Below, one piece after another: positions 1 to 64,000 of a DNA stretch of 64,000 nt (positions within the stretch are counted from its first letter, which is position 1; each line of letters starts with the position of its first letter). The notes under the pieces are model-generated. The model saw only the letters and a program-made list of their open reading frames with translations, was not told the DNA's origin and ran no database searches. Both the position numbers and the translations under genes were made by a program. The stretch is from positions 17,734 to 81,733 of the forward strand of contig CAKOVS010000003.1 of assembly GCA_934122085.1 (NCBI GenBank), written 5' to 3'. Source of the stretch: an uncultured Clostridia bacterium (GTDB lineage: Bacteria > Bacillota > Clostridia > TANB77 > CAG-508).

Positions 1-2504
1 TCTACTGTATCTTTCTCTTTTCCTTTACCTTTTGCTAAAATATTTGTTGATATTACTTGTCTTCCATCAACTATTTCTTCAATGTTCCATATTCCAAAAT
101 ATTCAGCTTTTTCATCTGTTGTATCTACAAATTCTAATCCGTCAGGCAAATGATCTTTTATTTCTGCAGCATATCCATCTGTTTCTCCTGCATTATATAC
201 TCTTATTGTATATAGTACATAATCTCCTGGTTCTACAATTAATGGAGTTTTGTTGCTTGGACTCCAATCACATTTTATTTTTCTATCATTAATTTCATTA
301 CTTGCATCTTTTTCAATTGTTATTTTAGGGGCTCTGATATATGTACCATCAGACTTCTTAGTATCTGTTAAATATTCGCCATCTTCTATTTTTTCGTCTT
401 TACTTACTGCTGATATAAATTTTACTAACTCTAAATCAAAAGATTTTTTTACTGGTTTTATAACTAATTTTTCAAAATCATCATCATCTTGTTCTCCTTT
501 ATAGAAATACTCATCGTCACCTAACTCGTTTTTGTTTTCTATACTTCCTTTGTAGTCTTCCATATTATCTTTATTAACTTTTGGTGATGAACTTGGTGAT
601 GAATCTCTATCTGTTACATCGTTTCCACTTGAGTCTTTAGCTCCTGATATCCATGCAACATTTGTTAATACTTTTTCCTTTTCACTATCAGCAACTTGAG
701 TTACTTCACATTTAAAAGTTAATGTTTCATAATCTAATCCATCTTTTTCTGAATAAGCTTTTAAACTTTGTGCAGGATTATCTTTCGTATTTACAATATC
801 AAATACTATTGAATTTGCTGGTGCATTTGCTGTTCTAACTTGTTCTACACCAAGTGTAATTTTATATTGATTTTTTTCTTTTCCATCTTTTCCTATTGAT
901 TTTATTATTGCTGGATTTGAATTTGATGCAATTAATCCTGTTGGTAATTGATCTATAATTTGACTTGCATATCCATCAATATCCCCTTCGTTATATATTG
1001 TTATTGAATATGTTATAACATCTTTTTCTTTAACTTCTACTGGTTTCTTTCTATGATTGTATGTTGCTGTTGTTCCTGTTTTCAATGTGTTTTCGTCAAC
1101 TTTTGGATTTCTTGATGGTAAATCTAAATCTGTTAATTTTTTTCCATTTACTTCTATTATGTATTTACGTAATGCTAAATCAAATTCTGTATACTCTGCT
1201 GTTAATTCTGTTTCTATTGTTTCAGGTGTTCTTGTTATTTCAACTAAAGGTTGTTCTCCATCTAAAGTTATTCTATTTTCTGTTTCTGTTCCTTTTAACC
1301 ATAATGTTTTCTTTGTTTCTGTATTTGTAATATTAAATGAAATTTTTATTGTTTTTCCATTTGTTGATGGAACTTTTATATAAAATCCTTCTGTATTTCC
1401 TATGTAATCCGTTATTTTTTTGTTTTGCTCTTCTCCGTTTGAATTTGAAATTTTATAATCAGCTATTTCTTTTCCGTCTTTATCTGTTACTTTTAATTCT
1501 ATTTGTGAAGATATATTATTTGTTCCATTTAATTTTATTGGTCCTAATATATAATTTTCTTCAACTTTTTTTATTCCAATACTATATTTGTTATCTGCTA
1601 TTTTTGTTAATCCTTCTGTATTTATATTTACAGGAGTCTTTGTTGTATTGTATTCATTTGCTCCTTCATTTGCTGATTTTATTAAACTTTTATACAATAA
1701 ATCTGACTCTACTTTTCTTCTTTCTTCATTTGTTCCTTCTCCAATGCTTGCTTGTGTAGTCCAATTATCATCTGTTATCTTTAACCAAAGCCCAGTTTCT
1801 GAATTTACTTTATTATATCTCTCAAAATTTGTTGTATCATCATGAATTATATAATTTGTGAAATACCATATTGCCATTTTTTGAATTGCTATTATATCTT
1901 CATCAGTTAATGTATCTCCCATTATACTAGAATCACCAACTGCTTTTAGTTTTTTTAAATATTCTTCTTTATTTGTAGTTCCAGGAATATATGCATTATC
2001 TAATATCCATAATAATTGATTATATGCTCCTTTTTCTGGAGTTAATAAATCTTTTATTATACTCTCACTTGTGTCTTGAGTAGTACTTGTACTTGTACTT
2101 TTACTAAGATTATTTAATTTTTTCAATATCTCTTCACGTTGTTTTTCTAAATCATATGATAAATTATATTCAACTATATTTGTTTCATTTCCAGTATTAC
2201 TTACCCATGAGTTTCCATACTCTGCTTTTATACAATATAAATTTCTTGGGTTTGTTACCTTGTCTGTTACATTATTTGTGTTATATTGATTAATCTCCCA
2301 TATATAATTTCCACTAGATTCTGTTGGATCTCCAACTCCATAACCTATATTTTTTCCATTAACATTTTTCGACTTTCCTAAGTTTATATAAATTGGTTTT
2401 TCTGCTACTGTTGCAAAACTTCCAATTTGACTTACTAATAGTCCAAAAACTATACTAAAAAACATAATAAAAGCTATTAAAAATTTAAAAATTTTCTTGT
2501 TCAT
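1..2504 (-). CDS. Large secreted surface adhesin with N-terminal thioester (TED-like) domain; partial, C-terminus lies beyond the window start
   Basis: Reverse-strand frame stays open from the ATG at 2504 (RBS GGAAAGGAAAAA upstream) to position 1; the ORF track does not list it because no stop lies inside the window. N-terminus MNKKIFKFLIAFIMFFSIVFG is a signal peptide. Motifs 'NLYCIKAEYG' and 'QKMAIWYFT' resemble the Cys and Gln signature blocks of Gram-positive thioester domains; repetitive downstream domains; only spurious Leu/Phe-rich antisense ORFs on the + strand. Confidence 0.55.
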   Translation of the reverse strand, partial: MNKKIFKFLIAFIMFFSIVFGLLVSQIGSFATVAEKPIYINLGKSKNVNGKNIGYGVGDPTESSGNYIWEINQYNTNNVTDKVTNPRNLYCIKAEYGNSWVSNTGNETNIVEYNLSYDLEKQREEILKKLNNLSKSTSTSTTQDTSESIIKDLLTPEKGAYNQLLWILDNAYIPGTTNKEEYLKKLKAVGDSSIMGDTLTDEDIIAIQKMAIWYFTNYIIHDDTTNFERYNKVNSETGLWLKITDDNWTTQASIGEGTNEERRKVESDLLYKSLIKSANEGANEYNTTKTPVNINTEGLTKIADNKYSIGIKKVEENYILGPIKLNGTNNISSQIELKVTDKDGKEIADYKISNSNGEEQNKKITDYIGNTEGFYIKVPSTNGKTIKISFNITNTETKKTLWLKGTETENRITLDGEQPLVEITRTPETIETELTAEYTEFDLALRKYIIEVNGKKLTDLDLPSRNPKVDENTLKTGTTATYNHRKKPVEVKEKDVITYSITIYNEGDIDGYASQIIDQLPTGLIASNSNPAIIKSIGKDGKEKNQYKITLGVEQVRTANAPANSIVFDIVNTKDNPAQSLKAYSEKDGLDYETLTFKCEVTQVADSEKEKVLTNVAWISGAKDSSGNDVTDRDSSPSSSPKVNKDNMEDYKGSIENKNELGDDEYFYKGEQDDDDFEKLVIKPVKKSFDLELVKFISAVSKDEKIEDGEYLTDTKKSDGTYIRAPKITIEKDASNEINDRKIKCDWSPSNKTPLIVEPGDYVLYTIRVYNAGETDGYAAEIKDHLPDGLEFVDTTDEKAEYFGIWNIEEIVDGRQVISTNILAKGKGKEKDTV

Positions 2505-2677
2505 TTTATTTTTCCTTTCCACTTTTATAATTCATATTTTAAACATTTATACAATTTATATTGTACTATTTTATGTTTTAAAAGTCAATTAAAAATACTT
2601 ATTTTTTCACATTTATTAAATATTATTCATATAATAATTAATAAAACATATATTTTAATAAATTGGAGTGTGATAAT

Positions 2678-3154
2678 ATGTCAAATAATATAGATGATAT
2701 GCTTAACAATGTAAAAAATATGGTTAATACCGGAAATATTCCATCAGAAATTCAACAAATGCTGAATAATATGAAGTCTTCGAATTTAAACAATAATTCA
2801 TCTCAAAATTCAAATTTCCAAAATATGGACATAAATAATATTTTAAACCAGGTTTCACCTGAAATGATTAACAATTTAAGTTCTATGCTTAATTCTAATT
2901 CTTCTAACTCTTCAAATAGCGAAAATTCTTCTAACAAAAATAATTTTAATTTAGATATGAATACTATTTTAAAAATGAAATCAATTATGGAAAATATGAA
3001 TAATAAAAATGATCCTAGAGCCAATTTATTGTATTCATTAAAACCATATTTAAGAGATAGTAAAAAAAATAAAGTGGATCAATATGTAAATATGCTAAAT
3101 ATTAGTAAAATTGCGGATCTTATGAATAAACCTAATAATGATAAAAAAGATTAG
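2678..3154 (+). CDS. Asn/Ser-rich low-complexity hypothetical protein
   Basis: ORF track 2663..3154; GGAG 9 nt upstream of the ATG at 2678; strongly N/S-biased composition (NNNSSQNSN, SNSSNSSNSENSSN). Confidence 0.4.
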   Translation: MSNNIDDMLNNVKNMVNTGNIPSEIQQMLNNMKSSNLNNNSSQNSNFQNMDINNILNQVSPEMINNLSSMLNSNSSNSSNSENSSNKNNFNLDMNTILKMKSIMENMNNKNDPRANLLYSLKPYLRDSKKNKVDQYVNMLNISKIADLMNKPNNDKKD

Positions 3155-3181
3155 TTTTTTACTATCCTAGGAGGACTTTAT

Positions 3182-3544
3182 ATGCAAAACTTTTACAGAA
3201 ATTCTTCACCTTTTTTCTATAATAATATTTATAGAAAAAGTTTTATTTCCAAAAACTATAGGCCTTTTTCTTTTTTCCCTAATTTTTCAGAGAATCAAAA
3301 TAGTAATAATTTTCCAAAAAGGCCTCCTAATGAAAAACAAAATTTTTTTACTGATTCTGATAAAGCATCAAATATTTTCAATCAACAAAATCTTCCTCCA
3401 AATAAAGATTTTGTTTTAGATTTATTTGGATTAAAATTATATTTTGATGATGTTCTTATTTTAAGCTTAATTTTTTTCTTATACAAAGAAGATGTTAAAG
3501 ATGAAGGTTTGTTTCTTTCTCTTGTTTTACTACTTATAAGTTAA
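3182..3544 (+). CDS. Hypothetical protein (Pro/Phe/Asn-rich N-terminus, hydrophobic C-terminus)
   Basis: ORF track; strong RBS 'ctaggagga' 7 nt before the ATG. Confidence 0.4.
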   Translation: MQNFYRNSSPFFYNNIYRKSFISKNYRPFSFFPNFSENQNSNNFPKRPPNEKQNFFTDSDKASNIFNQQNLPPNKDFVLDLFGLKLYFDDVLILSLIFFLYKEDVKDEGLFLSLVLLLIS

Positions 3545-3678
3545 TTAAAACTTTATATGTAATAGTAATTATTTACATTCATATAATTATTCTGTACGGG
3601 AAAATCACCTACTAGGAGATTTTTCCTACATAATAAAAAAAGAAAGACTAGATTTTGACATCTTTTCTTTCCTTTTTC

Positions 3679-4293
3679 TTACCATTTTTCTATTTCTATC
3701 TTATCATTTTTCACACATATATATGCTCTATTAACATTTGAATCTTCAACTCTATCAATTTCTCTTACAATATTAGAAATTCTTACTTGTACTGCTTCTA
3801 GATTTCCAGCTGTAATTATAGCATCTTTGTTTCCCTTTGCTCCCGCATGCGCCAATCCTCTTAGATTTCCTTGAACAATTATATTATCACCTGCAATAAC
3901 TTCTGCTCCAGCATTAACATCCCCTATAATTATAACAGTCCCTTTTGCTTCAATTTTTTGTCCTGATCTTACAGATCCCTTATGAAAAATAGTATATGAA
4001 TTTTCTATTTTTTCCTTGTAACTTCTTACAATACTATGTAATCCAAGACTTGTTGGAGTATCAAAATTTATCTTTACATCTAAATATTGTTTAACAAATT
4101 CTTGTATATTTTGTAGTTCTTTATCTGATAAAATTTTTCCAGAAAATCTAATTGGTATTTTTTCTTCTTGATACAATTTAGTTAGTTCTGGCATTTTTAT
4201 CTTTAGTTCTTCTATAATTTCTTCTTCTGTTGCATTATCTTCAATTTTTACTAGTGTTTCTTCTTTTTTTAGGTTTATGCTAATACAACTCAT
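3679..4293 (-). CDS. minC: Septum site-determining protein MinC
   Basis: C-terminal beta-helix repeats (GSVRSGQKIEAKGTVIIIGDVNAGAEVIAGDNIIVQGNLRG) typical of MinC. The listed ORF start is TTG overlapping a GGAGG; true start taken as ATG (MSCISI) 8 nt after GGAGG. Last gene of the mre cluster. Confidence 0.8.
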   Translation of the reverse strand: MSCISINLKKEETLVKIEDNATEEEIIEELKIKMPELTKLYQEEKIPIRFSGKILSDKELQNIQEFVKQYLDVKINFDTPTSLGLHSIVRSYKEKIENSYTIFHKGSVRSGQKIEAKGTVIIIGDVNAGAEVIAGDNIIVQGNLRGLAHAGAKGNKDAIITAGNLEAVQVRISNIVREIDRVEDSNVNRAYICVKNDKIEIEKW

Positions 4294-4319
4294 TAAATTT
4301 TCCTCCAAAATTATAACTT

Positions 4320-6440
4320 TTATCTTATTTGCTCTACATATGGTACAGCAGACAAGCTTTCACTTATTTCTTCAGCTACATTCATACCAAAATATTGTGT
4401 TAATACATCTCTTGCTACTTCAGCAGCATAATTTCCATGTCCACCATTTTCTATCATTACGGCTATAGCTACTTCAGGATTATCAAATGGTGCAAAACAT
4501 ACAAACCATGCATTTACTATATTGCTTTGTGCTGTCTCAGCAGAACCAGTTTTTCCAGCAACTTCTACAATAAAATTTTTAAATATATTATATGCAGTTC
4601 CTCCAGCCTCACTTGTCGCCATTCTCATTCCTTCTTTTGCTATTTCTATGCTTTCTGCATTTATTTCTATTCCATCATCTTGATTTGTTATTCCTAGCTT
4701 ATTGTTTACAAAATTTCTAATTTCTTCCTGAGATACTTCTGTTCTATCAGTATTCAAAATAGATTTAACTATTGTTGGTTGTACAACAGTTCCTCCATTA
4801 GCTATTGATGAAATATATTTTGCAATTTGAATTGGTGTAAAACTATTATCACCTTGCCCTATTGCTGCACTTAAAGTATCTCCTGGTCCCCATCCATCTT
4901 TTCTTTGAGCTAATGTTCCTGTTTTCTCACTTGGTAGTTCTATTCCTGTTAATTTTCCTAAACCAAAATGTAGAGCATATCTTGCTATTGCATCAATTCC
5001 CATTCTATCTCCAGCTTCATAAAAGAAATAATTGCAAGAATGTTGAAGTGCTTGCGTTACATTTAAATACCCATGTCCTCTATGATAATTCGTATAGTAC
5101 CAACATTTTCTTGGTGGATAATATTTTGTATAAACACCTGTATCATTGATTTTTTCTTTTGATGTTATTGCACCTGTTTCAAGTCCTGCAATTGCTGTTA
5201 TCATTTTATATACAGAACCTGGTTCATACGTTCCTTGTATTGCTTTATTTAATAATGGATGTGTTTCACTATCATTCATATAATTCCATTTATCTGATTC
5301 TAATTTTCCTACAAACCATTGTGGATCATATGAAGGATAACTTGCCATTGCTAAAACTTCTCCAGTATTTACGTTCATAACTACTGCTGCTCCACCTTTT
5401 GCATCATAAACTTGAGAAAATCCACCACTTCTAATTTTTTCTACACAACTTGCTAATGCTTCTTGTGTAACTGATTGTAATGTTGAATCTATTGTTAACA
5501 TTATATTACTTCCTGCAACTGCTTCTTTTGTTACATTTTCACCTGTTATTGTTCCATCTACAGACATTTCAACTTGTTTTTGACCATTTGTTCCTTTTAA
5601 ATATTCTTCAAACATAGATTCTATTCCTGTTTTTCCAATAATATCATCCATGTCATATTTATCTTTTCTTTGTTGATATTCTTCATCACTTATTGTTCTT
5701 GTATATCCAATTACATGTGCTGCTAATGCTCCATTATTATACACTCTTTCAGCGGTTGTATCCATACTTATTCCAGGAAATTCACCATTTCTTTCATTTA
5801 TTTGTGCTACAACTGTATCATTTACATCTTTTGAAATTGTTATTGGTTTTGTTGCACTATATCCTGTTGTTGTTATTAAATATCTTATTGAAATTATTTT
5901 TCTTATATCTTCAATATTATCTGTTGAAATTTGATATTTAGATTTAAATTTATAAAATGCTTCCTCTGCTGTTGCATTTTCTGAAAGTTTATATTTCTTT
6001 TTCCATTTTTCTAATGTACTATCTGATATAGTATATTCAAAAGGTGATATTTTTACTGGAAATGTATCTGAATATGTGGCTTGTTGTTCATTTAATAAAT
6101 TAACTAATTTTAATATTGCTGTATTTAATTCTTCATCAGATACATTTGTTTTATATATTTCAACATTATTAACTGCTCTAATTCCTGCCAATTCTGTTCC
6201 AGATCTATCTAAAATAGTTCCTCTAACAGAATCTATTTTACTTATTCTTGAAAGTCTTGTATTCGATTGTTGTCTATAGCTTTCACCATGTACTACTTGT
6301 AAGTTGAATAATTGAGCAATAAGAATTATCCCAATCGCATATACAAATATTATTATTATATTAAATCTAAAATTAACTTGTTTTACTCCAATTTCTTGTT
6401 CCCATGATGTATCTTTATCAAAGCTAATTCTTTTGTTCAA
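4320..6440 (-). CDS. mrdA: Class B penicillin-binding protein (PBP2-type transpeptidase of the rod-shape cluster)
   Basis: N-terminal TM anchor; transpeptidase motifs SVYK (SxxK), SCN (SxN), KTGSA (KTG); directly follows mreD. Confidence 0.85.
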   Translation of the reverse strand: MNKRISFDKDTSWEQEIGVKQVNFRFNIIIIFVYAIGIILIAQLFNLQVVHGESYRQQSNTRLSRISKIDSVRGTILDRSGTELAGIRAVNNVEIYKTNVSDEELNTAILKLVNLLNEQQATYSDTFPVKISPFEYTISDSTLEKWKKKYKLSENATAEEAFYKFKSKYQISTDNIEDIRKIISIRYLITTTGYSATKPITISKDVNDTVVAQINERNGEFPGISMDTTAERVYNNGALAAHVIGYTRTISDEEYQQRKDKYDMDDIIGKTGIESMFEEYLKGTNGQKQVEMSVDGTITGENVTKEAVAGSNIMLTIDSTLQSVTQEALASCVEKIRSGGFSQVYDAKGGAAVVMNVNTGEVLAMASYPSYDPQWFVGKLESDKWNYMNDSETHPLLNKAIQGTYEPGSVYKMITAIAGLETGAITSKEKINDTGVYTKYYPPRKCWYYTNYHRGHGYLNVTQALQHSCNYFFYEAGDRMGIDAIARYALHFGLGKLTGIELPSEKTGTLAQRKDGWGPGDTLSAAIGQGDNSFTPIQIAKYISSIANGGTVVQPTIVKSILNTDRTEVSQEEIRNFVNNKLGITNQDDGIEINAESIEIAKEGMRMATSEAGGTAYNIFKNFIVEVAGKTGSAETAQSNIVNAWFVCFAPFDNPEVAIAVMIENGGHGNYAAEVARDVLTQYFGMNVAEEISESLSAVPYVEQIR

Positions 6441-6459
6441 TTTTTCACCTTCTTTCTAA

Positions 6460-6993
6460 CTAAAAATATCTTGTTAAAATTTTATCTCCTTTTATTTCGC
6501 TTTCTACTTCATATCCGAAATTTTTTATAATTGGATATATAATTATTATTACAAGGATATTATATATTGTTTCAATTGCTAAGATTTTCAAGAATGGAAA
6601 TATTTCCACACTAACCTGAAAAAATATTATTTGAAAAATATATAATAATATTTCATATACAACTGTACAAAATGCTCCTATAAGTAAAATTACAATCCTA
6701 CTATCTTTTGAAAAATTTTTATCAAATGCTCCTCCAATAATTCCGACAATTGCTAAACATATTGAAGTTATTCCAATATGTTTTCCAATCCATAAATCCA
6801 TAAAAATTCCATATATTATTCCATATATTATTCCTCTACTTCTTCCAATAAATAGTCCTATGAAAAGCACTAATATTATTATTATATTAGGTTTTACTCC
6901 TGCTATTGTAAATTTTACAAAAAATAAAGATTGTATCAAATAGATAAATATAAACACGAAAATTAAAGATATATATATTAATGCTTTTTTCAT
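6460..6993 (-). CDS. mreD: Rod shape-determining protein MreD
   Basis: 177-aa polytopic membrane protein immediately downstream of mreC. Confidence 0.7.
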   Translation of the reverse strand: MKKALIYISLIFVFIFIYLIQSLFFVKFTIAGVKPNIIIILVLFIGLFIGRSRGIIYGIIYGIFMDLWIGKHIGITSICLAIVGIIGGAFDKNFSKDSRIVILLIGAFCTVVYEILLYIFQIIFFQVSVEIFPFLKILAIETIYNILVIIIIYPIIKNFGYEVESEIKGDKILTRYF

Positions 6994-7011
6994 GTATAAA
7001 ACTCTCTTTCA

Positions 7012-7842
7012 TTATTTTATTATTACAAGTACTGTTTCTAGTTTGTTAAAATCTACGGCTGTTTCTATTACAGCATATGAATCAATTCTGTTTGTTCCTG
7101 TTTCAACTTTTTTTATTCTTCCAACATGTATTCCTTTTGTATAGATTCCTCCCATTCCTGATGTTTCTACACTATCACCTTGGATTACATTTGAACCAAT
7201 TTTTAAATTTGTTGCTTTTAATGTTGATTCACTTTCTATTGTTCCTTTACAAGTCATTACTTCTCTTGTTGTACTGGCTAAACAACTCGTAGAACTTGCA
7301 CTATCTACTATTGTTTGAATCTTTGCTGTTGTTGCTGTTGTTGATACAATATATCCCACAAGTCCTTCATTAGCAATAACTGTCATATTTTCTTTTATCC
7401 CATTTTCTGATCCTGTATTTATTACTAGTGTTTTTGAATAGTTACTTATGTCTCTTGATATAATTGTACCTGGGACAGTTGTATATTCTCCATATTTTTC
7501 AGCTAAATTTAATTGTTGTTTTAACTGTTCATTTTCTGTTTTCATTACTTCAAATTCTCTTAAACTTTTTTCAAGTTCACTATTTTTTTGTTTTAGTTCT
7601 TCATTTTCTGTTTTGAGTTCATTTACATTTTCAAAAAATTTATCATTATTATTTATTTTATTTTTCAAATATGTTAAACCATTTTGAATTGGTACAATAA
7701 CAACATTTGCAAAATTTTCAATTGTAGATATATTTTCAGTATTCCTATTTGTAAATACAACAAGTAACACTAATATAATTATTGTTATAATTACTCCTAT
7801 TACTCCACTTTTGCTATTTCTTTCCATACAAATTCCTTTCAA
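7012..7842 (-). CDS. mreC: Rod shape-determining protein MreC
   Basis: N-terminal TM, long coiled-coil (ENEELKQKNSELEKSLREFEVMKTENEQLKQQL), C-terminal beta-rich domain; between mreB and mreD. Confidence 0.8.
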   Translation of the reverse strand: MKGICMERNSKSGVIGVIITIIILVLLVVFTNRNTENISTIENFANVVIVPIQNGLTYLKNKINNNDKFFENVNELKTENEELKQKNSELEKSLREFEVMKTENEQLKQQLNLAEKYGEYTTVPGTIISRDISNYSKTLVINTGSENGIKENMTVIANEGLVGYIVSTTATTAKIQTIVDSASSTSCLASTTREVMTCKGTIESESTLKATNLKIGSNVIQGDSVETSGMGGIYTKGIHVGRIKKVETGTNRIDSYAVIETAVDFNKLETVLVIIK

Positions 7843-7845
7843 AGA

Positions 7846-8874
7846 TTATCTCTTCCTTGCATTTTTTAGTACCGTTTTTAATTTATCTATTTCTTGTAAT
7901 GTTTTTCCTGTTCCTCTTACTACACATTCTAATGGATCTTCCGCAACATATGTTGGCATTCCTGTTTCCATACTAATAAGCTTATCCAAGTTTTGAACCA
8001 AAGCTCCTCCACCTGATAACATTATTCCTTTTTCCATAATATCTGAAGCTAATTCCGGTGGTGTTTTTTCTAATGTTATTTTTACCACTTCAACAATCTG
8101 AGCAATTGAATCTTTTATAGCTTCTTCTACCTGTCCTGATGTAATTATTTCTGTTGCTGGTAATCCTGTTGTAAGATCTCTTCCTTTAATTTTCATACTC
8201 ATTTGTGACATTAAAGGTAATGCACATCCTAATTCTTTTTTTATGTTTTCAGCTGTTGTTTCTCCTATTGCTAAATTTAACTCTCTTTTTACATAGTTTA
8301 TAATATCTTCATTAAGTTCATCTCCTGCAATTCTTATTGAATTACTTAATACTATTCCTCCTAAAGATATTACTGCAACTTCTGTTGTTCCTCCACCAAT
8401 ATCAACTATAATATTTCCACTTGGTTGTTCAATTTCTATTCCTGCCCCAATAGCAGCTGCCATTGGTTCTTCAATCAAATAAACTTCTTTTGCTCCTGCT
8501 CGTATTATTGTTTCCTCAACTGCTCTTTCTTCTACTTCAGTAATTCCTGATGGTACTCCTACAATCACTCTTGGCCTTATTGCATTATATTTTCTACATA
8601 CTTTATCCATTATCCTTTTTAATAATAACTTCGTTGCAGTAAAATCTGCAATAACACCATCCTTTAAAGGTCTTATTGCACTTATTTCTTTTGGTGTTCT
8701 TCCTAACATTTCTTTAGCTTCATTTCCTATTGCTATGACATTACCTGTTTGGTTTTCGATTGCTATAACTGCTGGTTCTCTATATACAACTCCTTTTCCA
8801 TTTAATGTAACTAAAATATTTGCAGTTCCTAAATCTATTCCTATATCTCTAGATTTTAATGATAAAAAACTCAT
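7846..8874 (-). CDS. mreB: Rod shape-determining actin-like protein MreB
   Basis: MSFLSLKSRDIGIDLGTANILV... actin-fold phosphate-1 motif; start chosen at the third ATG after GGAAGGA. Confidence 0.9.
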   Translation of the reverse strand: MSFLSLKSRDIGIDLGTANILVTLNGKGVVYREPAVIAIENQTGNVIAIGNEAKEMLGRTPKEISAIRPLKDGVIADFTATKLLLKRIMDKVCRKYNAIRPRVIVGVPSGITEVEERAVEETIIRAGAKEVYLIEEPMAAAIGAGIEIEQPSGNIIVDIGGGTTEVAVISLGGIVLSNSIRIAGDELNEDIINYVKRELNLAIGETTAENIKKELGCALPLMSQMSMKIKGRDLTTGLPATEIITSGQVEEAIKDSIAQIVEVVKITLEKTPPELASDIMEKGIMLSGGGALVQNLDKLISMETGMPTYVAEDPLECVVRGTGKTLQEIDKLKTVLKNARKR

Positions 8875-8898
8875 TTTCCCCATTCCTTCCAAATGTTT

Positions 8899-9603
8899 TT
8901 ATATATTATCTACACCTATTTTTGAAAAAATACTAATATAATTATTTCCTCCAATTATTATATGATCAATTAAATTTATTCCTAATATTGCAGAAGCTTT
9001 TTTTACTTCTCTTGTAAATTCAATATCATTTTTACTTGGTGTTACGTCACCTGATGGATGATTATGTACAAGTATAATTTGCATTGCCTGTACTTTAACT
9101 GCTTCATTAAGTACATCTTTTATACTTGCTTTTACAAAATTTCCGCATCCTTTTGCTATATCTTTAATCTTTAATAATTTATTTTTATTTCCAAGTATTA
9201 CCACTTTTAATATCTCTTGTTTTTCAAATCTCATTTCTTCAAATAGTATATCTACAACATCACTGGGTTTACTAATTATTATGTTTTTGTAATTGTCTAT
9301 CGAATTCATTCTTGACGCTAATTCACATGTTGCTTTTATTTGAATTGCCTTTACTTTTCCAATTCCTTTTATTTTTTTTAATTCTTCAATTGTTATTTCT
9401 CTTAAAAAATTCAGATTATTTCTATCTTGATTTTCATTTAATAATAAAATTTTTTGCGCTAATTGTACTGATGTTTCTTCTCTCGTTCCACTTTTTATTA
9501 TTATTGCTAATAACTCTGCATTTGTTAAATTTTTTTCTCCATATTGTTCTAATTTTTCATATGGTCTTTCCGTTACTGGTAAATTTTTCATTTTAATTGG
9601 CAT
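8899..9603 (-). CDS. radC: RadC-like JAB/MPN domain protein
   Basis: N-terminal HhH motif, C-terminal 'HNHPSGDVTPSKNDIEFT' JAMM motif; conserved position upstream of mreB. Confidence 0.85.
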   Translation of the reverse strand: MPIKMKNLPVTERPYEKLEQYGEKNLTNAELLAIIIKSGTREETSVQLAQKILLLNENQDRNNLNFLREITIEELKKIKGIGKVKAIQIKATCELASRMNSIDNYKNIIISKPSDVVDILFEEMRFEKQEILKVVILGNKNKLLKIKDIAKGCGNFVKASIKDVLNEAVKVQAMQIILVHNHPSGDVTPSKNDIEFTREVKKASAILGINLIDHIIIGGNNYISIFSKIGVDNI

Positions 9604-9848
9604 GTTATATTCTTCCTTTCTTTTTTATTTTATGTATTTGTCATACCAATTCTCTTTTATATTTCCTTACGGAACCCCCTATTATTGTGTTATCATTATA
9701 CATTGCTTTTTAGTTTTTTTCAAGTATTATTTTATAAATTTAAAACTCTTTTCTACCTTATTCTAGAAATCTTGTATACCTGGTAAATATTGTTTCTTTA
9801 AAAATATTTTTATTCATTGTATAATATAAATATATTGGAGGTTTCTAT

Positions 9849-10337
9849 ATGAAATTTGAAAAAATAAATGATACTAAAATAAAAATATTTTTTTCTTTTG
9901 AAGATTTGAATAAGAATAATATTTCAAAAAAAATATTATTTTCAAATAATACATTTTCACAAAATTTTATCCAATCTGTCCTAAAATTAGCTGAACAAAA
10001 TCTTAATTTTAAGATTGAAGATGAAAATATTTTAATTAAAATTTTAAATTATAATGATGGTTATGTTTTTACTATTACAAAAATTGATTCTAATTTCATA
10101 AAAAATATTGGAAATAATGTTTTTTATAAATTTAATAATTTTGATGATTTCTTAGATTTTTGTACATATGTAAAAAATATGAATTGGTCTGTTTTTGAAT
10201 CATTTTCTTTATTTTTACTAAAAAATACTTATTATTTACACTCATTTAGTAAGTTTTCTAATAATTTAGATAGTATTCTTTGTGAATTTAGCACAAAAAA
10301 AGATTTTTCTTCACGGATTTTTGGGAATTCTAAATGA
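9849..10337 (+). CDS. MecA-like adaptor protein (short form)
   Basis: N-terminus MKFEKINDTKIKIFFSFEDL parallels MecA MEIERINEHTVKFYMSYGDI; 162 aa, shorter than canonical MecA. Confidence 0.45.
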   Translation: MKFEKINDTKIKIFFSFEDLNKNNISKKILFSNNTFSQNFIQSVLKLAEQNLNFKIEDENILIKILNYNDGYVFTITKIDSNFIKNIGNNVFYKFNNFDDFLDFCTYVKNMNWSVFESFSLFLLKNTYYLHSFSKFSNNLDSILCEFSTKKDFSSRIFGNSK

Positions 10338-10607
10338 ATATGGAAAAAATATTTTTATTACTGATGCTATTAATGAATGTATAAATACATTTGATTTATA
10401 ATAATTTAAAATTTTACATATTACTTTTTTAACCAATTTGTGTTTTCAACTACTAGAGCAAATAAGAAAAGTTTCCAATTTTTCTTTGATTTGTTCTCGT
10501 CAAATTTAAGTTTCAGAGCTAAGTGATAAAATCTCGAAGAGCTAACGATTGTAGCTTTTATATACTAGGAAGTTCAGAGAACTTTCCTACTATATAAAAA
10601 AATCGAA

Positions 10608-10652
10608 GGAATAATTTTGAAGTTACTTTTTCGGTAACTTAAAAGTTATTCC
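10608..10652. terminator. Bidirectional intrinsic terminator hairpin between convergent genes
   Basis: ggaataattttgaagttac-tttttcg-gtaacttaaaagttattcc, a perfect long stem with T-rich flanks. Confidence 0.5.
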
Positions 10653-10660
10653 TTTGACTT

Positions 10661-11650
10661 TTAATATACATAATTTTGTGGATTATATGCAACTCCATTT
10701 ACTCTTATTTCTAAGTGCAAATGTGGTCCTGTACTATTTCCAGTTGAACCTACTGCTGCTATTGTTTCTCCTTGGCTTACCTTGTCACCAACATTAGCAT
10801 ATAATTTGCTACAATGTCCATAATAAGTTTCTATTCCATTCCCATGTGAAATTACTATCATTTTTCCATATGCACTCTTAGTTCCTGAAAAAGTTACTAC
10901 TCCTGATGCTGCTGCTTTTATCGGAGTTCCTGTTGATGCTGCAATATCTAAGCCTGTGTGAGCTCCAGATCTAACTCTACTAATAGAACCAAATCTTGAT
11001 GTTATTGTTCCTGAAATTGGTCTTATTAAATTTAATCCAATCCCTATACTTTGATATGATAAATTGGCAGATGTATTTACTTTTCCAGATTTTTTTGCTA
11101 CTTTAGGTACTTCTACTTTTTTTATGTACAAATTTGCTACAACAGTTTCTACATCTGAAAATTCTTCTAAATTTGTTTCGTATATTTCTGTTATTACTAT
11201 TTCATCTGCATTTGTGCTTTCTTTTTCTTTTAGTTTATTTACAATTTCTTCTGCTGATGCAAAATCTTTTACATATGCCTTAATTTCTTCACCAATTGAA
11301 ATTGCATAATAATTATAATATGTAATGCCTTGCTTTTTTACGGATTCAAATATTTCATCATCATTTGTTATTATATTTCTCTTTAATAAGCACATTTTAT
11401 ATTCTGGCATTGCTTCAATTTGAACAAATGCAACATTTTCCTGTCCATCTCCATTTTCCATGTATTTATTTATCTCGGCTTGTAATTTACTTTTGTCTTT
11501 GCTATATCCTATTTGTTCTCCATTTAGTGATACACTATATATTGGTTTAAAAAATAAAGCTACTGCACAGATTATTAATAATATAGAAATCACTAAAAGT
11601 ATTGTAAGTTTCATTGTTTTTCTTGCTAATACTAGTATTTTTTTTATCAT
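10661..11650 (-). CDS. M23-family (LytM) peptidoglycan metalloendopeptidase, membrane-anchored
   Basis: N-terminal TM; HTGLDIAASTGTPIKAA ... GPHLHLEIR (HxxxD and HxH zinc motifs). Confidence 0.8.
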   Translation of the reverse strand: MIKKILVLARKTMKLTILLVISILLIICAVALFFKPIYSVSLNGEQIGYSKDKSKLQAEINKYMENGDGQENVAFVQIEAMPEYKMCLLKRNIITNDDEIFESVKKQGITYYNYYAISIGEEIKAYVKDFASAEEIVNKLKEKESTNADEIVITEIYETNLEEFSDVETVVANLYIKKVEVPKVAKKSGKVNTSANLSYQSIGIGLNLIRPISGTITSRFGSISRVRSGAHTGLDIAASTGTPIKAAASGVVTFSGTKSAYGKMIVISHGNGIETYYGHCSKLYANVGDKVSQGETIAAVGSTGNSTGPHLHLEIRVNGVAYNPQNYVY

Positions 11651-11942
11651 TAATTTTTCTCCTGTTCATTTTTTATTATTTATTTAGAATTTTTTTATAT
11701 TTTATATTATTTTTATTGATTTTGGCAATTTTCCTTATTTGCCATTTTTATGATATATCTTTTCATTTTCTCTTTTATTATCTTTTTTTCTTTTGTTTTC
11801 TCATTTTTATATTTTTTATAAAACAATTTGATGGAGTTGCACTTTGGGCTCTCCCAATTTAAATTTTTGACCAAAAGAAGAAAACCTTAAATGCCTAGTA
11901 ATTATAGCTATTATATCATAAAACTTTCCTAGTATATAAAAT

Positions 11943-11975
11943 AAGATTCAAGTTTCCGTAGGGATTTTGAATCTT
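11943..11975 (-). terminator. Intrinsic terminator downstream of the CotF-like gene
   Basis: aagattcaa-gtttccgtagggatttt-gaatctt hairpin followed by a T-rich run on the minus strand. Confidence 0.4.
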
Positions 11976-11982
11976 ATTTAAA

Positions 11983-12225
11983 CTATTGAATTTGTTTTTT
12001 CAAATTATCAATTTCTTTAATTTCTGCTTTTGCAGAATGATTTGAATATCCTTTCAAATTTGCTATTTTAACTAAATCATATTGCAAACTTTCTTCATTA
12101 TTTCTTATTTGTTGTATTATTTGTCTTAATCCTATATTATCACATTCACATATTGCATTTTGATAGTTTTTTATACTTAACTTTAAATCTTGGATAACAT
12201 CATTTATCATTGTTTTTTCTTCCAT
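11983..12225 (-). CDS. Small CotF-like (spore coat protein F family) protein
   Basis: 80 aa; pattern ...YQNAICECDNIGLRQIIQQIRNNEESLQYDL resembles the coat F domain. Confidence 0.4.
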   Translation of the reverse strand: MEEKTMINDVIQDLKLSIKNYQNAICECDNIGLRQIIQQIRNNEESLQYDLVKIANLKGYSNHSAKAEIKEIDNLKKQIQ

Positions 12226-12248
12226 CTTTATATTATACCTTTCATATA

Positions 12249-12437
12249 CTAATTATTAACAAAACTCATAAGTACTTGTTTAATATTTAATGCATCTTGT
12301 AATATATTGTTAAATATCTGCTGTACTTGCAAATCTTGTATTTGTGATAAATATGTGCTTATTTTTTGATATTTCATATCGTTTAAGAAAATTATTTGCC
12401 TTATATATTCTAGTTCCAATTTTGTTAAATCTGGCAT
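12249..12437 (-). CDS. Small CotF-like protein (second gene of the pair)
   Basis: 62 aa; adjacent to and co-oriented with the previous gene; similar helical pattern. Confidence 0.3.
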   Translation of the reverse strand: MPDLTKLELEYIRQIIFLNDMKYQKISTYLSQIQDLQVQQIFNNILQDALNIKQVLMSFVNN

Positions 12438-12525
12438 TTTTAATTCCTTTCATAATTAAATATTTTTTGTTTATTATTTGTATGTTTTCTATATTTATAC
12501 TATACATAAAATGCAATTTCGATTT

Positions 12526-13578
12526 TTATAATATTTTTCCTCCACCAACTACAATATCATCAATATAAAATACTGCTGATTGACCTGGTGTAAGTGCTCT
12601 TTGTGGTTCGTCAAATTCTATTTTTATATAATCTCCATTTTGAAGAATTGTTGCTTTTGCGACTTTTGATGAATATCTTGTTTTAACATCAACTTTAATT
12701 GGTTCTTTTATTTCATCAAATAATAACAAATTTATTTCTCCTATTGTTATTTCTTTTTTATATAATTCATTTTCTTCACCAACAATTACTTCATTTTTCT
12801 TTGGATTAAATCCTATAACAAATAATGGTGCTTTATAAGATATTCCCAATCCTTTTCTTTGCCCAATTGTATAATTATATAATCCTGTATGTTTTCCTAA
12901 AATTTCGCCTTTTGCTGTTACTATATTTCCAACTTTAGGTTTTATATCTGAATTGTTTTCCAAAAATTTCTTGTAATTTCCATCTGGTACAAAGCATATG
13001 TCTTCACTATCAGGTTTATTTGCAACTTTTAAATTATTTTCTCTTGCAATTTCTCTTATTTGTTCTTTGTTTTCAAAATCAGCAAGAGGAAATAATACAT
13101 GTTCAATTAATTCTTTTGGAATATTCCATAGAACATAGCTTTGATCTTTTTTCCCAGCATTTGATTTTTTTAATACCCATCTGCCATATTTTTCACTATA
13201 TTCTGTTTTGGCATAATGTCCTGTTGCTATATATTCACAACCTAATTCTTTTGCCTTTTCCCACATATATCCAAATTTCATATATTTATTACATTCTATA
13301 CATGGATTTGGTGTTTTACAATTTGAATAACAATCTATAAAATCTTGTATTACGCATTTTTTAAATAATGTTTTACAGTCATCTGTAATATGTGGAATAC
13401 CAATTGAATTACATACATTTTTGGCATCTATATATGTACTTATATTACAACAACTACTTCCTGCAAATAATTCTAGTGTCATTCCTATTGGATCATATCC
13501 ATTTTGTTTTAAAAGTAATGCTGATACACTACTATCTACTCCGCCACTCATTCCTAATAATACTTTTTTATTTTCCAT
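12526..13578 (-). CDS. mnmA: tRNA 2-thiouridine(34) synthase MnmA
   Basis: PP-loop VLLGMSGGVDSSVSALLL; catalytic Cys residues; classic position downstream of the cysteine desulfurase/scaffold pair. Confidence 0.9.
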   Translation of the reverse strand: MENKKVLLGMSGGVDSSVSALLLKQNGYDPIGMTLELFAGSSCCNISTYIDAKNVCNSIGIPHITDDCKTLFKKCVIQDFIDCYSNCKTPNPCIECNKYMKFGYMWEKAKELGCEYIATGHYAKTEYSEKYGRWVLKKSNAGKKDQSYVLWNIPKELIEHVLFPLADFENKEQIREIARENNLKVANKPDSEDICFVPDGNYKKFLENNSDIKPKVGNIVTAKGEILGKHTGLYNYTIGQRKGLGISYKAPLFVIGFNPKKNEVIVGEENELYKKEITIGEINLLLFDEIKEPIKVDVKTRYSSKVAKATILQNGDYIKIEFDEPQRALTPGQSAVFYIDDIVVGGGKIL

Positions 13579-13597
13579 TTCATTTTCCTTTTTATAA

Positions 13598-14065
13598 TTA
13601 ATGGCAACAATTTATTGTTCCTTTTCCATTTTCATCATTTTTATTTAACATATCTTCTAATGTATGCCATGCAAGTAATGCACATTTTACTCTTGCAGGC
13701 ATATTTGATACATTTTTAAATGCTATTGCATCTTCTAATTTTTTTAATTGTTCTTCATCTGTTATTTCTCTTTTTATCATTTCTATAAATGTTTTTATAA
13801 TTTCTTTTGCTTCTTCAATCGTTTTACCTCTTAAAGTATCTATCATTATAGATGTTGAAGCTTGTGAAATTGCACATCCATGTCCTGAAAATGCCATATC
13901 TTCAATTTTATCTCCATTTAATTTTAGTTCTAGTGTTATTTCATCTCCACAATTTGGATTATGGCCAATTTCTGAATAATCTGCATTTTCTAGCTTCTTT
14001 TTATTATATGAATTCATACTATGTTCCATTATTAAGTCATTATATACATCTGTTAAATCTTCCAT
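13598..14065 (-). CDS. sufU: SufU/IscU-type Fe-S cluster scaffold / sulfur acceptor
   Basis: NPNCGDEITLELKL ... GHGCAISQAS ... LLAWHTLE conserved Cys/His ligands. Confidence 0.8.
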   Translation of the reverse strand: MEDLTDVYNDLIMEHSMNSYNKKKLENADYSEIGHNPNCGDEITLELKLNGDKIEDMAFSGHGCAISQASTSIMIDTLRGKTIEEAKEIIKTFIEMIKREITDEEQLKKLEDAIAFKNVSNMPARVKCALLAWHTLEDMLNKNDENGKGTINCCH

Positions 14066-14079
14066 TTTTTAGCCTTTCT

Positions 14080-15300
14080 TTATTTTATAAATTTTTTAAA
14101 CATATCATAAGCTTTATTTAAAGCATGTACAAGTCTATCTACATCTTCTTTTGTATTATAAAAATAAAAACTTGCTCTACATGTTGAATCAATTCCTAAA
14201 AATCTCATAAGTGGTTGTGCACAATGATTTCCAGAACGCACACATACACCTTCTGAATCTAATATACTGGCTACATCATGTGGATGCACTCCTTTTATAT
14301 TAAATGAAATTACACTTGAATGATTTTTTTCATTTGGAGTCATATATAATGTTAAATAATCTAATTTTGATAATTCTTGTCTTGCATATGCTAATACATC
14401 ATTTTCTAACTCTTGCATTTTGTCATATCCCAAATTTTGAATGTAATCAATTGCAGCACCTAATCCTACAACACCTTCTACATTTTGTGTCCCAGCTTCA
14501 AATTTATTTGGTAATGGTGCATATGTTGTTTCTTGTTCATATACATATTCAATCATATCTCCACCCATTAAAAATGGTGTCATTTTATTTAAGATTTCTC
14601 TTTTTCCATATAATACCCCAATTCCAAGAGGTGCTAACATTTTATGTCCTGAAAATACTAAAAAATCTGCATCTAAATCTTGTACATCTATTTTCATATG
14701 TGGAATGCTTTGTGATGCATCAACAATTACTATTGCTCCTTTTTTGTGTGCATATTTGATTATTTTTTTTACATTATTAATTGTTCCTAAAACATTTGAA
14801 ACATGTGCTATTCCAACTATTTTTGTTCTATCTGTGATTTTTGTTTCAATTTCTTCATCTGAAAGTTCGAATTCTTCATTAATATACATATAATTTAATT
14901 TACTTTCAGTTGCTTTTGTTACTTTTTGCCATGGTACTAAATTTGAATGATGTTCCATTATAGATATAACAACTTCATCATCTTTTTTTAAATTATCCAT
15001 TCCATATGAATATGCTATTAAGTTTAAACTTTCTGTTGCATTTTTTGAAAAAATTATTTCTTCTGGATGTTTCGCATTAATAAATTTCGCAATCTTTTGT
15101 CTTGTACTTTCATAAGCTTCTGTTGCTTCAATACTTAATGTGTAAGCTCCTCTATGTGGATTTGCGTTATTTTTTTTATAAAATTCTTCTATTGCATTTA
15201 TTACTTGTATTGGCTTTTGAGTTGTAGCTCCACTATCTAAATATGCTATATTACGATTTTCTAATAGTGGAAAATCTTTTTTTATATTTTCAACATTCAT
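14080..15300 (-). CDS. sufS: Cysteine desulfurase SufS (group II)
   Basis: PLP motif SGHKMLAPLGIGVLYG and active-site loop RSGNHCAQP; N-terminus KKDFPLLENRNIAYLDSGATTQKP. Start reassigned to ATG at 15300 (AAAGGA 8 nt upstream); the longer listed ORF extension overlaps a + strand sORF. Confidence 0.85.
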   Translation of the reverse strand: MNVENIKKDFPLLENRNIAYLDSGATTQKPIQVINAIEEFYKKNNANPHRGAYTLSIEATEAYESTRQKIAKFINAKHPEEIIFSKNATESLNLIAYSYGMDNLKKDDEVVISIMEHHSNLVPWQKVTKATESKLNYMYINEEFELSDEEIETKITDRTKIVGIAHVSNVLGTINNVKKIIKYAHKKGAIVIVDASQSIPHMKIDVQDLDADFLVFSGHKMLAPLGIGVLYGKREILNKMTPFLMGGDMIEYVYEQETTYAPLPNKFEAGTQNVEGVVGLGAAIDYIQNLGYDKMQELENDVLAYARQELSKLDYLTLYMTPNEKNHSSVISFNIKGVHPHDVASILDSEGVCVRSGNHCAQPLMRFLGIDSTCRASFYFYNTKEDVDRLVHALNKAYDMFKKFIK

Positions 15301-15384
15301 TTTTGCAATCCTTTCTTTGACTTTTTTTCCTATTAGTGATATAATAAAGGTTGACCGAATTTTTTTAATTCTGGAGGGTTTTAT

Positions 15385-15564
15385 ATGAACATTATGCATT
15401 ATATCACAGCAGACTTCAACTTTGCCCTAATGCTTTTAGGGCTGATGTTGACTGGTATTGGATTTTGGTGTATGTCTGATAGACATCATTTCTTCTTATT
15501 CCACCTTCTTGGTGGTTTATCGTTGATTGGCTTCGGAATTCCAATTTTACTTCTTGCAATATAA
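15385..15564 (+). CDS. Unannotated 59-aa small membrane protein (2 predicted TM helices), antisense to the suf operon
   Basis: Strong RBS GGAGGG 7 nt before ATG; MNIMHYITADFNFALMLLGLMLTGIGFWCMSDRHHFFLFHLLGGLSLIGFGIPILLLAI; followed immediately by an intrinsic terminator; below the 60-aa ORF-track cutoff. Confidence 0.45.
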   Translation: MNIMHYITADFNFALMLLGLMLTGIGFWCMSDRHHFFLFHLLGGLSLIGFGIPILLLAI

Positions 15565-15574
15565 TTTTTGTTCA

Positions 15575-15610
15575 CTCCCAATCTTGCAGTGCGAGATTGG
15601 GAGCTTTTTT
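15575..15610 (+). terminator. Intrinsic terminator for the 59-aa ORF
   Basis: ctcccaatct-tgcagtgcg-agattgggag stem-loop followed by TTTTTT. Confidence 0.55.
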
Positions 15611-16655
15611 AATCTAGCTTTTTATCAATCTCTTTTAATATCACATTTTTTAATTCTTCATCATTTATTCTATCAATTATTTTTTGAAAATTAGCTTTAA
15701 CAATTAATTTCACAGCTTCTTTATAACTTAATCCTCTAGTCATTAAATAAAATAATTGTTTCATATCAACTTTTCCAGATGCTGTTGAATGATTTCCTTC
15801 GACATCTTCTTCTGTACATAAAAGCATTGGCAATGCTATTGATTTTGCTTTATTTGATAATAGCATACAATATTCATTTTCATTACCTTTTGACTTTTTA
15901 GCACCTTTTTTGAAATCAATTGTTCCTTTAAAGTTTTTCTTTGCAGAATCTTTTAGAGTTCCTTGAACATCAATGTCTATATTAGTCTTTTTTCCTCTTA
16001 ATTCTGTAATATAATTAATATCTTTTATTTGATTATCTATTCCTAAATATATAGATTTTAAATCATTTTCAGCATTATCACCTATAATATTAGAATAATA
16101 ATTTGATATACTCGTTTTTCCACCAATATCAATAATTGTATATTTTACATTTGAATTTTCTTCCAATTTATTTTCTATTGCTTCAAAATTCTCTGATTGT
16201 TCATTTAATAAATTTACAATTGTTATATCCAATTTAGATTTTGCATTTGCTATTGTTCTTATAATTCCATTATGGAAACACTTCTTACTTGTATTTGATA
16301 TATATTCTATTATTATATTTGTATCTCCATTTGCAATAATTTCTATTTGATTTATCAAATTAAAGTTTTCATCATCAAATATATATTTAATTCTAATATT
16401 TTCTTTTTTGTTTCCTGTTTGAATTCTTATTTTATTATTGGCTGTTTCATAATTTAATTCTTCTAAAATTTTACCAGTTCCATATGTTAATGCTTGATTT
16501 GTTGTTTGATTATCAATCATGCTTCCATTATTAATAATCTCTACATTTTTAAATTCAGCAATCTTTTCTGGCATTTCTAATTCAATTTCAATATTGTTTA
16601 TTAAAAAATTTCTTGCTGTTCTTACTGGTGTATCATTTACTCTTAATTTTTCCAT
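15609..16655 (-). CDS. sufD: Fe-S cluster assembly protein SufD
   Basis: C-terminal beta-helix region shared with SufB; sits between sufB and sufS. Confidence 0.75.
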   Translation of the reverse strand: MEKLRVNDTPVRTARNFLINNIEIELEMPEKIAEFKNVEIINNGSMIDNQTTNQALTYGTGKILEELNYETANNKIRIQTGNKKENIRIKYIFDDENFNLINQIEIIANGDTNIIIEYISNTSKKCFHNGIIRTIANAKSKLDITIVNLLNEQSENFEAIENKLEENSNVKYTIIDIGGKTSISNYYSNIIGDNAENDLKSIYLGIDNQIKDINYITELRGKKTNIDIDVQGTLKDSAKKNFKGTIDFKKGAKKSKGNENEYCMLLSNKAKSIALPMLLCTEEDVEGNHSTASGKVDMKQLFYLMTRGLSYKEAVKLIVKANFQKIIDRINDEELKNVILKEIDKKLD

Positions 16656-18055
16656 TATCCGATTGCCCCCTCTAACTCTAGATTTATCAAATTATTCATT
16701 TCAACTGCATACTCTACCGGTAATTCTTTTGAAATAGGATATGCAAATCCTCTTACTATCATTGCTTTTGCATCTTCTTCTGACAGTCCTCTTGACATTA
16801 AATAAAATATTGCTTTATCACTTATTTTTCCTATTTTGGCTTCGTGTGAAAACTCTACTTCATCTGTTCTAATATCATTTACAGGTATTGTATCAGATCT
16901 TGAAATATCATCTAACATTAATGATTCACAACTTACACTACATTTTGAATTTTTTGCATTTTCATTTATTCTTACTAATGCTCTATAAGTACATGCTCCT
17001 CCATCTTTTGAAATTGATTTTGAATTTACTACTGATGATGTGTTTGGAGCATTATGAATTACCTTAAATCCTGTATCTAAGTTTTGTCCTCCACCTGCAA
17101 ATGTGATTCCTGTATATTCTGTTTTTGCATTTTCACCATTTAATATACTCATTGGATATAACATAGAAATTTTTGAACCAAATGAACCTGTTACCCAATC
17201 TATTTGTGCATTTTTTCCTACTATTGCTTTTTTAGTATTTAGGTTCATCATATTTTTTGACCAATTTTCTATTGTTGAATATCTTAAATATGCATTATCT
17301 TTTACATATAATTCTACACATCCTGCGTGTAAATTTACCTTATTATATTTTGGAGCTGAACATCCTTCTATAAAATGTAAGCTTGCTCCTTCATCAACTA
17401 TTATTAATGTATGTTCAAATTGTCCTGATTCTGGAGAATTTAATCTAAAATATGATTGTAATGGTATATCTAATTTTACTCCTTTTGGTACATATACAAA
17501 TGATCCTCCAGACCATACTGCTGCATGTAATGCAACAAATTTATGGTCACTTATTGGTACACATTTCATAAAATGTTCTTTTACTATTTTTGGATAATCT
17601 CTTACAGCTGATTCCATATCTGTATAGATTACTCCTTGTTTTATTAAATCTTCTTTCATGCTATGATATACTACTTCTGAATCATATTGTGCTCCTACTC
17701 CTGCTAATGAAGTCTTTTCTGCTTCTGGTATTCCTAATTTATCAAATGTGTCTTTTATCTCATCTGGCACATCTTCCCATGAACTATTTAGATTTGTTTT
17801 TGGTTTTACATATGTTGCTATTTCATCCATTTTCAATTCTGATAAATCTGGTCCCCATGTTGGAAGCTCTAATTTTTCGTACATTTCTAATGCTTTTAGT
17901 CTAATTTCTAACATCCAATCTGGTTCATTTTTTCTTTTTGATATTTCTTCAACTATTTGTCTGCTTAAACCTTTTTGCATTTTAAATTCATAGTCATCTT
18001 TATTTTTTATATCATATATATTTCTATCTATCTCATTTACCTGTGTTTTTGACAT
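16655..18055 (-). CDS. sufB: Fe-S cluster assembly protein SufB
   Basis: Highly conserved SufB core (GGGQNLDTGFKVIHNAPNTSS ...); start set at ATG 18055 (AAAGGAAA RBS) just after the sufC stop. Confidence 0.85.
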   Translation of the reverse strand: MSKTQVNEIDRNIYDIKNKDDYEFKMQKGLSRQIVEEISKRKNEPDWMLEIRLKALEMYEKLELPTWGPDLSELKMDEIATYVKPKTNLNSSWEDVPDEIKDTFDKLGIPEAEKTSLAGVGAQYDSEVVYHSMKEDLIKQGVIYTDMESAVRDYPKIVKEHFMKCVPISDHKFVALHAAVWSGGSFVYVPKGVKLDIPLQSYFRLNSPESGQFEHTLIIVDEGASLHFIEGCSAPKYNKVNLHAGCVELYVKDNAYLRYSTIENWSKNMMNLNTKKAIVGKNAQIDWVTGSFGSKISMLYPMSILNGENAKTEYTGITFAGGGQNLDTGFKVIHNAPNTSSVVNSKSISKDGGACTYRALVRINENAKNSKCSVSCESLMLDDISRSDTIPVNDIRTDEVEFSHEAKIGKISDKAIFYLMSRGLSEEDAKAMIVRGFAYPISKELPVEYAVEMNNLINLELEGAIG

Positions 18056-18068
18056 ATAGATTTCCTTT

Positions 18069-18809
18069 CTATTTTTTATATTGTGCATATCCTGTTTCTT
18101 CAATTTGTTCTGCTAATTCTGCTGTTGATGTTTTTACAATTTGTCCATTTACTAAAACATGTACATAATCAACTTTTAGATGATTTAATATTCTTGTATT
18201 ATGTGTTATTATTAAAACTGCATTATCATCATTTTTGAACATTTCAATTCCTTTTGAAACTATTTTTATAGCATCAACATCTAATCCTGAATCTGTTTCA
18301 TCTAAGATTGCTAATTTTGGATTTAATACAAGCATTTGTAATATTTCATTCTTCTTTTTTTCTCCTCCAGAAAATCCAACATTTAAGTTTCTTTCAATTA
18401 GTTTTGGATTCATGTTTAATTCTTCTGAATATTTTTTTACAGTATCTCTAAATTCAAATACTTTTACTGGTTTTTCAGTAATTTTATTTTTTGCGTATTT
18501 TAAAAAGTTCATTGTTGAAATTCCAGGTATTTCTTCTGGCAATTGAAATGACATAAATATTCCTTTTTTGGCTATTTTATCTGTACTTAAATCATTTATA
18601 TTTTCACCTTCAAATTCAACAGTTCCTCTTGTTTTTGTATATTCTGGATTATTTAAAATAACATTTGCAAGTGTTGATTTTCCTGCACCATTTGGTCCCA
18701 TTATTACATGTACTTCTCCTTTATTTATTTTCAAGTTTAAACCTTTTAAAATCTCTTTTTCTCCTGCATTTACATGTAAATCTTTTATTTCTAATAACTC
18801 TTTACTCAT
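18069..18809 (-). CDS. sufC: Fe-S cluster assembly ATPase SufC
   Basis: Walker A GPNGAGKST, ABC signature FSGGEKKK, Walker B LAILDETDSGLD. Confidence 0.9.
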   Translation of the reverse strand: MSKELLEIKDLHVNAGEKEILKGLNLKINKGEVHVIMGPNGAGKSTLANVILNNPEYTKTRGTVEFEGENINDLSTDKIAKKGIFMSFQLPEEIPGISTMNFLKYAKNKITEKPVKVFEFRDTVKKYSEELNMNPKLIERNLNVGFSGGEKKKNEILQMLVLNPKLAILDETDSGLDVDAIKIVSKGIEMFKNDDNAVLIITHNTRILNHLKVDYVHVLVNGQIVKTSTAELAEQIEETGYAQYKK

Positions 18810-18830
18810 TTTTATTATTCCTTCCTTTTA

Positions 18831-19298
18831 TTAATTTTGCATATCATTACTTTTCTTCGTTTTTGCTCTTTTTACACAACATCTACATTTTTCTTGATTT
18901 ATATCATAATTGCAATTTAATTCTCTTAATCCTAAAACATTATGTACATATTTGGCTAATTTATTTATTGTTTCATCTGTTGTTACTAATTTTATTTTTT
19001 CTGCCTCATCTTTTGCAGATTGTTCATCTAAATCTAATACATCTTTTAAAAACAAATAAACAATGTCATATGCTTCTAAAATTTTTTGTGCCAAATTTTC
19101 TCCTTGTTCTGTTAATTCTATTGTTCCATATGTTTCGTATTTTACTAATTTTTCTTCTTTTAAATTATTTAGTGCTTTATTTACACTTGGTTTCGTACAA
19201 TTCATTTTGTTCGCAATGTCTGTTACTCTAATATTTCCATTTTGTTTTTTTAATACATACATTGTTTTTAAATATTCTTCTGAAGTTTTAGTTATCAT
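18831..19298 (-). CDS. DtxR/MntR-family metal-dependent transcriptional regulator with Cys-rich C-terminal tail
   Basis: N-terminal wHTH (EEYLKTMYVLKKQNGNIRVTDIANKMNCTKPSVNKAL), dimerisation/metal domain, unusual C-terminal CNYDINQEKCRCC; first gene of the suf operon; RBS AAGGAG. Confidence 0.75.
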   Translation of the reverse strand: MITKTSEEYLKTMYVLKKQNGNIRVTDIANKMNCTKPSVNKALNNLKEEKLVKYETYGTIELTEQGENLAQKILEAYDIVYLFLKDVLDLDEQSAKDEAEKIKLVTTDETINKLAKYVHNVLGLRELNCNYDINQEKCRCCVKRAKTKKSNDMQN

Positions 19299-19328
19299 AT
19301 TTTCTCCTTCTTTTCAACTCTTAATCTC

Positions 19329-19350
19329 TTTGTTAACTACGGCTAACATT
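19329..19350. promoter_or_regulatory. Candidate DtxR-family operator upstream of the regulator-suf operon
   Basis: TTGTTAACTACGGCTAACATTA resembles the IdeR/DtxR box TTAGGTTAGGCTAACCTAA (about 13/19); about 30 bp upstream of the regulator start. Confidence 0.2.
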
Positions 19351-19447
19351 ATACTATACATTATGGAAATTTGTCAATATTTTTTATAATATTACCATTT
19401 ATAATATTACAAGAAAAAAAGGAACTATAAACAAGTCCCTTTCCATA

Positions 19448-20893
19448 TTATTTACATTCTTCATAACTATTTACTAAAAATTCATTTTTTCCATCAAATT
19501 TAATCATTAAAACTTTTGTATAATTTTCAACACTTGGTTTTCCTATCTCTTCTATTATTAAACTTGCTTTATGCTTTCTTAAGGTATCAAACGTATTCAT
19601 AAATCCCATTCCAGTACCACCTTCAGTTGAATATGTTGTAACTGGTTTCTTTCCAAGATTGTCTAATGTTTCTTTTTTGAATTCTACTCCAGAATCATAA
19701 ATGTATAATCCATATATTCCATCTATATTTCCTAATTTTACCAAAATACTTTTGTTTATATTATCTGTATGGTTTACTGCTATTATTGCATCTTTTATAT
19801 GGTCTGCTAATAAAGTTTCTAACTCTTCCTTAGAAATTAAATTATTGATCATGTAATGTATATTTCCCTTTAGTACTAGTGTAAATTCTATTTTATATTT
19901 TTGACATTCTGCCTGCATACATTTTAACATATCATCTATTATTGTAACTCCTGTTTTATCTAATTCTATTATTTCTTTTTCATCATAAATATCATTTTTT
20001 AGTTTTTCTAACCTTTCTTTTATTTCCGTAGCATCTTCTGTGCTTATTTCTGTTTTTGTTAATAATTCTGATAATTTATATTCTAATGATTTTTGTTTAT
20101 GTACTATCGTGTGTCTTTTCTTACTTATTCTAATATTTTCTGCTTCTAGTTCTGCAATTTCTTTTTTCTTGTTTTCTAATTCTTCTTTTGTTTCTTTTAA
20201 GTCTTTTATTAACATTTTTTGTTTGTAATATAATTGTAAAGATTTTTGGATAGTTATGAGCATTAAGACTAGAAAAATTATAAAAATGCAAAATGAGTTA
20301 TTAGTCGAAAGTCTATTTCTATTGTAAAACACAACACCTATACCTAAAATGCCTACACTAATACTTAATATAAGAACATCTATATATTCATTAGAAAATT
20401 TATCTTGTAGAGAAACTATACCATATTTAAATTTTTTTACGTCTAATACTTGTTTTAATAATATTAAATAAATAAACATTATCACAATAAAATTTATGTA
20501 ATCATTTATATTCCTTAATATTATTTTGTTTATAAAAAAACTTAAAATTAAAGAAATAAAATAGATTGCATAGCAAAAAGCTATACTAATAGTAGTTAAA
20601 AATATATTATATCCTATATTTCTTTTAGTTATTAATGTTGATATACAACTCATTGAAAAAACAAAAAATACAGTACTATTAAGAAAATTAGTTTTATAAT
20701 TAATTAATTCTATAACTGGTGCTAAAATAATTAGACATATATATCCTAAAATTTTATTAACTGAAAAAATTTCTTTATCATTTATAATTTTTAGAATTAT
20801 AAATTGAGTAGAAAAAACAAATAATAATTTTCTAACTATATTCACAATAATGACACTGTCAATATTCATTACTTTTCTCGTATAATCAATCAT
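19448..20893 (-). CDS. Orphan membrane sensor histidine kinase (multi-TM N-terminus, coiled-coil, C-terminal GHKL ATPase)
   Basis: About 6 TM helices, coiled-coil KETKEELENKKKEIAELEAENIR, C-terminal ATP-lid TEGGTGMGF; resembles AgrC/LytS-type (HPK10-like) kinases. Confidence 0.7.
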   Translation of the reverse strand: MIDYTRKVMNIDSVIIVNIVRKLLFVFSTQFIILKIINDKEIFSVNKILGYICLIILAPVIELINYKTNFLNSTVFFVFSMSCISTLITKRNIGYNIFLTTISIAFCYAIYFISLILSFFINKIILRNINDYINFIVIMFIYLILLKQVLDVKKFKYGIVSLQDKFSNEYIDVLILSISVGILGIGVVFYNRNRLSTNNSFCIFIIFLVLMLITIQKSLQLYYKQKMLIKDLKETKEELENKKKEIAELEAENIRISKKRHTIVHKQKSLEYKLSELLTKTEISTEDATEIKERLEKLKNDIYDEKEIIELDKTGVTIIDDMLKCMQAECQKYKIEFTLVLKGNIHYMINNLISKEELETLLADHIKDAIIAVNHTDNINKSILVKLGNIDGIYGLYIYDSGVEFKKETLDNLGKKPVTTYSTEGGTGMGFMNTFDTLRKHKASLIIEEIGKPSVENYTKVLMIKFDGKNEFLVNSYEECK

Positions 20894-21086
20894 ATAGAAA
20901 TATTAATCTATAATTGATTATTTCCTTTCTTTTAAATTTTGATATATTATACTTCACTATGTATAATATATTTAATACACTGCAGATTTGTTTCTATTAC
21001 TTTACAGCCATTTTTATGGACTGATCAAATGAAACTAACACCATAGATTTTTCTTTTATTCTTTCATTATATCCTAAAATAAAAAA

Positions 21087-21122
21087 ATAAGCAATATAAG
21101 AAATTTCTTACACTGCTTATTG
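21087..21122 (-). terminator. Intrinsic terminator immediately after the Trp-rich sORF
   Basis: Minus-strand aataagcagtgtaagaaatttcttatattgcttatt followed by TTTTTTTATTTT. Confidence 0.5.
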
Positions 21123-21127
21123 GCTTT

Positions 21128-21178
21128 TTAGCCCCACCATTTTCCAATCCAATCCATTAATTCATCCCACCAGTCCAT
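21128..21178 (-). CDS. 16-codon Trp-rich sORF (MDWWDELMDWIGKWWG): candidate leader or signalling peptide
   Basis: SD AAAAGGTGGTGA 6 nt upstream of ATG; 5 Trp in 16 residues including two WW pairs; terminator hairpins directly downstream; lies between the Spo0A-like RR and the orphan kinase. Confidence 0.35.
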   Translation of the reverse strand: MDWWDELMDWIGKWWG

Positions 21179-21448
21179 TCTCTTTCACCACCTTTTTATC
21201 TTTTGTGCTCGATCCATCATGTTTTTGATATAATCAAAATATCATTCTAAGTCTTGATACAAGTGATTTTGGGTGATAGAGAATATATAAATAATTTGGT
21301 AATTTTTAAATTTTATTAGTTATTTTTTTGGAATTTTATTCCAATTTTTATTTTATTTACAGATTGTGTAAATTTTCTTACTTTAAACATTTATTTTTCT
21401 AGATTTTCAGTTTTTTTCAAAAAATACTATTTGTTACTATTTTTGAAA

Positions 21449-21490
21449 GCAAAAAAAAAAAAACTGATCTATAAAAATCAGTTCTTTTTA
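21449..21490. terminator. Bidirectional terminator after the response regulator gene
   Basis: A13-aactgat-ctataaaa-atcagtt-cttttt. Confidence 0.5.
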
Positions 21491-22279
21491 TATCATTTCT
21501 TTTACTTTATCTTTATAATAATAAATAAACTCCATTGGTGTTGGTACTCCTGTTTCATAATTAACTCTTGCCGTATAATACTTAGTCAAATCTTCAATTG
21601 GAGTAACCCTCCATGCATGGAAAATTGCATTTTGTATTCCATTAGTAATTGTCGTTGCAGACCTTTTATGCAAATTAGATAAATATTGAATCAAATTAGA
21701 ACTAGCACCTTCATTTTCAATTAAATATAAAATTGCATCATGAATATATGCTTTTCCTTTTAGTTTTGATGTTATACCAACAAGCTCTAATTCTTTATTT
21801 ATACAACTAGAAATTTTACTTTTTTCATCTTTCAATGTATCTTCCACAGATTTCTTTTCCTCTATAGTCAAATCTGCTTTTCTCATATTTATGAAATGAT
21901 TTAATACTAAATTAGCTGAATATTTTGGATGATCTTTATATAATATAAAATCAACACCATTCCTATGTAAAATATCATATGTTCTTTTTGAATTTACATG
22001 TGTTGTTACTATAACTATTGGATCACAATTTAAATTCAAAGCTTTTAAATCTGTTATGAAACTCAATGCATCTGCATTACCCGTTGAACTATTATTTAAT
22101 TCTAAATCTAAAATAATTCCTTCTGGTTTTAAATTTCTAGCATATCTTAATCCATCAATGTCAGAATCTGTTACTGCCACTATTTCTATATCTTTCCTCA
22201 TTTTGGCACAACTTATAAAATTATTGCAATCATTAATATCATCTTCTATAATTAAAATTTTCATAGGTTTCACTTCCAT
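21488..22279 (-). CDS. Response regulator with Spo0A-type C-terminal DNA-binding domain (Spo0A paralog)
   Basis: N-terminal receiver (MKILIIEDD ... IILDLEL); C-terminus GITSKLKGKAYIHDAILYLIEN...TTITNGIQNAIFHAWRV...VPTPMEFIYYY aligns with the Spo0A_C block (GVPAHIKGYLYLREAI...TTASRVERAIRHAIEVAW...KPTNSEFIAMV), but the recognition helix is diverged. Confidence 0.6.
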   Translation of the reverse strand: MEVKPMKILIIEDDINDCNNFISCAKMRKDIEIVAVTDSDIDGLRYARNLKPEGIILDLELNNSSTGNADALSFITDLKALNLNCDPIVIVTTHVNSKRTYDILHRNGVDFILYKDHPKYSANLVLNHFINMRKADLTIEEKKSVEDTLKDEKSKISSCINKELELVGITSKLKGKAYIHDAILYLIENEGASSNLIQYLSNLHKRSATTITNGIQNAIFHAWRVTPIEDLTKYYTARVNYETGVPTPMEFIYYYKDKVKEMI

Positions 22280-22338
22280 ATTTCTTCATTCCTTTCTGTT
22301 TATTTGACTTTTAGTTATAATATATCATATTTTCTAGG

Positions 22339-22366
22339 AAAATCGTATATTCGATGATACGATTTT
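22339..22366. promoter_or_regulatory. Perfect 10-bp inverted repeat in the divergent RR/dGTPase promoter region
   Basis: aaaatcgtat-attcgatg-atacgatttt. Confidence 0.25.
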
Positions 22367-22514
22367 TTGGATAGGCTTTTTGTTAATATATTTATAAGTA
22401 TTTAAATTTATTTTTATATAGATTTTTTTATTTTTTTATTATATAATCAGTTATATAGTTTATAGGAATTTTTCCCTAATAAAAACTTAAATATATTACA
22501 AAAGGATTGATTTT

Positions 22515-23717
22515 ATGAAAAAATTTATAAATGAAAAAGCTGATATTAATAATCCGAAATGGAATAATTTAATACATAGAGAAAAAGAAATTTATAAGAG
22601 AGAAAATGATTTAAGAAGTGATTTTGAACGAGATTACAATAGAATTTTACATTCCAATGCTTATAAAAGAATGAAGCACAAAACTCAAGTATTTTTTTCA
22701 CCTACCAGTGATCATATTTGTACAAGAATGGAACATGTTAGCCATGTTGATTCTATTAGCTACACTATTGCTAATACATTAGGTTTAAATACAGAGTTAA
22801 CTAAAGCTATTGCTATTGGGCATGATTTAGGCCATGCACCCTTTGGTCACCAAGGAGAAAGAATTTTATCTGAAATATCAAAAAAATATATTGGAGATTC
22901 TTTTTGGCATGAAAAAAATGGTGTTAACATTGTTGATAATATTGAATTATTAGAAGATTGTAATTCTAATTTTGAAAACATGAATTTAACCTATGCTGTT
23001 AGAGATGGTATTATTTCACACTGTGGTGAAATTGATGAAAATTGTATAAAACCTCGAAATGATTATATTGATTTAAGCAATTATACTTATCCTAATCAAT
23101 ATAGCCCTTATACTTGGGAAGGTTGTGTAGTAAAAATTTCTGATAAAATTTCTTATATAATTCGTGATATTGAAGATGCAATATATTTACATATTATTGA
23201 TAATCATTTAGATGAACTTTACGATTTATTAAAATATGATAGAGCTCAAAAGATTAATAATTCTAATATTATTAATACTTTAATTTATGATATTTGTTCA
23301 AATTCTTCACCTGAAAATGGTCTTCGTTTTTCTGATGAAAATTTGAAATTATTAAATGATATTAAAAAGTTTAATTATGAACATATTTATTTTAACAAAC
23401 ATCTTCAATATCCTTTTGATTATTTTAGGCTTGTTATTAATCAGATTTTTAATGTTTTGGCTGAATGTTATGATAATGAAAATACTTTGGAGAAATTGAA
23501 TTCTATTAAGGTTTTCTATCCTGTTCTTATTTCTAGTTTTGTTGATTGGATTAAGAAGTATTGGAATTTGACTGATAGGTCTGATTCTAATTTGAAAAAT
23601 AAAGTTGTTTTTGATATGTCTGTTTCTATGGATTTTTATAAGGCTATTATTTATTATATTTCTGGTATGACTGATAATTTTGCTATTAGCTGTTATAATG
23701 AGATTATTGGGTTTTAG
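22515..23717 (+). CDS. dGTP triphosphohydrolase-like HD-domain protein
   Basis: HD motif IGHDLGHAPFGHQGE, N-terminal YNRILHSNAYKRMKHKTQVF typical of the Dgt family. Confidence 0.75.
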   Translation: MKKFINEKADINNPKWNNLIHREKEIYKRENDLRSDFERDYNRILHSNAYKRMKHKTQVFFSPTSDHICTRMEHVSHVDSISYTIANTLGLNTELTKAIAIGHDLGHAPFGHQGERILSEISKKYIGDSFWHEKNGVNIVDNIELLEDCNSNFENMNLTYAVRDGIISHCGEIDENCIKPRNDYIDLSNYTYPNQYSPYTWEGCVVKISDKISYIIRDIEDAIYLHIIDNHLDELYDLLKYDRAQKINNSNIINTLIYDICSNSSPENGLRFSDENLKLLNDIKKFNYEHIYFNKHLQYPFDYFRLVINQIFNVLAECYDNENTLEKLNSIKVFYPVLISSFVDWIKKYWNLTDRSDSNLKNKVVFDMSVSMDFYKAIIYYISGMTDNFAISCYNEIIGF

Positions 23718-23862
23718 TTTTTTACTAATTATAAGAAGTAATTGTGTTTTCTCATATTACTTCTTATTTTAATTTTTATAACCTTTTATATTAATACTTT
23801 TTCTTTTTGTAAACCAGCATTTGATACAAATGATTATTACAATTCATAATACCCGTAATGAT

Positions 23863-25409
23863 ATTCACATTCTAATATATTTAAATTAATATCTTCTCTT
23901 GCTTTCTCTATTATCTTCTTGAAATTATATTTACATTCTAATATATTTAAATTAATATTTGTTTAATATAACATCAAAGAATGAAGCCACTCCCATTTAC
24001 ATTCTAATATATTTAAATTAATATCTGCCATCTCCAGAAGCAAAACAGCTTCTTTCAAAATTTACATTCTAATATATTTAAATTAATATAAAAATATTTA
24101 AATGAATGGTGTATACTTTTAAATGATTTACATTCTAATATATTTAAATTAATATGGGATTTCATTACCCACTACCTGCTCTTTTTCTCATTTATTTACA
24201 TTCTAATATATTTAAATTAATATTGCAAAAGTATCACCTTCAAGCATTTCTTGTTGAACATTTACATTCTAATATATTTAAATTAATATGTTTCTGTGTC
24301 TTTTAAATATTTTACATTTACGATATTTACATTCTAATATATTTAAATTAATATGCAAACAAGTATTGTCCACATCGAACTTTAGACCTATTTACATTCT
24401 AATATATTTAAATTAATATATGTTAAAATCAATAGTAACTGCCGAGATATTAGGATTTACATTCTAATATATTTAAATTAATATTTAATGCATTGAAAGA
24501 TTTGAAAAAACTTTATATATTTACATTCTAATATATTTAAATTAATATAAAAGCATTATCGTGCTTGGAGAAGCCAGCCTTAAAAATTTACATTCTAATA
24601 TATTTAAATTAATATCATGGAAAAACACTTGCAGGAATATTGGCAATAATAGGATTTACATTCTAATATATTTAAATTAATATCCCATAAAAAATCCCAT
24701 CATTTTTATTTAAAAATTCCATTTACATTCTAATATATTTAAATTAATATCTTCTGCTTTTTTTATCATATTTTTAAATTCTTTATTTACATTCTAATAT
24801 ATTTAAATTAATATGACGATACAATGAAATGCAGTATTTGCAGTAATTATATTTACATTCTAATATATTTAAATTAATATCTAATATTAACATCTTCCAA
24901 AAAATTATTTATTTCATTTACATTCTAATATATTTAAATTAATATTGTTCTACCATTTAATAATTTAATTAATCCAACAACATTTACATTCTAATATATT
25001 TAAATTAATATAACTCCAAGCTCATGTGCTACACCTTTGGAATCTTTATTTACATTCTAATATATTTAAATTAATATGATCTGCAAGCATTATTTATAAT
25101 TTCCATAAAACTTGAATTTACATTCTAATATATTTAAATTAATATAGAAATGGAAAATTATTTAAACAAAACCATTTAAAATTTACATTCTAATATATTT
25201 AAATTAATATCTTTACATACCAAGCCATACCAAGACACGCAACAACATTTACATTCTAATATATTTAAATTAATATTGCACATCTAAACCAGCACTAGCT
25301 GATACTTCGCTATTTACATTCTAATATATTTAAATTAATATTCAAATATTATTTCTGCATTGTATACTCCACCTAAAATATTTACATTCTAATATATTTA
25401 AATTAATAT
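23863..25409 (-). CRISPR. CRISPR array: 24 repeats of 30 bp (ATTTACATTCTAATATATTTAAATTAATAT on +; reads ...GAATGTAAAT in transcription direction), 23 spacers of 34-38 bp
   Basis: Counted directly; first repeat at 23863 is degenerate (attCaCatt...), consistent with a leader-distal position; cas2-proximal end at 25409. Confidence 0.95.
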
Positions 25410-25594
25410 AGGACTTTATTAAAGCCTTAAACCAAGCATGTTTCATCTTAAAATTCTGTCCATCTCATATTATAATAACACAAAACATTTAAAAAATCTA
25501 TATTTCTCGTTCATGTCCTTTATTCTTCTAATTTTCATAATCTGTCCATAACCATATAATTTAGCAATATTATAGATCGACAGATTTTTCAAAT
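25410..25594 (-). promoter_or_regulatory. CRISPR leader (AT-rich) between cas2 and the first repeat
   Basis: 185-bp AT-rich noncoding stretch; the degenerate repeat lies at the opposite end. Confidence 0.4.
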
Positions 25595-25879
25595 TTACAA
25601 AAAATTATCTGTTTTATCATCTTCAATCATACCAAGAAACTCTTTTTCCATCCAATGTTGATTTCTACTTTTAAACAAAATCACACTATCCTTACTTTCT
25701 CTAATATACCTATCCAATTCAGTTTTCAGCTTAATAGCCTGTGAATTTAATAACTCTCCTTCAAAAACAGAATTCTGAATATGTACCAAATACTTTTTAC
25801 ATGTCTTAAAAACATTTCTCAATACCTTTTGTCCTTCTTTATCTTCTAAATTTATATCATAAACTAAAATAACATACAT
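25595..25879 (-). CDS. cas2: Cas2
   Basis: MYVILVYDI... small Cas2 fold; overlaps the cas1 stop. Confidence 0.85.
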   Translation of the reverse strand: MYVILVYDINLEDKEGQKVLRNVFKTCKKYLVHIQNSVFEGELLNSQAIKLKTELDRYIRESKDSVILFKSRNQHWMEKEFLGMIEDDKTDNFL

Positions 25880-25880
25880 A

Positions 25881-26873
25881 TTACCACCACATTTTAAAAC
25901 CTTCATATTCTTCATCTTCAAGCAAATGTTTAATTAATTTATATACCTCTAATCTCATCAAATATTCATAACTCACTTCTCTGTCCAATTTTTTATGCTT
26001 AATTTTAGTTTGTAATCTCAAATCAATTTCTCTTGTTATATTTTTTCGTGCTTCATCTTTTATATAAATAAAATTAAGACCTTCCTCAAAATCTTTTTCA
26101 GTTATCTGCCTTTTATTTAACATAGAAAAAATTAATCTGTCTGCTATAATTGGTTTGAAAATTTCAGCAATATCTAAACACAATGAGAATCTCCTTTCAG
26201 ATGGCTCATGTAAATAGCTTATAGTAGGATTTAGCTGTGTCTTATAGATTTCACTTAAAACTCTTGTATATATAATTGTATTAACATACGAAATCAACGA
26301 ATTTATTGCATTATCTGGAGGATTTTTTACTCTTTTTTCAAAAGCTATATCCTGATTAATTATAATATTCCATGAATCATAATAAACCTTTCTAATATTT
26401 CCTTCTATTCCCATTAATTCCGGCACATCTTTACACAATTTTATTTGCTTTCTTAAAAAATCTATCTCTTTCATATAATCTTTTAAGTCTTTTCCTCTAT
26501 TATTATAATAAGTTAAATTTCTATAAATATTATATGATGCCGCTTCTATAAAGGCTTTTGCAATATCTAATCTTTTTTCTTTATCATTATAATGTTCAAC
26601 TTGTTTTATTAATAGTTTTCCAGATACAAGAGATTCTTTCGGATAATATGTTCCTGTATAAAATCCATAATAATTAAAAAAATGCACATTTATACCAAAC
26701 TGAGATAAAAAGTTTAATAGACTCGTATTAAAATCAAGTTCTGTCATAACATATATATCATCCACTCGTTCTATAGGTATACTCTTCTTAGTATTATCTT
26801 TATATACTATTTCTAATGTATTATCTTTTCTTTGAAGCCTCCCACTTTTGTATAAATAATATGATTGTTTCAT
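25881..26873 (-). CDS. cas1: Cas1
   Basis: About 330 aa; start MKQSYYLYKSG with AAAGGAA RBS; position between cas4 and cas2. Confidence 0.9.
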   Translation of the reverse strand: MKQSYYLYKSGRLQRKDNTLEIVYKDNTKKSIPIERVDDIYVMTELDFNTSLLNFLSQFGINVHFFNYYGFYTGTYYPKESLVSGKLLIKQVEHYNDKEKRLDIAKAFIEAASYNIYRNLTYYNNRGKDLKDYMKEIDFLRKQIKLCKDVPELMGIEGNIRKVYYDSWNIIINQDIAFEKRVKNPPDNAINSLISYVNTIIYTRVLSEIYKTQLNPTISYLHEPSERRFSLCLDIAEIFKPIIADRLIFSMLNKRQITEKDFEEGLNFIYIKDEARKNITREIDLRLQTKIKHKKLDREVSYEYLMRLEVYKLIKHLLEDEEYEGFKMWW

Positions 26874-26900
26874 TTTTAACAATTCCTTTCTATACACTTT

Positions 26901-27389
26901 TTATACATAGCATAAATCAAAGTAAGAACATTTCTTACAAATCTTTGAATCTATAGCTTTAAGAGGCTTGTCCTGTTCTACAATATTTTCTATGCCTATA
27001 ACAACATTTTTTAATACTTCTCTATCTTCATCTTCTAAAATAATTTTTTTCGTTTCTCTTAATAGTGGAAAATCAATTTCCGCTTTGATATTTTTTATTC
27101 CTTTTTGTTCTAAATAATACATATAATATTTTAATTGCCATATTCCAGCTTCTTCAATTGATTTTGTTTTCTTGACTTCATGTAATACTGCACCATTATT
27201 TATAAAATCTATATTTATAGTATTGTCTATTAAAATGCCTTTCTTTTCTCTGCTATATGTTGTTTCATCTATTATCTTTCCAATTTGTACCAATTCACTA
27301 TTTTGTTCCATATTTATTTGATTTGCAAAATACCATAATCTTCGCTCACATATAAAATAATAATAAACCATTATTCCTGTAATATTCAT
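26901..27389 (-). CDS. cas4: Cas4 (RecB-like nuclease with Fe-S Cys cluster)
   Basis: N-terminal Cys (YYFICERR) plus C-terminal CKKCSYFDLC. Confidence 0.85.
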   Translation of the reverse strand: MNITGIMVYYYFICERRLWYFANQINMEQNSELVQIGKIIDETTYSREKKGILIDNTINIDFINNGAVLHEVKKTKSIEEAGIWQLKYYMYYLEQKGIKNIKAEIDFPLLRETKKIILEDEDREVLKNVVIGIENIVEQDKPLKAIDSKICKKCSYFDLCYV

Positions 27390-27401
27390 ACAATCCTCCT
27401 A

Positions 27402-29594
27402 TTACAATTCTCGCGAATCTATTGAATAACCTTCATCAGCTTCTAAAAGAAGTCCAATTTCTTTATCATATTTTGTATCAATAATATATTTTCCTCTTAT
27501 ATAAGGACATTCTGTTATAAAATTGCCCAATTTCCACTTATTTTTACTATTGATTGATATAAATAATTTATCAATCTTTCTCTTCAATTCATATTTTTTC
27601 TTCTTTTCTTTTTCATTTTCATATTCAGCAAATAAATCCAGATTTTCATCATAAATAATCTTTGGTATTACATCTATATTATCAATATTTCTTAAAATAT
27701 GTTGAGCATCTTTTTTACTAGTATCATAATCAATAATGTTATCTAATATTTTAAATGCCTCTTTAAATTTTTTATAAAATTCTGTTCCTTGTAACATTTC
27801 TTTTGAATATAATTTATCAACTAAATCAATTTTTACCTTTTCCTGTAATATTGCTCCATTATATGGTCTTAATAGTTCTATACTTTTTTCATATATTTCT
27901 TCATCATATATATACCCAACTCCACTTGTGTCTTTGATATATATTTTTACATTCGGAATGTTTTCACAATATTCTCTACTTCTATAACATCTTCCTAATC
28001 TTTGGAATAAACTATCTAATGAAGACATTTCTGTATATAACATATCAAAATCAATATCTAATGATGCTTCAACAATTTGTGTTGTTATCCATATTCCAGC
28101 TTCATCTCTATTTTTAGAAAATTCTTTTATATTTCTTTCTTTTTCACTTCTATCTGATTGTATAAACCTTGAATGCAATAAATTAACATTTTGAACATCT
28201 TCATCTTTTAATTTTTGATATATTTCAATTGCTTTATTTATTGTATTTACAATTATTAATACCTTTTTATTCTTAGAGTTCTCTTTTATTTCTTCTAAAT
28301 CTTCTTCTATTCCTGAATCCACTAATTGAATTTTATGTCTTATTGTATCTTTTATAAATTCATCATATTCAAACTTTATTCCCATTTCTTCTAGCTTTTC
28401 TTTATATATTCTAGGAAGTGTTGCTGTCATTACCATAAATTTTCCATTTAAATTATTTATCATTTGTAAGCCTTTTAAAATAACTGCTACTATTTCAGGT
28501 GAATATGCTTGAATTTCATCAATTACTACTTTTGAATAACTTAATGTTGCATATATTTTTTCATATCCTCTATATTTAAATACAAATGGAAAAATTTGAT
28601 CTATTGTACATGTTGTAATTTTTTCATACAAATTTCGTGCTTGTTCTATTTTTTCAAATTCATTTTCTTCATTTTTATCATCTAAATAATCTATTGCTGT
28701 TGAGTGTAATAATCCAACATGCTCATATCCTATTGTTTCTTTTATCCTGTCATATATTGCATTTATACTTATTCTTAATGGTAATGTAAAAAAGGTTTTA
28801 TCATGATTACTCCAAAGTAATGCTCCTTCTGTTTTTCCCATACCAGTTGAACCAATTACTATAACATTTTTATTTTGATTTGCTTTTGCAAATTGTTGTA
28901 AATCATTTGGTTCAAAATCTTGTTTCTTCATAAATTCTTCTACGAATTTTGAAATTTCATTTTTTGTCTCATCTTCAACTGGTATCCAAGCAGAACTACA
29001 GTGATCCAATCTATGTAACAATCCTTTCATTATACAATAATCTTTATATATGTCATCAAATTCAGTTATTCTAGCTTGTCCTTCTACCATTCCTAAATAT
29101 GTTGTTTTTAATTCTGGTACTTTGATTTGTAATTCATTCTCTATTTTTTCAATATTAGGTTCAATATCTTCATTTATTATTTCACTTAATAATTGTTCAT
29201 CTATATGTATTATATTTTCTCTTTCATGATGATAGTAAATTGCTTGATATACCAATTTTCTTTCTGTTTTTGTTAATTCATATTCTTTATAGGGTACAAA
29301 CATTGGAGATATTTGTTCATGCTTTATTTGCTCATTATTAAATTTTGTAACCAATAGTGGTTCTCCTATTGCTTTTCTTATTACATTTTGAAAACCTGAA
29401 TAAACTTTTCCTGCATCATGATATTTACATATTATTTCCATTAGTTGCCAAAATCTATCTTCTGGCATATCTATTACTTGTACTATTTTCGCACCATAAG
29501 TTCTTTTTAAAATTTCAAGATTCTCTAATAATTTATCAGTATGTTCTTTTATTGTTTCTATTGGATTTGATTTTGCATAATATTTATAATTCAT
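27402..29594 (-). CDS. cas3: Cas3 (HD nuclease fused to SF2 helicase)
   Basis: HD motif (KYHDAGK), Walker A GSTGMGKTE, DExH VIDEIQ; start MNYKYYAKS with AAAGGA RBS. Confidence 0.9.
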   Translation of the reverse strand: MNYKYYAKSNPIETIKEHTDKLLENLEILKRTYGAKIVQVIDMPEDRFWQLMEIICKYHDAGKVYSGFQNVIRKAIGEPLLVTKFNNEQIKHEQISPMFVPYKEYELTKTERKLVYQAIYYHHERENIIHIDEQLLSEIINEDIEPNIEKIENELQIKVPELKTTYLGMVEGQARITEFDDIYKDYCIMKGLLHRLDHCSSAWIPVEDETKNEISKFVEEFMKKQDFEPNDLQQFAKANQNKNVIVIGSTGMGKTEGALLWSNHDKTFFTLPLRISINAIYDRIKETIGYEHVGLLHSTAIDYLDDKNEENEFEKIEQARNLYEKITTCTIDQIFPFVFKYRGYEKIYATLSYSKVVIDEIQAYSPEIVAVILKGLQMINNLNGKFMVMTATLPRIYKEKLEEMGIKFEYDEFIKDTIRHKIQLVDSGIEEDLEEIKENSKNKKVLIIVNTINKAIEIYQKLKDEDVQNVNLLHSRFIQSDRSEKERNIKEFSKNRDEAGIWITTQIVEASLDIDFDMLYTEMSSLDSLFQRLGRCYRSREYCENIPNVKIYIKDTSGVGYIYDEEIYEKSIELLRPYNGAILQEKVKIDLVDKLYSKEMLQGTEFYKKFKEAFKILDNIIDYDTSKKDAQHILRNIDNIDVIPKIIYDENLDLFAEYENEKEKKKKYELKRKIDKLFISINSKNKWKLGNFITECPYIRGKYIIDTKYDKEIGLLLEADEGYSIDSREL

Positions 29595-30249
29595 TTTGAA
29601 TCCTTTCACTATAAAAATAAATATTGTCTCCATCTTCATCTTGTAATATTTCTTCTATATGTTGATTTGTATACTTTTCAACATATTTGACATTAACTTT
29701 ATTCCATTTTCTAATATTATCTTGTATTTTATATGTTGTATTTAATCTATAATTAATTCCATTAACTTCATTATCTATCCATTCTGGTACATAAGCATTT
29801 TCTTTTATTTCTGGTTCTTCGACCTCATTAACATCTCCTAGAATTTTTATCGAATCAATCCTTACGATATCTTCATTTCTCCCTAATGTAAATGTTTCTG
29901 TTCCATTAATTATATTTTGATAAATTTTATCAATTATTTCATCTTCTGCTTGTACATGAATAATTAAATTAACATCTAACAACTGATGAACATTTCTAGG
30001 CATTGATGTTACTTTATCTTTTCCTTTATACATTCTTAAATTTTGATAATTACTAAATATCCCTTCATAACTTCCTTGTACAGATATACTCATTGGAAAA
30101 TATTCTCCTGGCTGGGCCTGAAGAATTTTATGAAACATTCCTATTATTGTTGAATATGGTGGCAATGGATATGTTTCAGCAACTTTAGTTGCGAATGGCT
30201 TTTTATAGCATGCTGTTTCTTGGTATAGTTTTAGTTTTAAAATTTTCAT
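29584..30249 (-). CDS. cas5: Cas5 (type I-B)
   Basis: MKILKLKLYQETACYKKPF... RAMP glycine-rich segment; gene position. Confidence 0.75.
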   Translation of the reverse strand: MKILKLKLYQETACYKKPFATKVAETYPLPPYSTIIGMFHKILQAQPGEYFPMSISVQGSYEGIFSNYQNLRMYKGKDKVTSMPRNVHQLLDVNLIIHVQAEDEIIDKIYQNIINGTETFTLGRNEDIVRIDSIKILGDVNEVEEPEIKENAYVPEWIDNEVNGINYRLNTTYKIQDNIRKWNKVNVKYVEKYTNQHIEEILQDEDGDNIYFYSERIQNEL

Positions 30250-30267
30250 TTATACCAATCCTTTCTT

Positions 30268-31176
30268 TTATGCTTTGTAATATTCAGTTACTTTTTCTTT
30301 TAAGTCTTTGAAAAATTCTTCTATATTTTTTGTTTTTCCTTCAAAAATTTCTTCTATTTCTTTTTCATTCTTGAATATGTTTTTTAACATACCTACTTTT
30401 GTGTCATCTAAAATTGATTTATCTCCAATTGTTAAGGTTGTTGTATCTTTTAACATTTCTTTATCAATACTGAATTCACCATTTTTTCCATTTAATTTTA
30501 TTCTTCCTAAAAAGAATGGTGAATTTATGTCATACATTCCTCCAATTACAAATACTGGGCTTAAGTTTTCTTCTCTTCCTCTTATTTCTCTATTTAATAT
30601 TTTTACTATATCTAATAATTGATTTACTCTTTCTGTTTTTTCTTCATTTGATAATTCTATTTCTTCATCTTTTCCTATTTTTTCTAAGTCTATTGTTATT
30701 GTATATGTATAATAACTTAAGTGTTGTTCAACATTTGCAAGGTTTGGAAATTCATTAATTCTATCTGCCAATCCCTTGTTATTTAAAAAATCCATATCAC
30801 TTTTATAATCTTCTAATGATATTGCATTACTTAATCTAACTGCTGCACTTCTGATATTTGAACCATCATTTTTTGCTGTTTTCATATACCCGAAAAGATC
30901 CATCTCTTGAGAATCTTGAATTGTAAACTTATCATCAAATTGAATTGTTCCTTTATCTTTATTTACAACTTGTAAATTCCAATTAAATAATTTATTTCCA
31001 AGTCTTACTATGTCATATCTTAATGCTTGTCTAGAAGCATATGTATAAACACTTCCATCTCCTCTTGTTAATTTTTTTAATTCAGATATATTTCCTATTC
31101 CTTCCCCATAATTTAAACTTTGACCTTTAAATACTAGAGTAATTGATAATCCTTTTTTATTTTTTATATTATCCAT
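30268..31176 (-). CDS. cas7: Cas7 (type I-B, Csh2/Cst2 family)
   Basis: ITLVFKGQSLNYGEG... typical Cas7 N-terminus; about 300 aa. Confidence 0.75.
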   Translation of the reverse strand: MDNIKNKKGLSITLVFKGQSLNYGEGIGNISELKKLTRGDGSVYTYASRQALRYDIVRLGNKLFNWNLQVVNKDKGTIQFDDKFTIQDSQEMDLFGYMKTAKNDGSNIRSAAVRLSNAISLEDYKSDMDFLNNKGLADRINEFPNLANVEQHLSYYTYTITIDLEKIGKDEEIELSNEEKTERVNQLLDIVKILNREIRGREENLSPVFVIGGMYDINSPFFLGRIKLNGKNGEFSIDKEMLKDTTTLTIGDKSILDDTKVGMLKNIFKNEKEIEEIFEGKTKNIEEFFKDLKEKVTEYYKA

Positions 31177-33013
31177 TTATTTTTTCCTCCTCTTTTTTCT
31201 CATATTTATTAGATATTAATCCTGCTAAAAAACTATGTCCTATTGATTCAAAATCTAATCCTGTAGTCTGCATAGTTTCTATAAAAATTGGTGATACATC
31301 TTTTCCCATTGCCATATGTAATCTTATTACAATATCCATAAATTCTTTTTTATTTCCTGCTTTTATGCTATTTAGCATTTTATATGTATATCCATCAAGT
31401 TTGTTGTCTTCACCTTTATTTTTTAATTCTGAGTGAATTTGAACTCCTAAATTATAAATAACATATAATTTGTCATTATTTTTCTTAATATCTTCCACTT
31501 CTTTTCCCTCCTTTTTTAAAGTATTTAATATCATTCTTATTTGTGTTGCTAAAAATGAATTATAACCATTTTTCTTTTCACCTTTTAACATTTCATCTCT
31601 TATCCTGTCATTAATTATATATTTTATATCTTTATTTTTCATAATATAGTCAACTATTTGTAGTCTATATCTGTAATCCCATATTTTTGATAATGTTTTT
31701 TCAGCATATTGTGTAAAAAATATTGACATGTATCTTTTTATATTAAAATATTCAATCCTGCTATATGCTCCATATTCAGCTTCAATTTCTACAACAAATA
31801 TGTTTTCTAATTGCCACATACTTACCTGTTTATCTTGTTCTACAATATCTAATATTAATTCTGAATAAGGATTTTCATTTCTATTTTCATATTTTGATTT
31901 ATTTCCAAAATTAATATTTGTTTTATATAATCTATCTATTCCAGTATCATAATTTACAAAACTTAGTAGTTGTTTTTCTCTATATTCTCCATTTTCTTTT
32001 ATTGTTTTTGTTATTGTTGTCATTCCTGCTGGTATACAAAATAAAATTAATTTACATACATCACATATTGGCATATTTACATTTTGATTCCAAAAGAAAT
32101 TTCTAGCATTATCACTACTTATAGCAAGTGGCACAAAGTTTCCTTCTGAATAATTTGTTGTCAATCCTATTTCATTTTCACACATACAACATCTTTTTAT
32201 TACTTTTTCTTTTAAATATTTTTGGATATCTTCTATTGTCTTTGATTTATCAATATAGTCTTTTATTATTTTTGAATAGATTTTTTCTATATCTTGTGTA
32301 ATATTGCCTTCTTTTGAATTTTCTATATATTCTTTTATTTGTTCAATACTATACTCATTTTGAATAATACCATTAATAAAACCTGTTTCCACAATATTGC
32401 TTACATAATCTTTATGCATAACTTCTTGTTGTTCTTCATAAGATAATGCTGTTTTAACTACATTTAGAAAACTCGGTTGGCCATAATATGTATTACTTAA
32501 GATACTTTTAAATAAATTTAATGTTAATCTTTTATTTATATTGTCTTTTTCTATATTTGAAATCAATTTTTCTTTTATTTCTATAATTTCTTGTTTTGTA
32601 TTTACTTTATCAATTTGTTCATATTGTTCTTTCATTTCTTCATATATAATTTCGTCAATTTTTTTAATTTTACCTAATTGTTTTTTTATCGTGTCTTTAA
32701 TATATTTTTTATTTGATTTTATCTTATCTTTTCGCTCTTTTTCCTTATCTTTATCCTCAAACTCAACTTCTATATTATTTTCCAAATAATCAAATAAACT
32801 CTTGGTTCTAGTTTTTACACTTTCTGCAACATTATATTTTTTGAAAAAATAATTAAAATAATATTTGTGAAAATTTCTTAAATTTTCTGTATCAAACTCA
32901 ATATAATTATTTTTTCTAATCGCAAATTCATCATCATTATCTTCAAGAATTCTTAAAAATCCCACGATTCCAGCATTATAAAACCAATCATTTAAGTATA
33001 CTTTTATCTTCAA
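31169..33013 (-). CDS. cas8b: Cas8b (type I-B large subunit)
   Basis: 614 aa with Cys cluster CCMCENEIG ... CDVCKLILFC; located between cas6 and cas7. Confidence 0.7.
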   Translation of the reverse strand: MKIKVYLNDWFYNAGIVGFLRILEDNDDEFAIRKNNYIEFDTENLRNFHKYYFNYFFKKYNVAESVKTRTKSLFDYLENNIEVEFEDKDKEKERKDKIKSNKKYIKDTIKKQLGKIKKIDEIIYEEMKEQYEQIDKVNTKQEIIEIKEKLISNIEKDNINKRLTLNLFKSILSNTYYGQPSFLNVVKTALSYEEQQEVMHKDYVSNIVETGFINGIIQNEYSIEQIKEYIENSKEGNITQDIEKIYSKIIKDYIDKSKTIEDIQKYLKEKVIKRCCMCENEIGLTTNYSEGNFVPLAISSDNARNFFWNQNVNMPICDVCKLILFCIPAGMTTITKTIKENGEYREKQLLSFVNYDTGIDRLYKTNINFGNKSKYENRNENPYSELILDIVEQDKQVSMWQLENIFVVEIEAEYGAYSRIEYFNIKRYMSIFFTQYAEKTLSKIWDYRYRLQIVDYIMKNKDIKYIINDRIRDEMLKGEKKNGYNSFLATQIRMILNTLKKEGKEVEDIKKNNDKLYVIYNLGVQIHSELKNKGEDNKLDGYTYKMLNSIKAGNKKEFMDIVIRLHMAMGKDVSPIFIETMQTTGLDFESIGHSFLAGLISNKYEKKEEEKING

Positions 33014-33027
33014 TTTTGCACCTCCTT

Positions 33028-33741
33028 TTAAACAATTTGGAACATCCCAAATCCTGCACTATGTTTACTTCCTATCCCTGCTTTATATAAATAACTTAAG
33101 AGTTCTATATCTCCTTCTAATGCAAAAATTCCTGTTGAACATTCTATTTGTTTTTCATAAAATTTTATAATTACTTTTTTTGCTTTAATTGGAGTAATTT
33201 TTAGTGTATCTACTGATTCTAATGGAATATTTGTTATTTTCAATTGTTCTTTAACATTCATTTTTAATGTTTCTTCAAATCTTTCATTCTCAAAAGAATA
33301 ATAATAGTCTTTGTTTTCTTCTCTTTTGCGAACACATAATGGAGATTGAAATTTTATAACTATTTTATTATCTTTAATTTCTTTTTCTGGTATAAGTACA
33401 ATATTTTGTAATGCCCACGAATTCTGATTAATAGAAAATTTCTTGTTTTTTTGATGATTAAATGCATTGTATATCGTAATTGCTGTTTCATAATTTTCTA
33501 TTGTCATATTCATTTCAAATCTTTTGTCTTCTAGTATTATTTCTTGCCCATTAATTTGTGGTTGCCTAAAGAAAATAGAAAAAGCATAAGGTTTTATAAT
33601 ATTATCTTTCTGGTTATAGTACTTCTTAAATTCATTTTCACTATATTCAGATAATGACAATTTTATAAAACTGATTATGCTTCTTCTATAATCAATTGGC
33701 ATTTTTTCATTTTCTAATGTAAAATATAATTTCATTCTCAT
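33028..33741 (-). CDS. cas6: Cas6 (crRNA endoribonuclease)
   Basis: C-terminal glycine-rich loop GIGSKHSAGFGMFQIV; start MRMKLYF after AGGAGGTG. Confidence 0.8.
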   Translation of the reverse strand: MRMKLYFTLENEKMPIDYRRSIISFIKLSLSEYSENEFKKYYNQKDNIIKPYAFSIFFRQPQINGQEIILEDKRFEMNMTIENYETAITIYNAFNHQKNKKFSINQNSWALQNIVLIPEKEIKDNKIVIKFQSPLCVRKREENKDYYYSFENERFEETLKMNVKEQLKITNIPLESVDTLKITPIKAKKVIIKFYEKQIECSTGIFALEGDIELLSYLYKAGIGSKHSAGFGMFQIV

Positions 33742-33974
33742 ATTTTTCACCTCCTTGTATACAAACTTATTTAAGCTTCCTACATTAAAGTAATTATCGT
33801 ACGACATGTATACAAATTATTAACTTTGTTAAATTTTAATCTATATAAATGTAAATTACTGTAATATTAAAATTCGACAAATTGCACCTTCTTTATACCA
33901 TATTTTACATTTTTTTACAAGTATTTTTATTGCTTTTTGCTTATTCTTTTCCAATATTAGGAAAATAGCATACA

Positions 33975-34008
33975 AAAAAGCACTACATTTTGCTATATAG
34001 TGCTTTTT
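33975..34008. terminator. Bidirectional intrinsic terminator
   Basis: aaaaagcacta-cattttgctata-tagtgcttttt. Confidence 0.55.
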
Positions 34009-34010
34009 AA

Positions 34011-35105
34011 TTATTTTTCCTTTGCAATAACATTAAAAATATGCCAATGTTTCATATTTCCAAGACCTGTTAAGCCTTCTTTTTCTACTTCATTAAACTT
34101 AATAATATCAAACTCATCAAATAAATTTAGTACCTGCTCTTTTGTAAAAAATGTCATATTAGATTCAGCATTATTCCAAGAATCATTTATTCCAAAAAAA
34201 TTCCCAACAAAATAACCATCTTTACATATATTTTTCTTTATAGTTTTCCACATTTCATCAAATTCCTGTTTATGACAAAAAGATAAACTGTAATTAGCCA
34301 CAATTAAATCTACTTCTTCTAATTGCATATTTTCAAAATTTCGTTTTTGAAATTCAAATCTTTTCATTTCATCAGAACTTAATCTTTTTGAAATTCTTTC
34401 TTTTATATTTTCTTTATCAATTGCAGTAACACTCCATCCATTTTTTATTAAATAAACTGTATCATTTCCAGCTCCGCAACCTATATCAATTGCCTTACCA
34501 GTAATATTTTTCACATTCTCTATAAAATACTTTACATTTTTCCTTGGAATATTTGATTCTGTATTATCATAATATTTTTCTGACTTTTTCTTTTTTAAAA
34601 TTCCAACTGCTATTTTATATTCTTCCTTTCCAAAATCAATTGTTGGAACAATTTCATTATTATTATACATATTTATAAATTGTTTAATTGTAACCCATTT
34701 AGCCTCTGTTGCCTCTCCATCCGGAAATGTAATCTCATTTATAGAAATATTTCTTTGAAATATCCATAAATCCTTAAAATCTGGTACTTTTTTATCTCTC
34801 TTGACTTCTTTCAAAAAGGTAGCATCTTTTTCTGAGAATATTATTCCTAATTCCTCTTTTAACTCTCTTAAAATTCCTTCCAAGCTAGTTTCTCCTGCTA
34901 ATATTGAACCACCATTACATTCCCAGAGTCCTCCATATTTCTTCCAAGAAGCTCTTTTACTTATCAATATTTCGTATTTTGAATTAAAAATTATTCCAGT
35001 TACGACAATATGATATTCTCCATCTTTAAATTCGTATCCATCTCTTTCTGCTAACTTACCTGTTTTATTTCGATTTTCATCATATATATCCCAAAATTCT
35101 GCCAT
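34011..35105 (-). CDS. Nudix hydrolase fused to class I SAM-dependent methyltransferase
   Basis: Nudix box GGSILAGETSLEGILRELKEELGI; C-terminal MTase motif I IDIGCGAGNDTVYL; start MAEFWDIYDENRNKTG after GAGGAG. Confidence 0.7.
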   Translation of the reverse strand: MAEFWDIYDENRNKTGKLAERDGYEFKDGEYHIVVTGIIFNSKYEILISKRASWKKYGGLWECNGGSILAGETSLEGILRELKEELGIIFSEKDATFLKEVKRDKKVPDFKDLWIFQRNISINEITFPDGEATEAKWVTIKQFINMYNNNEIVPTIDFGKEEYKIAVGILKKKKSEKYYDNTESNIPRKNVKYFIENVKNITGKAIDIGCGAGNDTVYLIKNGWSVTAIDKENIKERISKRLSSDEMKRFEFQKRNFENMQLEEVDLIVANYSLSFCHKQEFDEMWKTIKKNICKDGYFVGNFFGINDSWNNAESNMTFFTKEQVLNLFDEFDIIKFNEVEKEGLTGLGNMKHWHIFNVIAKEK

Positions 35106-35150
35106 AATTCTCCTCATTTCTTTCATCATAGTTTAAGTTTTATAAAAAAA

Positions 35151-35621
35151 TTAAATGTCTTTATTAATTTTGTGAACAGGAAATTTATTTTCTTTTAATA
35201 CACTTTTTATTGATGGTGGAAGTAATGGATATTCATCAATTTTAGAAATGTCTAACCATTCATATTTAAGCCAATCCTCTCCTTCAATATTTTTTAAAGT
35301 ATACTCTATTTTTTTATCTTCCTCATCAACAAATTCTGCTTTATGTACAAATAATATTTCATGATATTTAGAACCTTTCATTTCAAAAAAATTCTCTATT
35401 GTTGTAACATATCCAATAACCTCTATTTTTTTGCCTAATTCTTCCATAACTTCTCTTTTTACTGTAGTTTCTGAGTCCTCTCCAATTTTGACTCTTCCTC
35501 CCATTAAAGCATAATGATTGGAATTCACATTTCTATGCACTAAAATCTTTCCATTATGTTCAATTATTACTGTAGCCCTCACATTTAATTTGTAATCTTC
35601 AACATCAATAGTTAAGTCCAT
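35151..35621 (-). CDS. Nudix hydrolase
   Basis: Nudix box GGRVKIGEDSETTVKREVMEELG. Confidence 0.75.
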   Translation of the reverse strand: MDLTIDVEDYKLNVRATVIIEHNGKILVHRNVNSNHYALMGGRVKIGEDSETTVKREVMEELGKKIEVIGYVTTIENFFEMKGSKYHEILFVHKAEFVDEEDKKIEYTLKNIEGEDWLKYEWLDISKIDEYPLLPPSIKSVLKENKFPVHKINKDI

Positions 35622-35695
35622 CTTTTTACACTCCTTTTCTTTATTTTTATATCACAAATATCCACAAAAATTGCACTATTTGTGGATATTTATTA

Positions 35696-36670
35696 CTAAT
35701 TTTGATAATTAATATGCTCACCTTTTATTAATGGATATCTAATAAGACTCTCTCCATCTAAATTTTCTTTGTGCATATCAACTGCTGTAATTTGATGATT
35801 ATCATAAGTTGTATAATAATATATTCCTTTAGTTGCATTACAACATGATGTATAAATTGTAATTTCATATTTTCCATCATCTAATTGGCAACAACCTCTT
35901 TGCTGATCAACTGAATTAAGTATATGGAAAAATTGACTTACACTCTCATTTTCATCTTCACCAGATACAGAATTCATTTTTACAAATGCTACTCTAACAA
36001 ATCTTGATTGTGATGATAAATCCCCTGGAAGCCCTATTGCTCCCATTCCTCTACTATATTGTTGCAATTCTAGATTTTGTGCAAAAGAATTCTTTGATGA
36101 TTTGTTAGATAAATTCATATAATTATTTAAAGCAAATAATTGCTTATCAAATGGTGGATTATTTGTTAATACTCCTACTGGATTATCATATACTTTGATT
36201 CCATCTCTCACCGCTTCTACAGTTATAGACTCCTCTGAATCTGAAATAATCCAATGCAATTGTGCTAATGGTAATTGAGCACTAAATGGAACATTTAGTA
36301 AATTAATTTTTTCAATTAACCTTTTTGCTTCTTTTGTTGTAGCACATTGGCTTAAAATCCATGGAATAAATTCAAATTGTGCAATATTATCTTTTTCTTG
36401 TTGTGGTTCATTATAATGAGCATTACCAACAAAATTTAATCCTGCTATTCCTAATCCTTTTTCATTTATTGCATCATAATATAATGGATAATTATCAGCT
36501 ACATAAGCCATTCCTATTATTGCATAATGATTTGTTATTGATTCTTTATTTCTAAAATTAAATTGATAATTTCTTGGTGTTATTGCTATTTCTTCATTAT
36601 AAGAAAACTCATAATCTAATGTTCTCCCAAAATAGAAGTCTTTTGTTTTATATGTTGTTGCAGTACACAT
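35696..36670 (-). CDS. Ntn-hydrolase of the choloylglycine hydrolase / penicillin V acylase family
   Basis: MCTATTYKTKDFYFGRTLDYEFS: nucleophile Cys directly after the initiator Met; about 325 aa. Confidence 0.75.
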   Translation of the reverse strand: MCTATTYKTKDFYFGRTLDYEFSYNEEIAITPRNYQFNFRNKESITNHYAIIGMAYVADNYPLYYDAINEKGLGIAGLNFVGNAHYNEPQQEKDNIAQFEFIPWILSQCATTKEAKRLIEKINLLNVPFSAQLPLAQLHWIISDSEESITVEAVRDGIKVYDNPVGVLTNNPPFDKQLFALNNYMNLSNKSSKNSFAQNLELQQYSRGMGAIGLPGDLSSQSRFVRVAFVKMNSVSGEDENESVSQFFHILNSVDQQRGCCQLDDGKYEITIYTSCCNATKGIYYYTTYDNHQITAVDMHKENLDGESLIRYPLIKGEHINYQN

Positions 36671-36858
36671 ATTTCCTCCTTGTATAATATATTTTTTGGT
36701 TAAAGTCTCCCCCACATTCATATTATTTCTTAATTAAACTTTTTTATAATTATAACATTCTTTTTGTTTTTGTAAAATAAAATATTGTAAATTTTAGTAA
36801 CAAAAATAGATCTAATATTGTAATTAACTTACTGGATATTAGGTCTATTTTGCTTTTA

Positions 36859-37530
36859 TTATTTATTAAAATCATCAAACTCTAAATCATCAAATGGAAT
36901 ATTTTCAATTTCTTCTATTTCATTTTCGTCATTTAAAGTTAATTTAAATACTTCTGGTGAATTTATTCTTTTATCAAATACTACTTTGCCTTTAAAGCTT
37001 AATTTTAGTTCTCTATTGGGTGTTACTTTTTCTAATTTACACCATTTTAATAAGAAATACATTATTGCATAATCATGTGCAAATATTGCTATTCTTTTTC
37101 CTTTATTTTGACTAACAACTTCTTGGAATGCTTCATTTACTCTTTCTCTTACTTCAGCTTGGCTTTCTCCTCCTTCTGTTTTGAAATTTTCGTCTTCATA
37201 TTGTCTTGTATACCAATCTGGATATTCTTTATCATTTGGCTTTCCTACTCTTTTTTCATCAAATCTTTCATCTATATTTGCTTTTAAATGTTGTTTTTCT
37301 AATAGATACTTTGCTGTTTGTAATGTTCTTACACAATTGCTTGTATATACTACATCTATGTTTTGCAATTCTTCTTCATTGCTTAGTATTTCTGCTCTTT
37401 TTTCTCCTGTTACACTTAATATTATTTTTTCACTTCTTAATACTTTGTCTTGACTTGTTTTCCAACTTTCTATTACGTCTTTTGTATTGATTCTTACTGA
37501 GTGTCTTATTAAATATACTGTTGTTTTCAT
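36859..37530 (-). CDS. Histidine phosphatase (phosphoglycerate mutase-like) family protein
   Basis: N-terminal LIRHS catalytic motif, C-terminal AHDYAI histidine. Confidence 0.65.
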   Translation of the reverse strand: MKTTVYLIRHSVRINTKDVIESWKTSQDKVLRSEKIILSVTGEKRAEILSNEEELQNIDVVYTSNCVRTLQTAKYLLEKQHLKANIDERFDEKRVGKPNDKEYPDWYTRQYEDENFKTEGGESQAEVRERVNEAFQEVVSQNKGKRIAIFAHDYAIMYFLLKWCKLEKVTPNRELKLSFKGKVVFDKRINSPEVFKLTLNDENEIEEIENIPFDDLEFDDFNK

Positions 37531-37639
37531 GATATCATTGTATGAGATATTTAATACTTAAATACACCATACACTCCTTTCTTCATTTTTTATCGTTTTT
37601 ATTATATCTCAAATATATTATATTTTCAAGCAAAAATTA

Positions 37640-39103
37640 TTAAATGACTTCATTTAATAATACTCGTCCTCTTGAATCAAGTTTTACTAGCTGACTATTA
37701 ATTGCAATTGTTTGTAATTCTAACATCTTCTGCATTACTGTCTCCACACTAATATCAAATATTTGAGCTATTTTTTCTAATCCTTTTTCTCTGTTATCTA
37801 TCAATATATCTGAATATCTTTTTAATACTTCATAAAATTCTCTATGTTGATCTGTTATATCTTCACTACTTAATAATGTATCTGTATTACTATTTTCAAA
37901 TACGTCTTGTGGATTATATGTATTATCTTCAATTATATCTAGTAAATCAAAATAACCATCTGTTGTTTGTTGAATAAGACTTATTTCAAATTTATTTTTT
38001 GATAAATAATTAAACATTGCGTATTTTATGCCTTTCATAAGGACATTTATTACTAAATTTTGATCATAAGATAAATTGGTTTCAATTTTTCCACCATTCT
38101 CTATTAATTTTAAGTATACTTCTTGTTTTAAGTCTTCAAAATTGTTTAATCTTCCGTACATTTGAGCTATCACAATAGCCAATTTCTCAATTGTTTTATC
38201 TTTTGCAAAATATATTTTTTCGATTAATTCGTTACTTATTTGCTTTTGTTTTCCTAAATATATTTTTCCGTCTGAAATATTAAATACTTTTCGAGTTAAT
38301 TCTGGATTTTTCTTGTTTCCAATTATTTCTTTTATAAATGTATTTATTCCAATATTATATTCTTTACAAATATCCATTATCTCTTCTGTTGAATAATCTC
38401 TGTCTCCGAATTTGCTTAAATTTTCTATATCTATTTTCAATAAATCTGCTTTTACTTTATCTTTTTGTGAAATTTCTTTAAGTTTTACCTCTTTTCCATT
38501 TATTAATTCTCCATATTGTTTTTGATTAAGACCTAATGATTCTTTTATTTGATAGTCTGTATACCCTTTATCTTCTTTGGCTTTTTTCACTTCTTTAGGA
38601 GTTATAATCTTGTCATTTTTTATATCTTTTATTATATCATTTCTTATATTTATTTTATCTTGATAATCAAAAATCTTATTTTTTATTCTTTTTATTTTTC
38701 CATTCAATATCTTTATATATTTTTCTGCACTTATATCTAGTATTTTCATTAATCTAATATCGTCTGTTATATATTTTCTCATTTCTTTTATGTCTTCTGT
38801 AATTAAATATTCATTCTTTATATACTGTTTTAATATTTTTCGTTCTTCTGGCTTATATCTAATTCTATTATTATTTATGTTTGTACAAAGTCTACATATA
38901 AAATAACATTTTTCGCCTTTTCTTAATTTGGCATATGTATTTTTTGGGATTCCTAAACATTTTTTTAGTTCTTGTATAGTTATTCTTGTGTTTTCTAGTA
39001 TTTGATATATTGTTTCAGATGTTACTTTTTCTTCATCTTTTATCCTATAGTTTTGAATAATGTTTTCTAATACATACGATTTTCCATCCATTTTATTTTC
39101 CAT
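37640..39103 (-). CDS. Large protein with several HTH-like segments, possibly sigma-70-like C-terminus
   Basis: Repeated Kx-HTH-like stretches (TIQELKKCLGIPKNTYAKLRKGE; DISAEKYIKILNGK; LEKIAQIFDISVETVMQKMLEL); no firm family assignment. Confidence 0.3.
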   Translation of the reverse strand: MENKMDGKSYVLENIIQNYRIKDEEKVTSETIYQILENTRITIQELKKCLGIPKNTYAKLRKGEKCYFICRLCTNINNNRIRYKPEERKILKQYIKNEYLITEDIKEMRKYITDDIRLMKILDISAEKYIKILNGKIKRIKNKIFDYQDKINIRNDIIKDIKNDKIITPKEVKKAKEDKGYTDYQIKESLGLNQKQYGELINGKEVKLKEISQKDKVKADLLKIDIENLSKFGDRDYSTEEIMDICKEYNIGINTFIKEIIGNKKNPELTRKVFNISDGKIYLGKQKQISNELIEKIYFAKDKTIEKLAIVIAQMYGRLNNFEDLKQEVYLKLIENGGKIETNLSYDQNLVINVLMKGIKYAMFNYLSKNKFEISLIQQTTDGYFDLLDIIEDNTYNPQDVFENSNTDTLLSSEDITDQHREFYEVLKRYSDILIDNREKGLEKIAQIFDISVETVMQKMLELQTIAINSQLVKLDSRGRVLLNEVI

Positions 39104-39372
39104 TCCTTTCTTGCTTATCTAAATGCTACACATTATAAAGAAAGATTTTTTTTCAAACTATTTTCCTCTTTAAAATTCAAAAAGATACCTTTAGTTTTGT
39201 CTAAAAGTATCTCTTTTGATTTTCTTTTGGAATTTTTTTTATTTTAATTTAATTGCATTTTTATCTTATACTATTTATGTATAGTAGTCAATCATTGTTT
39301 TGTTTGTTTAATTTTTATGCTTTTTGTGTGTATTTTTTGTATTTATTGTATTGTTGTTAGCCAATTTATTTT

Positions 39373-39783
39373 TTATATTATTATTCCATTTGTATGATCT
39401 ATTTCATGTTGGATTATTTCTGCAATAAATCCATTATATTTTCCGTGTTGTTTATTGAAATTTATGTCCATATATTCTACTTCAATTTCTTTATATCTTT
39501 TGCATTTTCTTTCTCCGATTAATGATAGACATCCCTCTTCTGTTTGATATTCTTCTTTTTTATTTGTTATAATTGGATTTATCATTATAAAGTCATATAT
39601 TCCTCCTGATATACAGATTATTGCTTTATTATATCCTATCATGTTTGCTGCTAGCCCTACACATCTGTCTTTGTTTGCTTTTAGTGTGTCTAGCAGGTCT
39701 TGTGCTATATATTTGTCTTTTTCTGTTGCTTTTTCTGATTTTTGTGATAGGAACATTATGTCTTTTACTATGTTTTTTACCAT
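39373..39783 (-). CDS. def: Peptide deformylase (short form)
   Basis: Motifs GLAANMIG, EGCLS, HEIDH. Confidence 0.7.
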   Translation of the reverse strand: MVKNIVKDIMFLSQKSEKATEKDKYIAQDLLDTLKANKDRCVGLAANMIGYNKAIICISGGIYDFIMINPIITNKKEEYQTEEGCLSLIGERKCKRYKEIEVEYMDINFNKQHGKYNGFIAEIIQHEIDHTNGIII

Positions 39784-39870
39784 TTTATATTTTGATCCTT
39801 TCTTGCTATTGGAGTTTGGAATTAATTTGACTAAGATTCACGCTCTCACTTGCATTGCTAAAATTTTTTG

Positions 39871-40482
39871 TTAATACTTCTTAGGTCTATTTTCACTTTT
39901 TTTATTTAATATTTTATCTAGTTCTATTTCTGCTTTTTTTACGAAATAGTTATCTGTATAAATTGGTATTCCTATTTCATTCACTTTTTGAATTAATTTT
40001 TCTATAGTATTTAGCTCCTCTGTTTCCTCTATTTCTATTAACTTGTCACCATTATTTATATTTTTAATTGCTAATTCAAATCCGTCTTTTTCATATACTA
40101 TATCCTCTTCTTTTATATTCATAATTTCTTCATATCCTATTGCTTTTAATAACTTTTTTGCGTCTTCTATATTTAAAATGTTACAGTTAATGGATTCTTG
40201 ATTTAATATATTTCCATTTTCATCAATATTTTTTATTTTATATGTTATTAGTTTTGTTCTTTTATTTGAAGTTTTTCCTATAATATCTCTTACTAATATT
40301 GCTTTCGATAAAATGTCTCTTGTACTTAGTTTATCTAGTTCTATTTCTTTTGGTATGAAATATGTGTCGTCCATTGAGAATTGTCTTATTTTTTTGAATC
40401 CTTTTTCTTCTATTATTTTATAGAATTCGCTCAATTGACATTTTATTTTTATTGTTATTTCATTACTTGTTTTTTGGTTCAT
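39871..40482 (-). CDS. CYTH-like domain protein (triphosphate tunnel metalloenzyme / class IV adenylyl cyclase-like)
   Basis: N-terminal EITIKIKCQL matches the ExExK start of CYTH domains; about 200 aa. Confidence 0.4.
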   Translation of the reverse strand: MNQKTSNEITIKIKCQLSEFYKIIEEKGFKKIRQFSMDDTYFIPKEIELDKLSTRDILSKAILVRDIIGKTSNKRTKLITYKIKNIDENGNILNQESINCNILNIEDAKKLLKAIGYEEIMNIKEEDIVYEKDGFELAIKNINNGDKLIEIEETEELNTIEKLIQKVNEIGIPIYTDNYFVKKAEIELDKILNKKSENRPKKY

Positions 40483-40795
40483 AGTTTTTCTCCTATTTTT
40501 TCTTTTTATTATAACACTTTTGGTGATAATTGGGAATAGTTTTTTGAACTGATTTGTTTGTTAGTTAAGCTTGTTTTATTATTTGTTTGAATAGAATTTA
40601 AGAATATAGGCCTTCGGGTTATGAGAATTTGATTGTGATTTTTGAGAAATTTTGTTAACTTGAGTTTTTATTAGTTTTAATAGGGTTAGAGCAAATTGGT
40701 AAGATTATGAAATCGGTTAAATTTTGTGGTTTTTTTGCAATGATTGTCCCAAATTTGTCCCCAAAAATTTTTAATAAAAATGGAGGTTTTTACAA

Positions 40796-41097
40796 TGAAA
40801 ATTTGTGATATTTTAAATAATAATGAAAGTGAAAATTTCTTAAAGGAATGGTTAGAATTTAGAGAAGAGAAATTATCTCGTATGGATGAAAATGATCAAA
40901 AGCATTTAATTAATTTTGATGATTATTCTGAAAATATTTTAAATAATGTTTCTAGTGAGAATTACAACTATTTTTCTAAAAAATTAGATTTTATCTATGA
41001 GGATTTTATGGAGTATTGTTCTTATTGGAATGATAAGTATTATATGAGTGGATTTAGTGATGCTATTAAGTTGATTGTTAGTGGGTTGAAGTTATAA
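40796..41097 (+). CDS. Acidic hypothetical protein
   Basis: GGAGG 8 nt upstream of ATG (MKICDIL...); followed by a strong terminator. Confidence 0.4.
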
Positions 41098-41109
41098 TTT
41101 AGTATAATA

Positions 41110-41158
41110 AAAAGTGTGAAAATGACTTTCTTAAGGAAATGTTATTTTTCGCACTTTT
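41110..41158. terminator. Bidirectional long-stem terminator
   Basis: aaaagtgtgaaaat ... atttttcgcactttt, 14-bp stem. Confidence 0.5.
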
Positions 41159-41189
41159 TACTATTATATATACATATGCTATAACGTTC

Positions 41190-42526
41190 TCAGCTTTTTC
41201 TAAATATTAAAGTAGTTTCTGTCTGAATTGAATAAACAGGTTTGTTATTTTTTAAACGTGAAATTTTAGATGCAATTCTTTTTGAAGGAATATTCCTATC
41301 AAAATCATAAATTCGTTTTAATTTTAGTGTAGATAATAATTCTGACAAAATTAAATCAAATCGAACTACTTCTCCATTTACTCTCCTATTTCCTATGGTA
41401 AAAATAGCATATTTATCTTTTTTTAGAACTCTTGATAATTCAACACAAGAATTATAAAAATCTATATAAAAACTAGCTACTTTTCTAGCTTTATTTTTTT
41501 CTCCTGCCTTAACTAACGCATCAAATGTTGATGATAATGTTTTAGATTTTTTTAATATATTTGAATTGTATATTACATCTATAGAATAATTTGTTCCTCC
41601 AAGACTTTCTTTGTCAATTTCTGTTAATGTTTTTAGTATTGAATTATCCATATTGCTTTTTATATCATTAATATCAATCCAACGTAAAGGTAAAATAGAA
41701 AATTGTCCGTAAGTCACAGTTGTATGATTATCTCCATACGGAGGTGATGTTACAATCAAATCAACTGAGCAATCTCTAAACTTTCGCTTATCACTCATAA
41801 CTTTAATTGTATCGCCAAGATAAACTCGAGTTTTATTCTTTATATTAAAAGCTCTATATAAATTATCAAAACTATTAATGTCTTTTTCTAATTGTTTACT
41901 GAAATTTTTTATACAATCATACTGGAAACTCTCAATAATATTTTGTTTTTTTATGTGTAATTTAAAAGTCGATTTTTGAGAATTATTAGCTAGTCTTACA
42001 ATTTCTGCAAAAGCAAGCCAAAAAACTCTTCTATATAAAATATCATTTTCTTGCATAATACAATATCTGATTCTACTTAGTTGATGAATTATGTCATCAT
42101 TAAACCATTTATTAATTCCATCAAATTTAAAATCTTTAACATTTCTTGTATTATTAATTAGATTTAACAATTTATCTGATTTAACTCTTAGAAGAGAAAT
42201 AGAAATCTTAGTTGTCCTAACTAAAGTCATTAAGTATGCTAAAGGATTTATGTCGATACCAATTGTATCTAAATTTCTACAAAGTCCCTCTATTAATATA
42301 GTTCCTGACCCCATATATGGATCAAAAATATTTTTTATGCTAGAATCATTTTGCAGTACAATATTTATAAGTTCTGCTTGCATATCTGGTACCATTTTAG
42401 CTGGGTAAGAGTGTGCATAGTAAATTGAGTCTTTAGAATTTAAATTTTTAAAGTCCCAATAGGTTTCTTCTTCTTGCTTTTTTTTCTTAATATAATTTAT
42501 TATATTTTTATCAGCTAAATTCATAA
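41190..42526 (-). CDS. Orphan DNA methyltransferase (amino-MTase, N6-adenine/N4-cytosine)
   Basis: Motif I DPYMGSGTILIEG and motif IV VTSPPYGDNHTT; no cognate REase adjacent; start MNLADKN after GGAGG. Confidence 0.75.
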
Positions 42527-42645
42527 CATACCTCCTCTGTTTATAATAATACAATAAAAAATAAAAAATGTAAATTAATTTCATAAATTTGTAAAAAAAA
42601 TATATACATGATATAATAAGACAAATAATAAAAATGGAGGAAGTT

Positions 42646-45036
42646 ATGGATAAAACAAAATTATTAAACTTATCTATTTCTACAAGAATTATTTCTCAAT
42701 TAGGAGAACAACTTATATCAGACGAATTAGTGGCACTTATGGAATTAATTAAAAATGCATATGATGCGGATGCAACTAAAGTTACAATAAAGGTTGATAC
42801 AAAAGCTGAAACATCACACGGTATTGGAATGATAAAGATAGAAGATAACGGAAATGGAATGACACCATCTATTATTGAAAATAGTTTTTTAAGAATATCT
42901 ACAGGATTTAAGGAAGAATATAAAATTTCACCTTACTTTAAAAGACTAGTTCTTGGAAAAAAAGGTTTAGGAAGATTAGCCTTTAATAGATTAGGAAAAT
43001 ATATAAATGTATATACTACTCCTAGAGTAGACAGAATCAGTGATGAGTTAGTAGGCAATTTAGAGGGATTTAACGAGTTCAAACTTTTTGTTGATTGGGA
43101 GAGTTTATATGTAGATCAAGATTTTAATAAAATACAGGCAACCTTAGAAAGGCATATTAATCCAGAACCAACTTATGGAACGAAAATACAAATTTTAGGA
43201 ATTAAAAATACAAATTTCTGGAAGTTGGATAAAACTCAAAGGCAAAGATTAAAAAATGAAATATTTGGAATGATAAATCCTTTTACCAAGAACAAGGAAA
43301 GTAGATTCGAAATATATTTATATATTGATGGTGAGAAGTTTACCACAGAAGAACTAGATGAAGATTTAATTAGAAAAATAAGTGATGTTAGCGCTAACTT
43401 TAATCTAAATTCAAATTGGATATTATCTTTAGATATAAATAGAAAAGAAAAATATATTAATAATAGAATTGTAAGTACTAAAAAGAATAGAGAAAATGCA
43501 TCAACTAAATTAGTTTTACAGGAAAAAAATATTGATCCTAAAATATATAATATCCATTATGAAATTGACTTAAAAAACTCAAAAGAAATAAGAAGCATAC
43601 TTCCAAAAGTTGGAGATATTACATTTAGTACCAAAAATAATGAATTATGTTTTCCAGGAATTTTAAGTGGGGCTATTTATGCTACTGACTTAGGAAATAA
43701 AAAAGAAATTATAAAAAATCTAAATGCTGATAATATTAAAACAAATAGTGATTTTGATAATTTGTGGGAGCAAGCAAATGGAATATTTGTATTTAGAAAT
43801 GAATTTAGAATACTACCATATGGAAAAAATGATTGGTTAGATTTTACAAAAATGAGTCAAAGATTAAAAAGTAATATTTATAAAGAGCATACTATAGCTG
43901 GCTATATTAATTTAGATGGTGAAACTAGTGAAAACTTAGAAGAACAAACTAATAGGCAAGGATTTATTGAAGATGAATATGGAAACAACTTCTTTAAAAT
44001 TATTAAAGATATAATTGCTGTTACTTTGGTTAATGAAGACATTAAATTAAGAGATGGATTTGACTTAAAAACAAAAGAGGAAAAAGGATTTTTATACTCT
44101 AAAAATAATATGATAAAGTATAAAATGGAAATTTCGCAAGAGAAACAAAAAGAAAATAAGAAGGAAGAATTAAAAATATCAATCAATAATTTAAAGGCTA
44201 ATACAAGTAATATTGCTGAAATAGAAAATATATCACATATAACTGATGAGTTCTTTAAATTAGATTCAAAGGTGGAAAAAAAGAATGAACAAGAAAGGGA
44301 AATTTTACAAAGGCAAATAGATGAAATAAAAGAAATTGCCCCAATGGTTGGTCAAGCAATTATAATCGAGTCAATGACTCATGAATTAAATAGAATAGAA
44401 GGAAATATTAAGCAATATTCAAAAAATAGTTTAGATATTGCTTATGAGTTGGATGATACTTTTAATGGTAAAAATAAGTTAATTAATAATCAACATTCTA
44501 TTATAGATGAGACTGTATTTATGAGGGCACAATTAAATCATTTAGAGCCTACATACAGAAGTCAAAAAAATACTGTGGAAAATATAGATATCAAAAAACT
44601 TTTAGAGGAATCTTATAAAACTGATGGTCCTATGGCAATAAAAGCAAAAAATAGCAATATTGATGTACAAATATCAGGAAAAAATTTTACTATAAAAGCA
44701 AATAGAGGATATATTATTACTATATTTGATAATTTATTTTTAAATTCATTACATTGGATTAATTATGAGGAAGTTAATAAAAAAGAAATATTAATACACA
44801 TAGATGAAAAAGGTTATATTTATTTTTGGGATACAGGAAATGGAATTCATCCAGATATAGAAGATTCTTTATTTAATCCTTTTACTACAATGAAGAAAAA
44901 TGGAAGAGGTTTAGGTTTATATATAGTAACTGAATTACTAAGTCAAATGAATTCAACGATTGAACTAGATGAAGATAGAAAAAACGGAAGATTATACAAA
45001 TTTAAGATTAATTTAAGTAATTTATTGGAGGATTAG
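42646..45036 (+). CDS. Cytoplasmic fusion protein: N-terminal GHKL (HATPase_c_3, MORC/MutL-like) ATPase + C-terminal histidine kinase core (HisKA + HATPase_c)
   Basis: N-terminus LMELIKNAYDADATKV...IEDNGNGM...GKKGLGRLAF (Bergerat fold); C-terminus H-box MTHELNRIEGNI, N-box FDNLFLNSLHW, G1 DTGNGI, G2 GRGLGLYI; no TM segments; GGAGG RBS. Confidence 0.6.
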   Translation: MDKTKLLNLSISTRIISQLGEQLISDELVALMELIKNAYDADATKVTIKVDTKAETSHGIGMIKIEDNGNGMTPSIIENSFLRISTGFKEEYKISPYFKRLVLGKKGLGRLAFNRLGKYINVYTTPRVDRISDELVGNLEGFNEFKLFVDWESLYVDQDFNKIQATLERHINPEPTYGTKIQILGIKNTNFWKLDKTQRQRLKNEIFGMINPFTKNKESRFEIYLYIDGEKFTTEELDEDLIRKISDVSANFNLNSNWILSLDINRKEKYINNRIVSTKKNRENASTKLVLQEKNIDPKIYNIHYEIDLKNSKEIRSILPKVGDITFSTKNNELCFPGILSGAIYATDLGNKKEIIKNLNADNIKTNSDFDNLWEQANGIFVFRNEFRILPYGKNDWLDFTKMSQRLKSNIYKEHTIAGYINLDGETSENLEEQTNRQGFIEDEYGNNFFKIIKDIIAVTLVNEDIKLRDGFDLKTKEEKGFLYSKNNMIKYKMEISQEKQKENKKEELKISINNLKANTSNIAEIENISHITDEFFKLDSKVEKKNEQEREILQRQIDEIKEIAPMVGQAIIIESMTHELNRIEGNIKQYSKNSLDIAYELDDTFNGKNKLINNQHSIIDETVFMRAQLNHLEPTYRSQKNTVENIDIKKLLEESYKTDGPMAIKAKNSNIDVQISGKNFTIKANRGYIITIFDNLFLNSLHWINYEEVNKKEILIHIDEKGYIYFWDTGNGIHPDIEDSLFNPFTTMKKNGRGLGLYIVTELLSQMNSTIELDEDRKNGRLYKFKINLSNLLED

Positions 45037-46869
45037 ATGGAAAACGAAAATATAGAACAAATTAAACAAAAATTAGCATTTATGAATATTAATAAAATAA
45101 TCTCTATAGATAATGAATGGTCTCAAAATAATAATATAGACTTAAGCAAAGATATAATAGATTTTATCGAAGAACTACATCCAAAAAATGAGAAAGAACT
45201 CTTACGTAAAATATCTAATAAAGGCTACTTAACTTTAAAAAATGCATATGATGATAATGATGAAGAATTAATAAAACTGATAAATTCAAAAAATGATATG
45301 CAAAATCAATTACCACCCCATTTAGAAAAATTAGATAAAATTTTAGAAGCATTACAATTAAAAGGAATAGCTGTAGATAAAATAGATAAATACAAACCAT
45401 CTATTTTCCAAAAGTATAATACGGAAAATTGTCTTTTTATTCTTGATAAGGAAATGGATGAAGTTAGTAATAAAGATATTATTAAAGAAAGTATTCCAAA
45501 TATAATAGAAGAATCGGATAAAAATGGTGTAAATCATTTAATAATTGTATATTCAAGTAATATAAGCGATGAATATGTAAATAACTCAAAAAAATTAGCC
45601 TATGTACAACAAAGAATAACATCTCCTGGAAAGAGTAATTTTTATATTTATAAAATGTTTGCAATAGAAAAAAATCTAGATACAAAATTGGATCAAGAGC
45701 TAAATTCAAAAATATCAGATTGTATTTATGGTGATGCTTTATATCACTATATGGTATTAGAAAAGAGCAAAACAGATAAAATTTATGATTCAATTTGTGA
45801 AATAGATAATGAGGAAATATCAAGAATATCAGAGGAGAATTTTATAGAAGGAAATAATATTACTGATAGTATTAATACTATCAAAAAGGCTATAACAAAA
45901 ATGCATGAAAATGAACAATTTGATAAAGAAAAAAATATACTAGAAAAATTTAATTTTTATCAAAAAGATAAAATCAAAAATTTCGTTTCACATAATAGTA
46001 CATTAACAACAAATAGTCAATATAGAAAATATCGTGAATCTCAGGATATAGAATTTGTAGAAAATATATTGCAAAGCAATATATCAATTTGGGAAAATAT
46101 AGATTATTCTGTTAACAAATTTTATAAAGACATATCTACAGGAGATATATTTAAAACAAAATTACTAAAAGAGAATAAAGAACAATATCTACTAATTATA
46201 GAAAATGCGTGCGATTGTATACTTCGAAGTCAAAAAAATATAAATGATATATCAAGAAAAAATAAAACTGGAAGTATAAAGGTATTATTATTAGAAAAAT
46301 ATGATATAATAGAATCAGAGAAAAAACAAATAGCTAAACAATTTGGCAATGGAGAAATTATTTTTCCTATAAAAGAACATAAAACTTATTATTTAAAGAA
46401 CACTGGAAAAGTTTTTTCAATTCCAGAATTTTTATTAGATTTATGTACCCTAAACGAAAAAGGTAAATGTTTAACAAATTATAGTAAGGAAATAATACAA
46501 AAATATAAAAATTATTATTTTGAAAAGTATATGGACATGCCACAAACAATTGAAAAGATAGAAAATTTCAAAAAATATTTACTAATAGATAATTCCCATA
46601 TAAAGAAAGGATTAGAATTGCAAGAAGAATCAGAAGAAAATATTATAAAACCATTTCAAATAGAGAAAGATAAAGATGGAAATCCATGTATGGAACGAAT
46701 AGGAAGATTAGACTATAATATTACTTTAAGAGTATGTCAGAAAAACTACTATGAAATAGAAAAACAAATATTTAATACATTTGAGAGTCAAGGAATTCTT
46801 AATAAATTGAAAGGACAACAAAAAACTACAATTGCTTCTATAGAAAAAATATTTGGAATAAAAAAGTGA
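45037..46869 (+). CDS. 610-aa hypothetical protein, likely translationally coupled to the upstream GHKL-kinase gene
   Basis: Start codon overlaps the upstream stop (GATTAGATGG); no recognisable motifs; Cys pair CDC...C. Confidence 0.4.
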   Translation: MENENIEQIKQKLAFMNINKIISIDNEWSQNNNIDLSKDIIDFIEELHPKNEKELLRKISNKGYLTLKNAYDDNDEELIKLINSKNDMQNQLPPHLEKLDKILEALQLKGIAVDKIDKYKPSIFQKYNTENCLFILDKEMDEVSNKDIIKESIPNIIEESDKNGVNHLIIVYSSNISDEYVNNSKKLAYVQQRITSPGKSNFYIYKMFAIEKNLDTKLDQELNSKISDCIYGDALYHYMVLEKSKTDKIYDSICEIDNEEISRISEENFIEGNNITDSINTIKKAITKMHENEQFDKEKNILEKFNFYQKDKIKNFVSHNSTLTTNSQYRKYRESQDIEFVENILQSNISIWENIDYSVNKFYKDISTGDIFKTKLLKENKEQYLLIIENACDCILRSQKNINDISRKNKTGSIKVLLLEKYDIIESEKKQIAKQFGNGEIIFPIKEHKTYYLKNTGKVFSIPEFLLDLCTLNEKGKCLTNYSKEIIQKYKNYYFEKYMDMPQTIEKIENFKKYLLIDNSHIKKGLELQEESEENIIKPFQIEKDKDGNPCMERIGRLDYNITLRVCQKNYYEIEKQIFNTFESQGILNKLKGQQKTTIASIEKIFGIKK

Positions 46870-46954
46870 TTTTTACTTGTTTTTTTAAGCGAACTAATAT
46901 GAAGTGAACCCAAATTATTAGACAAAAAAGTTTAATAAGGAGGGTTCATTTTCT

Positions 46955-47467
46955 ATGTCAAAATATTCAAATGAGTTAAAATTAAAAGTTGCAAAATATT
47001 GTGTAGAACAATATCATGGATATTCAGATGCAGCAAAATATTTTAATATTCCAAGCGAGACTACAGTATATCAATGGGTTAGGAGATATAAAGAAAAAGG
47101 AGTAGCAGGATTATTAAAAAACAAAAAAACTTCATATAGTGGAGAATTTAAACAAGATGTGGTAGAATATATGCATAAAAACCATTTATCAGCAACAGAA
47201 ACAGCTATAAAATTTAATTTAGCCAATCATACTATAGTATTAAAATGGGAACGTATATATTATGAGGAAGGGCCACAAGCATTGTTTAGAGAACGACGTG
47301 GTAGAAATAAAAATATGAGTTCTAAACCAAGAAAAAAGAAATTATCTAAAGAAAATAAAGAAGATTTAATAGAAGAAGTTCAAAGATTAAGAATGGAAAA
47401 TGCATACTTAAAAAAATTGCAAGCCTTAATTCAGGAAAGGACAAAGCCAAAACAAGAGAAAAAGTAA
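46955..47467 (+). CDS. IS3-family transposase OrfA (HTH + leucine zipper)
   Basis: HTH N-terminus, LRMENAYLKKLQALIQE zipper. Confidence 0.8.
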   Translation: MSKYSNELKLKVAKYCVEQYHGYSDAAKYFNIPSETTVYQWVRRYKEKGVAGLLKNKKTSYSGEFKQDVVEYMHKNHLSATETAIKFNLANHTIVLKWERIYYEEGPQALFRERRGRNKNMSSKPRKKKLSKENKEDLIEEVQRLRMENAYLKKLQALIQERTKPKQEKK

Positions 47468-47508
47468 TAGTAATAGATGAATTAAGGCATGAATTTAAAT
47501 TAGAGACT

Positions 47509-48312
47509 TTGTTAAAGTTTGCAGAAGTAAAAAGGAGTACTTTTTATTATCAATTAAATAGAATGCAAGTACCAGATAAATACAAAGAAATAAAAGAACA
47601 AATAACATCTATATATCACGAAAATAAAGGAAGATATGGTTATAGAAGAATTACATTAGAACTTCATAATAGAGGATTTATAATTAACCACAAAACAGTT
47701 ATAAGATTAATGAGAGATTTAGGATTACAATGTTTTATTAGAGTTCAAAAATATAAATCTTATAAAGGTGAAATAGGAAAAATATGTGATAATCTTCTAA
47801 ATAGAGAATTTGAAGCTGAAGAACCAAATCAAAAATGGGTTACAGATGTAACAGAATTTAAAGTACATAACGAAAAACTGTATTTATCACCTATAGTAGA
47901 TTTATTTAATGGAGAAGTAATTAGTTTTAACTTATCAAGACATCCGGTATTCGCACAAGTAGTAGATATGTTAGAAAAAGCTTTTAATAAAATACCAGAT
48001 AATACAAATTTGATATTACATTCAGATCAAGGATGGCAGTATCAGATGAAGCAATATCAACACTTATTAAAAGAAAAAGGCATTAGGCAAAGTATGTCAA
48101 GAAAAGGTAATTGTTTAGATAATTCATTAGCAGAGAATTTCTTTGGTTTATTAAAATCAGAATTATTTTATATGAAAGATTATAAAACGATAGAAGAATT
48201 AGAAAAAGATATAATAGAATATATAGATTATTATAATAATAAAAGGATAAAAGGCAAACTAAAAGGAATGAGCCCTGTTCAATACAGAACTCACTCCTTA
48301 GAAGTTGCTTAG
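47509..48312 (+). CDS. IS3-family transposase OrfB (DDE integrase core)
   Basis: ...VSRSTFYY-like start, DDE residues (VTDVTEF ... HSDQGWQY ... NSLAENFF); open -1 frame extends back to the A7 slip site. Confidence 0.8.
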   Translation: MLKFAEVKRSTFYYQLNRMQVPDKYKEIKEQITSIYHENKGRYGYRRITLELHNRGFIINHKTVIRLMRDLGLQCFIRVQKYKSYKGEIGKICDNLLNREFEAEEPNQKWVTDVTEFKVHNEKLYLSPIVDLFNGEVISFNLSRHPVFAQVVDMLEKAFNKIPDNTNLILHSDQGWQYQMKQYQHLLKEKGIRQSMSRKGNCLDNSLAENFFGLLKSELFYMKDYKTIEELEKDIIEYIDYYNNKRIKGKLKGMSPVQYRTHSLEVA

Positions 48313-48398
48313 TACCTAATCAAAAAATGTCCAATTTTTTGGGTTCAGTACATAACTCGCCTTTTTATATAAGAAATAACTACTGTAATTTTTCACAT

Positions 48399-50162
48399 CT
48401 AATTATTTTCTAAATCAAATATTAGTTTTTTTAAATCAATAATATAGATTGGCGTTGCTTGATTTGAATAATTTAAAATATAATTAGTTTCTGGTAATAT
48501 CATTTCATTTTCTTTGAACAAATTAGATTTATTAATTGTTGTTAAAGATATATCTGCTTTATTCATTTCTTGAATATCTGTATCATTCACGTCCCAACAA
48601 ACAATGTAATCTATTTCATTTGCATATTTTTCGTTGTTTTCAAAATCTCTAATTATATTTCTTAGATGTGATTTAAATTCTATGCATATAAAATGATTAT
48701 TATATTCTGCATAAAGATCATACTTTTCTCTATATCCTGATATTATTGGTTTAACCTTATCTATTTTTCCCATTCCTACAAGTTCATAAAAAATTGCTGC
48801 TACACTTGCCTCTTGCTCAGATGGTAATTTTTTAAAATTAATTATTGAATTATTTAATGCTGGCAAACTATCAATTTTCATTTTTATTTCATCTCTATCC
48901 CAAATTGGATTATTGTCTATATCTGGTTCTCCTGCAACATACTTTGAAATGTATTTTGTATAATCACTAAATATTTCTTTTGCATATTTTTTATAAATAT
49001 TTTTGATACTTCCATTTATTGATTTTCTTCCTATATCAAATTTTAGCATATCATCTTCAAAAATCATAAATAAATTTGGCCAATATCCAGTTTTACCTGT
49101 AAGTGGAGGCTCGATTATAATTCCTGTTGGCATTCCTTTTACTGATGTGTATATCCCTGATTGATGTGTTGTGAAAAATTTATCTTGTAAAATGTCTTCA
49201 TTGTCTATATCATTTTCATCTAATAATCCATCTTTGCACGAAATCTTTTTCCATAATGTTCTTTGTGGTACATAACATGTCCAAAATTTTATTGTTCTCA
49301 CATTGTTATGTTTATATTCACCCATTTTATATATAATTTTATTTTTTAATTTATTTCTTTTTTCCTGATCTGATGATGTTGGATTTTCTTTTAGCCATTT
49401 TTTAAAAACTTCTAAATCAAACAAATCCTTTTTTTCCAAACTTTCTGTAGGTATCCAATATTTATATTCCAATTTTTCTTCCTTGGTATTTTCAGCTAAA
49501 TCAGTATATATCAATGTAACATCAATATTTGAATTATTATCAAATAAGTTCAAAACATTTCCAATAGCAGTTTTAGTCCTTATTACATACTTTATAGAAT
49601 TAAAATCTAATTCAAATAATTGCTGATTTTCAATCCCTTCAACACATATATCTGTTCCTATGAATCCTTCTTTATTTTCTGAAGATAAATTTAAGCAAAA
49701 ATCTTCATCACTATCACTATTCTTCCATGTTTTTGCTCCAGGTATTTTTACTACAAATTTTTCAGTAGATTTATCAGTTGTTGTCTTCATAATAAAATTG
49801 TCACTCGAAAACAAAACAAATTTTAGTCCTACTCCTTTTTCTCCAATTGTTTCTTTATCATCTTCTTTATCAGTAGAAAATGGTGTTAATAAAACTGGTA
49901 TTTTTTCCTTTTCTATCCCTATTCCCGTATCAATAACTTGTATTGATCTTTTATGAGCATTAATAATTATTTTTATGCTCCCCTTTCTTTCTTCCGTTTT
50001 ATTAATTGCATCTACACTATTTTGAACCAATTCAGCAATTATATCCCAAAAGTTATTATAGCTATCTTCTATCCCCTTTATGCTTTTCCTTATAATAAAG
50101 TTATTAGGCATTAAAAATGGTATTTTTTCAGTATCCATAATATTTACTATTTCCCCTTTCAA
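48399..50162 (-). CDS. MORC-like GHKL ATPase with C-terminal restriction-endonuclease-fold (DUF3883-like) domain
   Basis: ELVQNSVDAI ... IDTGIGI ... GEKGVGLKF Bergerat motifs; C-terminal D...(ICIEFK) PD-(D/E)xK-like pattern. Confidence 0.6.
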   Translation of the reverse strand: MKGEIVNIMDTEKIPFLMPNNFIIRKSIKGIEDSYNNFWDIIAELVQNSVDAINKTEERKGSIKIIINAHKRSIQVIDTGIGIEKEKIPVLLTPFSTDKEDDKETIGEKGVGLKFVLFSSDNFIMKTTTDKSTEKFVVKIPGAKTWKNSDSDEDFCLNLSSENKEGFIGTDICVEGIENQQLFELDFNSIKYVIRTKTAIGNVLNLFDNNSNIDVTLIYTDLAENTKEEKLEYKYWIPTESLEKKDLFDLEVFKKWLKENPTSSDQEKRNKLKNKIIYKMGEYKHNNVRTIKFWTCYVPQRTLWKKISCKDGLLDENDIDNEDILQDKFFTTHQSGIYTSVKGMPTGIIIEPPLTGKTGYWPNLFMIFEDDMLKFDIGRKSINGSIKNIYKKYAKEIFSDYTKYISKYVAGEPDIDNNPIWDRDEIKMKIDSLPALNNSIINFKKLPSEQEASVAAIFYELVGMGKIDKVKPIISGYREKYDLYAEYNNHFICIEFKSHLRNIIRDFENNEKYANEIDYIVCWDVNDTDIQEMNKADISLTTINKSNLFKENEMILPETNYILNYSNQATPIYIIDLKKLIFDLENN

Positions 50163-50173
50163 TTTCGTTTATT

Positions 50174-51568
50174 TCAATTTTCTATCAAATAATAATCTTT
50201 TAAATCCTTTTCAGATATATCCAATCCTTTTTCATGTAATAATTCTTTTCTTTTTAAATATAGATTGTGCAATGCTGGTTTCCTTTCAACATCTTCGCCT
50301 AAGTGTACTAATCTATGACAATGTGGACACAATGTTACATAATTTTCAACAACTTCTATGCTATTTTCAAAATCATTTCCAACTGCTCTAGGAATCAAAT
50401 GGTGTACTTCCACATAATTTTTATGTGATTCTTTGCTTGTAAAATATTGACATCCATAAAAATCTTCCAGCTCACATCTGTAGTTACTATTAACTTTAGC
50501 AAGTTTTTTCAATACAGTACTTACTCTGTTGTATTTTTCAACTGCATACATATCAGTATCGTCTATTTTTTCATTTAAGTCTACATCTTGTTCATTAACT
50601 TCTTTTTCATCTCTAAAGTTTAAAGAATACTGTATGATATCAAATAATTCTTCATATATAAGTTTGTACACTGCTTCATGATCTGCTATAAAACTTTTTA
50701 TTTTCTCTATATCAATATTTATATATATTTCATTATATCTGAATAGTGCATAATCTATAAAATCTTCATAGTTTTTATATGAATTGTTTAGTAAAATAAG
50801 AGAAAAATATTGTATTTTCGCATTATCAACTAATGTGGATTTTACATATGAACCTGTTGATTTATATTTATATGATATTGTACATGTTTCTTCTTTTGTA
50901 ATTTCTCTATTTCTAGGTCGACTTTGCACATATTCTTTTAATTCTTTCTTTTCAGCATCGCTTGCATTAATAAACATTTGTAAAAAATCAATGTCTTCAA
51001 AATCTTTATAAAAGGAATCAAAGTATAAGTAATCATTCATAAATATTTCTTCTGTACCAATATCGCAACTATCAATAAAGTTTTTTAAGATACTTATATA
51101 TTTTTCTTTACTTACACCTCTTTTTTCCATAAAGTTTACAATTTCATTGCTTCTTACATCTATATAATTAGGAATATTAGCAAAATATCCATTTAGAATT
51201 GTTAAATATATAAGTATCCAACGCTCTTCTTTTGAAAAATCACTATCTAACATATCACCAAAGGCTAATCCTTTTTTATTTCTATAATATTTGTTTGATG
51301 CCCTAGAAAAAATTTTTGATTTTAACATATTAACTGTATGCTGTTTTTCTTTTTCTTCCCCATGATTTTCATGATGAATCCATTGGTCTCTTCCTATATT
51401 TTCAATTTCTTTAAAAACATCATAACCTGTCTCAAATACCCATAAATTTCTATAATTTGTATTTAAAAAATATAGTATTTTTCCATTTGAATTTTCACCT
51501 GTAGAACAATAAGCATCATACCATCTATTATTTCTACATAAATCTTTATATATATCTACTAAATTCAT
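50174..51568 (-). CDS. HNH nuclease-domain protein (paralog 1)
   Basis: C-terminus CELEDFYGCQYF...HHLIPRAVGNDFENSIEVVENYVTLCPHCHRLVH = HNH with two Cys pairs. Confidence 0.7.
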   Translation of the reverse strand: MNLVDIYKDLCRNNRWYDAYCSTGENSNGKILYFLNTNYRNLWVFETGYDVFKEIENIGRDQWIHHENHGEEKEKQHTVNMLKSKIFSRASNKYYRNKKGLAFGDMLDSDFSKEERWILIYLTILNGYFANIPNYIDVRSNEIVNFMEKRGVSKEKYISILKNFIDSCDIGTEEIFMNDYLYFDSFYKDFEDIDFLQMFINASDAEKKELKEYVQSRPRNREITKEETCTISYKYKSTGSYVKSTLVDNAKIQYFSLILLNNSYKNYEDFIDYALFRYNEIYINIDIEKIKSFIADHEAVYKLIYEELFDIIQYSLNFRDEKEVNEQDVDLNEKIDDTDMYAVEKYNRVSTVLKKLAKVNSNYRCELEDFYGCQYFTSKESHKNYVEVHHLIPRAVGNDFENSIEVVENYVTLCPHCHRLVHLGEDVERKPALHNLYLKRKELLHEKGLDISEKDLKDYYLIEN

Positions 51569-51643
51569 CTTTTTTCCCCCGTTAATATTGTATCATACAT
51601 TATATAAAAAATAAATAAAAGAGGAAAATGTTTCCCCTTTTAT

Positions 51644-53107
51644 TTATTCTTCAATATTATAATAATCTTTTAATTCTTTAAGCTTTATATTAATCCCTTT
51701 TGACACTAATTGTTCTTTTCTCTTTGAAAATAAATATTCAATATCTCTTACTCTATCTTCGTCTTTTGCATGATGCAGCCTTCTGTGGCAATTAGGACAT
51801 AACGCAACAAGGTTAGCAATAACATCTATACTATTTTCGAAATCATTACTGAATTCCATTTGTACAAGATGATGTGCTTCTAAGAAATTTTTATTAGATG
51901 CTTTTGATGTGAAATATTGACATTTATTTCTATCACCTAGTTCGCAAAGATATCCTGATCTTCTTTTAGCAGTTTCCTTTTTTAATGAACTGCTTTTGCA
52001 TTTTTTTATTTCTTCAAATTCGTTTTCTCCTATATCAGTTCTTGGTTCTGGGCCTTCAACCTCTGAAAACGAATTGATTTCATTTTCGCTAATTACATCT
52101 TCTATATTATTTTCTTTACTAATGTTTAACACATTATAATATATATCTTGAAATATATCTCTATTACCATCTATAATACTTCTTACCAAAGCTCTATTAT
52201 AATTTTCTATTTTCTCATAACTCTCTAAAATAATATCTATAAAATTATTAAATGAAACCTCTCCAATATTTCTTAAATTTTCAGAAATATACAATGTTTT
52301 AGCATCATCTATCAACATGTTTTTATCGTAATTTCCTTGATTAGGAATTTTCTGGAATTTTTTAGCTATTATACATTGATTTTCTTTTTCTCCATTGTTC
52401 CAATTAAATCTTATATACGAATATAATTCCATTTTTTCTTCAGCAGAAGCTTTAATATATTCTGGTATAAAATTTATACTATATCCTTTTTTATTATATG
52501 GTTTAAAAAAAGATTCAAAATATACAAAATCATATTTTAATAATTCTTCAAAATCTCTATCTTGGCTTTCAATTATTTTTTTTGCTGTTTCTATAATTAT
52601 ATCTTCTGTTAATCCCTGCTCTATTAAAGTATCGATAATTTCAAAACTTTTATTTATAATGTAATTTACTTTAACATCAAAATATGCATCTAATAAAAGA
52701 ATATATGATAAAATCCATATATCTTTTTCTTTTAAGTCTCTATTATTTAATATTTTTTCTATAAATAATCCTTTAGGATTAGGAAAATATAAATCTTCCT
52801 CATCTACATTTTTTCTGTTAAATATTTTTGCTTGTCTCATTCTAGTTGTATATATTTTATGTTGTTTTTGTTTATATGAACTATTTTTAGGCCATTCGCT
52901 ACTTTTTAATCCTGCAACAGATTTGAATTTTTTATAATCATTAATAAAACTTATATTATATCTAAAATTTGTGTTTCTAAACCAATATACGTTTCCTAAT
53001 GGTTTAATTCCTAGTCCTTTTATTTTTTTTGTAGTTCCACACCTTGAATACAAACTATAAATTTTAGAATCTTCAGACATTTTTTTATAATATTCCAAAA
53101 TAGTCAT
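51644..53107 (-). CDS. HNH nuclease-domain protein (paralog 2)
   Basis: CELGDRNKCQYF...HHLVQMEFSNDFENSIDVIANLVALCPNCHRRLHH; N-terminal region also homologous to paralog 1. Confidence 0.7.
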   Translation of the reverse strand: MTILEYYKKMSEDSKIYSLYSRCGTTKKIKGLGIKPLGNVYWFRNTNFRYNISFINDYKKFKSVAGLKSSEWPKNSSYKQKQHKIYTTRMRQAKIFNRKNVDEEDLYFPNPKGLFIEKILNNRDLKEKDIWILSYILLLDAYFDVKVNYIINKSFEIIDTLIEQGLTEDIIIETAKKIIESQDRDFEELLKYDFVYFESFFKPYNKKGYSINFIPEYIKASAEEKMELYSYIRFNWNNGEKENQCIIAKKFQKIPNQGNYDKNMLIDDAKTLYISENLRNIGEVSFNNFIDIILESYEKIENYNRALVRSIIDGNRDIFQDIYYNVLNISKENNIEDVISENEINSFSEVEGPEPRTDIGENEFEEIKKCKSSSLKKETAKRRSGYLCELGDRNKCQYFTSKASNKNFLEAHHLVQMEFSNDFENSIDVIANLVALCPNCHRRLHHAKDEDRVRDIEYLFSKRKEQLVSKGINIKLKELKDYYNIEE

Positions 53108-53110
53108 AAA

Positions 53111-54130
53111 TTATTCCTCCACCTTACAAACAAATAATCTTTCTTTATGTTTGTCTAAATTTGTTTTTCCTGAATTAAAAAATTTATAATCTGTTTCATA
53201 AACGCTTACTTTTCCCTTTTTTTCAAGTATTTGCATCATATCATTATATGTTATTGAATTTACAGATGATGTACTTTTTGCTTCATATGTGTTATTATAT
53301 GATACAATAATATATTTAGCATTAATATTTTCTATCAAATCTGTGAACACTGTTTTTGCATTTGCCTTACAGTATTCACTCATTATATTTTTTCTTTCCA
53401 TTTTTTTGGCTTTATTATATACTTTTGGTTTTTTCCATTGTGCAACATTTTCTAATAAATGATAAAAATTAGCATATTGTCTAGCATTATATGGCGGATC
53501 TATATACATTACATCTACTTTTATTTTTCTAACTAAACTATTAGCATCTTCATTATAAATATGCGAATTTGAATTATATAATTTAATATTTAAATTACTT
53601 ATTTGTAAGTTCTTATATTCAGGTTCTTTATTTAAAAAACTTTCATAGTGACCCACTGTATTAGATATTCTATCCATTGAATATAATAAACATGATATTA
53701 AAATATAGTATTCTCTATCATTAATTTCTTTATTTAAATATCTATTTTCAATATCTTCCCTAACATATCCAATTTTTTTAGCATCTTTATAATGATAATA
53801 ATTTCCACTAAAGTTATCAGAAAAATAATTATCCTGTATTTTTTCAACATCTATTCTATTATAGTCATCTATAATTTTTATAATTTTTTCTTCCTCATAT
53901 TTTTCGTTACTTAACAATGCTTTATATATAACAAAATTTGAGAACAATAAATCATTAACGTATATTTCTTTGCCTTTATTCAAAAAGTATTCTGCAACAA
54001 CTCCTGTCCCTGAAAACACATCTCCAAAGGTACAGAATCTTATTTTCTCTTTTTTTATGGTATCATCTATAAATTTTAAAAGTTTACTTTTATTTCCTAT
54101 ATATCTTCTATTTTCTATATTTAGTCCCAA
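53111..54130 (-). CDS. Dam-like (D12 class) N6-adenine DNA methyltransferase
   Basis: YIGNKSKLL ... FGDVFSGTGVV (motif I) ... MYIDPPYNA (motif IV). Confidence 0.8.
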   Translation of the reverse strand: MGLNIENRRYIGNKSKLLKFIDDTIKKEKIRFCTFGDVFSGTGVVAEYFLNKGKEIYVNDLLFSNFVIYKALLSNEKYEEEKIIKIIDDYNRIDVEKIQDNYFSDNFSGNYYHYKDAKKIGYVREDIENRYLNKEINDREYYILISCLLYSMDRISNTVGHYESFLNKEPEYKNLQISNLNIKLYNSNSHIYNEDANSLVRKIKVDVMYIDPPYNARQYANFYHLLENVAQWKKPKVYNKAKKMERKNIMSEYCKANAKTVFTDLIENINAKYIIVSYNNTYEAKSTSSVNSITYNDMMQILEKKGKVSVYETDYKFFNSGKTNLDKHKERLFVCKVEE

Positions 54131-54132
54131 CT

Positions 54133-55086
54133 TTATTCCTCCACTTTGTAATTTGTAATTAGTACTTCTTCTTCTAATCCATCTCTATTCTTTTTATTAT
54201 AACTAGCTGATCTATAATGATATTCTATTTCATTTATAAAGTATTTATCTTTATTCTTTTCTAGCCAGTTATATAAAATTTCATTTTTTATATTTAATTT
54301 TTTCTTTTGTAATACATTTGATAAAGCAAATTTTATTCCTTTTTTGTTTAATTTATCTAACAGATTTAATAATTCTCTTTCTTCTTTTTCATTCCATCCT
54401 GCATTTTCATTATATACTGCATCAGTAATAAGGTAAGGAGGATCAGCATATACAAATTCCACTTCTTTTAGGTCTTTAATGTCTATTTTCTTAAAATCTT
54501 TACAGACGAATTCAATTTTCTTTTCTTTACATATATCAATATATTTTTTTAATTTTTCTCTGTTATTCTTATTCATGTCTGTCTTGCCTACTGGTAAATT
54601 AAACTCACCTTTTGAATTAAATCTAATATCATTATTAAAAGCGTAAACCATAAGTAAATATAGATATAAATTTGCCTTATCTGTTTTTTTATCCTTTAGT
54701 TTATTGTAATCATTTTTTAATCGATTATATCCTTCAAAATTATATTTTTTTAATCCATTATTTCCTTCTACATATTGTCTATAATATGAATAACCATATT
54801 TATATGAATTTGATAATCCATACTTTTCAATTAATGTATCTATCTTGTTTATTAAAGTTGAATAATCTTGTTTTTTTAAAAACATAAGTAAATTTATTAC
54901 TTTAGGATTATTATCTATAGCAATAATTTCTTCTGCAATAAGATTTATCGCAACAGTAGCTCCTCCTGTAAATAAGTCAACACATTTATTTACATTTTTA
55001 GGGAAACATTTAATAAACTGTGGTAAAATTCTGTATTTATTTCCTGTGTAATTTATTGGTGATTTACAAACTTGTGCTAAACACAT
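54133..55086 (-). CDS. Dam-like (D12 class) N6-adenine DNA methyltransferase (second)
   Basis: YTGNKYRIL ... VDLFTGGATVAINL ... VYADPPYLIT. Confidence 0.8.
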   Translation of the reverse strand: MCLAQVCKSPINYTGNKYRILPQFIKCFPKNVNKCVDLFTGGATVAINLIAEEIIAIDNNPKVINLLMFLKKQDYSTLINKIDTLIEKYGLSNSYKYGYSYYRQYVEGNNGLKKYNFEGYNRLKNDYNKLKDKKTDKANLYLYLLMVYAFNNDIRFNSKGEFNLPVGKTDMNKNNREKLKKYIDICKEKKIEFVCKDFKKIDIKDLKEVEFVYADPPYLITDAVYNENAGWNEKEERELLNLLDKLNKKGIKFALSNVLQKKKLNIKNEILYNWLEKNKDKYFINEIEYHYRSASYNKKNRDGLEEEVLITNYKVEE

Positions 55087-55087
55087 A

Positions 55088-55315
55088 TTATTTTTTCTCC
55101 TTCTTTTTATTTTCATATTGCATTACATCTTGTATATTGCAATTTAAATATTTGCATATTTTATCTATTACAACCAATGATACTATTTTGTCTGAATTTA
55201 ATTTTGCCATAGTTGCAGAAGATATCTGCAAAATATCTTTTAATTCCCCACATGATAAATCTTTATCAATTAATAATTTTCGTAACGGCTTATAAGATAT
55301 CATTTTGCCCCCCAA
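55088..55315 (-). CDS. XRE-family HTH protein (candidate R-M controller / C-protein)
   Basis: 75 aa, LSCGELKDILQISSATMAKLNSDKIVSLVVIDKICKYLNCNIQDV; immediately upstream of the MTase genes. Confidence 0.6.
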   Translation of the reverse strand: MGGKMISYKPLRKLLIDKDLSCGELKDILQISSATMAKLNSDKIVSLVVIDKICKYLNCNIQDVMQYENKKKEKK

Positions 55316-55483
55316 TCTATATTTAATATCCTAAAGTTTTTATTTATTTTCTTATATTTTTTATTTTAATACTAAATTATTATTTTGTAAAGGCTTATTT
55401 TTATTTAAGATATAAAATATACATACGTAATAAAGGGATTGGGATTTCATCCCATTGAATAGAATTTGAGCAAAGCAGAAATT

Positions 55484-55571
55484 TCGGTCTCCCAATTTCA
55501 GTGCTTGCTGGGACAAGAAATCATTTTTTCGGTCTCCCAAATTCATTGCTTGCTAGGACAAAAAATTGACT
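55484..55571. repeat. Two tandem imperfect ~44-bp direct repeats, each containing a near-palindrome (tcccaa...ttggga-like)
   Basis: tttcggtctcccaatttcagtgcttgctgggacaagaaatca / ttttcggtctcccaaattcattgcttgctaggacaaaaaattga; lies between the replication module and the R-M block. Confidence 0.5.
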
Positions 55572-55637
55572 ATATTGATTTTTTTATGCATCATTTTAGG
55601 TACATTAATTATTCCTTTTAATGTTCTAATAGGACAG

Positions 55638-55676
55638 AAAAAAGTACCTGGATTAGAAAAATCCAGGTACTTTTTA
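55638..55676. terminator. Bidirectional perfect hairpin terminator
   Basis: aaaaagtacctggatt-agaaaa-aatccaggtacttttt. Confidence 0.55.
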
Positions 55677-55678
55677 TT

Positions 55679-55999
55679 TTATAATTCGATTTCTTTTAGC
55701 TTATGATCTCTTCTAGAAAAGTTTAATTGTTTTATTTTATTGTTCATCATTTTGTTGGTTATAATTTTACATGGCACCTCTTTAAGTCCTATAATTTTTG
55801 CAATAGTAAATGTATTTAAACAATTATATAGCATATAATATTCTCCTATTTTAGTAACAAGAAATGGTTTTTTAATTCCATCCCTTTTTATTCTTAGTGA
55901 CCAATTTTCATAAAAATCACTATCTTTTGGTTTAAATTCTTCGTCTCCTATTTTAATTTTTTCTACAGGTATATTTTTTGTTTCTATTCCTTTTATCAT
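55679..55999 (-). CDS. ParB/Srx-like N-terminal domain protein
   Basis: IPVEKIKIGDE...IKKPFLVTKIGEYYMLYNC pattern. Confidence 0.4.
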   Translation of the reverse strand: MIKGIETKNIPVEKIKIGDEEFKPKDSDFYENWSLRIKRDGIKKPFLVTKIGEYYMLYNCLNTFTIAKIIGLKEVPCKIITNKMMNNKIKQLNFSRRDHKLKEIEL

Positions 56000-56090
56000 A
56001 AATTATTCCTCTCTTTCTATTTACTTTTTTTATTTTTTATATTAAAATATATTTAACTTGATGGGGTTAGTATTTTTAAGTTTGCCGACT

Positions 56091-56906
56091 TTATACTAAC
56101 TCTTTTTTCATGTTTTTTAGTTTTATTCCAAAGCACATCTGATACAATTTTGATATTATTGCATCTACTAAATCTGGATCTTTACTATAACTAAATCTTT
56201 CAATTAATCCCTGTTTATTAAACCTTGTTGTTATGATTATTGGTAACCCATTTTCATATCTATTCTGAATTATTGTGTATAATTTTTCTAATGCCCAGTT
56301 ACTTATTTTCTCTGTTCCTAAATCATCAATTATAAGCATATCTGCATTTGAATAAATCTCTATTAATTCATTTTCTGATTTAGTATTGTTCTCATAAGTT
56401 TCTCTTATTCTGTCCAATAGGTTAGTTAATCTCTCCATTAAAACTATTTTATCATTCTCTATTAATTTGTTTGCAATAGCTGCTGCTAAATGTGTTTTAC
56501 CTACATCTGACTTGCCCATTATTATCAGACTATCAGGTTTCATTGTATCTTTATTTTTATTGATATAATCATTTACAACATCTAACACATACTTATTACT
56601 TGAATCAAAATAAAAGTTTTCTAGGTTCATTTCTTGTAATTTTCTGCCTATATAATTTTGTTTGTAGATTGTATTTATAATATTTCTAATTCTATTTCTT
56701 TTTTGCTGTTCGCATTCTTTATTGTCTATTTCTTTCCAATACTCTTTAGATTTACTACAATCACATCTTTCATATTCAATACTATCTTCAGAAATATTTA
56801 CATATAGATAATCAATTCCTATTGGTCGTAATTCTTTACCACAAAATTCACACTTTTTGAATCTATTGTGTATAACTTCATCATAATTTGTACTTTCTGA
56901 ATCCAT
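56091..56906 (-). CDS. DnaC/IstB-like replicative helicase loader ATPase with N-terminal zinc ribbon
   Basis: CEFCGKEL...CDCSKS; Walker A GKSDVGKTHLAAAIA; Walker B LIIDDLG. Confidence 0.75.
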   Translation of the reverse strand: MDSESTNYDEVIHNRFKKCEFCGKELRPIGIDYLYVNISEDSIEYERCDCSKSKEYWKEIDNKECEQQKRNRIRNIINTIYKQNYIGRKLQEMNLENFYFDSSNKYVLDVVNDYINKNKDTMKPDSLIIMGKSDVGKTHLAAAIANKLIENDKIVLMERLTNLLDRIRETYENNTKSENELIEIYSNADMLIIDDLGTEKISNWALEKLYTIIQNRYENGLPIIITTRFNKQGLIERFSYSKDPDLVDAIISKLYQMCFGIKLKNMKKELV

Positions 56907-57405
56907 TGTTTTCCTCCTCTCCTATATTTTCTTCTTTTCTTATTTCTTTTGTTATCTTTTCTTCTTTTTTCTCTTCTGTTGCGTTACGTGACGTTACTGT
57001 AACGTTACTTTTTTCACTTTCATTTTTCAATTTTTCACGATATTTTCTTTGTCTTTCACTATTCTTTGATAGATAATCTTCATGTCTATCAAGGCTTTGA
57101 TACTTGTTCCAGTTTTTTATAACAAATACATTCTCTTCCTTTTTAAGCATTTCTAATTCTAGAAGTTTTTCCAATATTTTGCTCATTTTTTTCGAAGATT
57201 TTCCCATAATTTTCGAAAATTCTTTAATAGAAATAGGATTATTTCCAATTATTAATCTTCCACCATCTCCACATTCTACTGCTAATGATAATAATTGTAT
57301 CCATATTCTAAAATATGTATCTCCATCATTCAGGCTTAGAAGCAATTGGATTTTTCTATTACAGAAAATATTCTTTTCTAGTTTGAACCATTGAATATCA
57401 TACAT
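56881..57405 (-). CDS. Phage replisome organiser N-terminal domain protein (DnaD-like)
   Basis: MYDIQWFKLEKNIFCNRKIQLL matches the M.IQWFKL..NIFDDEKI start of phage replisome-organiser proteins; overlaps the dnaC-like start. Confidence 0.6.
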   Translation of the reverse strand: MYDIQWFKLEKNIFCNRKIQLLLSLNDGDTYFRIWIQLLSLAVECGDGGRLIIGNNPISIKEFSKIMGKSSKKMSKILEKLLELEMLKKEENVFVIKNWNKYQSLDRHEDYLSKNSERQRKYREKLKNESEKSNVTVTSRNATEEKKEEKITKEIRKEENIGEEENNGFRKYKL

Positions 57406-57432
57406 ATCCTCCTTTCCTCTCTTTCTATTTAA

Positions 57433-57633
57433 TTAGTAGTTAACTGATTCTTGTTCTTTAGAACTCAAATATTCATCTAATACTTGTACTCTAAACAAGA
57501 ATTTTCCACCAACTTTTGAGCCTGGTATTTCTTTTCTTCTTACTAATTGATTAATTAACCAGTAAGAAATTCCTAAATACTCTGCTGCTTCTTTCATTGT
57601 TAGTGTTGTCCTTTGTACTTTTTGTAGTTCCAT
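57433..57633 (-). CDS. Excisionase/MerR-family HTH DNA-binding protein
   Basis: LTMKEAAEYLGISYWLINQLVRRKEIPGSKVGGKFLF pattern (HTH_17). Confidence 0.55.
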   Translation of the reverse strand: MELQKVQRTTLTMKEAAEYLGISYWLINQLVRRKEIPGSKVGGKFLFRVQVLDEYLSSKEQESVNY

Positions 57634-57820
57634 ACAAATGCCTCCTTTCATTTATGTATTTGAATTGGCTAGCCATAGTTAACAAGTTTTATGAAGTTTT
57701 TCTTGTTAACTAATTGAATTTTACCACGCAATATGGTAAAATCCTACTAGATTAAGTGAATTCAGTTATCAAAACGAAACTTTTGGTTTTTTTATGATTT
57801 GTTAACAAAGGAGATTTGAT

Positions 57821-58471
57821 ATGGAAAGAAAGAATAAAATCGGTATTTCTTTTGCTTCTTCATGTTTTTCTCAAATATTCATTCATACTTCAGGAGCATA
57901 CTTAAGCAAACCTATCAGCAAAAATAATAATAAGTATTTTGCAAATTTAAGAAATGTTCCTCCTGATGAAAGATTTGGAAAATTAGTTCTAGAACTTGAG
58001 AAAGCTAATTCTGAATCAGAACGAGAAAAAATACTAAGTGAATTAAACGCAATTACTGAAATAGATAAGACAATTGAATCAAAGCCATTAACTTTTAAGG
58101 ATAATATTGAAAAATTAAAGGGTTATATTGTTTTCGAGCCAACTACTGCTGTTGAACATTATGATCTTTCTCTTTTAGATTTCATAAGTTATGATTTTGA
58201 TGTATTTAATGATTATTTATTGTTTTTTATAAATTTCTTTGATTATTTTATAGATAAATTAGATGATAAAGATATTAAGTATATTGAACTAGATACTTTA
58301 TACCCTGTAAAAGAAATAGTAGAATTAGCCCAAAAATATTATGATAAAGAAAAAGATAATTTAATATACTATCAAAATATTTTCAAAAAATGTATTAATT
58401 TTGTTTATGGTATTGATAATTCTTTTGACATGAAATATTTAACTTATAAACAAATATTTTTTTTTGTATAA
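57821..58471 (+). CDS. Hypothetical protein
   Basis: ORF track only. Confidence 0.3.
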   Translation: MERKNKIGISFASSCFSQIFIHTSGAYLSKPISKNNNKYFANLRNVPPDERFGKLVLELEKANSESEREKILSELNAITEIDKTIESKPLTFKDNIEKLKGYIVFEPTTAVEHYDLSLLDFISYDFDVFNDYLLFFINFFDYFIDKLDDKDIKYIELDTLYPVKEIVELAQKYYDKEKDNLIYYQNIFKKCINFVYGIDNSFDMKYLTYKQIFFFV

Positions 58472-59063
58472 TCAAATAAATCCAAATACTTTTTCAGAAT
58501 TTAAACAAGATTTTCATTCAACAGATTTATTAGATTATCAATATAGCAGTTTTCCTATACAAAAAGATCTTATTAAATTTTATGATGTTGATGCTTTAGT
58601 TTCTGCTATCGAAGAAGTAGATCCTACTGGAAGAAAACTTCATAGTCTTCAACAATTTGAAACTACTAATTTATTTACAAGTTTTTATATTACACTATTT
58701 AATGTAGTAGCAATAAATGATAAACTCATTAAAATATGTGGTAATTGTAAAAGATATTTTATAACACACAAAGAAACAGTAACTTATTGTGATAGAATTA
58801 TTGAAGACAAATTAACCTGTAAAGATATTGGAAATAGAGAATATCAAAAAAGGAAATTAGAAAATGACCCTACCTATGATAGATATAGAAAACTTGGAAG
58901 TAAAAAACAACTTAGACGTGATAGAAATCCAGAAATAGAAATATATAAACAAGATCTTGAACAATACAGAAAAATAGGAAAGCAAATGTATAAAGATTTT
59001 TACTCTGGTAAAATAACTCATGAAGAATTTGAGGAATGGGTAAATGAACAAGATAAAAAATAG
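58464..59063 (+). CDS. Hypothetical protein with Cys4 zinc-ribbon
   Basis: CGNCKRY...CDRI...C. Confidence 0.3.
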   Translation: MYNQINPNTFSEFKQDFHSTDLLDYQYSSFPIQKDLIKFYDVDALVSAIEEVDPTGRKLHSLQQFETTNLFTSFYITLFNVVAINDKLIKICGNCKRYFITHKETVTYCDRIIEDKLTCKDIGNREYQKRKLENDPTYDRYRKLGSKKQLRRDRNPEIEIYKQDLEQYRKIGKQMYKDFYSGKITHEEFEEWVNEQDKK

Positions 59064-59082
59064 GAGAAATTTTCTCCTATTT

Positions 59083-60399
59083 TTATTTTATTCTTACTAA
59101 TATTTCCTTGCTTTTGGCTATACACACTCCATTATTTACTACAAAGGCTTGAACCCAGTGAGTTCCCGTATATGATGTACTTTCGTGTCTACCATAGGAA
59201 TAAATATTTGATGTTTCAAATCCACCTCTTAAGCAATTATTTTCTTTTGCTTCTTCTCCAGTATTAACGACTTGCCAAAATATTTTAGTGTTACTTGAAA
59301 ATGCTGCTGCACCTACAACTGTAAAATCAATATTTACACTTTTATCTAATATACTATCTCCTTCTGGATTATAATCTATTAAATAATTATATCTATCATA
59401 GCACTTTACTTTAACATCTACTAATGAAATATTACTTCCTTCATACCAATCTGGCTTTGCTTTATAAGGTACATTAAAAAAACTATTATATTTGTCTTTT
59501 ATTGCTTCTAATAATGAATTGCTTGCCATTTGTTCCTTAGGAAATTCAGTACCAAGTATCTTTCTCCAACTTTCATTAGAACAATTATATTTTTCTAGCA
59601 TGTTTATATGATTTTCTAGTTTATTATAGAAATACTTAAAATCTTCAAACTCATAACAATCTGATAAATTATCTGTTAATATACCTGGATCTGCTATAAA
59701 TGGTTTTGTTCCATTTTCAATATAAGGTCTAAAAGTACTTACTATATTTTTCATGGTATTAAGTACAATGTCCTCATACGTATTATTACAATCATATAAA
59801 TTATCAGCAATAATTTTTTCAAGTGTTATTCCTTTCGGATATTTAATATTTTGGGGACAATTATTTTTTCTCCACCATTTAAAAATTTTTACTATTCTTA
59901 CAAATTTATCATGATTTTCTTGGTTAATTCTCGTACACCATTCTATATGACCTTTAGGATTTGTCCTTTTCCATTTTCCATCGTTCTTGTTTCCTATTTT
60001 ATACATTGAAAAAATCTTATCTTCTATCATTGGCACAACATCTATTTCTGTACCTTCCATTTCTATTCCTATTGATCTACTTTGTTTTTTTACATTATCG
60101 TATTTTTCTTTACAAACTTTGTATAATTCATCTAGTACTTCTTTTGAATCATATTGTTCTGTATAATTGGTTACTACAACAATATCAACATCTGTCTTTC
60201 CATCATATTTAGTTGGTCTAATACATGTATGCTTTGCATATGAACCAGTTAAAAATGTCTCTATTACTTTTTCTTTATATACATCATGAGATTCCAGAAA
60301 ACCTCTTAAATTTGTTTGTATACTCGAAACATATTTCTTGGTTGTTGGAGATGGTTCAATATTATGTAGAAACTCTTCAAAATCTTTTTCTTTACTCAT
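59083..60399 (-). CDS. Pol-beta-superfamily nucleotidyltransferase (SMODS/CD-NTase-like)
   Basis: GS...DVD pattern: TFLTGSYAKHTCIRPTKYDGKTDVDIVVV, then a third acidic residue (EIDVVPM); 438 aa. Confidence 0.5.
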   Translation of the reverse strand: MSKEKDFEEFLHNIEPSPTTKKYVSSIQTNLRGFLESHDVYKEKVIETFLTGSYAKHTCIRPTKYDGKTDVDIVVVTNYTEQYDSKEVLDELYKVCKEKYDNVKKQSRSIGIEMEGTEIDVVPMIEDKIFSMYKIGNKNDGKWKRTNPKGHIEWCTRINQENHDKFVRIVKIFKWWRKNNCPQNIKYPKGITLEKIIADNLYDCNNTYEDIVLNTMKNIVSTFRPYIENGTKPFIADPGILTDNLSDCYEFEDFKYFYNKLENHINMLEKYNCSNESWRKILGTEFPKEQMASNSLLEAIKDKYNSFFNVPYKAKPDWYEGSNISLVDVKVKCYDRYNYLIDYNPEGDSILDKSVNIDFTVVGAAAFSSNTKIFWQVVNTGEEAKENNCLRGGFETSNIYSYGRHESTSYTGTHWVQAFVVNNGVCIAKSKEILVRIK

Positions 60400-61147
60400 C
60401 TGTTCTAAAATCCTCCTCCGTATTAAAATTAAATGAATTTAATGCATTTGCATATTTTCTAATATCAATTGCAGCTACTGTTCCAATTTCATGTAATTCA
60501 TTATTAAGATTAAAGAATAACCCTAATATCGATTCATCTGCACTTGTTTTTTCAAATTCTATACTACCATCTTTCTTTTTTATACTAGTAAATGAATAAC
60601 CATTAATTGCACATCCCAAGTCGATATTCCTATTGTTTTTTAAATGATTAATAATTGTTTCATCATTTGCTATATCCATATTAGTAGCCAATATGATTCC
60701 TAATATATGTGTTAAATTTCTTCCTGCTGTTCTTCTTCCTGCACATGTCATACCTCTTGATGATCTTTTTAACTCTTTTACAGACTGAATTTTTTCATTA
60801 GCATATTCTATATTTCCTTTATCGATATTAGGTTTAACTTCAACAATAGCATAAATTGCTTCAGCTGGAATGAATTTTTCTCCTGTATTACTAACTAATA
60901 CAAAAGGTGAGTATAAAGCATCATAAATAATCAAATCAATTTGTTCACTTACATTTCCTTCATAGTCAATTACATATCCTTTATCCACTCCATATTTTCC
61001 TGGTAGTATTTCTTTAAGAAATTTTTTCCAACTTTCTTCAGAATTATCACCATTTCCTGTAGGATGTGGTATTGTTCCACTTTCTCCTAAAAATGCTGCT
61101 AATGTATTTTGCTTTGCAGCTAATAAATTATATAATTGATTTTTCAT
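60392..61147 (-). CDS. PD-(D/E)xK (restriction-endonuclease-fold) protein, candidate effector
   Basis: EQIDLIIYD ... AIYAIVEVK (D...E-x-K spacing about 27 aa); 251 aa; overlaps the NTase start by 8 nt. Confidence 0.4.
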   Translation of the reverse strand: MKNQLYNLLAAKQNTLAAFLGESGTIPHPTGNGDNSEESWKKFLKEILPGKYGVDKGYVIDYEGNVSEQIDLIIYDALYSPFVLVSNTGEKFIPAEAIYAIVEVKPNIDKGNIEYANEKIQSVKELKRSSRGMTCAGRRTAGRNLTHILGIILATNMDIANDETIINHLKNNRNIDLGCAINGYSFTSIKKKDGSIEFEKTSADESILGLFFNLNNELHEIGTVAAIDIRKYANALNSFNFNTEEDFRTDE

Positions 61148-61411
61148 CTTCTTTCCTCCTATAATAAAAAATAGTCTTAATTCCTTAAGACCATCTTATT
61201 CTAGTTGTTTCATTATAATATAACAGAACATATTGGTCCTCCTTTCCAGAACCAGACAAATGTTTCGTATTTACAAATGCAACAAATTGTATTATAATAT
61301 AAATGTATGTATGATCTGGGGAGATTAATATATACACTTATATTGGACCAACATTCGCTTGGTTCTTTTTTTTATTTAAGTTTGTTTTACGACTAACTCA
61401 TAAAAGTCAAT

Positions 61412-62701
61412 TTATTTTATTCCTTTTAAGAATTCATCTATTTGTTCTTTATTTGGTTGTACTATGATTTGCTCTTTTTTATATATAGTAGAGACTAAAG
61501 CATCTCCTTTTATTCTTTTTCCATCTACCTTTATGTTTGACATTTTCATAGCTTCAACATTCCCATCAATATTGTTTAATAGGTATATTGCATCTTGCTT
61601 AAATAATTTTTGATTTTCTTCATTTAAACAATCAAAAATTTCTGGTAAATTAGTAGTAAATAAAATTTGCGTTGCATTATTATCTAATTGCACAAATAAT
61701 CTTAATACTAAAAATATTAATTCTTTATGCATATTTAGCTCTATTTCATCAATTAATAAATTTCCATTTTTGTTTATTACATCTATTGCATTTAAAACCA
61801 AATTTAGGAACCTTTTTGTTCCAGTTGATAGGCTTTCTCTGGTTATACTTCCACCTGTTTTTAATTCATATATTAATTCTTCATTATCATTATCTGGTTT
61901 CATTTTAATACACTTTATTTTTGGATCAATTATTTTTACTATTGCTTCCATCAATTTTGAATTTTTTTTGTAAAATTTTATAAAGCTCATGTCTTCAATA
62001 AAATCTGGTATATCAATTCCTATAATATCAGAATTTTTAATATAATGTTTAAAAAATGTATTTATGTATTTGTATTTATATTCTAGAGATTCCTTATTTA
62101 TCATTTCTAAATCTAACATATTATCATGATATCTATTAATATAATATAATTGACATTCTGTTGTATTTTTTAAATCAAGAATATAGTCTTTTTCGTCATT
62201 GTAATTTTTTCTATATGAAAATTCTTCTTTAACGATTTTTCTATTTTTCCCATTCAATTGTAAAATGTAATTATAGTATCCCGTTAGCATTTCATCTTCT
62301 ATATACATTTCCACTTCAAGATATGTATCTTCTTCTGGCTTACTCACATTTTGAACCTCTATAACAACACTATTATTGATTTTTTCTATCATTTGGTTTA
62401 TTTGATCTTTATCATATTCCATATTTTTAATAAGATTTCTTATTTTTTTTCTTTCTTCTTTATAATCTAGAGTCATAATAGGTTCAAGCATTAAACTACC
62501 AAGTGTACCTAAAGCGTCAATAACTGTTGTTTTTCCACTTGCATTTCCTGCTAATATGCCAACAAGTTTGTTAATATAAATTCCATCATGCGTTTTATAT
62601 AAAGATATTTGTTCATCCTTTTTTCTACTTTTAGCTATAAAATCAAATTGTATCCTATTTAAAATACCTTCAAAATTTTCAATACATACTTTAGTAAACA
62701 T
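61412..62701 (-). CDS. ABC-type (AAA_21/AAA_15-like) ATPase of the kind found in abortive-infection/OLD/PARIS-type systems
   Basis: Walker A GNASGKTT, signature-like LSTGTKRFL, Walker B LLIDEIELNMH. Confidence 0.6.
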   Translation of the reverse strand: MFTKVCIENFEGILNRIQFDFIAKSRKKDEQISLYKTHDGIYINKLVGILAGNASGKTTVIDALGTLGSLMLEPIMTLDYKEERKKIRNLIKNMEYDKDQINQMIEKINNSVVIEVQNVSKPEEDTYLEVEMYIEDEMLTGYYNYILQLNGKNRKIVKEEFSYRKNYNDEKDYILDLKNTTECQLYYINRYHDNMLDLEMINKESLEYKYKYINTFFKHYIKNSDIIGIDIPDFIEDMSFIKFYKKNSKLMEAIVKIIDPKIKCIKMKPDNDNEELIYELKTGGSITRESLSTGTKRFLNLVLNAIDVINKNGNLLIDEIELNMHKELIFLVLRLFVQLDNNATQILFTTNLPEIFDCLNEENQKLFKQDAIYLLNNIDGNVEAMKMSNIKVDGKRIKGDALVSTIYKKEQIIVQPNKEQIDEFLKGIK

Positions 62702-62949
62702 TTGCTTACCTCCTGTGATGTATTATAATTTATTTTCTTGTTTTTGTCAATAGTTTATGCCTTATTTAGGCACAATTATTTATTTTTAGACATAATAATG
62801 CCTATCGTAGCTTGTTTATTCTTGTATTTATGCCTTTTTTAAGATTAACGGCTGGCTTTTGTTATCATTTTTTGTATAATTTATATTGTTAACAGATATA
62901 TTATTCTTCCTCCCACCCATAGGTATGCCTGAAAGGATGTGAAAAAGGT

Positions 62950-63974
62950 ATGTACATTGAAGGAAAATCTCTTAAATTTGAAGACTTTGTAGAAATATGG
63001 AAAAGAGATTATGGCGAAAAAGAATTAGCACCTTCAACATACAAAAGATATATTGGAATACTAGAAACTAGAATTATACCTTTCTTTAAGCATTTTCATG
63101 TTGATAAAATAAAACCAACAGATATAATGCAGTTCTACGACTTATTAAGTAAAGATACTCAAATAGTAAGAAGAAAAGACAACAATGGTAAAAAACAGGT
63201 AAACCACTTTCATCAAAAAATATTGTTGAACATCACAGACTTCTTCGTGCTATGTTACAAAAAGCAGTGTATTGGCAACTAATACTTTCAAATCCTGCAG
63301 AACGTGTTCAAGCACCTAAAACTAAAAAGCCTAAAAGAAAATACTATGATGATGAACAAAGTAAAATATTAGTTTCAAATTTAATGGATCTTTCTCAAGA
63401 ACAAATTAAATATAAAACTGCAATCATCTTAACAGTATTTACTGGAGTTAGACTTGGAGAGCTTATGGGATTAGAATGGAACGATATTAATTTCAATGAT
63501 GGAATTGTAAGCATTAATCGTTCTAGTCAGTATTTGGCAGACAAAGGTGTATTTACCAAAACACCTAAGACAGAAAGTTCTATTAGAGAAGTCGGAATAC
63601 CAGATTTCGTTGTTTCATTACTTGAAGAATATAAATCATGGTATGATGAACAAAAAGAGTTATATGGCGAATTATGGACTGATTCTAATAGGTTATTTGT
63701 ACAAGCAGATGGTAAGCCAATGCATCCTTCTACTATTAGTAAATGGTTTGTAAAATTTGTAGAACAAATAGGACTACCTGTAATTAACTTCCATGGGTTA
63801 AGGCACACAAATGCGACCTTACTCATAGCACAAAATATTGATGTTCCAATTGTAGCAGCAAGACTTGGACATGCACAGATTACAACAACGCTTAATTTTT
63901 ATGTGCATCCTATTATTGCACATAATAAAAAAGCAAGTTATGTTTTAGAAAACTTGCTACTACCAAGAAATTAG
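62950..63974 (+). pseudogene. Tyrosine recombinase/integrase interrupted by a frameshift in an A6 tract
   Basis: Two overlapping ORFs (62950..63282, 63252..63974). Adding one A at 63196-63201 gives a continuous integrase (...DNNGKKTGKPLSSKNIVEHHRLLRAMLQKAVYWQLI...); C-terminus HGLRHT...LGHAQITTTLNFYVH catalytic R/H/Y. Confidence 0.7.
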
Positions 63975-64000
63975 TTAAAAACTTTTTTCACTAAAGTCAT

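Follow-up and report, generated by a model that had tools for sequence, protein, structure and literature searches.

Do the two overlapping genes found near one end of a 64,000-nt stretch of DNA from an uncultured Clostridia bacterium (hereafter, the window) encode a nucleotide-signalling defense system, and if so, of which type and under what control? A first-pass annotation, made from the letters alone, had read them as a Pol-beta nucleotidyltransferase and a PD-(D/E)xK nuclease; it preferred a minimal, type I-like CBASS and offered a distinct NTase-nuclease toxin or abortive-infection pair as the alternative. Our analysis favors the former. With a probability of roughly 0.88, the pair, here named nucC-cdn, is a minimal (type I) CBASS anti-phage operon that would work via a proposed cyclic-trinucleotide/NucC mechanism, and the alternative becomes superfluous once the CBASS assignment is accepted.

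The locus comprises two intact minus-strand open reading frames of 251 and 438 codons, each with an ATG start and a GGAGG-type ribosome-binding site (Table 1). Read along the coding strand, the nuclease gene precedes the cyclase gene, which corrects the first-pass annotation, where the nuclease was called the downstream protein. The minus-strand junction reads ...ACAGATGAGTAAAG..., which bears out the 8-nt overlap (ATGAGTAA) described in the first-pass annotation and suggests translational coupling of the two genes. Two plus-strand frames (59961..60212 and 60225..60599) are considered spurious, as they are of low complexity and antisense to two strongly supported genes. A DNA similarity search of 59083-61147 against phage and plasmid collections returned no match. 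An Rfam scan of 57300-63100 returned only sub-threshold sraA-like matches on the terminator between cdn and the DUF6076 gene, and it assigned no family to the leader or the small-RNA candidate discussed below.

Table 1. Features of the nucC-cdn locus and its upstream region, in window coordinates.
Feature	Position	Strand	Basis or detail
Terminator-like hairpin, bidirectional	59056..59084	.	Between cdn and convergent DUF6076 gene; 13-bp hairpin, T-runs on both strands
cdn, CD-NTase fused to AGS-C, 438 aa; signal synthase, second gene	59083..60399	-	Profiles, PDB matches, AlphaFold model
AGS-C Ig-like C-terminal domain, residues 319-438	59086..59445	-	Pfam AGS_C and model
CD-NTase catalytic core, residues 1-290	59530..60399	-	T51-G-S-Y54, D70, D72, D120; BcCdnD alignment
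nucC, NucC-family PD-(D/E)xK endonuclease, 251 aa; CBASS effector, first of the pair	60392..61147	-	Profile and structure homology
nucC/cdn overlap, 8 nt, ATGAGTAA	60392-60399	-	cdn ATG 60399-60397; nucC TAA 60394-60392
nucC leader: strong RBS, 11-codon mini-ORF, hairpin	61166..61231	-	Just before nucC ribosome-binding site
Leader hairpin GGTCTTAAGGAATTAAGACT and T-run	61192-61166	-	Putative terminator; ends about 10 nt ahead of nucC ribosome-binding site
Leader mini-ORF MFCYIIMKQLE	61231-61196	-	Sequence reading
Candidate convergent small RNA	61270..61373	+	Promoter TTTACA-N17-TATAAT at 61270-61298 (11/12), long AT-rich hairpin, intrinsic terminator
AAA_21/ABC-type ATPase, 429 aa, AbiLi-like	61412..62701	-	Pfam AAA_21 3.2e-15; PADLOC AbiLi 4.8e-32, AriA 7e-16
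ATPase promoter TTGACA-17-TATAAT	62750-62722	-	Promoter scan; 12/12 consensus

Its sequence makes the 251-aa protein a genuine homologue of NucC. It matches Pfam DUF6602 at 2.5e-30 and the PADLOC profile "Endonuclease (NucC)" at 2e-69 (2-238 of the 244-position profile), and its matches to solved NucC structures, which span residues 12-236 and range from 9e-33 to 4e-25, include those from Serratia (7zgv, 9.1e-33), Vibrio (6uxf, 5e-29), P. aeruginosa (6q1h, 6e-28), and E. coli MS115-1 (6p7o, 7e-26). The earlier reading of a D...ExK nuclease, similar in size to nucleotide-activated enzymes such as NucC, therefore holds. The active site is I70-D71 ... E103-V104-K105, which corresponds to the IDx30EAK motif (reference residues D73, E104, and K106 of the E. 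coli enzyme) with a 31-residue spacer and valine in place of alanine. Likewise, the residues that contact cA3 in E. coli NucC have counterparts in Y79 (Y81), T223 (T226), V224 (V227), and K51 (R53), the last being a conservative arginine-to-lysine change at a position that is basic in all aligned NucC homologues. With active-site and ligand-contact residues kept, homology argues against the possibility, raised at the outset, that the partner protein might have neither a nuclease fold nor a ligand-binding pocket. The gate loop has the same length as that of E. coli NucC, and the window protein carries C135 and T140 where the latch residues H136 and Y141, which are essential in the E. coli enzyme (bioRxiv 10.1101/694703), would stand. 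Both positions are variable in an alignment of the Firmicute/Actinobacteria NucC subfamily, and Serratia NucC (7zgv), as aligned, also lacks the latch histidine. The substitutions argue for a variant gate rather than for loss of NucC family membership; gate closure, or even ligand preference, may differ from that of E. coli NucC.

On homology and modeling, the 438-aa protein is a cGAS/DncV-like nucleotidyltransferase, predicted to be catalytically intact and nearest to clade D among solved structures. Profile searches, proposed in the first-pass annotation as a check, gave strong matches: Pfam SMODS at residues 1-159 (E 1.9e-39, 136 bits against a curated cut-off of 26.5, covering the full profile, 1-164) and the PADLOC cyclase PDLC00773 at 1.9e-82. 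NCBIfam CBASS_cyclase equivalogs match at 1.9e-29, under their strict 200-bit cut-off. The GS...[DE]x[DE] Pol-beta core noticed earlier is confirmed as T51-G52-S53-Y54, D70-V-D72, and I119-D120, in which G52, S53, Y54, D70, D72, and D120 are invariant across 84 cyclase homologues. Short motifs alone could arise by chance; the family matches (SMODS, AGS_C, PADLOC cyclase, and NucC effector) could not. This bears on whether the genes form a non-signalling minimal nucleotidyltransferase pair, toxin-antitoxin or abortive-infection, of the MNT, KNTase, or AbiEii-like kind. What speaks for such a pair is only the generic GS...DxD signature together with an NTP_transf_2 hit below threshold (E 0.15). 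The matches to SMODS, the PADLOC cyclase, and CdnD structures exceed that hit by many orders of magnitude, and the partner gene codes for NucC rather than for a HEPN or antitoxin protein. We consider this reading already refuted by sequence and fold, its probability being negligible.

Among solved cyclases, B. cereus BcCdnD is the nearest: a single-sequence search recovers it at 1.4e-63 over residues 1-298 (9sa4), followed by CdnD02 at 1e-31. The xGSY, xDVDI, and xDh motifs are common to BcCdnD (PDB 9SA4/9SA5/9SAX) and the window cyclase, with the catalytic residues of the latter aligned to S51-Y54, D73/D75, and the MDL motif. A profile search gives the same leading matches (BcCdnD 1.4e-86, CdnD02 5e-49, PaCdnD 1e-19, DwCdnB 3e-9, and EcCdnC 1e-8). 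Comparison of an AlphaFold model with solved cyclases, also suggested earlier, agrees: the model (pLDDT 88.2) has the bilobed CD-NTase fold of NTase core and helical lobe, its top Foldseek matches are CdnD structures (7d4u, 3.1e-24, target TM 0.78), and every other solved CD-NTase clade is also matched, in the order CdnD, then CdnB/CdnC, CdnG, CdnE, and DncV. By sequence, profile, and fold, the nearest solved relatives thus belong to clade D, which makes that clade a tentative placement, as the solved structures matched included none from clades F and H; AGS-C fusions have been reported as common in clades F and H (bioRxiv 10.1101/2023.05.21.541620).

The large helical C-terminal half of the protein, as first described, stands in part. 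A complete CD-NTase does extend to residue 290, but residues 319-438 form an all-beta AGS-C domain rather than further helices. The Pfam AGS_C family (PF18134) matches residues 322-438 at 1.2e-25 (90.4 bits against a curated cut-off of 26.7), and the model of this region is an Ig-like beta-sandwich. Residues 291-318 form a poorly conserved linker, of which 291-307 are modeled as disordered, and homology and modeling together indicate that the AGS-C domain is flexibly tethered to the cyclase core. SMODS and AGS_C occur together in every full-length cyclase homologue, and SMODS occurs alone in a few truncated entries. Within AGS-C, one polar cluster (WQxxNTGxEA...R-G-F...E...H..Q) is invariant, which suits a fixed binding site for a ligand or partner better than a hypervariable surface that binds antigen. 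The operon is small enough to serve as a convenient model for studying AGS-C function.

Pfam scans of the reading frames from 41190 to 63974 detected no Cap2/Cap3 (E1/E2/JAB), HORMA/TRIP13, or SAVED gene, in agreement with the first-pass annotation, and it is this lack of accessory genes nearby that makes the locus a minimal type I CBASS. The family matches and the conserved pairing support the same assignment. Among the best 79 genome loci, NucC lies directly upstream and on the same strand in all of the 28 whose cyclases are 38-82% identical; these come from Clostridia, Erysipelotrichia, Actinobacteria, and Anaerolineae, with unrelated surroundings. The same arrangement holds in loci L001-L007. 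The offset between the two genes is -7, as in the window, in L001-L005 and L043, and ranges from -49 to +19 nt in most others.

NucC homologues also serve type III CRISPR systems, for example in Vibrio metoecus and Serratia. The nuclease could accordingly respond to cA3 made by Cas10, with the adjacent nucleotidyltransferase a coincidence, and both the best PDB match (Serratia NucC) and the presence of a CRISPR-Cas locus in the window are compatible with this. That locus, however, lies about 30 kb away and looks like type I-B (Cas3, Cas8b-like), no Cas10 was found among the reading frames scanned, and nucC overlaps the cyclase gene in a pairing kept in 28 loci, all of which render a CRISPR role extremely unlikely.

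The mechanism that we propose for the CBASS operon follows characterized homologues, from which defense activity, trigger, and nucleotide product are inferred by analogy. Phage infection would free the cyclase from inhibition, and the AGS-C domain probably shares in sensing or gating, since Cap2/3 and HORMA/TRIP13 regulators are lacking nearby. The cyclase would then make a cyclic trinucleotide, most likely 3',3',3'-cA3. PaCdnD, a cA3-making enzyme, has the same TGSY motif, and the window cyclase is about 50% similar to BcCdnD, which likewise makes cA3; closeness to BcCdnD, the TGSY motif, and the NucC partner together predict cA3 signalling, followed by DNA degradation. In the model described for NucC (bioRxiv 10.1101/694703), cA3 converts trimers to hexamers that cleave double-stranded DNA. 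Here, one cA3 molecule would bind in the three-fold pocket that a NucC trimer forms, a pair of trimers would join as a hexamer that cuts double-stranded DNA indiscriminately, and the infected cell would die ahead of completion of the phage cycle, i.e., by abortive infection.

As a CBASS, the locus is routine; PADLOC-type tools would call nucC-cdn, and both AGS-C fusion and type I NucC are already in the literature. AGS-C fusions, with an Ig-like C-terminal domain of about 18 kDa as in the window cyclase, occur in about 40% of type I CBASS, and Richmond-Buccola et al. described an active type I CdnC03-NucC operon (bioRxiv 10.1101/2023.05.21.541620). With these systems, nucC-cdn shares a two-gene architecture devoid of Cap2/3 or HORMA/TRIP13 and, with the latter, a NucC effector in a type I setting. 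The CdnC03-NucC operon, however, pairs NucC with a clade-C cyclase that lacks AGS-C, whereas nucC-cdn joins NucC to AGS-C on a core nearest clade D among solved structures. It also differs from the surveyed type I systems in its effector-first gene order and in its hosts, which are Gram-positive gut anaerobes rather than gammaproteobacteria. In the survey, type I cyclases of clades A, C, D, and E were reported to be free of AGS-C fusions (bioRxiv 10.1101/2023.05.21.541620); if the clade D placement is true, this family from gut anaerobes would depart from that pattern for clade D. Overall, NucC and an AGS-C cyclase of BcCdnD-like core form a widespread combination whose synteny is strict across gut Clostridia, Erysipelotrichia, Bifidobacterium, Coriobacteriia, and Anaerolineae, lineages that are poorly covered by experimental CBASS surveys.

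Other relatives resemble one gene or the other. BcCdnD makes 3',3',3'-cA3, which is also a NucC activator, within a type II CBASS that has Cap2/Cap3 and a Cap4 effector (PMC13424991). At 340 aa, it lacks AGS-C; its activity is controlled by Cap2/Cap3 conjugation and by substrate inhibition through ATP, and its signal goes to the SAVED-nuclease Cap4, in contrast to the NucC partner of the window cyclase. The type III CBASS of E. coli MS115-1 and P. aeruginosa (CdnC/CdnD-HORMA-TRIP13-NucC) features a nuclease of the same fold family with an IDx30EAK-type site and equivalents of the Y81, T226, and V227 cA3 contacts, and in both cases the nuclease is paired with a cyclic-trinucleotide cyclase (a predicted one in the window). 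That system adds HORMA and TRIP13 regulators, for which no counterpart was found near nucC-cdn. In addition, proteobacterial NucC lacks the acidic C-terminal tail that is conserved in the alignment of the window NucC (..SFNFNTEEDFRTxE), while the latter lacks the H136/Y141 latch and has K for R53. Finally, the AGS-C domain of EcPycC (PDB 9ARD) is fused to a different cyclase superfamily, the Pycsar cytidylate cyclases, and was not detected by the window cyclase profile, sequence similarity being too low.

An integrative element (integrase ... Xis, replisome organizer, and DnaC-like loader) carries the operon as cargo, in a variable slot that follows an AAA_21 ATPase gene. The right end of this element is beyond the window; a tRNA scan for an integration site found none in the window, and an att-site search with its last 60 nt gave only chance 12-mer matches. 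DUF6076 was rejected as a CBASS accessory on the grounds that it is confined to the same element backbone. One frameshift interrupts the integrase gene and another the DUF6076 gene, so the element may be decaying and nucC-cdn could be an inactive remnant upon it. We regard this as very unlikely; nucC, cdn, and the ATPase gene are intact, both operon frames are full length as in relatives, and the catalytic residues, ribosome-binding sites, and conserved overlap are all retained. The frameshifts, moreover, lie within a run of T (DUF6076) and beside a run of T/A (integrase), and homopolymer-associated changes of this sort may be sequencing errors.

The ATPase upstream raises a further question, namely whether the functional unit is larger than nucC-cdn. 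It shares its AAA_21/ABC type with AbiLi of AbiL (AbiLi with AbiLii/RloB-like) and AriA of PARIS (AriA with AriB), but where those ATPases have a TOPRIM-type partner, this one precedes a conserved non-coding module and a variable defense cassette. No AbiLii/RloB/DUF4435 TOPRIM or HNH partner was found between 61147 and 62950. In a relative (L009), an ATPase and RloB-like pair sits directly upstream of NucC-Cdn; the leader as a remnant of such an RloB-like gene was considered and rejected, as tblastn of the RloB-like protein against the window finds nothing.

The non-coding module has two parts. The first is a candidate small RNA of about 70 nt, convergent with the ATPase, with a terminator stem at 61345-61365 and a T-run to 61373; its composite pattern occurs once in the window against zero occurrences expected. 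The candidate adjoins every ATPase homologue examined except those of L093 and L098 (17 distinct sequences, including that of L004, which is one base off the pattern), and its covariance model matches ATPase-bearing loci only. It is associated with the ATPase gene and not with nucC/cdn as such. Each of the 16 sequences folded adopts one common shape of two hairpins (z -3.2 to -6.7), with compensatory changes among them. These come from the per-sequence folds; pair counts from the covariance-search alignment were not used, because that alignment combines hits on the forward strand with reverse-strand ones that the palindromic hairpin produces. The pattern had no match in viral contigs. The second part is the nucC leader (fold z = -2.9), whose mini-ORF keeps its frame in L004 despite a 3-nt indel and has analogues, likewise with a hairpin, ahead of other cassettes in L094 and L099.

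Under the larger-unit reading, the ATPase, convergent small RNA, and leader mini-ORF/attenuator would form a front end that controls or co-operates with the toxic cassette behind it, possibly through read-through from the ATPase promoter, antisense RNA, or translation-dependent anti-termination. The ATPase gene lies on the same strand behind a 12/12 promoter, a scan of the minus strand between the ATPase gene and nucC found no promoter-like site for the latter, and a hairpin and T-run stand about 10 nt ahead of the nucC ribosome-binding site. Unlike the ATPases of AbiL, PARIS, and Septu, this one lacks a nuclease partner, and the non-coding module is visibly well conserved even where the ATPase proteins are only 45% identical. 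Furthermore, ATPase homologues 29-99% identical precede NucC-Cdn, Cap15-CBASS, 2TM-SMODS-E2 CBASS, PDC-M48 (MBL+TM), PDC-M50/ThsB-TIR, or DUF8370. Against this, NucC-Cdn occurs in about 25 other lineages without the ATPase or a small-RNA match, so the CBASS pair does not require the ATPase, and the type of cassette does not track ATPase lineage, as expected from independent hotspot shuffling; on the same grounds we rejected the ATPase as a required core CBASS component. L093 has the ATPase but has lost the promoter and leader, L087 is without mini-ORF or terminator, and promoter scans are weak in DNA of 25% GC (29 sites found against 33 expected). A literature search for an ATPase or antisense-RNA link to CBASS returned nothing relevant. 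We therefore hold a larger functional unit to be possible but rather unlikely, with the two-gene operon as the preferred unit.

A broader and still more doubtful version would make the CBASS pair one of several interchangeable abortive-infection cassettes behind a previously undescribed module that acts as a shared regulatory or sensing front end and silences the cassette until infection. The candidate components of this module are the orphan AAA_21 ATPase, the convergent structured RNA, and the leader mini-ORF with its terminator; the slot itself could reflect either regulation or recombination alone. If functional, the slot behind ATPase and small RNA would bear on how toxic abortive-infection systems are silenced and how they are exchanged between mobile elements. 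The small-RNA promoter itself holds a palindrome, TACAA..TTGTA, which is a putative operator.

The nucC-cdn pair is a type I CBASS locus in which a BcCdnD-like cyclase carrying an AGS-C fusion is partnered with a NucC effector. The first-pass annotation, made from sequence alone, had read it chiefly as a minimal type I-like CBASS with a NucC-like nuclease and without HORMA/TRIP13 or SAVED genes, and this main reading is correct. The coordinates, sizes, and minus-strand orientation of both ORFs are confirmed, as are the motifs it quoted (T51-GS-Y54, D70-V-D72, and I119-D120 in the cyclase; I70-D71 and E103-V-K105 in the nuclease). Short sequence motifs such as these are weak evidence by themselves; profile matches are not. 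No Cap2/Cap3, HORMA, TRIP13, or SAVED gene turned up when the ORFs between 41190 and 63974 were scanned with Pfam, which makes this a two-gene type I CBASS. In coding order the nuclease gene leads and the cyclase gene follows, each preceded by a GGAGG-type ribosome-binding site; at their junction (minus strand, ...AGAACAGATGAGTAAAGAA...), the start codon of the cyclase and the stop codon of the nuclease share the 8 nt ATGAGTAA.

The proposed SMODS/CD-NTase identity of the 438-aa protein is strongly upheld by both profile and predicted structure. It matches the whole of the Pfam SMODS profile (1.9e-39) and, at residues 322-438, AGS_C (1.2e-25), both with scores far over the curated cut-offs, and many PADLOC "oligonucleotide cyclase" models match (best 1.9e-82), some of which span the entire protein, C-terminal domain included. 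Among solved structures, the 340-aa CD-NTase of Bacillus cereus (9SA4/9SA5/9SAX) ranks first, at 1.4e-63 across residues 1-298; CdnD of Enterobacter and Salmonella comes next (~1e-31), and then CdnD of P. aeruginosa and CdnC of E. coli. A profile built from 84 homologues returns the same ranking (BcCdnD 1.4e-86, CdnD02 5e-49, PaCdnD 1e-19, DwCdnB 3e-9, EcCdnC 1e-8), with CdnE, DncV, and CdnG only marginal. In the AlphaFold model (pLDDT 88.2), residues 1-290 form the CD-NTase core, residues 291-307 are a disordered linker, and the C-terminal domain is all-beta; in Foldseek the model retrieves CdnD first (3e-24), then CdnB/CdnC, CdnG, CdnE, and DncV. G52, S53, Y54, D70, D72, and D120 are invariant across the 84 homologues. 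With 38% identity to distant family members, against 52% for the core, the AGS-C domain is overall the faster-diverging part, but its polar cluster of W375, Q376, N379, T380, G381, A384, R391, G392, F394, E406, H414, and Q417 is invariant in the family.

The NucC-like nuclease is similarly borne out. The 251-aa protein matches Pfam DUF6602 (2.5e-30), nearly the whole PADLOC "Endonuclease (NucC)" profile (2e-69), and the solved NucCs of Serratia, Vibrio metoecus, P. aeruginosa, and E. coli MS115-1 (9e-33 to 4e-25). When the functional residues assigned in E. coli NucC (bioRxiv 10.1101/694703) are mapped by alignment, active-site D73, E104, and K106 correspond to D71, E103, and K105; the cA3 (cyclic tri-AMP) contacts R53, Y81, T226, and V227 to K51, Y79, T223, and V224; and the gate-loop "latch" H136/Y141 to C135/T140. 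In an alignment of 16 homologues with the four solved NucCs, the active site and pocket are retained throughout this Firmicute/Actinobacteria subfamily, whereas the latch is not. Its members also share an acidic, conserved tail at the C-terminus, L-x-SFNFNTEEDFRTxE, which the solved NucCs of proteobacteria lack.

[quoted passage not shown] The window cyclase has TGSY. From this motif and the NucC partner, we infer that cA3 is most likely the messenger. As described for NucC (bioRxiv 10.1101/694703), cA3 would occupy the trimer pocket, hexamer formation would follow binding, and NucC would cleave dsDNA indiscriminately, giving abortive infection. In a survey of type I CBASS (bioRxiv 10.1101/2023.05.21.541620), ~40% of systems carry AGS-C fusions, which are associated with a shift in phage specificity; a type I CdnC03-NucC operon is functional; and clades A, C, D, and E are stated to be without AGS-C. 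The window cyclase carries AGS-C even though its nearest solved relatives belong to clade D, with clades F and H unrepresented among the solved structures matched. On a tentative placement in clade D, judged from the nearest solved structures, the family would be an exception to an AGS-C-free clade D.

Proteins identical to those of the window are absent from the protein collection, the best identities being 87% (cyclase), 94% (NucC), and 94% (the neighboring ATPase). All full-length cyclase homologues, mostly from gut and rumen metagenomes, are SMODS + AGS_C proteins of ~437 aa. A scan of one genome per species yielded 368 stretches encoding a relative. Among the best 79 loci, NucC lies directly upstream on the same strand in the 28 whose cyclase is 38-82% identical. 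These come from Clostridia (Oscillospiraceae, Lachnospiraceae, Faecalibacterium, Ruminiclostridium), Anaerorhabdus, Bifidobacterium biavatii, some Collinsella/Olsenella/Slackia, and an Anaerolineaceae genome, and the genes flanking the pair are unrelated between them. A Collinsella/Eggerthellaceae clade (loci L033-L067; cyclase 36-37% identical, AGS-C family) lacks NucC and encodes a predicted membrane protein of ~180-200 aa immediately downstream of the cyclase. This is an effector swap of NucC for a small transmembrane protein, and effector exchange on a conserved cyclase is a known CBASS pattern. More distant, AGS-C-less relatives in Proteobacteria occupy other operon types; in one (L073), the cyclase is followed by genes that resemble a Cap2/Cap3 pair by size only.

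Two further arrangements were observed. In Enterococcus avium ATCC 14025 (L066), a NucC gene precedes a 486-aa cyclase (48% identical over residues 7-283) whose C-terminal part has no match to the AGS-C profile and may be a different domain; a 967-aa protein is encoded upstream. In L009-L011 (cyclase 61% identical), a 416-aa AAA ATPase and a 212-aa RloB-like TOPRIM protein lie directly upstream of NucC-Cdn, with gaps of 24 nt and 3 nt, in a tight four-gene cluster; phmmer detects no similarity between this ATPase and that of the window.

The nucC-cdn pair sits in an integrative element. From ~56020 to the integrase, the backbone is 80-86% identical in nucleotides to its relatives and diverges beyond; past it lies variable cargo (two D12 methyltransferases, two HNH proteins, a HATPase protein, an IS3 element, and a further RM-like block). 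Single-base frameshifts split the DUF6076 gene (at a T10 run near 58460) and the integrase (a base missing beside a T/A run near 63194) into two ORFs each, and the relatives encode them as single ORFs of 412-425 and 395-398 aa, respectively; the frameshifts reflect either decay or sequencing error.

Features of the nucC-cdn locus and its surroundings (window coordinates)
Feature	Position	Strand	Remarks
Cyclase (cdn), 438 aa	59083-60399	minus	ATG start; element backbone
Nuclease (nucC), 251 aa	60392-61147	minus	ATG start; element backbone
NucC acidic tail, residues ~235-251	60392-60445	minus	from alignment
Leader ahead of nucC	61166-61231	minus	strong ribosome-binding site, mini-ORF, hairpin + T-run
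Leader mini-ORF	61231-61196	minus	11 codons, MFCYIIMKQLE
Leader hairpin + T-run	61192-61166	minus	ends ~10 nt ahead of nucC ribosome-binding site
Candidate small RNA, ~70 nt	61270-61373	plus	convergent to ATPase gene
Small-RNA promoter	61270-61298	plus	TTTACA-N17-TATAAT
Small-RNA intrinsic terminator	61345-61365 (stem)	plus	followed by run of 8 T
AAA_21 ATPase	61412-62701	minus	element backbone
ATPase promoter	62750-62722	minus	12/12 consensus
Integrase	62950-63974	plus	element backbone; frameshift-split
DUF6076 gene	57821-59063	plus	element backbone; convergent to cdn; split in run of T
Xis-like HTH protein	57433-57651		element backbone
Replisome organiser	56881-57405		element backbone
DnaC-like loader	56091-56906		element backbone
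Two D12-class adenine methyltransferases	53111-55116
Two paralogous HNH proteins	50174-53107		464/487 aa
HATPase protein	48399-50162
IS3-family transposase pair	46955-48312
HATPase protein (800 aa) and protein without family (610 aa)	42634-46869
Type II methyltransferase	41190-42584
cas genes	25881-37530	minus	next to array; include Cas3 27402-29639, Cas8b-like 31169-33013
CRISPR array	23851-25409		24 copies of 30-nt repeat ATTTACATTCTAATATATTTAAATTAATAT, spacing ~66 nt
HD + HD_assoc protein, 400 aa	22515-23717	plus	dGTPase-like; adjoins array

The ATPase upstream of nucC is an orphan, AbiLi-like protein. Homologues gathered by protein look-up and a DNA pattern scan (29-99% identical; L087-L108) are followed by interchangeable cassettes: NucC + Cdn-AGS-C; SMODS + Cap15-like (another type I CBASS); SUa-2TM + SMODS + E2 (type II-like CBASS); PADLOC candidate PDC-M48 (MBL + TM); PDC-M50A + ThsB-TIR; and DUF8370. 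ATPase lineage does not predict cassette type, and the CBASS pair occurs in many lineages without the ATPase or its non-coding module.

That module occupies the 265-nt ATPase-nucC spacer, whose conservation is unusually high: among close relatives, mean column identity is 86%. The candidate small RNA comprises an AT-rich hairpin of 16-19 bp and a terminator that ends 39 nt before the ATPase stop codon; its promoter spacer holds a TACAA..TTGTA palindrome. Across the window the composite pattern is found a single time, against 0 expected by chance. It is present, on the strand opposite the ATPase, beside every homologue examined, whatever the cassette, apart from the deletion-bearing L093 and the distant L098. 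The 16 sequences folded all share one two-hairpin shape (z -3.2 to -6.7), with compensatory changes in both stems. A covariance model matches the ATPase-bearing loci with the pattern, plus locus L004, and none of the NucC-Cdn loci without the ATPase; Rfam holds no match to the candidate.

The leader ahead of nucC is possibly an attenuator. Its mini-ORF varies from 8 to 11 codons, and a 3-nt indel among relatives leaves the frame intact; the MBL and Cap15-CBASS cassettes (L094, L099) have analogous leaders ahead of them. A minus-strand scan from ATPase to nucC, a kind of search that is weak evidence at 25% GC, gave no promoter-like site for nucC. The safest interpretation is a cassette slot adjoining the ATPase/small-RNA module; regulatory or functional coupling of that module to the cassette is a hypothesis, possible but less likely than not. 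The nucC-cdn CBASS is itself a known kind of system; of the whole locus, only the ATPase/small-RNA/leader architecture might be new.

Finally, positions 41190-55116 constitute the remainder of the defence island. The remaining window sequence is chromosomal (PBP2, MreB, SufS/SufB) and includes a CRISPR-Cas locus that looks like type I-B. The HD + HD_assoc protein adjoining its array belongs to a family in which some members act in anti-phage dNTP depletion.
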